Assembly: GCF_002113885.1 (NCBI RefSeq)
Contig: NW_018404135.1
Coordinates: 76,122-140,121, forward strand
From: Mizuhopecten yessoensis
Taxonomy: Eukaryota
DNA: 64,000 nt
Direction of reading: 5' to 3'
The notes under the pieces were generated by a model. That model saw only the letters and a program-made list of their open reading frames with translations, was not told the DNA's origin and ran no database searches. The translations under genes and the position numbers were made by a program. This document shows positions 1 through 64,000 of the stretch, piece by piece (positions within the stretch are counted from its first letter, which is position 1; the number at the start of each line of letters is the position of its first letter).

Positions 1-3000
1 TTGTGTGTACATGTTAGCAATATTGTAGTCGTGATGAGTGTTATCTCTGTGTACATGTTGGCTATATTGTACAGGCGATGAGGGGTTTCTGTGTGTACAT
101 GTTAGCTATATTGTACTAGCGATGAGTGTTATCTGTGTGTACATGTTAGCAATTTGTACTGGCGAAGAGTGGTTTCTGTGTGTACATGTTATCTATATTG
201 TACAGCCGATGAGAGGTGTCTGTGTGTACATGCTAGCAATATTGTATAGGCGATGAGTGGTATATGTGTGTACATGTAAGCTATATTGCACAGGCGATGA
301 GTGGTATCTGTGTGTACATGGTAGCAATATTGTACTCCCGATGAGTGGTATCTGTGTGTACATGTTAGCAATATTGTAGTCGTGATGAGTGTTATCTGTG
401 TGTACATGTTGGCTATATTGTACAGGCGATGAGGAGTTTCTGTGTGTACATGTTAGCTATATTGTACTAGCGATGAGTGTTATCTGTGTGTACATGTTAG
501 CAATATTGTAGTCGTGATGAGTGTTATCTGTGTGTACATGTTGGCTATATTTTCCAGGCGATGAGGAGTTTCTGTGTGTACATGTTAGCTATATTGTACA
601 GGCGATGAATGGTATCTGTGTGTACATGTTAGCTATATTGTACTAGCGATGAGTGTTATCTGTGTGTACATGTTAGCAATTTGTACTGGCGAAGAGTGGT
701 TTCTGTGTGTACATGTTATCTATATTGTACAGCCGATGAGAGGTGTCTGTGTGTACATGCTAGCAATATTGTATAGGCTATGAGTGGTATATGTGTGTAC
801 ATGTTAGCTATATTGTACAGGCGATGAGTGTTATCTGTGTGTACATGTTAGCAATATTGTAGTCGTGATGAGTGTTATCTGTGTGTACATGTTGGCTATA
901 TTTTACAGGCGATGAGGAGTTTCTGTGTGTACATGTTAGCTATATTGTACTAGCGATGAGTGTTATCTGTGTGTACATGTTAGCAATTTGTACTGGCGAT
1001 GAGTGGTTTCTGTGTGTACATGTTATCTATATTGTACAGCCGATGAGTGGTGTCTGTGTGTACATGTTAGCAATATTGTATAGGCGATGAGTGGTATATG
1101 TGTGTACATGTAAGCTATATTGTACAGGCGTTGAGTGGTATATGTGTGTACATGGTAGCAATATTGTACTCCCGATGAGTGGTATCTGTGTGTACATGTT
1201 AGCAATTTGTACTGGCGATGAGTGGTTTCTGTGTGTACATGTTAGCTATATTGTACTGGCGATGAGTTGTATCTGTGTGTACATGTTAGTAATATTGTAG
1301 TTATTGGCGATGAGTTGAATCTGTGTGTAAGTGTTAGCAATATTGTAGTCGTGATGAGTGGTATCTGTGTATCTTTGTGTACATGTTAGCTATATTGTAC
1401 TGGCGATGAGGGGTATCTGTGTGTACATGTTAGTAATATTGTAGTTATTGGCGATGAGTGGAATCTGTGTGTAAGTGTTAGCAATATTGTAGTCGTGATG
1501 AGTGGTATCTGTGTGTACATGTTAGCTTTATTGTACAGGCGATGAGTGGTATATGTGTGTATACATGTTAGCTATATTATACAGGCGATGAGTGGTATAT
1601 GTGTGTACATGTTAGCTATATTATACAGACGATGAGTGGTATATGTGTGTACATGTTAGCAATATTGTACAGGCAATGAGTGGAATCTGTGTGTACATGT
1701 TAGCAATTTGTACTGGCGATGAGTGATATCTGTGTGTACATGTAAGTAATATAGTAGTTATTGGCGATGAGTGGTATCTGTGTGTACATGTTAGCTATAT
1801 TATAGTCGCGATGAGTGGTATCTGTGTGTACATGGTAGAAATATTGTACTCCCGATGAGTGGTATCTGTGTGTACATGTTAGGAATATTGTACCCGCGAT
1901 GAGTGGTATCTGTGTGTACATGTTAGGAATATTGTACCCGCGATGAGTGGTATCTGTGTGTACATGTAAGCTATATTGTATAGGCGATGAGTGTTATTTG
2001 TGTGTACATGTAAGCTATATTGTATATGCGATGAGTGGTATCTGTGTGTACATGTTAGCTATATTGTACAGGCGATGAATGGTATCTGTGTGTACATGTT
2101 AGCTATAATGTAAGGCGATGAGTGGTATATGTATGTACATGTTAGATATATTGTACAGGCGATGAGTGGTATCTGTGTGTACATGTTAGCTATATTGTAC
2201 AGGCGATGAGTGGTATCTGTGTGTACATGTAAGCTATATTGTACAGGCGATGAGTGGTATATGTGTGTACATGTTAGATATATTGTACAGGCGATGAGTG
2301 GTATCTGTGTGTACATGTTAGCTATATTGTACAGGCGATGAGTGGTATCTGTGTGTACATGTAAGCTATATTGTACAGGCGATGAGTGGTATATGTGTGT
2401 ACATGTTAGATATATTGTACAGGCGATGAGTGGTATCTGTGTGTACATGTTAGCTATATTGTACAGGCGATGAGTGGTATCTGTGTGTACATGTAAGCTA
2501 TATTGTACAGGCGATGAGTGGTATATGTGTGTACATGTTAGATATATTGTACAGGCGATGAGTGGTATATGTGTGTACATGTTAGCTATATTGTACAGGC
2601 GATGAGTGGTATCTGTGTGTACATGTTAGCTATATTGTACAGGCGATGAGTGGTATCTGTGTGTACATGTTAGCTATATTGTACAGGCGATGAGTGGTAT
2701 CTGTGTGTACATGTTAGCTATATTGTACAGGCGATGAGTGGTATCTGTGTGTACATGTTAGCTATATTGTACAGGCGATGAGTGGTATCTGTGTGTACAT
2801 GTTAGCTATATTGTACAGGCGATGAGTGGTATCTGTGTGTACATGTTAGCTATATTGTACAGGCGATGAGTGGTATCTGTGTGTACATGTTAGCTATATT
2901 GTACAGGCGATGAGTGGTATCTGTGTGTACATGTTAGCTATATTGTACAGGCGATGAGTGGTATCTGTGTGTACATGTTAGCTATATTGTACAGGCGATG

Positions 3001-3372
3001 AGTGGTATCTGTGTGTACATGTTAGCTATATTGTACAGGCGATGAGTGGTATCTGTGTGTACATGTAAGCTATATTGTACAGGCGATGAGTGGTATCTGT
3101 GTGTAGATGTAAGCTATATTGTATAGGCGATGAGTGGTATTTGTGTGTACATGTGAGTAATATTGTACGGGCGATGAGTGGTATCTGTGTGTACATGTAA
3201 GCTATAATGTACAGGCGATGAGTTGAATCTGTGAGTACATGTAAGCTATATTGTACAGGCGATGAGTGGTATATGTTTGTACATGTTAGTAATATTGTAG
3301 TTATTGGCGATGAGTGGTATCTGTGTGTACATGTTAGCAATTTTGTATTCGAGATGAGTGGTATCTGTGTGT
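1..3372. repeat. 44-bp minisatellite array A (consensus GTGTGTACATGTTAGCTATATTGTACAGGCGATGAGTGGTATCT), about 75 copies, open at the window edge
   Basis: Period measured directly (GTTAGC at 2581 and 2625). Near-perfect block at 2581-3060; variant units elsewhere. All ORFs here are repeat translations. Confidence 0.98.
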
Positions 3373-3782
3373 ATGTCGATTAGGAACAATTCCGGAAGCA
3401 ATTGAACGTCACGTCATAATTACTCCCGAATAATTCCAACAATCTGACCCGAAGATATTCCGATTGGAAAACATTTTGGTTGGTAGGCATATCGCAAGTC
3501 CCTAACCCCAAGTATTGCATACAGTCATTATCATCACTGACATTTCTTGAATTCTTGTTTATAAATTTGTTTTAACAAGGAACATAATATTATAATTGTT
3601 TCGGAATAGATGTTTGAAACATAATCGTGGAAGAGAATTACTCGCGAAAAATATGATTTACAGTTTCTCGAGGAAATATATAACTACCTTAACAGTCATC
3701 ATCCTTGTTGTGAGATTACGTGTCTTTTGATGATTAATTGGTGATCGCTGATCTCTGTTCCGAAGGCTTTAGATATATTGCA

Positions 3783-4886
3783 TGAGTGTATCTCAATGAT
3801 ATCGTTATCTCTGGTCGCCGATATGTTGAGGGTATCTCAATGATATCGTTATCTCTGGTCGCTGATATGTTGAGTGTATCTCAATGATATCGTTATCTCT
3901 GTTCGCCGATATGTTGAGTGTATCTCAATTATATCGTTATCTCTGGTCGCCGATATGTTGAGTGAATCTCAATGATATCGTTATCTCTGGTCGCCGATAT
4001 GTTGAGTGAATCTCAATGATATCGTTATCTCTGGTCACCGATATGTTGAGTGTATCTCAATGATATCGTTATGTCTGGTCGCCGATATGTTGAGTGTATC
4101 GCAATGATATCGTTATCTCTGGTCGCCGATACGTTGAGTGTATCTCAATGATATCGTTATCTCTGTTCGCCGATATGTTGAGTGTATCTCAATTATATCG
4201 TTATCTCTGGTCGCCGATATGTTGAGTGAATCTCAATGATATCGTTATCTCTGGTCGCTGATATGTTGAGTGTATCTCAATGATATCGTCATCTCTGGTC
4301 GCCTATATGTTGAGTGTATCTCAATGATATCTTTATCTCTGGTCGCCGATATGTTGAGTGAATCTCAATGATATCGTTATCTCTGGTCGCTGATATGTTG
4401 AGTGTATCTCAATGATATCGTCATCTCTGGTCGCCTATATGTTGAGTGTATCTCAATGATATCTTTATCTCTGGTCGCCGATATGTTGAGTGTATCGCAA
4501 TGATATCGTTATCTCTGGTCGCCGATACGTTGAGTGTATCTCAATGATATCGTTATCTCAGGTCGCCGATATGTTGAGTGTATCTCAATTATATCGTTAT
4601 CTCTGGTCGCCGATATGTTGAGTGTATCGCAATGATATCGTTATCTCTGGTCGCCGATACGTTGAGTGTATCTCAATGATATCGTTATCTCTGATCGCCG
4701 ATATGTTGAGTGTATCTCAATTATATCGTTATCTCTGGTCGCCGATATGTTGAGCGTATCTCAATGATATCGTTATCTCTGGTCGCCTATATGTTGAGTG
4801 TATCTCAATGATATCGTTATCTCAGGTCGCCGATATGTTGAGTGTATCTCAATGATATCGTTATCTGTGGTCGCCGATATGTTGAG
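3783..4886. repeat. 44-bp minisatellite array B (TGAGTGTATCTCAATGATATCGTTATCTCTGGTCGCCGATATGT), about 25 copies
   Basis: TGAG at 3783 and 3827 gives a 44-bp period; few substitutions between units. Confidence 0.98.
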
Positions 4887-5277
4887 GACTCGACTGAGTC
4901 AACACCTAGTCGTGCCACGTGTTTTTCTTCAAGGTTAATCGTTTATTATCTTAAAATACGCGATAAATCAATTTAGATGGCTTGGGGATATATATTTCCA
5001 TCCCTTTGTATTCATTCTGAAATGCGTTGTTTTTGTTCTTGAATGTTCAATCAAATGTCTGTAACGTTTAGATTATCACTCTCGACAATTTACTGCGTTT
5101 GGTTGCCAATGACATCAAATACCCTCGTCACATGACTATTAGCTAATTCATCAGTCAATCAATCGATCAATCATTCACGCCAAAGCAGGAAAAAAACCGG
5201 TGCAAAACAACCATTTCCCTGATTATGCAGGATTTAGTTGTAACAACAGTGTATTTGAATAAATTGCGACACCTGCA

Positions 5278-8200
5278 AAGTAAACCAAGGTGTCACTGGA
5301 CCACATAGACTTTGTGGTTAAGTAAACCAAGGTGTCACTGGACCACATAGACCTTGTGGTAAAGTAAACCAAGGTGTCACTGGACCACTCCACATAGACC
5401 TTGTGGTTAAGTAAACCAAGGGGTCACTGGCCCACATAGACCTTGTGGTAAAGTAAACCAGGGTGTCACTGGACCACATAGACCTTGTGGTAAAGTAAAC
5501 CAAGGTGTCACTGGACCTCATAGACCTTGTGGTTAAGTAATCCAAGGTGTCACTGGACCACTTAGACCTTGTGGTTAAGTAAGCTAAGGTGTCACTGGAC
5601 CACATAGACCTTGTTGTTAAGTAAACCAAGGTGTCACTGTACAACATAGACCTTGTAGTTAAGTAAACCAAGGTGTAACTGGACCACTATACACTGGACC
5701 ACTATACACTGGACCACACAGACCTTGTGGTTAAGTAATCCAAGGTGTCACTGGACCACATAGACCTTGTGGTAAAGTAAGCCAAGGTGTCACTGGACCA
5801 CTATACCTTCTGGTTAAGTAAACCAAGGTGTCACTGGACCTCATAGACCTTGTGGTTAAGTAATCCAAGGTGTCACTGGACCACTATACACTGGACCACT
5901 ATACACTGGACCACACAGACCTTGTGGTTAAGTAATCCAAGGTGTCACTCGACCACTTTACACTGGACCACTATACACTAAACCAAGGTGTCACTGGACC
6001 ACTATACACTGGACCACTATACACTGGACCACATAGACCTTGTGGTTAAGGAAGCTAAGGTGTCAATGGACCACATAGACATTGTGGTTAAGTAAACCAA
6101 GGTGTCACTTGACCACATAGACCTTGTGGTTAAGTAATCCAAGGTGTCACTCGACCACTTTACACTGGACCACTATACACTAAACCAAGGTGTCACTGGA
6201 CCACATAAACCTTGTGGTTAAGTAAACCAAGGTGTCGCTGGACCACACAGACCCTGTGGTTAAGTAAACCAAGGTGTCACTGGACCCCATAGACCTTGTG
6301 GTTAAGTAAGCCAAGGTGTCACTGGATCATTATTCCTTGTGGTTAAGTAAACCAAGGTGTCGCTGGACCACACAGACCCTGTGGTTAAGTAAACCATGGT
6401 GTCACTGGACCACATAGACCTTTTGGTTAAGTAAACCAAGGTGTCACTGGACCACTCCACATAGACCTTGTGGTTAAGTAAACCAAGGGGTCACTGGACC
6501 ACATAGACCTTGTGGTAAAGTAAGCCAAGGTGTCACTGGACCACATAGACCTTGTTGTTAAGTAAACCAAGGTGTCACTGGACCACTAGACCTTGTGGTT
6601 AAGTAAACCAAGGTGTCGCTGGACCACACAGACCCTGTGGTTAAGTAAACCAGGGTGTCACTGGACCACATAGACCTTGTGGCCAAGGTGTCACTGGACC
6701 ACACAGACCTTGTGGTTAAGTAATCCAAGGTGTCACTGGACCACTATACCTTGTGGTTAAGTAAGCCAAGGTGTCACTGGACCACATAGACCTTGTGGTA
6801 AAGTAAACCAGGGTGTCACTGGACCACATAGACCTTGTTGTTAAGTAAACCAAGGTGTCACTGGACCTCATAGACCTTGTGGTTAAGTAATCCAAGGTGT
6901 CACTGGACCACATAGGTCACTGGACCACTATACCTTGTGGTTAAGTCAACCAAGGTGTCACTGGACCACATAGACCTTGTGGTTAAGTAAGCTAAGGTGT
7001 CAATGGACCACATAGACCTTGTGGTTAAGTAAACCAAGGTGTCACTGGACCACATAGACCTTGTGGTTAAGAAAGCAAAGGTGTCACTGGACCACATAGA
7101 CCTTGTGGTTAAGGAAGCTAAGGTGTCAATGGACCACATAGACCTTGTGGTTAAGTAAGCTAAGGTGTCAATGGACCACATAGACATTGTGGTTAAGTAA
7201 ACCAAGGTGTCAATGGACCACATAGACCTTGTGGTTAAGTAAGCTAAGGTGTCAATGGACCACATAGACATTGTGGTTAAGTAAACCAAGGTGTCAATGG
7301 ACCACATAGACCTTGTGGTTAAGTAAGCCAAGGTGTCACTGGACCACACAGACCTTGTGGTTAAGTAATCCAAGGTGTCACTCGACCACTTTACACTGGA
7401 CCACTATACACTGGACCACACAGACCTTGTGGTTAAGTAAACCAAGGTGTCATTGGACCACATAGACCTTGTGGTTAAGTAAATCAAGGTGTCACTGGAC
7501 CACACAGATCTTGTGGTTTAGTAAACCAAGGTGTCACTGGACCACTTAGACCTTGTGGTTAAGTAAACCAAGGGGTCACTGGACCACATAGACCTTGGGG
7601 TTAAATAATCCAAGGTGTCACTGGACCACATAGGTCACTGGACCACTATACCTTGTGGTTAAGAAAACCAAGGGGTCCCTGGACCACTTAGACCTTTTGG
7701 TTAAGTAAACCAAGGTGTCACTGGACCACATAGACCTTGTGGTTAAATAATCCAAGGTGTCACTGGACCACATAGACCTTGTGGTTAAGTAAACCAAGGT
7801 GTCACTGGACCACACAGACCTTGTTGTTAAGTAAACCAAGGTGTCACTGGACCACTATACCTTGTGGTTAAGTAAACCCAGGTGTCACTGGACCACATAG
7901 ACCTTGTGGTTAAGTAATCCAAGGTGTCACTGGACCACACAGACCTTGTTGTTAAGTAAACCAAGGTGTCACTGGACCACTATACCTTGTGGTTAAGTAA
8001 ACCAAGGTGTCACTGGACCACTATACGCTGGACCACTATACACTGGACCACACAGATCTTGTGGTTAAGTAAACCAAGTTGTCACTGGACCACTATACCT
8101 TGTGGTAAAGTAAACCAAGGTGTCACTGGACCACTATACGCTGGACCACTATACACTGGACCACACAGATCTTGTGGTTAAGTAAACCAAGTTGTCACTG

Positions 8201-8427
8201 GACCACTATACCTTGTGGTAAAGTAAACCAAGGTGTCACTGGACCACTATAAACTGGACCACTATACACTGGACCACTATACACTGGACCACACAGACCT
8301 TGTGGGTAAGTAAGCCAAGGTGTCACTGGACCACTATACACTGGACCACTATACACTGGACCACATAGACCTTGTGGTTAAGTAAGCCAAGGTGTCACTG
8401 GACCACACAGATCTTGTGGTTAAGTAA
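5278..8427. repeat. 42-bp minisatellite array C (AAGTAAACCAAGGTGTCACTGGACCACATAGACCTTGTGGTT) with an interspersed 15-bp subrepeat CACTGGACCACTATA
   Basis: Unit read directly; 14-aa periodic ORFs (MWSSDTLVYLTTRS) on the minus strand. Confidence 0.98.
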
Positions 8428-8570
8428 TTGCAATTTCATCGGTTTCATGAAAAGTATTGGGAATTGATGTTTAGCGTGGAAATTATTATGATTAATATCA
8501 GAACAAATCAAAAACATAGGAATATGTATATGCATTAAAACCTGTACTAGAACTATGACATCGTCATTGA

Positions 8571-9990
8571 ATTTCAAAAGTATTTTATTGACAATACATA
8601 TATAATACAAACATATAAGTTAACATTAAAGAAGATATTAGAACAGTATTGACAAAAGAATAAGACAACAGGCTTTGCCTATATCAGTCTTCTTCTAATT
8701 CCGGTAGCTATGTACAATGCTTAAATATATGAAATGTTGTGATTCGTTTTCCTCTCACACTCATGCACACCCACACCCACACCAGCTTATGTCTAATACT
8801 CGTTATTTAAGGGATAAAACTTGCCTGAATAGCAATAATTATAACAATGNCGTTTCCTCTCACACTCATGCACACCCACACCCACACCAGCTTATGTCTA
8901 ATACTCGTTATTTAAGGGATAAAACTTGCCTGAATAACAATAATTATAACAATACATGAATATTCATTTGGAAATTTATCTAGCACGTATAAGTAACGAA
9001 ACGTTTTGATGATTTAATATAAGAGTCAACATGTATAAGAATAGTTTTATTTAATTGGTTGGATGCATTACTAATACCATATACTAAACAGTGCAGATTT
9101 AAATATCCTACTAGATTATAAATAGTGGTAATATGATGCCTAATATTAGAATACAGAGGACATTGAAAGAAAAAATGTATTAGATCTTCCCTCTGTACAC
9201 CACATACACAGGAAGCATCATCAATCAGATGGTCTTGTAACTTATCACAGTTAAGATCACTTTTAAAATTTCTTAGCTGACATAAAATTATGTTAAGTTT
9301 CCTCGGAACACAGTTAATAAAAGTTTCTGAGACGGATGTATCAAAGGTTTTTTTAAGTTTCTTTTTAAAAGATGAAATTGAGATGGAGTCTCGTACAGTG
9401 CTATCAAGTGCATTCCATTTTACCATTGTAGAAGGGAAGAAGCTATTCATATAAGTAGTAGTTCTTGTCTGTGGTATATTAAAGAATCTGTTATTTCTGA
9501 AGGTATAGTTATTATTTACATTTAGAAATGGTTGAATGATATTATCGAGATAAGTTGGAGTGTAATTATTAAGAATCTTATACATTAATGTTAGTTTATG
9601 ATTTTGTCTTCGTGTGTGTAATGTTTCAAGTTGTGTTTCAGTATACAGAATATGATGAGATGTACCTCGTCTGAGGCCAGTAATTAAACGCATAGCTTCT
9701 AGTTGAACTGATTCTAAAAGATCTGATTCCGATTTGGTACAATTATCCCATACTATATCAGAATATTCTAGCACAGGTCTTATATAAGAGACATATAATG
9801 TTTTTAATGTATTCCTATCAACTGTAGTTTTTAAAATTCTAAGAATACTTAGTCTAGAGTTAGCTTTCTTATAAATATTTGAAATGTGATCTGACCATGT
9901 CCCTTTACTGTTAAATGTTAGTCCTAAGTGAGTATGGTGTTCATGTTGTGCAATTGGAGTATTGTTAAATAGCAGTTGAGGATGATTGGT
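8571..9990 (-). mobile_element. 5'-truncated CR1/L2-type non-LTR retrotransposon (family 2): end of RT, C-terminal domain and 3' UTR
   Basis: ORF 8980-9774 (LEYSDIVWDNC..ESVQLEAMRLITG..CVCG..HFFFQCPLY) aligns by eye to the C-terminus of the 24814-27357 ORF. Homology continues upstream to HTHLGLTFN (about 9910-9940). 3' end reads AATAAAA-TACTTTTGAAAT with a terminal stem-loop. Confidence 0.93.
8745..8953. other. About 105-bp direct duplication flanking a single N at 8850; probable scaffold-join artefact
   Basis: 8745-8849 and 8851-8953 are near-identical and separated exactly by the only ambiguous base in the window. Confidence 0.8.
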
Positions 9991-10699
9991 AGATATATCA
10001 TGATCGCTTCAATAATACGCAGAAATTCACTTAGGTTTAGATTGTTTCTAATTTGATCTGTTCGTTTCTTAAAAACCGCATCTATCTGTTACGGAAATCA
10101 AATTGACCGTTCCACTAATTACGTCACTTATCCAATGGTCGTTGCTTCCGTACACTGAACGCCCTCCTTCCGGTTCTAAGGATGTACCTTTATTTTTCCA
10201 ATAATTAGAAAACAGACCTGAAAACAAAGACTATATGATATTGCTTACACGTCGAATGAAGACATATGTGTTGCCCATAAATGTCCTCTATTACGGCGAG
10301 AGTTGGCGTGGTCCGGAAGACAAGACCATCAACGTTGATTACCGATCGTATGAACAACACATACCTGTTATGGGCAAATCACCGGCTAGACTATTAGCAT
10401 ATATTTGTACACAGAAGTCATTCCTGTTTATCTGACAAGGATAAAACAAAATCTCAAAGTGAATTGATAAAAAAACATCAATAGTTGGGAAGCCTCAGTT
10501 CTGTACCCGTGACTTGAGAACGACTGCGCGCGCTACCATTAGTTCCGGTAAGTTCCGGTGACAGGGAGACCGAAGCCTACTGTGGAAAGCTGCTCCGATA
10601 GCGCTTTGATAGCGTCACGCCAGACCAGTAATGATGTTTTATGCTCTAAGGTAGCAAATTAAACGCTCAAAAATATATTATCATTTGACATAAATTCAT

Positions 10700-11900
10700 A
10701 TCATTGGCATCGTTTAACTGATGACAAAGCAACACGCAAAGTCAGAGGCGAACCTGCATAAGTGGTATTGTCTCATAAACTCGATCAAGATAAAGAAGCA
10801 AGCTCCGACGCAGTTTATTTCCGGGATAGTAGCAAGATCTGAGAAACAACAGGTAAGAAAAAGCCGGATTCTTGTTATAACTAGATGCGTTAAAGTTTTG
10901 GATTTAGAGGTGCCTTTTATGCTTTGGTTTTCTTTCACTATGTGCAAAGTCAAATTGACTACACCGTGAAAATTCTTGTCAAGATCCAAGGACATAACTT
11001 TTGATTATAACCATATTTCGTGAAACAAGAGTTCAGAAATTTCATTTTATATGGGCTTGTTACATAAAACATGTGTCTGTCTATTAAAACATATTTGGAG
11101 CAAAGAACTAGAGCAGAGAGTACGCAATGTATTCTCCAGACGCAAATACACATTTTTTTGTTACAAACATGTGACACTGATTTACGATAACATGACTTGA
11201 ATGAGGTATATCACGTTTGAATTATGATTATTGACATAATTCTTCCTTTACCTGTCTTCCAACAGGTGCTCTCTACTACTAACAGGTGGCTTACACCTTT
11301 TCTACCAAAGTCGGCTAATCATTTTCGACGCCCGGAATTATTACAGAATCCACATTCACTACGTTACAACAAGGCCTTTATGTAAGATCTACTTCGGAAG
11401 TTCTAGCTTATAAGCTCAGAAGGTAAGTCGCTACTGTTTATTTTTAATGCCGGCTCTTAATGATTTTCTGTAGGCATGATAAGGCTTGGGTTTATTGTAT
11501 TAACGTGATACCCTGTAAATTGTTTAGAGGCTATTTATCATTTTTGCTGCAATTAAGATAAATTATATAGAAGTTGCAATAACCTGAGTAGGATGGTGAA
11601 CGCTTATTTTACCTGCTTACCAGATCGTCTGTTGCAATATGAGGAGATACACGCCTTTATATACGCCGCCAATAAAGCTCGACCAAAAACAACTGTGTAA
11701 CATTCTTCCATGTCATATAAAAATGTCAAAACATCATTTATTTCCATAATTCATGTTAAAGTTCAGAATCAGTACTAGCACGCAAGACTACTGTTAAGGC
11801 TGACTTAGCATTTCACTTCCCAATCATAAGGTTTCTCTCGCGTGCAACGGGTGTAATATATTGTAAGGAAGAATGTTTCCTATGGTATCACAGCATGAAC
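10700..11900 (+). pseudogene. Probable highly decayed piggyBac-family (PGBD2/3-like) transposase remnant
   Basis: Motif-like pieces in piggyBac order across frames: NLHKW (about 10750, cf. KPHKWG), YNKAFM*DLL (about 11365, cf. YNKxMGGVDLxD), MVNAY (about 11593), VKADLAFHFP (about 11793, cf. RxDxxxHFP), CNGC...CKEECFLWYH (about 11855-11891, C-terminal Cys-rich domain). TIRs and TTAA target not found. Confidence 0.4.
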
Positions 11901-13184
11901 ATGTTCTTAAATCTTGAATATATCTTATCAATATCGATTTTGGAATGACAAAAATAAGACTTTATTCGCAAGATACAAACGCTATCGGTTCCTTAGACTC
12001 GACCGTGTATCTAACAAAAACAGTCTTTATATACACAAATCGGATATTATACCGGAACATGCAAATTTCTGATTTAAGAATTGTTAATTGCTTCGTGAAC
12101 GATTAAATTTTAAATGAAATACATGCTCCCTGTTATGTTTTTCGACTTTTTATTTTGATATTAAATTTCTAAAATATCAATAACCCTTTTGTTGCTAAAA
12201 CCTGAAGAAGAATGTCAATGATTTATTGATGTTTAAACACACGCTCAACCCAGTATGACTTAGCAACTATATAAATATCTGTATATATACTATCGTTATA
12301 CTCGTTTGGGAGTTTACTAAAACACAGTTCTGTTGGTCGAGTTATCGATGGGGTATTGCTTTTCTTTCTTTATCTTGGAGAAATCCCGGGATTTTGAAAT
12401 AACTTAGATTTCATAGATCTTCCGTAAATATCATGCTATCAAAAACGTAATTTTAAGTAGGCAAATAAAACAACTTATCCTGGGTTCGTTCCCATTACAT
12501 CCCGTTGTTGCACGTGTTTCCTGTGATCGGTATCGGTGTAAAACGTCCTGTTCTATCGTGCTCGGTAGGGTTCAAGTTGGCCCTCCGGGAACGATTTTTG
12601 TCTAGTCGGATACTCCGAAATGTATCGTGTCTTCTCCAAAACAACATAACATCGTGACGTGGTCAACACAGCATTGTCGTGTCCTATTAAACGGGGAAAT
12701 AAAATCATTTGAAAAGCATTGATAAGAAAGCAACTGTTTTTCTTATCGGTGAGTTTGGAGTTACGAGCTCGTGTGTAAATAACATTCAGAACAAGTATGA
12801 TATTACCCTGTTCAATAGCACTATACTAGTGGGTAATGGAGCGTGGCGATTCGTGAGTCAAGGGATCGTCACCTCGTGAGCCATTTGTTAAGCCATTTGT
12901 AAAACGGGTTCTAAATGACGACAAAAACAACCTGTCTTAATAAAACAAATACGTTTACAGTAAAAACAGCTAGTACCGTATCTACAACTTCCTCATAGCT
13001 TGGTTATTAGCACGGTTATTGTCAGACAAAGGAAGGATGTCTGGTAAATATATTTTTACATAAATGTGCTGAATTATAATGTAGAAGAAACGATTGTCTA
13101 TCAATTCTCTCTGATAATATGATTTATCTAACAAACAAAATTAAAAGTGCTATAAATATAATCCTTAATATGAGTGAATTCTTT

Positions 13185-16147
13185 TTCATGTTAACGTGGA
13201 TATTGTAACAGTGCCCTTTGTCGTCACTTTATCACGTGAACGGGGATATTTTACCAGTGCCCTTTGTCGTCCCTTTTTCAGGTTAACGGGGATGTTTTAA
13301 CAGTGGCTTTGTCGTCCCTTTTTCACTTTAACGGGGATATTTTAACAGTGGCTTTGTCGTCCCTTTTTCACGTTAACGGGGAAATTGTAACAGTGCCCTT
13401 TGTCGTCCCTTTTTCACGTGAACGGAGACATTTTAACAGTGACTTTGTCGTCCCTTTTTCACGTTAACGGGGATATTTTAACGGTGCCTTTTGTCGTTCC
13501 CTTTTCACGTTAACGGGGATATTTTAACAGTGGCTTTCTCGTCTCTTTTTCACGTTAAAGAGGATATTTTAACAGTGGCTTTTGTCGTTCCTATTTCACG
13601 TTAACGGGGATATTTTAACAGTCCATTTTGTCGTCCCTTTTTCACGTTAACGGGGATATTTTAACAGTCCCTTTTGTCGTCCCTTTTTCAGGTTAACGGA
13701 GATATTATAACGGTGGCTTTGTCCTCCCTTTTTCACGTTAACGGGGATATTTTAACAGTGGCTTTCTCGTCTCTTTTTCACGTTAAAGAGGATATTTTAA
13801 CAGTGGCTTTTGTCGTTCCTATTTCACGTTAACGGGGATATTTTAACAGTCCATTTTGTCGTCCCTTTTTCACGTTAACGGGGATATTTTAACAGTCCCT
13901 TTTGTCGTCCCTTTTTCAGGTTAACGGAGATATTATAACGGTGGCTTTGTCGTCCCTTTTTCACGTTAACGGGGATATTTTAATGGTGCCTTTTGTCGTC
14001 CCTTTTTTACGTTAACGGAGATATTGTAACAGTGCCCTTTGTCGTCTCCTTTTCACGTTAACGGGGATATTTTAACAGAGGCCTTTTTCGTCCCCTTTTT
14101 CAGGTTAACGGGGATATTTTAACAGTGGCTTTGTCGTCCCTTTTTCAGGTTAACGGGGATATTGTAACAGTCCATTTTGTCGTCCCTTTTTTACGTTAAC
14201 GGAGATATTGTAACTGTGCCCTTTGACGTCTCCTTTTCACGTTATCGGGGATATTTTAACAGTGCCCTTTGTCGTCCCTTTTTCAGATTAACGGGGATAA
14301 TTTAACAGTGGCTTTGTCGTCCCTTTTTCAAATTAACGGGGATATTGTAACAGTCCCTTTTGTCGTCCCTTTTTCAGGTTAACGGGGATATTTTAACAGT
14401 GCCTTTTGTTGTCCCTTTTTCACGTTACCGGAGATATTTTAACAGTGCCCTTTGTCGTCCCTTTTTCAGATTAACGGGGATAATTTAACAATGCCTTTTG
14501 TCGTCCCTTTTTCACGTTAACGGAGATATTTTAACAGTGCCTTTTGTCGTCCCTTTTTCACGTTACCGGAGATATTTTAACAGTGCCCTTTGTCGTCCCT
14601 TTTTCACGTTCACGGGGATATTTCAACAGTGCCTTTTGTCGTCCCTTTTTCAGGTTAACGGGGATATTTCAACAGTGCCTTTTGTCGTCCCTTTTTCACA
14701 TTACCGGAGATATTTTAACAGTGCCCTTTTGTCGTCCCTTTTTCACGTTACCGGAGATATTTTAACAGTGCCCTTTTGTCGTCCCTTTTTCACGTTACCG
14801 GAGATATTGTAACAGTGCCTTTTGTCGTCCCTTTTTCAGGTTAACGGGGAAATTTTAACAGTGCCTTTTGTTGTCCCTTTTTCACGTTACCGGAGATATT
14901 GTAACAGTGCCTTTTGTCGTCCCTTTTTCACGTTAACGGAGATATTTTAACAGAGGCCTTTGTCGTCATTTTTTCATGTTAACGGGGATATTGTTACAGT
15001 GCCCTTTGTCGTCCCTTTTTCACGTTAACGGGGATATTTTAACAGTGGCTTTGTCGTCCCTTTTTCACGTTAACGGGGATATTTTAACAGAGGCCTTTTT
15101 CGTCCCCTTTTCAGGTTAACGGGCTTATTTTAACAGTGCCATTTGTCGTCATTTTTTCATGTTAACCGGGGATATTGTAACAGTGCCCTTTGTCGTCCCT
15201 TTTTCACGTTAACGGGGATATTTTAACAGTGGCTTTGTCGTCCCTTTTTCAGGTTAACGGGGATACTTTAACAGAGGCCTTTTTCGTCCCCTTTTCAGGT
15301 TAACGGGGATATTTTAACAGTGGCTTTGTCGTCCCTTTTTCAGATTATCGGGGATAAGTTAACAGTGCCTTTGTAGTCCCTTTTTCACGTTACCGGAGAT
15401 ATTTTAACAGTGCCCTTTGTCGTCCCCTTTTCAGGTTAACGGGTATATTTTAACAGTGGCTTTGTCGTCCCTTTTTCACGTTAACGGGGATATTTTAACA
15501 GTGCCCTTTGTCGTCCCTTTTTCACGTTAACGGAGATATTTTAACACTGCCTTTTGTCGTCCCTTTTTCACGTTACCGGAGATATTTTAACAGTGCCCTT
15601 TGTCGTCCCTTTTTCACGTTCACGGGGATATTTCAACAGTGCCTTTTTTGGTCCCTTTTTCAGGTTAACGGGGATATTTTAACAGTGCCTTTTGTCGTCC
15701 CTTTTTCACGTTACCGGAGATATTTTAACAGTGCCCTTTGTCGTCACTTTTTCACGTTCACGGGGATATTTCAACAGTGCCTTTTGTCGTCCCTTTTTCA
15801 GGTTAACGGGGAAATTTTAACAGTGCCTTTTGTTGTCCCTTTTTCACGTTACCGGAGATATTTTAACAGTGCCTTTTGTCGTCCCTTTTTCAGGTCAACG
15901 GGGATATTTTAACATAGCCTTTTGTCCTCCCCTTTTCAGGTTAACAGCGATATTTTAAAAGTGCCTTTTGTCGTCACTTTTTCAGGTTAACGGGGATATT
16001 TTAACAGTGCATTTTGTCGTCCCTTTTTCACGTTAACGGAGATATTTTAAAAGTGCCTTTTGTCGTCCCTTTTTCACGTTAACGGAGATATTGTAACAGT
16101 GCCTTTTGTCGTCCCTTTTTCACGTTAAAGGGGATATTGTAACAGTA
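13185..16147. repeat. 46/47-bp minisatellite array D (TCACGTTAACGGGGATATTTTAACAGTGCCTTTTGTCGTCCCTTTT), about 63 copies, plus an orphan unit at about 16476-16541
   Basis: Unit read directly; the length difference comes from homopolymer T/C runs. Confidence 0.98.
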
Positions 16148-16475
16148 TACATTTGTACATGTCTATTTGGGGAACAGTCAAAACTATCATCCCGAGGTAA
16201 GGGAATCCCTTGGGAACTGTTTGCCCGAGGCCTCTAGGCCGAGGGCAAACAGTTCCACAGGGCTTCCCCCTACCGAGGAATTGCAGTTTTGACTGTTCCC
16301 TCATAGCATTGAAACAATTGTTTTATTACCAAATAGATATTTTAATATCAATGCTGACCGGGAAAACAGTTTTGACTGTTTCACCGCTACAGCCGAAATT
16401 GGACAAAAAGCCAGAAACAGTCAAAAATGACTAATTCAAATTTATAAAGACTATTGGGTAATAATGGGTAATAAT
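16148..16475. mobile_element. Palindromic non-autonomous (MITE-like) element inserted near the end of array D
   Basis: Imperfect inverted repeat of about 130 bp at 16170-16300 (GGGAACAGTCAAAACT...GGAACTGTTTGCCC-GAGGCCTCTAGGCCGA-GGGCAAACAGTTCC...AGTTTTGACTGTTCCC); the array resumes after it. Confidence 0.65.
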
Positions 16476-16954
16476 GTCTTTTGTCGTCCTATTTTCACAT
16501 TAACGGGGATATTTTAACAGTGCCTTTTGTCGTCCCTTTTTATCAATTGCAATAACTGAATCTGTAGGTTTTCGATATGTTTCATATATCATCAGAACAA
16601 ATACGAACCGATATAAACATCGAAGTTCTTTTCTGTCAACTTGTAAAAATATTGTGTAGCATATATTAACACTCATTACTGAAAGCACTAATTATTTGCG
16701 ATAAATATATGTTGTCACCGTTTTGACGAATGAGCAAGGTATATATATGGGTGTTTGTGCAGTTTGTTCATTTGAATTTTCGCGAATATGTTATCAAAAC
16801 GAGTATGACGATTCACTAAATATTCAAATTTGCAAGTGCGATGAATATATACTAGCGGAAAAAAGAAACTGTGCATGCGGAGAATTGTAATACATGAAAA
16901 TTCACACACATGACCGAGTATGACACATACGCACTATCCGTGTGTCATTGACAG

Positions 16955-17647
16955 TTTTTATACGCCCGTCGAAGACGGGGACGTATTATGTTATCACGCG
17001 GGCGGGCGGGCGGGCGGGCATGCGAACGATGTCCGCTCGATATCTCAAGTAATTATTAACGGATTAACTTCAAACTTCACCACAAGGTTAATTACCATGA
17101 AACCTCGGACATGTTCGATAACCGCCATTATCCGACCATAATTTGTGGAGTTATGCCCCTTTATGGACTAGCGAAACAGTGTCCGCTTGATAACTCGAGT
17201 AATTATTAACGGATTAACTTCAAACTTCACAACAAGGTTAATTACCATGAATGCTCGGACAAGTTCGATAACCGCCATTATCCGACCATAATTTGTGGAG
17301 TTATGCCCCTTTATGGACTTGCCGAAACAGTGTCCGCTCGATATCTCGAGTAATTATTTACGGATGAACTTCAAACTTCACAACAAGATTAATTACCATG
17401 ACAGCTCGGACAAGTTCGATAACCGCCATTATCCGACCATAATTATTGGAGTTATTCCCCTTGGTTTCATTAATGCGATGCATGTGTTCCATGATGTTGA
17501 ATTTCACTCATTGATCTACCAGTTATGTTGAATGATTTCTCTTTCAATATCAATTACTCACAAATACTTCATATATTTCAATCATACAAACAACTGCTCA
17601 TTCAATGTGTAACGGGCGTATTATATACCGCTTGCGGTAACCTTGTT
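16955..17647 (+). mobile_element. Helentron-associated interspersed element (HINE / DINE-1-like, pearl/CvA type) nested in the Tc1 5' region
   Basis: T-run start; 5' subterminal IR TACGCCCGT (16961) with adjacent hairpin; (GGGC)n microsatellite; three core repeats of about 150 bp (17031, 17181, 17332); 3' subterminal IR ACGGGCGTA (17612-17620); hairpin TACCGCTTGCGGTA (17626-17639); ends CTTGTT. Confidence 0.88.
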
Positions 17648-17810
17648 CCCGTGTAATTTGCTCTCTAAAGGCGTTGACCAGTTTGCACGTTTTTCTCGTC
17701 CAGCCATCCAATTCGACAATGAAGGTTTATTTTTCAACTGTTGGGTCACTCTGTTGAGACCAGTGAACAGTAAAAACAGCATTATAACGTTTTAGTTTGT
17801 GATTAATGCT

Positions 17811-18825
17811 ATGCCGAGGCTCGATGGAAATGACCGCCTCCGGATTATTGATATGCTTCAAGTTGGTATGGGCCAAGCCGTTGTCTCTACGTTTTCATGT
17901 CCATCGAAACACAATCCGGGATTTGTGGAGAACGACATCAACAGTTTGGCCATGTCGGCGATCGACCTCGTGCGGGACGTCCATGTGTGACGTCACGTGA
18001 ACAGGACAAGCATATTCGACTTGTCCATTTGAGAAATCGCTTCCAAACGACATGTTTGACTGCACGGACAATCCCTGGGTTGCTACCAATAAGCCCCAGA
18101 ACTGTACGCAACCGATTGCGTGAACGAGCTATCAGTCCGCGACGTCCTGCAATCCGCCCAGTTCTTCTGCCAAACGTCATCGTTTAGCACGTCACGACTG
18201 GTGCAGAAGGCATCTGCGATTTACTCGACGGGATTGGGCAGGCATTTTGTTTACGGACGAGTCGCGAGTCCACCTGGATAGTAGTGACGGCCGTTCCAGA
18301 GTGTATCGTCGCGTTGGAGAACGTTTCCTTGACGCGTGTGTGGTACAACGACATTCTTTCGGCGGAGGCAACGTTATGATTTGGGGCGGTATCACAGCCA
18401 ACGGGAGAACGCCTCTGGTAATTGTTAACGGGAATTTGAACGTGCTACGTTACCGTGACGAGATCCTCCGGACCCACGTCGTTCCATTCGTGCAAGGGCA
18501 GCAACGTCACATTACGCTACAGCAGGACAACGCCAGGCCGCACACGGCTCGTGTCGCTATGGACTTTCTGGTCCAGCAGAACGTTGACGTGTTGCCCTGG
18601 CCTGCTGTATCCCCCGATCTGTCGCCCATTGAACACGTCTGGGATGAAATGAAGCGCAGATTACGGGCATTACCTAATCGACCGGTGACGCTGGCTGATT
18701 TGGCTGCAGCGTTGGTACAGATCTGGAATGCCATCCAACAAGCATTCGTGAACCGTCTGATAGGCTCCATGCGTCGACGTTGCCAGGCTTGCATTCAGGG
18801 AAACGGTGGACATACGAGGTATTAA
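17811..18825 (+). pseudogene. Frameshifted Tc1-family transposase (DD34E)
   Basis: MPRL... HTH start, GRP linker (RAGRPCVT), SPRTVRNRL, FTDES, WGGI, QQDNARPH, then exactly 34 residues from D to E in SPDLSPIEHVW, C-terminal GGHTRY. The N-terminal half is split over three frames. Confidence 0.95.
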
Positions 18826-21436
18826 CTATGTGAACTCAGTATTGACCCCTGCTGTGTTTACGTCACTCCTGAGCGGAACTTATTGATTCCATAACGTGGA
18901 AAATGGAATGCAACTGTTAATAAATAACAAATTAATTCTACCTGAAAATCTTGTTCTACGTCATACACATTTATTTTTATAACACATTTTAGGCATGCAC
19001 AGTTTCTTTTTTCCGCTAGTATATATTATTAATAAGCTGAACTTATCACCGAGATTTGTGCTATAATTTCAACGATTCTCCTCACTTGTTGTATCTCTCC
19101 GTGTACCTCGATAAAAAAAGCTGATATTGTCGCTGATTTATAGGATGTAGGCGCAGACTCCGGCTTTAATCATTGATATATTGTTAATAGCAATCAGCAA
19201 ACTATTCATCAATGCATTAGTTATCGTTACTAAGTCTGCATGAAAATAAATAGATAATCTTACATATCAACTGGATATATTTGCTGGTATGGTCACTGAT
19301 GAATTATGGGTAACAAACAGCTGCGCGCTCCTGACAATCAAATGGGAAGTGGAATTCGTAGCGCGATGTCTGGATGTCGAGACGAGCGGAAGAGCTCTTT
19401 AAATAATATGCTTGCATTGATAAATTGCACAACAAGATGTTTTCGTTCCATGTCTTTGCTGTAGACAGACTATTTAAAGTCAATATCGATAACAAATATG
19501 TATACCCGTCTCAGGCTTTTTAGTGCAAAGAAGAGCAATGGGAATCACATGTTTGTCCTGACGGAACTGAACAGACATTTTCTTTTCAACTTTGGAATAG
19601 CCATGAATTACATTTAAAGTTTAATTGAAATAAATGTAAATGTCACTTTCAACAAGTTTTTATAAGGACATTCATGAAAGTTTTATCTTTAATGCTATTT
19701 AGAGTCAGTTTAGAATTGGTACAATACATTTTGTCTTTCTCTCTTAAGAGCTACACTTTACTCGGAAGATTCTCTTTGACTTTAAACATTTTTTATTGTC
19801 CAAAAAGACTCTCTGAAGGAATATAGTCATCTATCTACACTAAAGTGCCCGAAATATTTGATTTTTTTTCCTTTTCAAATACATATGTATCAAACCAAGT
19901 CACTGGCACTATATCCGAACCTTAAGCCGTCTGTAACATAGGTAGACAAAATAATTTCACTTAATCACACAAGTTTGTCTACGCTTGTGCGCTGATCTCT
20001 GCCTTCCACTTTTCTAGGATTTAGCATTTCTTGTTGTTCACCTACATACTGATTGTAAACGAAGAAAACCCAAAATTATCAACATGGTTGCTAGTCTCCA
20101 TTGCATATTGATGTCTACTAATGCACTAAAAATAACCCCTAGTGAGACTTACATACAGGGGCGATAACTCTTACACAACCAAATGTGAAGATAAAAGTGC
20201 ACAACGCAGGATCACGAAAACTTGAAGACTTTTGGTTCGTCATAAAACTTTTTAGAATTAGAATCATGACGCATCATTTTAGAAAATGTTTTTTTTCAGA
20301 AAGCCTTTTGAACGAAATGAGTTTTGTATAATATCATTAGAACTAAATATGTTTTATTGCATCGTTAGAAGGAGGCGTTTTAGCTGTAATTTGAGAAGGA
20401 TCTGAGCGGTTCACATGGCGACAACGTAGACGCTTGCGTTGACAGGTTAATCGTATTGTATTACTAATTTATTGACATTAATTAAGACAAAATTCAGAAT
20501 ATCTTATAACATGCTAATTACCAAACGGTATACAATTGATACAATAAAGTCAACATAGGTAAAAACAAACGTAAAATATTTCACCGGATTTTGACAATAT
20601 TTTTCTGGAATATTCTTCGTAAAGATGAGCTTTGCTGCTGTACAGATGCTCCTATATCCTGTCGTTTGAAAAGTGATGTTGTATAATGATGTTGATATAT
20701 TTTGTAGATGGGATTGTAGCCTTCTTGTATATTGATTTATATAGAGTATTGTGTAGCTGGTCTGTTTGTCAACCTTATACTCTCAATACCAAAGATAACT
20801 CTGACACTTCTGTTACATTAAACTGGCTTTCAATGAATCTTTTATGTTGAAACTCTAATAGCTGTGTGGGGTAATCAACTGTGATGTGTACTCCAACTGT
20901 TCTCCTGTATTACTGTTATGTGTGGACAAATGGAGAAAGTGTCACCCTAGCTTCTCGGGTGAATGCAGACTGATTGTGATACATCTTAGATTGATATTTC
21001 AACGTCAATGAACACACATCAACTGCTATTATTCAAAAGTAGGTATCAATAACAACGACAGTTAGGAACTGCTATAAATGGCGGAAGGGAGTGGACCGTT
21101 GATGGGGGATCACAAATATCGTCATTGTCATGGCCATCTTCGTGACAGCACGTGCTTGTTGCGTTATCTCCATGTCAATAAAAGACCTTACCGACGCCAT
21201 ATACAGTAAGGCATCAAACTCGGAGTGAAATATTGAAAGGCTTTAGACTGTTCGTGACTTAATATGAATGTACTTTTTCATTTTATCATTGAATCCATGA
21301 CGTCATAACTACCCTAATTGTCCGATTACACATAGAAGTGACACCCAAATGAAGATTGGTGAATTAAAGCTCAGTTAAGGGATATAGTTAATGAGAAAGA
21401 ACCACTCTGTGATGAAATGTTGGGTATCCTGTCTCT

Positions 21437-24108
21437 GGGCAGTACAAAGAACGGGAGACTCGTAGTCTGCTACCCACAGTATTATACTGTTTATATTATC
21501 AAGGGCAGTACAAAGAACGGGAGGCTCGTAGTCTGCTACCCTCAGTATTGTACTGTTTATATTATCAAGGGCAGTAACAAGAACGGGAGACTCACAGTCT
21601 GCTACCCTCAGTATTATACTCTTTATATTATTAAGGGCAGTACAAAGAACGGGAGACCCGCAGTCTGCTACCCTCAGTATTATGCTGTTTATATTATCAA
21701 GGGCAGTACCAAGAACGGGAGACTCACAGTCTGCTGCCCTCAGTAGTATACTGTTTATATTATCAAGGGCAGTCCAAAGAACGGGAGACTCGTAGTCTGC
21801 TACCCACAGTATTACACTGTTTATATTATCAAGGGCAGTAACAAGAACGGGAGACTCACAGTCTGCTTCCCTCAGTAGTATACTGTTTATATTATCAAGG
21901 GCAGTCCAAAGAACGGGAGACTCGTAGTCTGCTACTCTCAGTATTATACTGTTTATATTATTGGGTATCCTGTCTCTGGGCAGTACAAAGAACGGGAGAC
22001 TCACAGTCTGCTACCCTCAGTATTATACTCTTTATATTATTAAGGGCAGTACAAAGAACGGGAGACTCACAGTCTGCTTCCCTCAGTAGTATACTGTTTA
22101 TATTATCAAGGGCAGTCCAAAGAACGGGAGACTCGTAGTCTGCTACCCGTACAAAGAACGGGAGACTCGTAGTCTGCACCCACAGTATTATACTGTTTAT
22201 ATTCTCAAGGGCAGTACAAAGAACGGGAGGCTCGTAGTCTGCTACCCTCAGTATTGTACTGTTTATATTATCAAGGGCAGTCCAAAGAACGGGAGACTCG
22301 TAGTCTGCTTCCCTCAGTATTATACTGTTTATATTGTCAAGGGCAGTACAAAGAACGGGAGACCCGCAGTCTGCTACCCTCAGTATTATACTGTACATAG
22401 AAGTGACACCCAAATGAAGATTGGTGAATTAAAGCTCAGTTAAGTGATATAGTTAATGAGAACGAACCACTCGGTGATGAAATGTTGGGTATCCTGTCTC
22501 TGGGCAGCACAAAGAACGGGAGACTCGTAGTCTGCTACCCGTACAAAGAACGGGAGACTCGTAGTATGCTACCCTCAGTATTATACTGTGTATATTATCA
22601 AGGGCAGTACAAAGAACGGAAGACACGTAGCCTGCTACCCTCAGTATTATACTGTTTACATTATCAAGGGCAGTACAAAGAACGTGAGACTCGCAGTCTG
22701 CTACCCTCAGCATTATACTGTTTATATTATCAAGGGAAGTACAAAGAACGGGAGACTTGCAGTCTGCTACCCTCAGTATTATTCTGTTTATATTATCAAG
22801 GGCAGTACCAAGAACGGGAGACTCGCAGTCTGCTCCCCTCAGTATTATACTGTTTATATTATCGAGGGCAGTACAAAGAACGGGAGACTCGTGGTCTGCT
22901 ACCCTCAGTATTATACTGTGTATATTATCAAGGGCAGTTCAAAGAACGGGAGACTCGTAGTCTGCTACCCGTACAAAGAACGGGAGACTCGTAGTATGCT
23001 ACCCTCAGTATTATACTGTGTATATTATCAAGGGCAGTTCAAAGAACGGGAGACTCGTAGTCTGCTACTCTCAGTATTATACTGTTTATATTATTGGGTA
23101 TCCTGTCTCTGGGCAGTACAAAGAACGGGAGACTCGTAGTATGCTACCCTCAGTATTATACTGTGTATATTATCAAGGGCAGTTCAAAGAACGGGAGACT
23201 CGTAGTCTGCTGCCCACATTATTATACTGTTTATATTATCAAGGGCAGTACCAAGAACGGGAGACTCACAGTCTGCTACCCTCAGTAGTATACTGTTTAT
23301 ATTATCAAGGGCAGTACAAAGAACGGGAGACTCGTAGTCTGCTACCCTCAGTATTATACTGTGTATATTATCAAGGGAAGTACAAAGAACGGGAGACTCC
23401 TAGTCTGCTACCCTCAGTATTATACTGTTTATATTATCAAGGGCAGTACAAAGAACGGGAGACTCGCAGTCTGCTACCCTCAGTATTATACTGTTTATAT
23501 TATCAAGGGCAGTACAAAGAACGGGAGACTCGCAGTCTGCTACCCTCAGTATTATACTGTTTATATTATCAAGGGCAGTACAAAGAACGGGAGACTCGCA
23601 GTCTGCTACCCTCAGTATTATACTGTTTATATTATCAAGGGCAGTACAAAGAACGGGAGACTCGCAGTCTGCTACCCTCAGTATTATACTGTTTATATTA
23701 TCAAGGGCAGTACAAAGAACGGGAGACTCGCAGTCTGCTACCCTCAGTATTATACTGTTTATATTATCAAGGGCAGTACAAAGAACGGGAGACTCGCAGT
23801 CTGCTACCCTCAGTATTATACTGTTTATATTATCAAGGGCAGTACAAAGAACGGGAGACTCGCAGTCTGCTACCCTCAGTATTATACTGTTTATATTATC
23901 AAGGGCAGTACAAAGAACGGGAGACTCGCAGTCTGCTACCCTCAGTATTATACTGTTTATATTATCAAGGGCAGTACAAAGAACGGGAGACTCGCAGTCT
24001 GCTACCCTCAGTATTATACTGTTTATATTATCCCAAGGGCAGTACAAAGAACGGGAGACTCGCAGTCTGCTACCCTCAGTATTATACTGTTTATATTATC
24101 AAGGGCAG
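21437..24108. repeat. 66-bp minisatellite array E (GGGCAGTACAAAGAACGGGAGACTCGCAGTCTGCTACCCTCAGTATTATACTGTTTATATTATCAA), with an internal re-copy of its 5' flank
   Basis: 22-aa periodic ORFs on both strands; near-perfect units at 23447-24108; flank 21331-21436 repeated at 22396-22501. Confidence 0.98.
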
Positions 24109-24530
24109 GTTTTATATTCGACACATGAGATTAATTGGAAATATCATAATTCCTTGTTTGTATTGTGCTCATCAGTGTGCGTTGTGGTATCGTTGTCACA
24201 ATCACTTTGTTGACGTGATATTGCTAAGATTTGAGTTATATATATGCAGGTATTGTCGATGAAGCAGAAACATACTCTCCTGGTCTTTTTCTTCTTATAT
24301 TTACCTATGGGCTAACGTCTTCAAACATCTCTTCATATTCTACCATGATTTCATCAGTTGGGAGTTTGAATTACGGTAACACTTTGATATTATTTACGTG
24401 GTTGTTTTAAAAAAGTGCTTAGGCTCAATTTAGAAATAATTTAAAGTGCAATGCTAATCATTTTGTAAATCAAGAAGTAAAGAACTTTACGATTATAAGG
24501 CAAATGTCACGACAATGTTACCGGACAAAA

Positions 24531-24993
24531 TCTCACCATCCTTTATACCAGAAGTTAGGCATCGTACGCGCATTGCTCAACAGATATGATGCAATTGTCA
24601 AAAAACAACAGGACAAAATACAAGAGAAAATAACACCACTAGGGCAATGGAAAACTGAGCATATCCTGAATGTGCCCTAAAACGGGTGCAAAAACATTGT
24701 CAAAGTAAGGGAAAGGACAAGAAAAAGCCAATCAAGGATGAAAACAAAATATAAAAGGTATATTCGAAACGATCCAGAGGATATATCGCGGTCATGGCAT
24801 AGCAACAGCCATAATGCCTAACAAGACGCTTCGTAATATCCTAGCTCATCCAAAGGATAGAACACCTAAAGAAAACGTCTTAGAGTGCGTACACCAAATC
24901 GGATGCAAAAACCGCGACACATCGTATATTGGAGCGACTGGAAAGCGAGCCTTGGTGAACACCAGAAAGACACAGAAACCCAAGAGCGAAAGA
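24531..24993 (+). mobile_element. Penelope-like element fragment, 5' part: RT C-terminus and first half of the GIY-YIG endonuclease
   Basis: Translates SHHPLYQKLGIVRALLNR..., AYPE (cf. GYPxW), KGIFETIQRIYRGHGI, PNKTLRNILAHPKD, VHQIGCKNRDTSYIGATG; this is the motif series of Penelope/Poseidon-type elements. Confidence 0.88.
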
Positions 24994-27357
24994 GTCAATA
25001 GTTTCATCCCTACCAAAGTTATTACTGTACGCCCAAATGATAAGCCATGGATGAATAACATTATAAGGCTGAAAATGAGACAACGTAATAGAATTCATAG
25101 AAAGGCCAAAGTAACAAATAATCCGCACTACTGGGAAAGATTTCGTATACTCAGGAATGAAACTATTGACTTGATTCGTGAGGCAAAAGCAAATTATATC
25201 CAAAAACTTGAAAATTGTCTTAATGAAAACATGGTCTCCCCAGACAAATGGTGGAAAATTGCAAAATCTATTACTAATTTCTCCAATAAATCCTCTTCTA
25301 TTCCTCCTCTTGAACATGATGACCAATTCATTCACCATCCTCTTGACAAAGCAGAAATCCTTAACAATCACTTTACTAATATCTCTTCGTCATCCCCTGA
25401 CCTTGAATTACCTCAGACAGCACAGCCCTATACTCCATACTCACTAACTAACATTCATATCACTGAACAAGATGTATCTGACCAAATTAATATTCTTAAT
25501 GTAAATAAACCCCCTGGCCCTGATGGTGTAATCCCTAAAGTTGTAAAAAAATTGAGTAACTCTCTTGCATTACCCCTCTGTCTTTTATTTAATAAAACAC
25601 TTGAATCAGGAATATTACCAAATAGATGGAAACAAGCAAATATAAATGCTATATATAAAGGGAAGGGTTCATCAAATGATGTTTTAAATTATAGACCAAT
25701 CTCAATAACCTCATGTTTCAGTAAAATAATGGAAAAAATTGTCTTCAAAAATCTTTACAACTATCTAATAGAAAATTCTATCTTAACTAAGCACCAGTCT
25801 GGCTTTATACCAGGTGATTCTACTGTTAATCAACTACTATTTATTTATAATGAAATTGTTAGCAATATGGACCAGGGGAAGGAGCTCAGATTTATTTTTT
25901 GTGATATTAGCAAAGCTTTTGATAGGGTGTGGCATAAAGGTCTCTTACATAAACTTAAAACGTATGGAATTGATGGAAATTTACTTTTATGGTTTGAAAA
26001 TTATCTCTCTGATAGATTGCAAAGAGTCACCACTGAAGGTTATCACTCACAGTTTAAGGGTATAAATGCAGGGGTACCTCAGGGATCTGTTCTGGGACCT
26101 TTACTATTTCTCCTTTATATTAATGACATCACTGACAATGTTTCAACTAATATTAAGCTTTTTGCAGATGACACCTCCTTATATGTAATTATAGATGAAA
26201 ACCCAGCACATGCAGCACAAGTTCTGACAAATGATCTCTCTAACATTGGTGAATGGGCAGGTATATGGGACATCAAGTTCAACCCTACCAAAACTAAATC
26301 TGTAATATTTTCTAGAAAACATAACAAACATCACCCTCCAATAACTTTCCAAAACAGCCAAATCACTGACTCAACAGCACATACACACTTAGGACTGACT
26401 TTAAAAGATGATGCATCTTGGAATCAACACATTCTGAATATATATGAAAAAGCTTATAGTAGATTAAATATTCTTCGTTACATTAAAACTAAAGTCAATC
26501 GTAAATCATTAATTAAAATTTATATAGCATTTATCAGGCCAATTTTGGAATATGCAGACATAGTATGGGATAATTGCACTCAACAATCTAAAGAACTTCT
26601 AGAATCTATTCAATTAGAAGCAGCCAGAATCATTACTGGACTTCGATCTGGAACATCTCATAATAAACTTTATAATGAACTTGGTTGGGAAACTCTGTCA
26701 ACAAGAAGAAATAAACACAAACACATAATGATGTATAAAATAATGCATGGGCTGTCACCTCAATACTTACAAGATGTCTTAAATCCTTTCATTAACAATC
26801 AAAACAATAATCCCTATTTCCTCAGACAAACAAGACTGTTTAATCCACCAATATGCAGAACTAACAATTATTTTGACAGTTTCCTCCCTCTAATGTGCCG
26901 CACAACTAACACTACTGATAATGATCTCTTAAACTCCCCAACTCTTGCAACCTTTAAACACAAACTAAATAAAGATATTATTATCGATAATGAATCAACC
27001 TTAATTTTTAAAACTGAAGGTGATAGACGGGCCAACATTATTCTTTGTCAACTTAGAAACTTATGTAGCAATTTAAATTTTGATTTATTCAATGACCATT
27101 TAACTGACTGTCCCTCTTGTGCTTGCTCTTTTGAATATGAAACAGTTTTCCATTACTTTCTTGAATGTCCATTGTATAATGATCTCAGACTTACTTTATT
27201 TACTTCTGTTGATAATTATGGAAATCATAACCATATTGATACAAACATTTTTCTACAAGGCTGTCCTGATTGTGATGGACTAACAAACAGACAGTTACTT
27301 AATGATGTACAGTTATTTATTGGTAAATCTAGGCGTTTTAATCTCTATATGATCTAA
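24814..27357 (+). CDS. Chimeric 847-aa ORF: 60 aa of Penelope GIY-YIG fused to a LINE ORF2 reverse transcriptase lacking the APE endonuclease
   Basis: RT motifs KPPGPDG, NYRPIS, QSGF, DISKAFDRV, GVPQGSVLGPLLF, LFADDT, HLG and C-terminal CACx..Hx4C. Residues 1-60 end exactly at the TSD. Expression is unknown. Confidence 0.85.
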   Translation: MPNKTLRNILAHPKDRTPKENVLECVHQIGCKNRDTSYIGATGKRALVNTRKTQKPKSERVNSFIPTKVITVRPNDKPWMNNIIRLKMRQRNRIHRKAKVTNNPHYWERFRILRNETIDLIREAKANYIQKLENCLNENMVSPDKWWKIAKSITNFSNKSSSIPPLEHDDQFIHHPLDKAEILNNHFTNISSSSPDLELPQTAQPYTPYSLTNIHITEQDVSDQINILNVNKPPGPDGVIPKVVKKLSNSLALPLCLLFNKTLESGILPNRWKQANINAIYKGKGSSNDVLNYRPISITSCFSKIMEKIVFKNLYNYLIENSILTKHQSGFIPGDSTVNQLLFIYNEIVSNMDQGKELRFIFCDISKAFDRVWHKGLLHKLKTYGIDGNLLLWFENYLSDRLQRVTTEGYHSQFKGINAGVPQGSVLGPLLFLLYINDITDNVSTNIKLFADDTSLYVIIDENPAHAAQVLTNDLSNIGEWAGIWDIKFNPTKTKSVIFSRKHNKHHPPITFQNSQITDSTAHTHLGLTLKDDASWNQHILNIYEKAYSRLNILRYIKTKVNRKSLIKIYIAFIRPILEYADIVWDNCTQQSKELLESIQLEAARIITGLRSGTSHNKLYNELGWETLSTRRNKHKHIMMYKIMHGLSPQYLQDVLNPFINNQNNNPYFLRQTRLFNPPICRTNNYFDSFLPLMCRTTNTTDNDLLNSPTLATFKHKLNKDIIIDNESTLIFKTEGDRRANIILCQLRNLCSNLNFDLFNDHLTDCPSCACSFEYETVFHYFLECPLYNDLRLTLFTSVDNYGNHNHIDTNIFLQGCPDCDGLTNRQLLNDVQLFIGKSRRFNLYMI

Positions 27358-28003
27358 CCAGCCATGACCTTATACTTTATACTTTTATACTTTACTATTC
27401 CTATTCCAATTATACTCCACAAATAAGTAACTTTACCTACTTTTCTATAAATGTTATTCTTCTACGGACATAGGAGTTTTAAGTTGAGCATGTTTGTTTG
27501 TTGTTGTTTGTTGTAAGATTTGTTCAATCTGTCTTGTTTTACAGTTTCCATCTTATACATTGAATTACACATAGACTAGCTATCTATTTTCATATTTAAC
27601 TACAATACCTTAACAGTTTTGGCGATTGTGACCTGTGCATATATTTGCACATGGACTTTTGGTCAATGTCTGCCAATATCTGTGTAATTTGATAGCTATA
27701 TAGCTTATATACAATTGTAAAATGTTATAAAAATAAATAATACCTGTGGAAGTGTTTCGTGTGTGATGTGAGAAGTGTGAATGTATTTGTATTTCAGTTA
27801 TGTTAATTAAGAAGGAGTTACATCCCTTTATTTTTTTTATTTTTTTTTATAATTTTCATTTCAAAATTGATGTATTAATTAAATCAAATAAAAATAATAG
27901 AATCCGTTTATTTAGCCACCGCTGGAGAGAATTTATATAGGCTTTGCCTGTTATTCCATCCAATTGACTTGTATCAACTTTGTCAATAAAATTTGTTGAA
28001 ATG
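24994..28003 (+). mobile_element. Young 5'-truncated CR1/L2-type LINE (family 1) with 12-bp target-site duplication AAGAGCGAAAGA
   Basis: TSD at 24982-24993 and 28004-28015; uninterrupted RT ORF; 3' UTR of about 650 bp ending AATAAAATTTGTTGAAATG. Confidence 0.96.
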
Positions 28004-28015
28004 AAGAGCGAAAGA

Positions 28016-28530
28016 AGTCACCCGATCAGAAAGGAAGCGGTTTGAGTCCCAAAATCGGCAAAAATAGACCATGCCATACAAAGACAAATCCTGTGACTGA
28101 CTGGGATAACTCCAAGGTATTTGACAGAGGTAGCAATTTGTTCAAGCAGCAGATAAAGGCATACATCTGGATACCCTTAATAGGGCTAGTTCTGAATCGA
28201 GATGAGAATGCTCATAGACTCTCGCACATCTATGACCAAGTATCAAACAAAGCGGAGCTGTATCGAGTCATTTCGGTACATATATAACAACTATTGTACA
28301 AACGCTTACAGCGTAGCCGAATCGACATCGATTTGTGGACAATTCGTACACATTTTACACCTTTGTGTGCATACGCTTCACTGATCATTTGTCTGATGAA
28401 GGTGGCAGTGTACATACGCTTCACTGATCATTTGTCTGATGAAGGTGGCAGGGTACATACCGTCCTAGTCATCCAAACGTCACATAGAAAAACTTATTGG
28501 TTGTGTTTCATGAACCGTTTCGTTTCCATA
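28016..28530 (+). mobile_element. Penelope-like element fragment, 3' part: second half of GIY-YIG plus terminal (pLTR) region
   Basis: ORF 28042-28287 DWDNSKVFDR..KQQIKAYIWI..LNRDENAHRLSHIYDQ matches the IDWxxxKxLDxExxxxxRxIKEAIWI..NRDEGxYxLSxxYD pattern; followed by a CTGATGA...AAACGTC motif. Confidence 0.88.
28433..28484 (+). ncRNA. Degenerate minimal type I hammerhead ribozyme of the Penelope pLTR
   Basis: TGT-CTGATGA-A-GGTGGC...GTCATC-CAAA-CG-TC-ACA: stem I TGT/ACA, core CUGAUGA, stem II GGTGGC/GTCATC with G-U pairs; the GAAA box reads CAAA. Confidence 0.6.
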
Positions 28531-28649
28531 CTTACCAACCTGAAGATTTTTTTTTTAAATAAAGAAAAAAAAAGTAAAGAACTTGTCCATTAATTTCAAT
28601 ACCACTTAAACGATTCAAACAATAAGCTTTAAAACAATTAAAACCAGAT

Positions 28650-29734
28650 CTGAACATAGTCAGGGCCCGAGGTGACCACCTAAGCTGAACATAGTCAGGG
28701 CCCGAGGTGGCCACCCAAGCTGAACATAGTCAGGGCCCGAGATGGCCACCTAAGCCGAACATAGTCAGGTCCCGAGGTGCCCACCTAAGCTGAACATAGT
28801 CAGGGCCCGAGATGGACACCTAAGCTAAACATGGTCAGGGCCCGAGATGGCCACCTAAGCCGAACATAGTCAGGGCCCGAGGTGACCACCTAAGCTTAAC
28901 ATAGTCAGGGCCCGATATGGCCACCTAAGCTGAACATAGTCAGGGCCCGAGATGACCACCTAAGCTAAACATGGTCAGGGCCCGAGATGGCCACCTAAGC
29001 CGAACATAGTCAGGTCCCGAGGTGCCCACCTAAGCTGAACATAGTCAGGGCCCGAGGTGGCCACCCAAGCTGAACATAGTCAGGGCCCGAGATGGCCACT
29101 TAAGCTGAACATAGTCAGGGCCCGAGATGGCCACCTATAATCTGAACATAGTCAGGGCCCGAGGTGACCACCTAAGCTTAACATAGTCAGGGCCCCAGAT
29201 GGCCACCTAAGCTGAACATAGTCAGGGCCCGAGATGGCCACCTAAGCTAAACATGGTCAGGGCCCGAGATGGCAACCTAAGCTGAACATGGTCAGGGCCC
29301 GAGGTGACCACCTAAGCTGAACATAGTCAGGGCCCGAGATGGCCACCTAAGCTGACAATAGTCAGGGCTCGAGATGGCCACCTAAGCTGAACATAGTAAG
29401 GGTCCGAGGTGGCCACCCAAGCTGAACATAGTCGGGGCCCGAGATGGCCACCTAAGCTGAACATGGTCAGGGCCCGAGGTGACCACCTAAGCTGAACATG
29501 GTCAGGGCCCGAGATGGCCACCTAAGCTGACAATAGTCAGGGCTCGAGATGGCCACCTAAGCTGAACATAGTCAGGGCCCGAGGTGGCCACCCAAGCTGA
29601 ACATAGTCAGGGCCCGAGATGGCCACCTAAGCTGAACATAATCAGGGCCCGAGATGGCAACCCAAGCTGAACATAGTCAGGGCCCGAGATGGCCACCTAA
29701 GCTAAAGATAGTGTGGGCCCGAGATGACCACCCA
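28650..29734. repeat. 35-bp minisatellite array F (GCTGAACATAGTCAGGGCCCGAGATGGCCACCTAA), about 31 copies
   Basis: Unit read directly. Confidence 0.98.
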
Positions 29735-30197
29735 ATTAGTCGAGCACACATATCCTGCTGTTATTGGATGGATTCACTAAACAGTTGTAGCTGTTTCCGT
29801 ATGAAGTTACCTTCCAAGTCGAGATAAAGGCAAACATTGCGTCCCCTTTATTTGACAATAGACCCATCTCATACAGAACACGACGAAGCTACCTATCCCT
29901 GGTCTGTTACAATGTATCTGGGTGAAAAATGGTAGTCAGCGCATAGAGATCGATTCATGCATGCATCCAGTTTTAATTGTTGCATTTCTTCGGCAATAAT
30001 GTATACATTTTCATGTAAATATACCTGATATTGTAGGGATTTCCAGGATTGGGGACGCCCTTTGAGCTTCTGCTTGTATTTTTCTATGATATGACCAAAC
30101 ATTACATACTTATAGGAACGATCTTACCATAGAATAATATTAATATCTATAACTATTAATACTTCATGCGTTTTAACATCATTTTATTAACTTGCTT

Positions 30198-30352
30198 TAG
30201 TGGCGCAATGGATAGTGCACTCGCCTTTCACCAAATCAGCCGGGGTTCGATTTTCCCGATCGGACGTGAAAAATGATGGGGTCACCTGTCTGAACACGTG
30301 GGTACTCTCCGGGTATTACGGTTTCCTTACACATTAAAACCTTCTATGCGCT
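30198..30352 (+). mobile_element. tRNA-derived SINE with V-domain (V-SINE / RUDI-like), diverged copy
   Basis: Box A TGGCGCAATGG (30201), box B GGTTCGATT (30244), then GTGGGTACTCTCCGGGTATTACGGTTTCCTTACACA, matching the V-domain core. Confidence 0.82.
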
Positions 30353-30858
30353 TTTGTTATCGAGACTAAAGTGATTATAAATTGTAAAAACTGTTTCGTA
30401 TATATAGAAACGAAAATCAGTACGAACCCATTTTTAACAGTGCTATGTGCACGCAATAGCAGTGTGATCTCCAAAATGATGATAGATACTCATTCTGTTA
30501 AATTATTCACAAATAGCGATATCCATATGGATTATATAGAGTATCAATTAAAACGCTATATTATCTCTTTATAAAGTCAATCAAAAGAGCCCGTGATCGT
30601 AGGACGTGATATTGATATCGGCTACTCGGTCAAAAGGTTTGGTGAGATGTCTGATGAAACTCTTAATGTGTTCGTTTTAAAATAAACCATTAGGCAATAT
30701 TTTTCCATAGGATTTTTATGAAGAATATCACAAACGAAAATACTTTCTTGGTGTTTGTTTTTAATAGATATAAATATAAACTTTATTTGTTTTACAACAA
30801 TTATGAAACAAGTTATTTCAACTTATGTCTCATCACTCTTGTTGGCCCGGTTGTTAGC

Positions 30859-31010
30859 GTGTGGGGGTCTTATTGTGAGAGGAAACCGGAGTACCCGGAG
30901 AAAACCCACCAAGTCGGGCAGGTGACCCCAACCTTTTCACGTCCGATCGGGGAATCGAACTCCGGCCGCGTTGGTGAAAGGCAAGTGCGCTATCCACTGC
31001 ACCACCCGAC
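30859..31010 (-). mobile_element. tRNA-derived V-SINE, better preserved copy of the same family
   Basis: Reverse complement reads GGTGGTGCAGTGGATAGCG...GAGTTCGATTCCCCGATCGGACGTGAAAAGG...GTGGGTTTTCTCCGGGTACTCCGGTTTCCTCTCACA. Confidence 0.88.
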
Positions 31011-31287
31011 AACCCTTACTAGTTTATACTCTGACTATTATCAACACATACTCTAGATGCAACACTATAACACTAACATGACACTTTAATTCGCTGAATT
31101 GGATGATGTTATACCATACGAAGCATTACATATATTAATATTTACCATATAATAGCGTCTGTTTGAAGTCTGTTCACCATCGTTACTCAAACCGGAAATC
31201 AGATTGTAATACAATAATAATTAGAATAGAGTACGGACAAGAATGTCCGGAAGTTTATTTTTTTATAACAAAAATGTGTGTTTTTAG

Positions 31288-32530
31288 TTTTCAACAATTT
31301 TTATTGTTTAAAAAACAAATGAATTGGACAACAGGCAAGCCTATATAAGTCCTCTCAAATAGATACCACGTATATACAAGAAATAGATTTTAACATGAAA
31401 GCATTGATATCATTAAACAATATTCAGAGAGTAGGATGATTACTTTGTGTAATGTATAATATTTGAATATGTAAACATCTACTCAAGCTTATACATACTT
31501 GCATACCCACATGCCTACATGTCATACATACCCTCACACATACCCTCACACATACAACACATCAATATACGATGTGTACTCAGTCGAAGTAAGTAAGTAA
31601 TCTACATTATTACAAAATTACTACATATATATGTCATAGTGATATATATAATATCCAGACTGTACAATAATAGAGGTCTTCAGGAAATTTTAATCATTCA
31701 ATTATTATATTATAATCTCTTAAATCGTTCAGTACCATTTATATAGTATTGGACATTAGTTAAAATAAGTTCATTAATATCCTTCGACAGGGTATTATCA
31801 CCAGAAGTTAACAGAGTTGAATTGGAATAACCAATACGGTCATGAATTAAATACCTAGAATTAGAGTAATTAGGACAAGTAAAAAAATAATGATTAGTAT
31901 TATCATCAGGTGAACCACAGGCACATACTGGATCTGGGATAAGGTGATCTATACATTTATCATGATTCAAGTCATTTGCCTCATTTCTTAATTGGTACAA
32001 AATAATATTTAATTTTCGTGGGCTACAATTTTTGAAAGTATCAGAAATAGCTTCAATAGGATTAGCTATAGAATTTTTAAGATTCCTTTTGAAGGAACTT
32101 AGACTAACTGACCCGGTCAGCGAAGGATCAAGACTATTCCATGCCTGCAAGGTACTTGGAAAGAAGCTTGTCTTATAAATATTAGTTCTTGACCTTAGGA
32201 TATTGAAAAATCTGTGGTGACGCAGATAATGAATATTTTACTGATGATTAATGAATGGTTCGATGATATTAAACAAATAATCAGGGGTTAAATGATTTAT
32301 AATTTTATACATTAAAATTAATTTGTGCTTATGTTAAACCAGTTATAATCTTCATTGCATCAATCTGTACAGATTCTATTAAATTTGATTCACCAATAGT
32401 GCAATTGTCCCAAATGGAATCTGAATATTTCAAAACTGGTACAACAAATGAATAGTATAATGTTTCAAGAGTTTTCCTATCCACTTTATGTTTCAACATA
32501 CGTACCAAATTCAGACGTTTACGTGCTAAA
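31288..32530 (-). mobile_element. 5'-truncated, internally deleted CR1/L2-type LINE (family 3)
   Basis: ORF 31710-32150 (WNSLD..SFK..QLRN..DHL..CACG..HYFFTCPNY) is homologous to the other LINE C-termini; 3' end carries the stem-loop and AATAAAAATTGTTGAAA. Confidence 0.9.
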
Positions 32531-33189
32531 TTGTTAATATATATATAATTTAGACGAATACTGATACGTGATCAAATATTTTGACAGTATGTAAATTATT
32601 TAAAGGCGATTCTAGACGCCCATGTACATTGTATCTATATATATATATGTTTATGTCATAAAATTTGAAAAATATAATAAATAAAAAAAAATATAAAAAA
32701 AGACAATGATTTTCCGTTTCGTATTACATAAATTTGAAATACTGCTTGCTACTAGCAGGGGTACCATTGCTATTGACTGTATACTTTGATCACATTGGTA
32801 TATAGGTGACACCATACACAATTGTAATATGTTTGGGAAAAAATAAGCAAAACTGAAACCGTTTATCAGACCTTTAGCTGTATTTCATCTAATCGTGTTT
32901 TTTATAGTCCATTTAAAACGCCGCACAATACTAGTGGCACATGGAAAGCTTCCAAATATTACTATGATTCATACAAATACATAAATACAGACAGTACAAT
33001 TAGACATAATTAAACAAGATCGGCGAGGCGAGTCTGGTGTATAAATCTGAACACTTATGGCCTATCTCCTATATACAACCGCTGAGCGATGGACGCGCCT
33101 TTTTACTTTATGTTATCAGAATAGACGCCTAATGCCAAAGCCCGTGGCCAAAATCCATTATTTTTATGAGAAATATACGTTGTAAAGTT

Positions 33190-33552
33190 CGGCTTTGGAT
33201 TGTAGTCTTCAGGCGAGGTCAGATAGCAGTTTGGCTTTGGAGTGTAGTCTTCAGGCGAGGTCAGTAAGCAGTTTGGCTTTAGATTGTAGTCTTCAGGCGA
33301 GGTCAGATAGCAGTTTTGCTTTGGAGTGTAGTCTTCAGGCGAGGTCAGATAGCAGTTTGGCTTTGGATTGTAGTCTTCAGGCGAGGTCAGAGAGTAGTTT
33401 GGCTTTGGAGTGTAGTCTTCAGGCGAGGCCAGTTAGCAGTTTGGCTTTGGAGTGTAGTCTTCAGGCGAGGTCAGATAGTACATGTAGTTTGGCTTTGGAG
33501 TGTAGTCTTCAGGCGAGGTCAGATAGCAGTTTGGCTTTGGATTGTAGTCTTA
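33190..33552. repeat. 42-bp minisatellite G (GGCTTTGGAGTGTAGTCTTCAGGCGAGGTCAGATAGCAGTTT), about 8.5 copies
   Basis: 14-aa periodic ORF ECSLQARSDSSLAL. Confidence 0.96.
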
Positions 33553-33607
33553 GGCTTCAAGTATTCATTGAGGTTTGATTTTAAATGTTTATAGTGGTAT
33601 ACGACTG

Positions 33608-33977
33608 TTAGTTCTACACAGTGTTATGTAAAGTGTTTCGCTATTTATTGTCTTACGTCAGATTCCCCGACATGTTTGTTGATAGTTCTATACAGTATTC
33701 TGTACAGTGTTTCGCTAGTTATTACCTTACGTCAGATTCCTCGACATGTTTGTTGATTGTTCTACACAGTATTCTGTACAGTGTTTCGCTAGTTGTTACC
33801 TTACGTCAGATTCCTCGACATGTTTGTTGAGAGTTCTATACAGTATTCTGTAGTGTTTCGGTGGTTATTACCTTACATCAGATTCCTCGACATGTTTGTT
33901 GATAGTTCTACACAGTATTCTGTACAGTGTTTCGGCAGTTATTGCCTTACATCAGATTCCTCGACATGTTTTTGATA
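33608..33977. repeat. 74-bp tandem repeat H, about 5 copies
   Basis: GTTCTA recurs at 33685 and 33759; unit contains CCTTACGTCAGATTCCTCGACATGTTTGTTGA. Confidence 0.95.
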
Positions 33978-34907
33978 TACCTTGCTGGACTGCTATAATG
34001 AAGACGGTTGATATGTGGACGATTATTGTGATGACAAAAACACTTTTGTCATTTAAATCCTTTCTTTGATCCAATTAGCTATCAATTTTGTTTTTATTTA
34101 TTGTTTTTATCGCCAAAAGAAACGATTTTCTGTTTAAATGTTTTCAACCAGCTACTGTCGATAAACAAAATAAAAGCAGGTTTAACAATCCTGCACCAAA
34201 ACAACTAATAACACCTCCACTTTCGTCCGCTTATCTAATCGAACAAGTAAGTCGAATCGTTCTTTCTGATAAGTTTTAAAAAAATCCAGGTTATATGTGC
34301 ACGAGCTCTTGTTAATATAGAATACATTGCTAGACGACTTGCAGTACATGTGCATTAAAGTCATACAGAAGAATGAATTGAAAATTGAAAGCATTTGGTG
34401 ATCTTCCCAATCTTTGATTTGAAGAAGACAAAATGAGGAGTGATCTCTTCAAACGAAACAACGCTTAAACGTTTTTCTTCCGAATGTACGTTAGAGTTGC
34501 TTATATAACATGTTAGTAATTGTTTGAAAACTTAAACTGGATCCATTGACTTAGAGGTGTTCTCTACCTTCTACACTTTTGACAATTATAGATAGTTTTC
34601 TATTACATTCTTTGCCCTAGCCACCAGCTGCACCAAATACACATCAGCAACGATGATAACTTTGAGTTCAGAGAGCTTGGGAATGATGCAAGTGTGAAAT
34701 CTTCAGAGAGATATATCTTGTTTCCCAAATATCTTCTCTGATAGGGCCCAAAGACTAAGGTTGAGTAGTAGAAATCAAAGTGTAGACTTCGGTAGCACTG
34801 AAGACGACATCATCATTTCTAGGACAAGCTTTTCTTTGATGGCTTGTTGTACCTGTTCGGCCTACACGAAGAAGAAACACTTGCCTTTAATGGAATATTA
34901 CCCTACA

Positions 34908-35290
34908 CGTAACCTTGAACTGGATTGACAATACATTGTTTTTGCGTGAATGCATGTCATCATAGGACAAACTTAATAGCTAATGGCTTCTAACTATACT
35001 TTATTACCCAAACTAGATCAATATAGCAAAGGTGTTGTTAAACACATTTAGGTTGTTTACAATGACTGACCTGATCACGATAAAATGTGTTTACTTTCGT
35101 CAATTCCTGTCCACCATCACATTATTTTACGACATCCAAACCGAATGGCGTGGGTAACGATTGCATCTTTCTATTACAACAGACAAGGAAACATTTATCA
35201 GTAGTCAGCTTTACTACAATTATCGACATCCTCATCACTAGAGTAGACTGTGATTGTAACGTACACATATTTCTTTTGTGTTTGTATCCT
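34908..35290. repeat. Unclassified interspersed repeat, copy 1 (copy 2 at about 38918-39270)
   Basis: Shared blocks CTTGAxCTGGATTGACAATA, TTGTTTACAATGxCTGACCT, TTTTACGACATCCAAACC..AATGGCGTG, TTACAACAGACAAGGA in the same order and orientation. Confidence 0.8.
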
Positions 35291-35864
35291 CACAAAATAA
35301 GTCCGGCGATGCCTGCGGTCATTACAACACTGTCCGGTAATATCTGTCGCAGTCATTAGACTACACGACCAGGCAATGGAATTGTAACCTGATTATGGTC
35401 GAGGGTATATTAAATGAGTCGGTAATGGTATATTTGATATCACCTGATGAGGTCAGCATCACATCATGTGAAAATCATGATTGTCAAAGCGTTTTACGAT
35501 ACTAAACACTATGGATATTTTCAAAAAGAGCTAAGGTGTCACTTACCCGATTGTCTGGTCAACCTTCATCGCGTCTGAACAGAACCGTATCAAGTATGGT
35601 GAAATATAAACCCTGATGTTACGTGTTTAACATCACACGTGTCATTATGTTTTTGTGTACTTCGGTTGATTTCCTCTCTGAACTATCTGCTTTTTTTCCT
35701 CTTGTTATTACGTTCATGTTTGTTTTTGGCATCAAGACTGATCCTGTAGTTATTCCCATCCTATCAAAGTAAAAGAGTAATAGGATTTGTATTATAACAA
35801 GTCAGAGAGTCACTTGTTCTTATGCTTACCAAGATCAAAACTCTTGACAACAAGTGTAAAGGTC

Positions 35865-38531
35865 AAGATGGCGAGTACCACACTAAGATCATTATCACCA
35901 CGGACAATTTGACGAAAACCACACACAGATAAATATCAACAAAGAAAATGTGTCGAGTACAACACCCAGATCAATATCAACAAGGATAATGTATAGAGTA
36001 TCACACTCAGATCAATATCAACAAGGCCAATGTGGCGAATACCACACCCAGGTCAATATCAACAAGGACAATGTGGCGAGTATCACACTCATATCAATAT
36101 CAACAAGGAAGATGTGGCGAGTACCACACCCAGATCAATATCAACAAGGTCGATGTTGCGAGTACCACACCCAGATCAATATCAACAAGGACAATGTGGC
36201 GAGTATCACACTCAGATCAATATCAACAAGGAAGATGTGGCGAGTACAACACCCAGGTCAATATCAACAAGGACAATGTGGCGAGTATCACACTCATATC
36301 AATATCAACAAGGAAGATGTAGCGAGTACCACACCCAGATCAATATCAACAAGGACGATGTGGCGAGTACCACACCCAGGTCAATATCAAAAGGACGATG
36401 TGGCGGGTACCACACCCAGGTCAATATCAACAAGGTCGATGTGGCGAGTACCACACCCAGATCAATATCAACAAGGACAATGTGGCGAGTATCACACTCA
36501 GATCAATATCAACAAGGAAGATGTAGCGAGTACAACACCCAGATCAATATCAACAAGGACGATGTGGCTGGTACCACAACCAGGTCAATATCAACAAGGA
36601 CGATGTGGCGAGTACAACACCCAGGTCAATATCAAAAGGACGATGTGGCGAGTATCACACCCAGGTCAATATCAACAAGGACAATGTGGCGGGTACCACA
36701 CCCAGGTCAATATCAACAAGGACAATGTGGCGAGTATCACACCCAGGTCAATATCAACAAGGACAATGTGGCGAGGATCACACTCATATCAATATCAACA
36801 AGGACGATGTGGCGAGGACAACACCCAAGTCAATATCAACAAGGACGATGTGGCGAGGACAACACCCAAGTCAATATCAACAAGGACGATGTGGCGAGTA
36901 CAGCACCCAGGTCAATATCAACAAGGAGGATGTGGCGGGGACAACACCCAGGGCAATATCAACAAGGACGATGTGGCGAGTATCACACTCATATCAATAT
37001 CAACAAGGACGATGTGGCGAGTACAACACCCAGGTTAATATCAACAAGGACGATGTGGCGAGTACCACACCAAGGTCAATATCAACAAGGCCGATGTGGC
37101 GAGTATCACACCCAGGTCAATAGCAACAAGGACAATGTGGCGGGTACCACACCCAGGGCAATATCAACAAGGGCGATGTGGCGAGTACCACACCCAGGTC
37201 AATATCAACAAGGAGGATGTGGCGAGTACAGCGCCCAGGTCAATATCAACAAGGACGATGTGGCGAGTACCACACCAAGGTCAATATCAACAAGGGCGAT
37301 GTGGCGAGTACCACACCCAGATCAATATCAACAAGGACGATGTTGCGAGTATCACACCCAGATCAATATCAACAAGGACGATGTGGCGAGTACAATACCC
37401 AGGTCAATATCAACAAGGACGATTTGGCGAGTACAGCACCCATGTCAATATCAACAAGGAGGATGTGACGAGTACCACACCCAGGTCAATATCAACAAGG
37501 ACGATGTGACGAGTACAGCAACCAGGTCAATATCAACAAGGACGATGTGGCGAGTACCACACCCAGGTAAATATCAACAAGGACGATTTGGCGATTACAA
37601 CACCCAGGTCAATAGCAACAAGGACGATGTGGCGATTACAACACCCAGGTCAATAGCAACAAGGACGATATGGCAAGTACCACACACGGACATTTTCAAC
37701 AAGGCCAATGGGCGAGTACCACACTCGAATCAATATCACCAAGGTCAATGGGGCGAGTACCACACTAAGATCATTATCACCAAGTACAATGCGGCAAGTA
37801 AAACACACAACACCCAGGTCAATAGCAACAAGGACGATATGGCAAGTACCACACACGGACATTTTCAACAAGGCCAATGGGCGAGTACCACACTCGAATC
37901 AATATCACCAAGGTCAATGGGGCGAGTACCACACTAAGATCATTATCACCAAGTACAATGCGGCAAGTATAACACACAACACCAAGAGCAATATCACTAA
38001 GGTCAAAATTGCAAGTATCAAACACGAATCAGTATCAAGGACAATGCGGCGGGTACAACACCCAGGTAAATATCGCGAACGACAATATGGCGAGTACCGC
38101 ACTCAGATAGATTAATATTACCAAGGACAATGCAGCGACCAACACCAAGATCACTATCGCAAACTACAATTTGACAAGTACCACACTCATATTAATCTTA
38201 CCAATGACAATATAGCTAGTACCATACACAGGTCAGTTTCACAAGGACAAAGTGGCGAGTACCACACTCAGATCATTATCACCAAGTACAATGTGGCGAG
38301 TACCTCACACAACACCACTAAAAAGTAATATCGCAAGTATCAAGCACAGATCAGTATCAATGACAATGTGACAAGTACCGCACCCAGATTGATATCACCA
38401 AGGACAATGTGGCGAGTACTACACACAGATCAGTATCAAGGACAATGTTTGTAGCGATTATCACACCCAGATCATTATCACCAGGAACAATATGGCAAGT
38501 TCAACACCCATATCATTATCAAGGACAATGT
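35865..38531. repeat. 41-bp minisatellite array I (CAATATCAACAAGGACGATGTGGCGAGTACCACACCCAGGT); core 35930-37680, degenerate margins
   Basis: Unit read directly; the same 41-aa (3-unit) peptide is translated in all three plus frames. Confidence 0.97.
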
Positions 38532-38789
38532 TAATATTAGCACCCTGTTATGTTAAGACAATGTTGTATTGTATTTGATATGCTGTCTTCGTTAATTTAG
38601 AACTATTTCACTCGTTACTGGACTTATTCCTCCAATATAGCTCTAAGAAATAGGTTGAGGTGCAGAACAAATAGAACAAGACATTAATAAATTAAGTATA
38701 CTAAGACGAGTTTTCGTGGTTTGTCATATATCTTAGTCCATTTATTTATAAATTTTGTTGATATTAATACGAACATATTGCAGCCTCCA

Positions 38790-38893
38790 AAATCACACAC
38801 GCATACACTACACACATGCATCTTGTACACAGGAGAGGCCGTACTTAAATGACCATAACTGTTGATAGGACGTTAAGCAATACTAAACCAAAC
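38790..38893 (+). mobile_element. 3' tail fragment of a Meta-domain-type SINE
   Basis: (CA)-rich stretch then AAATGACCATAACTGTTGATAGGACGTTAAGCAATACTAAACCAAAC, similar to the tail at 39715-39770. Confidence 0.6.
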
Positions 38894-38917
38894 GTCAGTA
38901 CTACATTTACCTTCGCA

Positions 38918-39270
38918 TAATCTTGACCTGGATTGACAATATATTCAGATATATTTCATTATCGGCCATACTAAATAACTAATGACTTATAACTTAACTA
39001 TAAAAATCAGATCATTATAACGAAGGTATCGTAAAATATTAGATAGATTGTTTACAATGGCTGACCTAACTACGATAAATGTGTTTTCACTCGTCCATTC
39101 CTGTCTATTGTCGCCCCATTTTACGACATCCAAACCAATGGCGTGAGTAACGATTGTATCGTTCTGTTACAACAGACAAGGATGTATTTATAAGTTCTCA
39201 GATTAACAATGATAGCCAACATCTTCATCAGTAATAGTACTTTGGGATCAAAAAGCAATACACATGCTTT
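38918..39270. repeat. Unclassified interspersed repeat, copy 2
   Basis: Colinear similarity to 34908-35290. Confidence 0.8.
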
Positions 39271-39770
39271 TACCCACTGCATGTATCGTAAGAGGTGGCT
39301 AATATGGGAATCTCCTGCATAATTGGGGATTTGCCTTTGTGCCACTTACATGGGGACACAAACACGACCAAAATAGATATGTTGCACCCATTGCAATATA
39401 TGGGATCTTTATATTTCTCTCTACTTCTTACTTCATTATATTTCCTAGCGTCTTGCCTAGCAGTAACTCATTTTTGTGTTGAACGTTCGCCCAGGTGAGG
39501 AAAACATGGGTTCTGTCTCAACAACTGGTTCACCCGTTGTCAGTATAATGTGATCGGGCGGAATGCTGTGCTTAGTTCCATCGGCATGGTATTTCAGTGA
39601 GATAGCACTATAAAATCGGAATCAGAACCGCGCTATCACATGGCGGCAAATACACCAACATACCCTGTCTTCGGCACACATGCACACAGGCACGCTTATA
39701 CACGTGGACGCATGTCCTAAAATGATCTTAGATGTCGGTAGGACGTTAAGTAAGATAAAACCGAACCAAA
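39270..39770 (+). mobile_element. Composite SINE: RTE-5'-like head, box-B-like motif, Meta/MESC-type domain, (CA)n and tail
   Basis: CCCACTGCATGTATCGTAAGAGGTGGCTAA head; GGGTTCTGTCTC; ACTGGTTCACCCGTTGTCAGTATAATGTGA...GGCATGGTATTTCAGTGAGATAGCACTATAAA; tail GGACGTTAA..AAACC. Confidence 0.7.
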
Positions 39771-40559
39771 TCTCTAAGGCAATTGTTATGACCACTTGAA
39801 TTTTATTGTTCGTGGATGGCTGGTGACTCGCTTGTGATATGCATCGTCTTACGTGCGATTAAAGTGCCGCGTTGATTCAGCAACATAATTGTTATTGCAT
39901 TGGCTACATCTGTTATGGTATATGATCCTGCAATTGTCAACGATTTGTCCTTGACTTGTGTAAGCTTTTGTTGAAGGAATTGTATTGTTCATTGGATATG
40001 TTCACTCCAAGTATTTGAAAACTCATTGTAGTATTCATTGTATGGAATTCCAATGTTGATGCTCTTCCCTCTGTTTTCCATAGGTATTTTTCGTTTTCCT
40101 GAAACATTTAAACATCACCTCAGGTTACACAAACGTTCATGACTTTAGTTTGTTCTCCAGCTTACTCCTTGCCCAATAGATTCATAGCCAAGTTCTCTCT
40201 TCCTGTTCTCTTGATGCCTTTAGATAGCTTATTTTACTTAATCATTTAGCGTTTTCTTATTTCAAGCCCTATACAAACCCTTGAGGGAGAACATACACAC
40301 ACATATAGAAATATAGTTTAAACATAATATGTATAAAGAAGATATGATAAATGGTACATATCTATATGTTCAGATAAATAGACGAAAATAAAAATTGGGT
40401 AGAATATTGGTGCATATACGCCGACATTAACATTTAGAATCTAAATGCAGTGTTTGATTGGAGGCACATCAAAAGTTACTGTCACTACAGACAGTGCCAT
40501 GCTAACCAATTACACCTGATTAGTGTGAATGATATAGAAATAAGTAACTTACAATACGG

Positions 40560-42445
40560 TATAGATTAAAATCATCCAGATTTTCAATATATTCGAGAAC
40601 ACAAGAGAGAGAATAACTTGATTTGATTCAATGCTAAGGTTCATGTCTCCCTTAGTGAGAATATTAGTAGCAACGATCATATTGTCAATTTCGTAAGTAA
40701 ATGTAATAAGACTTGCCCTTCCTTTATATATCTTGGGCAATTGAAAAAGAAGTGACTTGCATCTTCATTATAATTACCACAAGCGCAATTTAGGTTATCG
40801 GAAAGATGTAACTTATATATATCTAAATAAAGCTGAATGACATTATTCCGTAGTTGACATGATACTATATGTACCTTCCTGAAGCCACCATATTTGAAAT
40901 ACATATCTGAACAATTAGATGGTAATACGATAGCATAGATAATACCATAGTAAATTCAACTGACTGACATTATTCTATTCCATAGTTGACACAATATCAT
41001 ATTTAACTTCCTGAAGCCAGCATATTCGAAATAAATATCTGAACAATTAGATAGTAATAATATCATTGTACCTTGCTTAGATAGTTCCTGCTTCAACTGT
41101 GACAATAAAGTGAGTTGTTGAAACAGTCTGTCTTGTACCATAAAGACAATAATTTAAGAAAAAACGTTTTTTTGTATAGGTTGGTTCTACATAGAGGAGT
41201 TATAAACATTATTTGATCTCTAAGGCGAGGATTAGTATCATGCTTAATATATGGTATAATGCGTTCATCTAGATGATCAGGACAATGCGTTCATATAGAT
41301 GATCTGGACAGACATGCTATGGCATAATACGTGATTATCTTAATGCTAGTGTATTGAAACAAACTTCATTATATATATAGTTATGACTTGTTCCTCCCCT
41401 CAAACCTGATATTATTCTGACACATTTTCATTGAACTGATTCCAGTAGATCACATTCCCCCAGAGTGCAACTATTCCAGACAACACTAGCGTATACAAGG
41501 GTAAGTCTTATAAAAGACATATAAATTATTTCCAGAGACTTTCTATCAGTTCATTTTTGAGCATTTGCGTTATTTTTTTTAAAACTTTTCTTCATACATA
41601 TAATCAACATGGTCTGATCATTACCCACGAATGTTAAAAAACAAACCAAGATGTGTATAATCTTTAAATTGATAACAGAATTATTAGAAAACAAACCAAG
41701 ATGTGTATAATCTTTAAATTGATAACGGAATTATTAGAAAAAGACAAATCAGGGTAAGCTGTCTCAGAATAATTTTTGTTGAATATATGTAATGATTCTG
41801 TTTTAATAGGATTAAACATTATCCCCATTTAGCTGCCAAGATAGACATTTTCCTAAAATCTGTGAATCTGCAGCGTACCTATCATGGTAATGTATCAAAA
41901 CATAAAGAGATGTGTCATCAGCAAAGAGTTCGACATGTGTCATCAGCAAAGAGTTTGACATGTCATCAGCAAAGAGTTTGAAACGTGTCATCAGCAAATA
42001 GTTTGACATGTGTCATCAGCAAATAGTTTGACATGTGTCATTAGCAAAGAGTTTGACATGTGTCATCAGCAAAGAGTTTGACATGTGCCATCAGCAAAGA
42101 GTTTGACATGTGTCATCAGCAAAGAGTTTTACATGTGTCATCAGCAAAGAGTTCGACATGTGTCATCAGCAAAGAGTTTGAAACGTGTCATCAGCAAATA
42201 GTTTGACATGTGTCATTAGCAAAGAGTTTGACATGTGTCATCAGCAAAGAGTTTGACATGTGTCATCAGTTTGACATGGGTGTGGGGATCATCTTCTGAG
42301 TGATTAATGTACATTACAAATAAGTATAGAACCGAGCCCTCGGTTACACCAGCTTTCAATGTTTGCAAACTAGACTTAAAACCAAGTCTTACGACTCTTT
42401 GTTGACTATTAATTAGAAAACACTGGATCCATTTATTAAAAGAGA
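40560..42445 (-). mobile_element. Old degraded CR1/L2-type LINE (family 4) with internal duplications
   Basis: Minus-strand pieces in LINE order: LKAGVTEGSVL.LFVMYIN (about 42300-42360), LFADDTSLYV (about 41900), HLG, VVWNSC, CQLRN (present twice, 40840-41070), CACG..HFFFNCP. Confidence 0.88.
41910..42279. repeat. 25-bp minisatellite J (ATGTGTCATCAGCAAAGAGTTTGAC), about 15 copies, derived from the LINE RT catalytic motif
   Basis: Reverse complement GTC AAA CTC TTT GCT GAT GAC ACA T translates VKLFADDT; it lies between the GVxxGSVL and SLYV motifs. Confidence 0.95.
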
Positions 42446-43959
42446 AGCATCATTGTCAGACATATTGTGCATGTTCATAATGGACTTTGCAACCCGCCAT
42501 CACTTGCCTGGAAGAATAGATTTAATAGTTTTGCTTGGCTTCTCTACTAGATCAATAACTTTATTTCGCATACCTCTTAGTTTCTAAAAAGCTGCAGTAA
42601 CATTTATATTTTAATCCCTTGAATGTTGACGATTTCTTTTCCGAAAGATTAATCGAATATCTGAATATATTCAGACTTTATCATTTGAAGGAATAGTGAC
42701 AACTTTATGTGATACTCATTTTTCAATACAATTATGAATATCACCTAAAATCAAATCAAATTTACTAAGGCAAATATCTCAATCAATGTCAATAGAATAA
42801 TATTTTGAATAATGATTTTATTAATGAAATCTGTAGATGAGTATTTGTGAGGCACATGATGTCATGATCAGTCAGTTTTGCCTCTAAGATATATTTAAAC
42901 GTCATGAAGACTGTGCTTGTTTCCCATATTAACTGGAGGACCTGTATTAGTATGGATATCCATACACAGTAAAAGAAGTCCTGGGTAGATATAGCACAAA
43001 CAAAACGTTCATATGTAATATTTTTTGTTGCACATCAACCCTACCACACACTTGGTACAGCAAGTTCTTGACCATTATCAAATAGTGATGCTATATATGA
43101 GGCTAGCAATTGTATGTGGTAGCAGCCATGAGGCACAACAACAATATAAACAAAATCAAGCCTCGGTTCCAGGGAAATTATCAGTAATGAAATGGAAACA
43201 AGTATGAATGCATAAACTATATTAGATGACAGATCACTATCAATGTATAGTCTCCATGTTTGGTATTGGTTTGAAATGATGACGTTATAACAAATGCATA
43301 CGTATATACAGTATAGACAGGCAAAGGAAAACACTGACTGACTTGCACATATTTTGTCTTCTTTCCATTATCTATAGGACACCCATTTATCAATTGCTCT
43401 ATTCACAAGACATCCAAACATTCAACCGATTAAGATTATACGACGTTTCCCATTACTGTGGTTTACACGAACTAATAGCCGACGACAATGGGTGATATAT
43501 CATGGTTCCGAACAGGTTTAGGGTTAGGTAGGTACAGTCAATTAATGGTAGAATTCATTAAAAAACAAACCACCACGTATAGCTACCATGATCAGCCAGC
43601 ATATATATTTATTATTGTAATATATACTGAATTAAGTATCAAACATGCTCATATATAATTCTTTACCTTTCTTTACATTCATCAAACTGTGTCATCGACA
43701 TGTACACAGATGGTTTCAGCTTTACTAATCACTTACGAATTTAACATGAATCATGTCATCAGTGCAATGCACAAACTGATTTGCTGTCTATTGCTGTTTA
43801 TTACTTTCCGTTAATTTTGGCGCTCCTCTACAACTGATGTTATGTTACTATATTTAGTAATATGAGCGTCGATTAGTTACCAACTCACTTCCCACCCCAC
43901 CCCTACCCCCGCTCGACCACTGTTGGTTGGATGTTCAGTTGTTGCCATTTTCCTTAATG

Positions 43960-44280
43960 CTTAAAGATTGCTATGTCCGGTCAGGGGACAGAACCCATTG
44001 ATTTCCCTCAACCTGGGCTAACGTTTAACATGAAAGTCAAAGGTAAGGTACTGCTAGGAAATAAACAGTAGTTAGAAGTATAGACAAATATAAAGGTCCA
44101 AAGAATCGCAATGGGCGTAGCAGATTTATTTTGGTCGTTTTGTGTCCCCAAGTAGAGGGCTTAAAATACCAATCCCCAGTTCTGTAGGGGGTTCCAACAT
44201 TAGCTGCCTCTTACGAACATGCAGTGGGCACTAGTAGGTGTATTCTGTTCTCGTTCCCTAACCTGCAGAGTGTTGACCAA
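43960..44280 (-). mobile_element. Second, partial copy of the composite SINE at 39270
   Basis: Reverse complement shares CCCACTGCATGT.CGTAAGAGG..GCTAAT, TGGGGACACAAA(C)ACGACCAAAATA, TTTCCTAGC, AACGTT.GCCCAGGT and ATGGGTTCTGTC. Confidence 0.8.
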
Positions 44281-45329
44281 TGTAGATGACGTTGTGTTGC
44301 TTTTAGATATCACGTGTTGTCAGACCTTTTGTAATTCATCTTGTTTATGTAGCTTTATTGTAGATACAATTTGATTTAGCATTTTTTCTTTCTTATCGAT
44401 CAATATATTTTGGAAAAATATTGCCGAGCCGTCTTCTGTTATAATGGTAAACACGTCTTGGATTCCTTTAATTCGACAGACGGACAGCTCTAGAAAATAA
44501 ACGAAGAAAAGATAAATTCCAAGACACCTATGCCAAGTAAATCTGCAATGTACCGAATGAGGTTAGAGAAAGGCGATGCTATTTCAATTATAATGTTGTT
44601 AATTTAGACGATACACCGATCTGTTATCGAGAACTCTTATCAGGTCAGTTAATCCGAAAAACACGTGTCGTGTCAGAGAACACATGTATGTGAATTAGCA
44701 TGATTAATTACCCATCGGTACTGCAACACTGTGATAGAGGCAGAGAGACCTACACAACTGTAACGGGCTATCACACTCTTCATTCTGTACTCTTCTGCCT
44801 CATACATGAGAGATATGCATGCTCTTCCGGTTGCTTGGGAATTTAATGCATTTTAATACAAGAACTAAGTCTAAATTTATTTCAGAGAAACATTCTGGGA
44901 TTGGTATACAAATATATGTCTTTTATATCTTTAATCAAGACATGTCAGTATATACGAATCAGATGCAAGAGAAATGTTCGAAAATACCTACTAGTCCAAG
45001 ATCATTCTGTCCAAGGTCACGGTGGCAATAAAAACACACTAAGTTATCTATAAACAAGATGCTCGAGCAGATTAAAGAGGGAGCCAGGTGGCCCTCCCAA
45101 CCAATGAAGCGTGACCCTACCTGTGCCGAGCTACGTAATTGGCTGATAAATGCGGGCAACCTCTAGTTTCGTGAGGGGCATGCTTAACCGCAATCCGTTC
45201 AAAATATAGTACCTGTTTATAGTTGAGATCTAGAACTCGTAATAAATGTGTTTTTGATGTTATTGACATCCCTTCTACATAAATGCCCCGGGGATACCTA
45301 CTAATTGCAGGCAAACAAACAAAGTTATA

Positions 45330-45907
45330 GGGCTCGTGACGTCGCTGAATGACGGTCGGGGCACGGCACTTGGTAGCGAGTTTCGGATTGATTCACTTCA
45401 GTCGCCACGGACACCGATCCGAGCGAGTATTACCCGAGAGCGTCTTTTTCTCTCGTGGCGGATCTCGCCAGTCACGTCCGTGTCTTGGGGTTATAATTAC
45501 GTCCCAGTGCCGTTTTAGCTGTGCCTCCTCAAAGACTACTGATCTGTAGCAATGCTCGGTGGTTATGATTTAGACAGCGATATAAGGAAATAACTTCATG
45601 TTGTACAATTTGTAACATCAGAAAGGCCGAGATCACTCACCTTTGTACATTTTTTTAGCTCTGAAGAAATCCATTTTTATTTTGACATGTCGTATGATTA
45701 CTTTTTGACCTGTGGTCGCCAGTGTTTAAGACGGTAATTCTTTACCGAGCGGAAATGTAAATGAATGGAAATGTGAGGGAGCATTACACCGTTATGTTAC
45801 GTACAGTATGTTAAGTACGGGACGAACATGTAAGTGCCGCGCATTACTACTTACGATGTAAGAGTTACTACGCACAGCCCTGTATCAGCGGGCCGGCGGA
45901 GGTAAGT
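45330..45907 (+). promoter_or_regulatory. Candidate promoter and non-coding first exon
   Basis: Locally GC/CpG-richer unique sequence; CRE-like TGACGTC (45337), initiator-like TCAGT (45398), consensus donor GAG/GTAAGT (intron starting 45902). Inference only. Confidence 0.3.
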
Positions 45908-46589
45908 CGACATACTTTATATCACTAGTGCTCAAAATATATAACACTTTGTAATGCATTGTTCCATTCAAATAAGACTTAAGTTCATTATAATTTTGTT
46001 TGTAAATAATTATTTATGTATATTGGTATATTTCATGATGTGGTTATCATAGACTTACATAATGAAAGCAGCTTTAAAATAATTGTATATCCCGTTTCTT
46101 TTCAAGTCTGATAAAGATACCATCATTATGCATCGACGCTCTTTCCATTCGAAACGACAGTAATTAAAATGTTGGGCTGAAATTAATCTATGGCATCCCG
46201 TGTTTGTAATAGTAGAACTACACGTGTCACGTACAGTCAGCATCTAGGTCATAAGACGTGGACAACTGTATACCAGTCACGTGAGGCGTACTTTGATGAT
46301 CTGATAACGTATCATGTTAAGTTGTTTTTAAATGTGTTCTACCTGAAACGTCCGGCGTCTTACAGTAATGGACAGGTAAAAAGGGAAGGTGAAAAGACGA
46401 TGGTGGCATTGATATAGATGACTAATTGTAAAAGGTTTTATTATAGAGAGAAATATCGTTTTGATGTTGATGAGGCGAATGTTTTTTAACAAATCAACGA
46501 GGTTTAGTGCAGTTCATGGTGTGTTAAATATTTTCAAATCTCACAAAAGATCTTCACTCACACAATATTGGCATCGACAACCTGTGTAA

Positions 46590-47560
46590 GTCTGTCCGTT
46601 ACTCATCGGGATATAACTGATATATTTGTAACTTTTCATTTTTGGAGGAAATAAAGGAAATAATAATAATAATAGGGATATAACTGTACAACCCGTCTAA
46701 TATATTTGTATAAAGAGACGTTTTATGTCCATCCGTTACTTGTAGTGATATAACTGTACAACCGTCTCATATACATGTATGCTAGGGTCTGTTTAAGTCC
46801 GTCCGTTTCACTTATTGGGATATAACTATACAACCGTCTCGTATGTATATAAAAGTGGTTGTTTATGTCCGTCCGTTATACTAAAGGGGGTGTAACGGTA
46901 CGACCGGCCTCATATATATTTGTACAACAGAGCCTGATTATGTCTGTCCGTTACTCACAGGGATAATATTGTACACCGTGTCCCATATATATGTACAACA
47001 GAGCCTGTTTATGTCCTTCCGTTACTCATAGGGATAATAATGTACACCTTGTCTCATATATATGTACAACAGGGACTGTTTATGTCCGCCCGTTACTCAT
47101 AGGGATAATATTGTACACCGTGTCTCATATATATGTTTAACAGTGACTGTTTATGTCCGTTCGTTACTCATAGGGATAATATTATACACCTTGTCTCATA
47201 TATATGTACAACAGAGCCTGTTTATGTCCGTCCGTTACTCATAGGGATAATATTGTACACCTTGTCCCATATATATGTACAACAGAGCCTGTTTATGTCC
47301 GCCCGTTACTCATAGGGATAATATTGTACACCTTGTCCCATATATATGTTTTACAGGGACTGTTTTTGTCTGACCCTTATGCATGACCTTATAAGTAATA
47401 ACTGTATAACCCGTTCTCATATATTTTTTTGTATATTAGGGACTGTTTATGTCCGTCTGTTATTATCATAGGGACAGAACATTATTGACTATTTATGTCC
47501 GTCCGTTACTCATACTCATATAAGAATATAGCTGTACTACATTCTCATATATAGTATTTT
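46590..47560. repeat. 71-bp tandem repeat K; core 46913-47375 with about 6.5 copies and degenerate flanking units
   Basis: Repeat-derived ORF starts spaced 71 bp apart (47062, 47133, 47204); motif TTATGTCCGTCCGTTACTCATAGGGATAA. Confidence 0.94.
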
Positions 47561-48884
47561 ACATGAGTTTCAATGTCATATGAGATTGATGAAACGAGTC
47601 CAAGAATTGTCAGTCCGTTTCTCATAAATAAAAAAACCTAGTAAGATGTCTGTCGTCAGTCACCGTGAAAGTATCTTGAAAGTTTCTTTTTTAACCCCCC
47701 AGATAACATGTCAACAATCACTTTCACATAAATTATCGTTTTAAGATGAAACATTTCATTATTCCCTGATAATGAAGATACATTGCTATTCTTCCTATAA
47801 CAGCAAAGAACAGACAGGATTACCCTTTTACAACATTTTAAATTGCAACTATTTAAATGGCACCAATAATCTATCTGAAGATAATATAAGAATTTCTCCA
47901 AGAGAATTGGTGTTTGTGTATCAGAATCGGGAGATATGCCAGAATGTCAAATGTTATTTTTTTATGGAAAAAATGTTTCCAAACAAAAACAATGAATTGT
48001 TATAAAATTATTTTTCTGATATATATTGCTGATACATTGAACTATTATTTGCTAACTCAATGGCACATGTTTTGTTAAGAACGAAAATCAAAAGCGGAGA
48101 AAGATGGCCATCAAAGGAGAAGTCCTGCACTCCCCCAAATCAAGTTAACTTCCCAATGGCCACAGTCATTAGTTCAAAGGACGTTTTCTGTGCCTGTGAG
48201 GACCGCTAAAGCATAATTTATTAAATAAAATAACGAGATGTTGCATATTTTATTTTTGTTTTGCCGCTGACTTGTTTCAGTTTCATTTTTGTATTCTAGA
48301 TCTTTTTATGTTTTAAAACCTTATCAAAGAATATTTTCGGAGATGCACAGTTTCCACCGTTGTTACACAGTTTTTGAGAAATTCTGTCTAGTACAAAGAA
48401 ATAACAATTGTAGGGGATAGGTGCAAATAACGCTACCCGACACGAGGAGTGATTTAGGCTTTCGGCAGTGCTCACTTTCATTACCGAACCTTGTATTTCA
48501 TTAGATGTTGATCTAGAAAGCTTACATTACGTTTAATAGAAACACAGCGCGTTGCAGTCGACATTCATTCCGTACGCGTGCTGAAATGGTGGTTTAAATT
48601 AGTCACATAAATTCCCAGCACATATTTCAATATCCATACCCATGTAAAAGTAATGACATTTTTATTTGTGAAAGATAAGAAATTTGGAATAACGGACATT
48701 TGATTATACAGACTAGACTGCGTCCCGTGTAAGGATTTAGTTATTATAACTTATCAGGTAGATCACCAGACGCTCACGTGACGTCTTTAACCAAATCTGG
48801 AACTAAACGATTATCCTCGGTAAATCGTCCAACACGTTTTATACAACCGGACATAAGTAATAGTATAGTTTTGTAGTTTTGAAT

Positions 48885-51817
48885 ATTCCTTGTTCTACAA
48901 AGTAAAAGTATTGTCGTCTACATATTAAATGTCCCTTGTTTTAAAGAGTAAAAGTATTGTCGTCTACATATCAAATGTCCCTTGTTCTTCAGAGTAAAAG
49001 TATTGTCGTCTAAATATCAAATGTCCCTTGTTCTTCAGAGTAAAAGTATTGTCGTCTGAATATCAAATGTCCCTTGTTCTTCAGAGTAAAAGTATTGTCG
49101 TATACATATCAAATGTCCCTTGCTCTACAGAGTAAAGTATTGTCGTCTACATATCAAATGTCCCTTGTTCTACACAGTAAAGTATTGTCGTCTACATATC
49201 AAATGTCCCTTATTCTACAGAGTAAAAGTATTGTCGTCTACATATCAAATGCCCCTTGTTCTACAGAGTAAAGTATTGTCGTCTACATATCAAATGTCCG
49301 TTGTTCTACAGAGTAAAGTATTGTCGTCTACGTATCAAATGTCCCTTGTTCTACAGAGGAAAGTATTGTCGTCTACATATCAAATATCCCTAGTTCTACA
49401 GAGTAAAAGTATTGTTGTCTACATATCAAATGTCCCTTATTCGTCAGAGTAAAAGTATTGTCGTCTAAATATCAAATGCCCCTTGTTTTACAGAGAAAAA
49501 GAATTGTCGTCTAAATATCAATATCCCTTGTTCTACAGAGTAAAAGTATGGTCGTTTACATATTAAATGTCCCTTGTTCTACAGAGTAAAAATATTGTCG
49601 TCTACATATCAAATGTTCCTTGTTTTACAGAGTAAAAGTATTGTCGTCTACATATAAAATGTTCCTTGTTTTACAGAGTAAAAGTATTGTCGTCTAAATA
49701 TCAAATGCCCCTTGTTTTACAGAGAAAAAGAATTGTCGTCTAAATATCAAATGTCCCTTGTTCGATATCAAATGTCCCTAGTTCTACAGAGTAAAGTATT
49801 GTCGTCTGCATATCAAATGTTCCTTGTTCTACACAGTAAAGTATTATCGTCTACATATCAAATGTCCCTTGTTCTACAGAGTAAAAGAAGTGTCGTCTAC
49901 ATATCAAATGTCCCTTGTTCTACAGAGTAAAAGTATTGTCGTCTACATATCAAATGTCCCTTGTTTTACAGAGTAAAAGTATTGTCGTCTACATATCAAA
50001 TGTTCCTTGTTTTACAGAGTAAAAGTATTGTCGTTTAAATATCATGTGTCCCTTGTTTTAAAGAGTAAAAGTATTGTCGTCTACATATCAAATGTCACTA
50101 GTTCTACAGAGTCAAAGTATTGTCGTCTATATATCAAATGTCCCTAGTTGTACAGAGTAAAAGTATTCTCGTCTACATATCAAATGTCCATTGTTCTACA
50201 GAGTATAAGTATTGTCGTCTAAATATCATGTGTCCCTCGTTTTAAAGAGTAAAAGATATATCATCTACATATCAAATGGCCCTAGTTCTACAGAGTCAAA
50301 GTATTGTCGTCTGCATATCAAATGTCCCTTCTTCTACAGAGTAAAATTATTGTCGTCTACATGTCAAATGTCCCTTGTTTTAAAGAGTAAAAGTATTTTC
50401 TACAGAGTAAAATTATTGTCGTCTACATATCGAATGTCCCTTGTTCTCCAGAGTAAAAGTATTCTCGTCTACATATCAAATGTCCGTTGTTCTACAGAGT
50501 ATAAGTATTGTCGTCTAAATATCAAATGTCCCTTGTTTTAAAGAGTAAAAGTATCGTCGTCTAAATATCATGTGTCCCTCGTTTTAAAGAGTAAAAGTAT
50601 CGTCGTCTAAATATCATGTGTCCCTCGTTTTAAAGAGTAAAAGAATTGACGTCTACATATCAAATGTCACTTGTTCTACAGAGTAAAGTATTGTCGTCTG
50701 CATATCAAATGTCCCTAGTTGTACAGAGTAAAAGTATTGTCGTCTACATATCAAATGTCCCTTGTTCTAAAGAGTAAAAGTATTGTCGTCTACATATCAA
50801 ATGTCCCTTGTTTTAAAGAGTAAAAGTATTGTCGTCTACATATCAAATGTCCCTAGTTCTACAGAGTAAAAGTATTGTCGTCTACATATCGAATGTCCCT
50901 TGTTCTACAGAGTAAAAGTATTGTCATCTAAATATCAAATGTCCCTTGTTCGACAGAGTAACAGTATTGTCGTTTACATATCAAATGTCCCTTGGTCTAC
51001 AGAGTAAAAGCATTGTCGTCTAAATATCATATGTCCCTTGTTTTACAGAGTAAAAGTATTGTCTTCTACATATCAAATGTCCCTAGTTCTACAGAGTAAA
51101 AGTATTGTCGTCTAAATATCAAATGTCCCTTGTTCGACAGAGTAACAGTATTGTCGTTTACATATCAAATGTCCCTTGTTCTACAGAGTAAAAGCATTGT
51201 CGTCTAAATATCATATGTCCCTTGTTTTACAGAGTAAAAGTATTGTCGTCTACATATCAAATGTCCCTAGTTCTACAGAGTAACAGTATTGTCGTTTAAA
51301 TATCATGTGTCCCTTGTTCTACAGAGTAAAAGTATTGTCGTCTACATATCAAATGTCCCTTGTTCTACAGAGTAAAAGGAGTGTCGTCTACATATTAAAT
51401 GTCCCTTGTTCTACAGAGTAAAAGTATTGTCGTCTACATATTAAATGTCCCTTGTTCTACAGAGTAAAAGTATTGTGGTTTACATATCATGTGTCCCTTG
51501 TTCTAAAGTGTAATGGTAGTGTCGTATAAATATCAAATGTCCCTTGTTCTAAAAAGTAAAAGTATTGTCGTCTTAATATCAAATGTCCCTTGCTCTATAG
51601 AGTAAAAGTATTGTCGTCTACATATCAAATGTCCCTTGTTCTACAGAGTAACAGTATTGTCCTCTAAATATCAAATGACCCTTGTTCTACAGAGTAACAG
51701 TATTGTCCTCTAAATATCAAATGTCCCTTGTTCTACAGAGTAAAAGTATTGTCGTTTACATATCATGTGTCCCTTGTTCTACAGAGTAAAAGTATTGTCG
51801 TCTAAATATCAAATGTC
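48885..51817. repeat. 45/46-bp minisatellite array L (GTCCCTTGTTCTACAGAGTAAAAGTATTGTCGTCTACATATCAAAT), about 64 copies
   Basis: Unit read directly. Confidence 0.98.
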
Positions 51818-52619
51818 TCCTGCGAAGTAGGCTTTTGTATTGGTATCTAGAATCGACAGATGTGTGTTAAGCTTATTTCCATACGATGGTCAATAGATCG
51901 TTTTCAGTAATTTCTGTTTCCATAAAACCAGGTGACAGAGTTTTGTCCTTCGAACAAAGATTGGTATAGATGGATACGAACACAGGGACTCAAGAAATTC
52001 CCAAGTCACTGTCGGGCCGACCTCCGCATTGTCAGTGTCCTGTCCACGCTGACAAACGCCGATGACATGCTCCATAATTGCTTCCTGCACGTAACCAAAA
52101 ATTGGCGCCAATGTTCTGGTGCTTTTGACGTCAGCTCCATGACTAATTATAGAACTGTGTTACATTAAGTTATGTTGTGGTCGCAAAACACGTTTTCAAT
52201 ATAATGACAGAAAAGTAAGAGCAGTTTTTGAAAACATCTTAATAATTAGTTGTAATTGACATTGAAAAATAGAAGTTTCCCTCTATGTCGTTGTGACCGT
52301 ATGCTTTCAAAGATATTAATTGACCTCTTTGTCATGATTTATATTTATTTCGATACACAAATAACTTAGTTTGTGAGATAGGAGGACTGAAACGGATGTT
52401 CTACCCAAATTTATTTGATTCCCATGTGAAATGCTTAACTCAAATTGAAACTAATTAACAAACTCTAAAGAAGCGCTATAAAGCGACATGGAAGCTGACG
52501 CCTTAAATGAATAACAAATGACACAAATGTAGTCAGAAACAAGTTTAAAAATAATTAAATGTCGCTGTGTTTTTCAATTTAAATGCAAACGCAATTGACA
52601 CTGATCTCTCCTTACCTTT

Positions 52620-52719
52620 TCACGTGTTCAGCAATGTTTGTGTCACGTGTTCAGCAATGTTTGTGTCACGTGTTCAGCAATGTTTTTGTCACGTGTTCAG
52701 CAATGTTTTTGTCACGTGT
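52620..52719. repeat. 23-bp tandem repeat (CACGTGTTCAGCAATGTTTGTGT), about 4 copies, each with an E-box CACGTG
   Basis: Read directly. Confidence 0.93.
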
Positions 52720-53374
52720 TTAAGAACCAGGCCAGCTAATGCTATAACACATATATAACCCATGTCAGCATGAACTTTTCCCAATATCTTTATTCGATGT
52801 TTCCCTGTTCCGACAGTTCCATATATAACTATAGATTCACTGTGTTATGTACTACCAGAGGCTGCGCGGATGCTACATATGCCGAGGGACTTGCTTGTGT
52901 GGAGTTGGGGGCGTTTCTCATTGCGTTTATGGTGATAATTGAAGTATAATACTATGCCCTGTAAAGTAACAGAGTTCCTAGATCATGATTGCTTCAATGC
53001 TGCGATAAACGCATTATTCTAAAAACGATCATTAACACCGTAAGAGTACATACCCATCTAATCTACTGTGGTTTAACTATCGCCAGTTTTAATACTAAAA
53101 CTATCCAGCCGCGACTTTTACCAGTAAATTCCAGTTTTCTACAAATGGAATGGTCGAAATCTAATTAAATAAATTGAAATAAGGAGAACATATTCGGCCA
53201 AATGGTCACTGAAAAAAACCATGGGCAAAATAATAAATGGGTTATAACAAAAATGGGCAATAACAGAGGTGCGTTTAACAGAGGCAGGCTATTACTGAGA
53301 TGGGCTATTTTAGAGGTGGGCTATTTTAGAGGTGGGCAAAACAGAGATTGGCTTATGATAATGTTATGAATTAC

Positions 53375-53843
53375 AGATATGGGTTATGATGATGTAAGTA
53401 ATTACAGGGATTGGTTATGATGATGAAAGTAATTACAGATATGGGTTATGATGATGTAAGTAATTACAGGGATGGGTTATGATGATGTAAGTAATTACAG
53501 GGATGGGTTATGATGATGTAAGTAATTACAGGGATGGGTTATGATGATGTAAGTAATTACAGGGATGGGTTATGATGATGTAAGTAATTACAGGGATGGG
53601 TTATGATGATGTAAGTAATTACAGGGATGGGTTATGATGATGTAAGTAATTACAGGGATGGGTTATGATGATGTAAGTAATTACAGGGATGGGTTATGAT
53701 GATGTAAGTAATTACAGGGATGGGTTATGATGATGTAAGTAATTACAGAGATGGGTTATGATGGGGGTAAGTAATTACAGAGATGGGTTATGATGATGTA
53801 AGTAATTACAGAGATGGGTTATGATGATGTAAGTAATTACAGA
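53375..53843. repeat. 31-bp minisatellite M (GATGGGTTATGATGATGTAAGTAATTACAGG), about 15 copies, inside an older degenerate GGGTTAT..ACAGAG repeat field
   Basis: Period 31 (53471 and 53502); related short motifs at 53220-53370, 53850-53950 and 54590-54780. Confidence 0.96.
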
Positions 53844-53976
53844 ATGCATAGAGATGGACTATTACATAGGAGGGTTAATGTGAAGACTGTTATATAAAAA
53901 AGGCGTAATATAAATGTATAACAGAGATGGGCTATTATAGATGTAGGTCATTATTATTCAATGATGGACTGATGTG

Positions 53977-54515
53977 TGCTGGTGAATATGATGTGATATG
54001 AACATGAAAAATAAATCATTTTTTCAGATTCATAACGCATCATATTTACCAGCATAAAAGCACATTATTGTTTTATGATATGCTTCAACAGTACAATTTT
54101 GTATTGGTAACTTTTACTGGAACGAGCCTTTCGTTTAAAATTTAGCCAGGTTGAACCCAACAATTTGGCAACGTATCTTTCGAAGACATCGTCAAGGTTC
54201 TTTTTCCTTAAGATAAACATGGAGGACAGTGTTCAGTTGCCGTTTTTGTGTTAACAGCATCTTTAACTTCGAGTAGGTTTTGGAAAATTTCAGATGTAAC
54301 GGAGCCGAAGCGTTCGCCAGCAGTCATCCTTTGTTGTCGTCTGACATTTCGCGTGCCATTCTAACTGCGCATGCGCTACGACAGGTTCCGGGGAATTCAT
54401 ATATAGGCTATATTTAGAAAACGACGGATAACCAGTCTGCATGAGTTTTTGAGGACTGGTCACGTGTATAGGATCCGACCAATGTGATTTCGAGAAACCT
54501 TCAATCATAAAATAA
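53977..54515. mobile_element. Palindrome-headed non-autonomous element interrupting the degenerate repeat field
   Basis: Hairpin at 53977-54054 (TGCTGGTGAATATGATGTGATATGAA...TTCATAACGCATCATATTTACCAGCA); the repeat field resumes after about 54550. Boundaries approximate. Confidence 0.5.
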
Positions 54516-55349
54516 AGCGGTGTGTTGCATGTAGAAAGGCTTGTTATTATAGTTGTGGGTTATTATATACGTGTCCCATATAAATATAGAATAATGTTAT
54601 AACAGAGGAGGGTTATTAAAGAGTTCGGTTATTACTGAGATGTGTCATTACAGCGGAGATTTATTGTAGGGGCCGGTTATCATACACTTGTATTCAAAGA
54701 GAGGTAGGTTATTGCAAAGGTGGGTTATAACTGAGGTTGGTTAACGTTAAACTAAAGATGAATTGTTAAAGAGACGGGATATCGGTATTACAAAGGGAGT
54801 GACATTCAGAGATGAGGTATACGGGAACAGCACAGAGCTAGGTTCATACAGAGGGACACTTCTGTTGTGTCTCTGGGAGGATCTATAACACAATGTTGAG
54901 TGTTGCAGTTGTCAAGTGTGTTCAGCATGTCATCGAATGAATGAACAGTCTCGACAATGTTTGTATCGTCTGAGGGAGGAACAAACGTACAGCTACGTTA
55001 TGTATATGATGATCCATTTAACTCACATTTGACGGACTATACCATATATATTCAGAAACGTTAGAGAGGTGACGACAAAGATACGTCAGAAAAATGACGT
55101 CAGAGAAATGTCAGAAAAAAGTGATACATTTGTTGCCCGGGATACATCTATAGTTGTTAGGATGTCGATGATCAATCTAGGCTTGAAGTTTTTTCTTATT
55201 AATTTCATTGTATCCGCTACAATGCCTGCTTCTATTGAATCTATCTTACATTACACAGATCTGGGTCAAGTTGAAGTGTCCATTACTGTTCAAAGTCTGA
55301 AGAATATATGCCATGTATAGCTATAAGATTAACGGTGGTAGCTATCTAG

Positions 55350-55526
55350 GTATATTGACGTGTTACCGTTAGGCCTGTCATCTGACAAGGTCTTTGTTCT
55401 GGATAGCATGAACTCCTAAGTTGACACAAGTCGTCTCTATGTATATTGACGTGTTACTGTTTGGCCTGTCATCTGACAAGGTCTTTGTTCTGGATATCAT
55501 AAACTCCTAAGCTGAAACAAGTCGTC
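55350..55526. repeat. 91-bp two-copy tandem duplication
   Basis: GTATATTGACGTGTTAC at 55350 and 55441. Confidence 0.9.
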
Positions 55527-57322
55527 ATTGATTTGATTACACTAAAACCAAAGCTTGTGAAGAAAACATTTCCGAAAAACGTCAAAGTTGGTTAGGAAAT
55601 GTCGTTATCTATTATTCTTTGAAAGAAATCTTTATTGTTTATTTCCCGTGTGCGGTTGAAGCAGAGAAGCTTGGGTAGAGAAGCCGTTACTTTCTCCTTT
55701 CCACAGGGCAATTTTATTTGGTTTTACACTACCAACATTTGGTAGCTGGTTTTGGTTCCTTTTTCTTCTGTCTTTGTCTTTTCGTGATTATGCGGCGGAA
55801 AACAATGAAGACGAATAGACGATAATCAATGTTATCTTCCATTAAAAAGAACAATCTGATAACGGATTTAAGGACATGAAATTTCTTTGCTTCGCCATTT
55901 GTTTTCTAGTTTTCGATGCAAAATAACGATAATTGTTGTCTTTTTGCAGGATTTTTGTATTACAACTAAAAAACCCAAGGTAAATAAGGCTAATAATCGA
56001 GTCTGGCGCCAGTTAGTGTTCAATAATTGATACAATGTATCCATGTTATTGATTATACATATAACAAGAGGAGCCACGTCTGTCCACATTGGTAAAGAGA
56101 GCCTCAAGTGTAGGTTTCAGGTTTGGCTGAAAGCATCAAGGCCCGTCATATTCGTTGACGTTACACACCGGAATACTTCACATATCCCGGTAATTGTCGC
56201 CTTGATTCAGTTAAGGCCGCTATTATACATATTTCAGGATTTTTGTTTAGACATTGTGATGCCATTATTTTAATGTATGTAACCCCTGAACTAAATTACA
56301 TCGATCTTTTTTTTCTCGGTTAGTTAATCTTAGTTTAAATATGGTGACTCATAAATAGGTAAGCGGTACACAGACTCGCAAAAAAGGTAACTCATTTGAT
56401 ATGTCTGAAATGTTAAGTCTGTAACTATCAGGAGGCATACAAAAATAAAGGAAAATAAATTAATTTAAAAAAAAAATCGTATCATGTTTAATTTCCGTTG
56501 TTGTTTCAATATACTTCCGTTGAGCCTATATGATGTCAGTGTCTTGATTAACGCGCGCGCCCGGTGGCGTAGTCTCGCTCAGTTTCTAAGTTAAATTATT
56601 TCAGGCAGACAAACATGATTTAATGACTATATTTGTCTGTGACAGAACGCCAATGCTGACGGTATCTTGTTTGTCCGCAGCCGTCAGAGTTCAGTCAAGT
56701 ATACATTTCCTCTTCATCACTGTACGCACAACGGACACCGACCTATTTTAAATTTGTATTTCCGTACTTGACCGAAAATGTCCCGGCGACATCACTCATA
56801 TGGTGTAATTGTGTGTGAAAGCTTAGCGTCGTTTCTACTGATGCCAATATGTTAGCGTACGCACGTATAATCTTTCTCTGCCATGTTAGTAGCCCACTAC
56901 GGTATTAAAGGTCTTCTTCTCATCTCAATGTTCATCATCGCAAAACATTATCGCTTCTCTCTGATCTGATATTATGTAGCCGAAACGTTCATTAAATTTA
57001 AATTGACCAATCCTATGTTTATACCTTTTTATCTATGATCAGAGGTCATCTGTTCGTGAAGCCGAAGGTAGTTACATTATGATGGCAGATAACGGCAGTA
57101 AGGTTTACACTAAGTCAGGTATCAGTTTATCATACGAAAGTCTATTCAGTCAGAAGAATTTCCAAGCAGATAATGTTCCATAATATTAAGTGTTGTATTG
57201 ATTGTTTCTGAATTACGACTTCCGCATCCACTTGTGTTGTAGATAAATACCAGTGTCCGCGGGCGAGGAGCTGGTAATCCGCTGTCCCAGGGCCGACCTT
57301 CTTCACCTCATCACACAAAACG

Positions 57323-58265
57323 ATGCACCCCGCGATAAGGGTGTGCTTGGGCCTTGTCAAAAACAGAACATTGCACATCGACCGCAATGAAGGACCGGAT
57401 TGTAAGGACCTGTTTAGGAAACACCTTTCCAATATCTTCAACGAGTCCAGATACGGAAATGCGTCAACGAATGCACTTCCAGATGGTGACAGTTTCGACG
57501 TGTGGCGCTACCTTGCGCATGAATTAGAACCAAGGAGAGATGATCTGCCGACAGTTATCAGCGTCACTATCATATACTGTGTTCTCTTCTGCACTGGAGT
57601 GTTTGGAAATGTTTGCACGTGCATTGTAATAGCCAAGAATAAGTTTATGCACACAGCCACGAATTATTACCTGTTCAATCTGGCCGTGGCAGATCTGCTT
57701 CTGTTATTGATAGGCCTTCCTCCGGATCTCTATACGATATGGGCAATGTACCCATGGATATTTGGCGAAGCGTTTTGTGTGGCACGCGTGCTTTTTGCAG
57801 AGATTTCGACGTTTACGTCGATTTTAACTATAACGGCGTTCACTGTGGAGCGGTACGTGGCCATATGTTTTCCAATGAAGGCGCAGAGAATGTCTAGTTT
57901 GTATCGAGCTGTGCGCGTGATATTCTGCACGTGGTGTCTGTCCACGATATGTGCTATCCCCCAGGCGATACAATACGGGGTAGTGTACATCCCCGACCCA
58001 TGGAACGCCACCCTGATACAGTCTGCTATGTGTACGTTCAAAGCTCAGGAGGGCATCAAATGGACGTTTCAGGTATCGGCCATTATTTTCTTTGCTGTGC
58101 CGATGACTTTTATCACCGTGCTATACACTCTCATCGCGATTACCATCCGGAGATCGACCCTCAGTCGAGGGTCCATGGATTCCTCAAGTAAGGAACATCT
58201 ACGTGGTGTGGAACTCCATGCTCAGCAACAGGCCCGTGCGCGCCGGTCGGTTCTAAAGATGCTGG
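57323..58265 (+). CDS. Rhodopsin-class neuropeptide GPCR, neuromedin U / pyrokinin / CAPA (PRXamide) receptor family; first coding exon (N-terminus to start of TM6)
   Basis: GxxGN in TM1, MHTATNYYLFNLAVADLL, GLP, YPWIFGEAFC, SILTITAFTVERYVAICFP, FFAVPM..LY, VLKML then phase-1 donor G/GTAAG at 58265/58266; N-glycosylation sequons NES and NAS. TM6-TM7 exons were not found in the window; the exact start codon is uncertain. Confidence 0.93.
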
Positions 58266-59377
58266 GTAAGTGCAAATTGTTAGTAACTTTGTTTGATAAT
58301 TTTTAAGTGGACCATCAAAATAGTAGGTCATTTAGAGTCATCACAAAGTTCTGCGGTCGGCGACTAACGAAGGTCAGCAAGAAAAGGAAGCGCTAGGGTA
58401 GAAGAGAAAACGATGTAACCATTTCAGAGCTTTCTAACCCCAAAACAACGCTTCGTCGGGCCTATTCCAGTAATTAATGACATCAATCAAGCATTGATCA
58501 TTGAAATACATATTATTTGTCATCGTTTTTGCTAACTCAATAAAACTCGAAACTTTACCCTATAGATAACGAATGATGCACCTACACCCAGATACCTCGA
58601 TAAGCATCAGTAATTCACAGATATAAAGTAATCTTTATTTGCTTCGCTAAAAATGTATTCTCCTAGGTATCGGAATATTACAATATTTGAAAGAAAAAAA
58701 ACATGATGACAAAGGATAGTATTAAACTAGTTCTTTATTTTTCTCGAATATCACAATTGAAATTCGTTTCTAGAGATGTGTGCAAAATAATAATGATAAT
58801 TGAAAAACATTCATGTGTTCAAGAGAAGTGACGGAATGTGTTCGATCAACAAGGATTTGGATGACACTTCTAAGGTCGAGGCCTTATAAAGTGATGCAAA
58901 TTCCTAGTTCGTGATTACATTTTTTAGCAGGCATAGTCTGGATTCCATCAAAATTGGAACGACTCGCTCACACTCAAACCGTGGTGTTTTTGCTCGCTCA
59001 CACTCAAACTATCGTATTTTTTTTCTCTAAAATTAAGTAACGATATGAAATCTATCAAAGCGTTACGTCCGAATGTACACAAATAATAATTATATCAAAG
59101 AGTTCCTTTAGACACAAACCACTCAGTCATAGCTTGACAAAGGGACCAGTCGGTCTCTAAACTTGGCGACACGTTTAATACGTTCATTATTTGTGAACAA
59201 AATTAAACTTTAATATTAAATAATTATTTCCCAATTAATGAATCTGATTGAAAACACTGATAGTAGTGTTTCGCTCCAATGACCGAAAGTTTATTTGTTC
59301 GTTTAGTCGATAGAGGTAACAAAATTGAGTGCAAATTTTCTAAATATAATGGAGTTTATATGTAATTGTTTTCACAA

Positions 59378-59755
59378 TACCCTAAAATCGCGAAAATAAG
59401 CCGCTATTTATTAACGCCTCAGTAGGAATCCCAAGATTATTTTCGAATCGGCCTGTTTTCAATGCCGCCATAATTTCGAAGCCTTTTACCATATACGGCC
59501 TTACGGCTTTTTTCCAAGCCGTTTTACTTTCGAAAGTTTGAAACGGTCGATGCCATAGCTGCATATTGCTAAAAATATTTAAAAAAAATCATATACCGTA
59601 ACAAATAGCATTGGTATAAATAACATCATGCATATTTTACACAAATAGATCAATTGAAGGGCAACGGGGTTTCAAGGCCGGCCTGTTTTCGAAGCCGGCT
59701 TATTTAAGAGATCTATTTGACTGAAAGGGACCAAAGCTTATTTTGAAACCAGATT
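59378..59755. mobile_element. Possible degraded pogo/Tigger-like MITE in the GPCR intron
   Basis: TACCCTAAAATCGCGAAAATAAGCC left end, GCTTATTTTGAAA near the right end, internal GGCCTGTTTTC / TTTCGAAGCC repeats; the right TIR is poor. Confidence 0.35.
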
Positions 59756-61802
59756 AATAGCATAACATACCAAACTTTAATTATCCCTACATTTTGTCAC
59801 AACATCTTACGGATCTGCAGGATATAAGGAAAATGGATTTAACAAAATACCGTTTTTAAGACAAAAACACATTTTGGTAAACGCTACTATCCGGTCAAGT
59901 TTGGTTATCAGTCTAGTGCTAAGAATACCCCAATCGTTGAAATATAGATCACTACGTATAATATGAGAGAAAGCTGATGATGTCATCTCTAAACATTATC
60001 TAAACAGTTATATACTCACATATATCTTATATTCGTTTATACTGTTTTTACTGTCATAAGGATTGTAACCTTATTTTACTTCTGCGAACCGTTCTATCAT
60101 TATATACGAGTAATACTGTGAACGCAATATCTGTTAGTTAAACTATTATTGGAACAAGAAAATAATCAATTCGTTTGGAATAAATATGTCAACTTGTTTG
60201 ACAATGAACCCTTTAAATTTTAGGTTCAACGTATCTAACGTGTGGTATAACAGAGTAACATATTTTTCGTAGTTCGGTTAGTCCAGCAAGATTGTAAAAT
60301 TGTACAGATTTAGTGTAGCAATTTTAAGTCTCATGATGCAAAATCAGTATGATCATGCTGGAAAGTAATAACAGAAAGATGTTGATGTTGCTCCCAATAA
60401 AAACACCATATTGAAAATTAGTTTTACCTAAAACACCTCAAGCGTAAGCAAATTATTAAGATCAGTCGAGTAGGGAGTGAGTAAGATAGTATCAGAGGAA
60501 TTGTAACATGTTTCCAATCTGTTAGCCCTATGTTGTAACGCCGTTTGAATTAGTTTGGCCCACTCACCCGGCCTATGCGATATGATATGTAACAGGTGTA
60601 AGGTTTATCAGACCTGTTTGATGATACAAGTACAGGCTGTTATTTCACCGAATAGAGATGTTCCACTCACACTTCCATCTCCACACCACAACGAGTTACC
60701 AAGTTTTCAAAAGATGTGGAAAATGCAATCAAATAACTATTAGCTGAATTCTCCGACATTAGAACGTCTTATCTACGGCATAGCTTTGTTGCTATATTCC
60801 TGAGCTAAACTACCAATATCATGTGTTTAGTACAGACTGCTTGTACAAAAATAACATACACAATTGTGATACAGTTAATATTTTTTATTTATGATGGCAT
60901 AACTGGCCGCCACAATTAGGAATTTCTGTCTACAAAATCCATGCCCAGTTGGCAACAGACAAGTAACTGTGACCAATTGCGTACAGTTTAGCAATGTGGC
61001 CGCTGCCCGCCAGAGGACTTCGTGGCAGACCACTCAAATCTCTACTGGAATTCAAATTTCTCAATTGACGCGTCCCTGGTAACAATGAACGAGTGCAACA
61101 CGTTCCCAGTAGATTATAAAACACAAACTGTTGATCTGGGGTCCACTTTAATCCGCCTGTTCCTGGCAACGATGAATAAGAGTAACACACAACCATGGTG
61201 TATACAATTACAAATGATCTTGTGCTGATCAAAGACTGCTATTGACCCTGGTTACAGTAGTCAAGTTGAATGTTTTTCCTGGTCCTTCTTCATTGCCGCG
61301 ACAAAGGATTCCAACCCTCTAACAAAATACAACGAAAGGTCGGAATTGGTAGCATAAATCGCTCGATAAACATCTCAAGTAACTGTCCATGACAAAATAT
61401 TGAAAGCACAATGATGCGAATACAATTTACCCTTTTTGTATGGCGGTCTGTCTTGAATTTTTCTATTTTGAAAAGGAAGCACATCTCAGTCACATCAACG
61501 TTACAATTATTGTCAGGGATTTTGACCCAGTATTAAATACTCTCTTCAAAAAATTAAAAGGCAACATGACAATACTGGTATACATGTATTTATATCTTTT
61601 TTTTATGTAATTAATTAATCCAATAATCTCGTAAAATATTGTTATTTATTACATTTGCACCAGTTGTACGTGTATGGAAAAAGAAACTAGTAAAAATGTA
61701 TAAGTGTTGAAATATTTTCAACTGAATTTATAGGCAATATGAATGACAACTGGCCAAAGAAAAAACTTAACATGAACCTGTTTAATTTGCCTTTGTCCGT
61801 TT

Positions 61803-63417
61803 TTCATTTCAACAATTTTTATTGACAAAGTTGATACAAGTCAATTGGATGGAATAACAGGCAAAGCCTATATAAATTATCTCCAGTGGTGGCTAAATTA
61901 ACGGATTCTGTTATTTTTATTTGATTTAATTAATGCATCAATTTGGAAATGAAAATTGTAAACAAAAAAAATAAAGGGATGTAACTCCTTCTTAATTAAC
62001 ATGACTGAAATACAAATACATTCACACTTCTCACATCACACTCAAAACACTTCCACAGGTATTATTTATTTTTATAACATTTTACAATTTATACAAGCTA
62101 TATAGCTATCAAATCACACAGATATTGGCAGACATTGACCAAAAGTCCATGTGCAAATATATGCACAGGTCACAGTCGCCAAAACTGTTAAGTTATTATA
62201 ATTTTATATGCAAACAGATAGCTAGTCTATGTGTTATTCAATGTATAAGATGGAAACTGTAAAACAAGACAGATTGAACAAATCTTGCAACAAACAACAA
62301 CAAACAAACATGCTCAACTTAAAACTCCTATGTCCGTAGAAGAATAGCATTTATAGAAAAGTAGGTAAAGTTACTTATTTGTGGAGTATAATTGAAATAG
62401 GAATAGTAAGTATAAGAGTATAAAGTATAAGGTCATGGCTGGTTAGATGGTGTAGAGATTAAAGCGACTCGATTTACCAATAAATAACTGTACATCATTA
62501 AGTAACTGTCTGTTTGTTAGTCCATCACAATCAAGACAGCCTCGTAGAAAGATGTTTGTATCAATATGGTTATGATTTCCATAATTACGAACAGAAGTAA
62601 ATAAAGTAAGTCTGAGATCATTAAACAATGGACATTCAAGAAAATAATGGAAAACTGTTTCATACTCAAAAGAGGAAGCACAAGAGGGACAGTCAGTTAA
62701 ATGGTCATTGAATAAATCAAAAATTTAAATTGCTACAGAAGTTTCTAAGTTGACAAAGAATAATATTGGCCCGTCTATCACCTTCTGTTTTAAAAAATAA
62801 GGTTGATTCATTATCGATAATAATATCTTTATTCAGTTTGTGATTAAAGGTTGCAAGAGTTGGGGAATTTAGAAGATCATTATCAGTAGTGTTAGTTGTG
62901 CGGCACATTAGAGGGAGGAAACGGTCAAACTAATTGTTAGTTCTACATATTGGTTGATTAAACAGTCTTGTTTGTCTGAGGGAATAGGGATTATTGTTTT
63001 GATTGTTAATGAAAGGATTTAAGAATCTTGTAAGTATTGAGGTGACAGCCCATGCACTATTTTATACATCATTATGTGTTTGTGTTTATTTCTTCCTGTT
63101 GACAGAGTTTTCCAACCAAGTTCATTATAAAGTTTATTATGAGATGTTCAAGATCGAAGTCCAGTAATGATTCTGGCTGCTTCTAGTTGAATAGATTCTA
63201 GAAGTTCTTTAGATTGTTGAGTGCAATTATCCCATACTATGTCTACATATTCCAAAATTGGCCGAATGAATGCTATATAAATTTTAATTAATGATTTACG
63301 ATTGACTTAAGTTTTACGAAGAATATTCAATCTACTATAAGCTTTTTTATATATATTCAGAATGAGTTGTTTCCAAGTCAGTCCTAAGTGTGTATGTGCT
63401 GTTGAGTCAGTGATTTG
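61803..63417 (-). mobile_element. Second, shorter and frameshifted copy of LINE family 1 with 11-bp TSD TTTGTCCGTTT
   Basis: Reverse complement matches about 26359-28003 including the whole 3' UTR; TSD at 61792-61802 and 63414-63424; ORF pieces are near-identical to the 847-aa ORF C-terminus. Confidence 0.96.
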
Positions 63418-63785
63418 TCCGTTTGGCATTACATTGCCTATGTATGCTATCTGGAAGCTGTTCAATACCTTTATTTGTCAATATCAGAATATTCAAATAT
63501 CTTCAATTTTCAAAATCAACCATTCAGCTCAAACTATTAACGTATATATTGCTTGTTCAATAAATATAAAAGTCTTTCGTCTAAGTCAGTGGTATCAACA
63601 TCACAACATGACCTCATAATGATGACGACGTTAACATTCGGGCCATGGCATTCATAGCTGATAGGAAAGACATCTGAATGGGGTAGTTACATAGCGGCAG
63701 TGCCATACGATGATAAATGTATTTTTACTATTAAATATAACAGGGACAAAACATAAGTGATCTTTTCAATAGCTGTCTCCCTTCA

Positions 63786-63882
63786 TTATTGTACGGATCC
63801 GGTCATTACCGATTGTGTGGTACTCGTTGGTTATTGTACAGAGTCGGTCATTACCGATTGTATGGTACTCGTTGGTTATTGT
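63786..63882. repeat. 45-bp two-copy tandem duplication
   Basis: TTATTGTAC..CGGTCATTACCGATTGT.TGGTACTCGTTGG at 63786 and 63831. Confidence 0.9.
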
Positions 63883-64000
63883 TTTACCAACAAAGATGTA
63901 CTATTTGCATACTCATACGAGCATGGTAATCTCCAAGTATTTTAATAAACGTACTTCTAGAACATTTCTAAACTCAGCCCTGTAAAAGCACAAGGTCCAA

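Follow-up and report, generated by a model that had tools for sequence, protein, structure and literature searches.

The array of 25-bp units described here is, with high probability, a functionless minisatellite that derives from a transposable element (TE) and was born at its present locus, inside the decayed reverse transcriptase (RT) gene of a LINE; no function is evident for it. It lies in a window of 64,000 nucleotides of Mizuhopecten yessoensis (i.e. the whole stretch of DNA that was analysed, to which all positions refer), and its unit repeats the codons around the catalytic FADD motif. The features discussed below are collected in Table 1.

Table 1. Positions of the array, of its host element and of the features compared with them.
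Feature	Position	Strand	Basis or remark
Minisatellite, 15 units, 25-bp consensus from RT codons (H)VKLFADD(T)	41913..42278	-	TRF and hand split
First unit U0, 18 nt, internal 7-nt deletion	42261..42278	-	unit split
Block 1 (U1-U5): variants a, b, c, d after one plain unit	42136..42260	-	unit split
U6-U7, one private substitution each	42086..42135	-	unit split
Block 2 (U8-U14): plain, a, b, b, c, 2-nt-deleted unit, d; variant order that of block 1	41913..42085	-	unit split
5' copy of imperfect junction repeat	42273..42281	-	7/9 nt match 3' copy; 3 nt exact at junction
3' copy of imperfect junction repeat	41907..41915	-	7/9 nt match 5' copy
Decayed APE-type LINE ORF2 remnant bearing the array	about 40560..43014	-	profile of 60 homologs
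Decayed N-terminal 2A-like (NPGP-type) motif, profile 13-42	42925..43014	-	profile match iE 0.28, weak alone
APE endonuclease start, profile 77-114	42777..42890	-	profile match, weak alone (iE 0.0015)
EN-RT linker, profile 325-444	42422..42751	-	profile match
Left flank: RT region with GVxxGSVL and MYIN, profile 662 onward	42279..42437	-	in frame to array
Right flank: remaining RT and thumb, frameshifts and one stop	41335..41912	-	profile match
ORF2 C-terminal region with Cys/His cluster, profile 996-1098	40585..40904	-	profile match
Second tandem duplication: period 50 bp, 2.2 copies, identity 96%, ends overlapping by 8 nt (7/8 match)	41634..41741		TRF
Third tandem duplication: period 26 bp, 2 copies, identity 92%	41258..41310		TRF
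Fourth tandem duplication: period about 132 bp, identity 82-87% across 84-109 bp	40824..41059		oldest of the four
Comparator: open ORF of a LINE from another, related family, single FADD (codons 26161-26172)	24955..27357	+	Pfam RVT_1

TRF calls the array at 41910-42269 (period 25, 14.5 copies, 92% matches, score 615). Splitting it by hand gave 15 head-to-tail units, of which 13 measure 25 nt, one 23 nt and the first 18 nt. Both the arrangement and the period are those of a minisatellite (head-to-tail units of 10-100 bp). Full units differ from the array consensus by 4% and from one another by 7%. On the minus strand the unit reads as the codons VKLFADDT plus one nucleotide, as the first-pass annotation had proposed, and the expansion from one to about 15 copies that it had suggested agrees with our split. 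The FADD codons, read by eye from this split, are intact in 11 of the 15 units. The left flank (GVTEGSVLYLFVMYINHSEDDPHT) is in frame as far as the array start, and the final unit passes into TSLYV of the right flank. The array exceeds a single unit by 341 bp (2 mod 3) and the reading frame is therefore broken across it, as expected of a 25-bp unit. This break makes no difference, since the element contains stop codons and has lost two long segments as well. No second copy of the array was found in the 64-kb window, where the best match to the unit outside the array is the single FADD site of the comparator, with 6 mismatches in 25. A junction-spanning 28-mer had 0 exact matches in prokaryotic genome contigs, a search with little bearing on an animal repeat, and an Rfam search of 40000-44000 for structured RNA gave 0 matches.

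The host element was delimited with a profile of 1104 positions, built from the 60 homologs of at least 1,000 aa among 120 retrieved. The remnant is colinear with profile positions 13-1098, the APE endonuclease start, linker, RT, thumb and C-terminus following one another as in APE-type non-LTR elements. Thus the decayed minus-strand LINE that had been annotated at 40560-42445 keeps its identity but not its extent, since the element runs on to about 43014. What remains is thus almost the full length of ORF2, interrupted by two large deletions: about 630 bp (profile 115-324) are missing after the endonuclease start and about 650 bp (profile 445-661) after the EN-RT linker. The latter stretch includes the DxSKAFD motif at profile position 635, which aligns to D600 of human L1 ORF2p, and FADD aligns to its residues 700-703. 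We take these aligned aspartates to be catalytic, and the second deletion removed the other catalytic aspartate of the host element. Two codons, GP, are also missing from the RT region of the left flank. A Pfam scan of the two short array flanks alone gave no match, and neither a target-site duplication nor a 3' tail was recognisable by eye at the ends of the element, which are decayed.

Exo_endo_phos and RVT_1 were above cut-off in the three full-length homologs scanned (3/3), and 26 of the 60 homologs have an NPGP-type 2A-like pattern at their N-terminus. In the remnant the corresponding motif is backed by its position and by a tblastn match to homolog P0084 (10/15 identical). It is compatible with several clades: N-terminal 2A-like motifs occur in the Rex1, L2, L2A, Crack, CR1 and Ingi clades (PMC3708506), and CR1-Zenon is a bivalve-rich clade (PMC10294476). 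As in the 2A-bearing APE-type elements (PMC3708506), the homologs combine Exo_endo_phos with RVT_1 (and a weak zf-RVT), often with the NPGP-type motif of which the remnant keeps a decayed form; unlike them, the host element here is broken and internally deleted.

The single-copy ancestral state on which the original proposal was built agrees with all the relatives that were compared at the protein level. The comparator, whose ORF matches Pfam RVT_1 with an E of 7e-33, has a single IKLFADDT at 26152-26175, and its LFADDT aligns to LFADDM of human L1 ORF2p (PDB 8SXT; E 2e-12). The array unit corresponds to profile positions 715-725, i.e. to the Y/FxDD motif as defined by homology to solved LINE RT active sites. 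This motif occurs once in 120 of 120 homologous proteins, a kind of set that is biased to open frames. We also fetched 80 related DNA loci (L001-L080) with two other peptide patterns: the motif is present once in 58, absent from 21 and present twice in one, and TRF detected no array over the motif in any of the 80. In the locus with two motifs (L061) the YADD region is found at L061:100 and L061:1030, 930 bp apart, with an identical 20-aa context. These loci are animal-type LINE sequences within bacterial genome records, many of them from mollusc symbionts, and probably reflect host contamination of assemblies. Queries aimed at the element's own family gave no match with 58 aa of the flank and about 50% identity at most with 70 aa of the thumb; the single ancestral copy is therefore established for related families alone. 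The best DNA match to the unit among the relatives is 21/25.

With the array counted as one unit, the spacing from the Y of YIN to the F of FADD is 15 aa, and it is the same in 119 of 119 matched homologs; the array thus occupies the place between MYIN and SLYV where FADD had been expected. Ungapped and in register, DNA identity to 57 single-FADD sites (56 related loci and the open ORF of the window) is 47% for the left flank, 64% for the unit and 46% for the right flank. Shifted controls gave 17-30%, 18-35% and 26-41% respectively, so that the margin of the right flank is small. Both flanks are in register without gaps, and no further FADD is left in them. Colinearity of the flanks with a LINE RT, whose failure had been named beforehand as ground for rejecting the proposal, was found both in the profile map and in the in-register DNA identity. 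From the family spacing with one unit and this in-register identity we conclude that the unit is the FADD site itself and not an inserted satellite. In blastx the unit matches 54 of the 60 homologs, compared with 6 or fewer for the other matching units of the window (63 unit consensuses tested); the test is insensitive, as it also missed the 26- and 50-bp units of the host element.

The order of the units retains the history of the array. Four derived variants (a, b, c and d, one being a double substitution) appear in the same order twice, in U1-U5 and in U8-U14. Relative to block 1, block 2 has one extra b unit and one extra unit with 2 nt deleted, and corresponding units of the two blocks are identical. 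Some order of four markers is repeated in 162 of 7,560 orderings (p=0.02). From this repeated order of shared variants it follows that the array grew in several rounds: it came to at least five units, gained about 4% change, underwent a recent block duplication and afterwards gained or lost single units.

This pattern bears on a reading in which a non-autonomous LINE with internal deletions was the birthplace of the array, or of its first dimer, and carried it along on retrotransposing, giving a mobile VNTR present at several loci. Such an origin would fit the structure of the host element, which keeps both ends of ORF2 and is missing two stretches of about 630-650 bp in between. TE-derived repeats found at more than one locus are known (185 of 5,932 clusters in the human survey PMC3389668), and the relatives that we retrieved are all outside the element's own family, which leaves room for an array-bearing subfamily. 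We nevertheless consider it unlikely: the window holds no second copy, the several rounds of growth took place at least partly in place, and single-locus repeats are the majority in the same survey (5,747 clusters; PMC3389668).

Six in-frame segments of the remnant, chosen by hand, served to measure the decay of the element. In them changes affect 21 of 77 near-invariant residues, and the 268 codons include 4 stops. The divergence of the element is roughly 14% per site (range 8.5-21%), versus 4% between units and their consensus; the 14% errs on the high side, since open-ORF controls themselves show differences at 4/176 and 7/66 such sites. The array is therefore likely younger than the death of the element. 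As an array can turn over, however, the 4% gives only a minimum age, and an earlier start could be hidden. In another reading the RT slipped on its template at insertion and made the first step from one to two copies, the expansion at the DNA level coming later. Younger TEs carry more tandem repeats, and initiation at retrotransposition has been suggested (PMC3389668). In line with this, the family-invariant LFADDT is unchanged in the unit consensus and 7 of 24 such residues are changed in the left flank, but an unchanged motif is also the reason why the case was noticed. The units are moreover 4% from their consensus against an element decay of about 10-14%, and the other three duplications, about 4% to 15% diverged, argue for a process that continued after insertion. 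We thus hold RT slippage at insertion to be quite unlikely.

How the first duplication arose may be read from the ends of the array, where the two copies of an imperfect repeat lie one period apart (score 5). Three exact nucleotides are reached by 7.7% of random LINE positions and a score of 5 by 3.9%; in the same register this score is reached by 0 of 58 relatives. The microhomology was chosen post hoc and is shorter than the 5-10 bp of the Haber-Louis model, in which minisatellites are born between direct repeats of that length (as summarised in PMC3389668 and PMC6947457). It is suggestive of this route: as in the model, the array ends bear a short direct repeat at one period, with later growth through full-unit homology, but the repeat is imperfect (7/9, 3 exact) and only marginally above chance. 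The slipped-strand model, which as used in PMC3389668 (its ref. 14) involves an incomplete terminal unit truncated by at most 10%, does not describe the array, U0 retaining 18/25 nt with an internal loss. To place these ends among others we used 19 arrays of the window (21 were picked and two dropped, one at the window edge and one containing N). Eleven of the 19 end 0-10 nt from a whole unit, versus 5.0 expected (p=0.003), and seven show an overlap of 3-10 nt, versus 3.7 expected, which is marginal (p=0.052).

We propose the following course. The LINE inserted and then decayed through substitutions, stops, frameshifts and the two large deletions, as its sequence shows. A single 25-bp duplication would have followed, most probably because the short imperfect repeats 25 bp apart allowed slippage or microhomology-mediated repair. 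The resulting dimer would offer full-unit homology, and several rounds of unequal exchange or slippage may have lengthened it. The variant pattern shows their order: the array first came to five units or more, then paused for long enough that the four variants appeared, duplicated a multi-unit block, and finally underwent single-unit gains and small deletions. The presence of FADD within the unit would be due to chance, in a genome prone to tandem duplication.

The opposite view makes the DNA that codes for FADD a hotspot of expansion in its own right, e.g. through a hairpin whose stem bounds the unit. It can call on a 5-bp stem over 23 of the 25 nt of one unit (-2.2 kcal/mol), which only 4.9% of 1,781 LINE 25-mers match. 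But 12.8% of shuffles of the unit fold equally well, a four-unit multimer is unremarkable (19% of the background folds as well) and the whole array is no better than 93 of 100 shuffles. A general hotspot at FADD finds no support in the related LINE DNA: an array over the motif is found in 0 of 80 loci, and direct-repeat pairs of at least 6 nt across FADD are not in excess (0.61 vs 0.55 in the background, n=46, p=0.56). We regard a hotspot as very unlikely. A random 25-bp unit covers the 12-bp FADD motif 0.7% of the time and one of four units does so about 10% of the time. Because the element has three more duplications and tandem arrays make up 37% of the window (24 TRF loci, 23,795 of 64,000 bases), the overlap of the array with the catalytic motif is most likely a coincidence. 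The significance that the first-pass annotation implied for FADD was overstated: the array is one of four duplications in an element that is dead otherwise, relatives show no predisposition of the site, and the phenomenon is known (PMC3389668, PMC9659126).

We also looked for tandem duplications in other LINE sequences. A diagonal scan found in-frame internal duplications in 3 of 268 proteins, two of them LINE-type (P0239, 41 aa; P0117, 11 aa). P0179, with 11 matching stretches, was rejected as a LINE-derived repeat protein, being an unrelated Ig-domain repeat protein. Four other LINE pieces of the window (5.6 kb) show no tandem duplication, which tells against a uniformly high rate of such events. 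One LINE family is present in the window as two copies, 26352-28005 (+) and 61803-63424 (-), 93.6% identical over 1,655 bp; the scanned parts of these copies are likewise free of tandem duplications.

An assembly or sequencing artefact that inflates the copy number is highly improbable. The one N of the window (8850) does lie within a near-perfect 105-bp duplication resembling a gap-overlap artefact, but the array has no N, and its nested, ordered variants, including a shared double substitution, would be unusual for collapse or stutter errors. The exact copy number could nevertheless be off. As for the chance insertion of an unrelated satellite at the RT active site, whose probability is practically nil, unrelated arrays abound in the window, but the in-register homology of the unit to the site, its blastx matches and the gapless fit of flanks devoid of another FADD refute it.

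Several other features of the window were recorded. The duplication with the only N spans 8748-8953 and is probably a contig-overlap assembly artefact. At 16998-17462 a GCGG microsatellite is followed by 2.9 copies of a 150-bp repeat, a layout that we assume to recall that of bivalve Helitron-related non-autonomous elements with internal tandem repeats. A Tc1/mariner-like transposase remnant lies at 18124-18825 (+; Pfam DDE_3, E 6e-17), and a short inverted match (16844-16892 / 18978-19027) may represent its terminal repeats. The array of 66-bp units at 21437-24108, a period that is a multiple of 3, has long open frames on both strands and a higher-order structure. The 871-aa frame that includes the comparator has an N-terminal part (24742-24990) without LINE homology, homolog coverage starting at about 24955; this part is likely unrelated sequence reading through into a 5'-truncated LINE. 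Further 5'-truncated LINE fragments of related families are present at 8986-10008 (-) and 31716-32655 (-). Old dispersed repeats of about 74% identity form the pairs 34902-35240 / 38910-39233, which flanks a 41-bp array, and 39257-39517 / 43987-44244. Finally, 57278-58306 (+) is a rhodopsin-family GPCR exon; its mollusc homologs are named pyrokinin-1 receptor-like, and the best named match is from Pinctada imbricata (69% identical).

TE-derived minisatellites are already well documented, and the array is an ordinary case with an unusually legible history. In human 7,276 such repeats were listed, 601 of them from L1, mostly single-locus and locally expanded (Ahmed & Liang 2012, PMC3389668). To count as TE-derived in that survey, an array must share one period or more with a TE or have a unit similar to TE sequence; here the whole array is within the LINE remnant and its unit matches relatives at up to 21/25. 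The filter of the survey (units of 20 bp or longer, with a GC content of 40% or more and a unit identity of 95% or more) is a cut-off and not a biological definition, and the array compares with it at 25 bp, GC 40% and an identity of 92% (TRF) or 96% (to the consensus). It resembles the human repeats in having a unit of at least 20 bp inside a TE, local stepwise growth and an ancestor known from the TE, but differs in its bivalve host, in the position of the unit on RT active-site codons and in its TRF identity of 92%, below the 95% filter (PMC3389668).

Satellites that contain LINE ORF2 sequence are also known, i.e. PROsat in Phodopus, Pvc 20 in seal and HinfI (CR1) in chicken, non-coding parts of TEs being the more usual source of satellites (PMC9659126). 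The array shares with them tandem DNA akin to LINE coding sequence; they contain or resemble a piece of ORF2, whereas here a short unit stands in place between the original LINE flanks (PMC9659126). The SINE-derived satellites of squamates (PMC10702118) are comparable in that part of a retroposon was amplified in place, with alternating locus-specific subvariants, but their units of 70-290 nt come from SINEs and occupy many loci, unlike the array here. We found no published report of an array on the Y/FADD codons, in a search of the literature that was thin for subscription journals.

The array leaves knowledge of minisatellite origin and of LINE biology unchanged. It makes a clear teaching example, as one can read from the sequence which state was ancestral, where the junction lies and in which order the array expanded. 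It would be more important if other copies carried the array, a LINE-derived element then being the vehicle of a VNTR, or if duplications counted across the genome in LINE remnants of known age pointed to a very high birth rate of minisatellites in this lineage. The host element has four independent duplications of at least 25 bp in about 1.9 kb at roughly 10-14% decay, i.e. about one per 50-65 substitutions, and they span stages from 2 to 15 copies; their local enrichment is weak (p=0.09 for three TRF loci). That the bivalve lineage has an unusually high rate of minisatellite birth, with dead LINE copies as a ready assay, is a tentative and rather doubtful idea, against which stand this weak enrichment and the duplication-free LINE pieces of the window, the pair of 93.6% identity among them. 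Dead copies lend themselves to such an assay because their single-copy ancestral state and their age are known. If this element is typical, the birth rate, its dependence on microhomology and the chance that a dimer expands would be measurable genome-wide. In two scallops no other class of repeats is as large as the tandem repeats (11.3% and 21.7%; PMC5700196, PMC10225492), and a high birth rate, if true, would help explain why they rank first among the repeats of some scallops.
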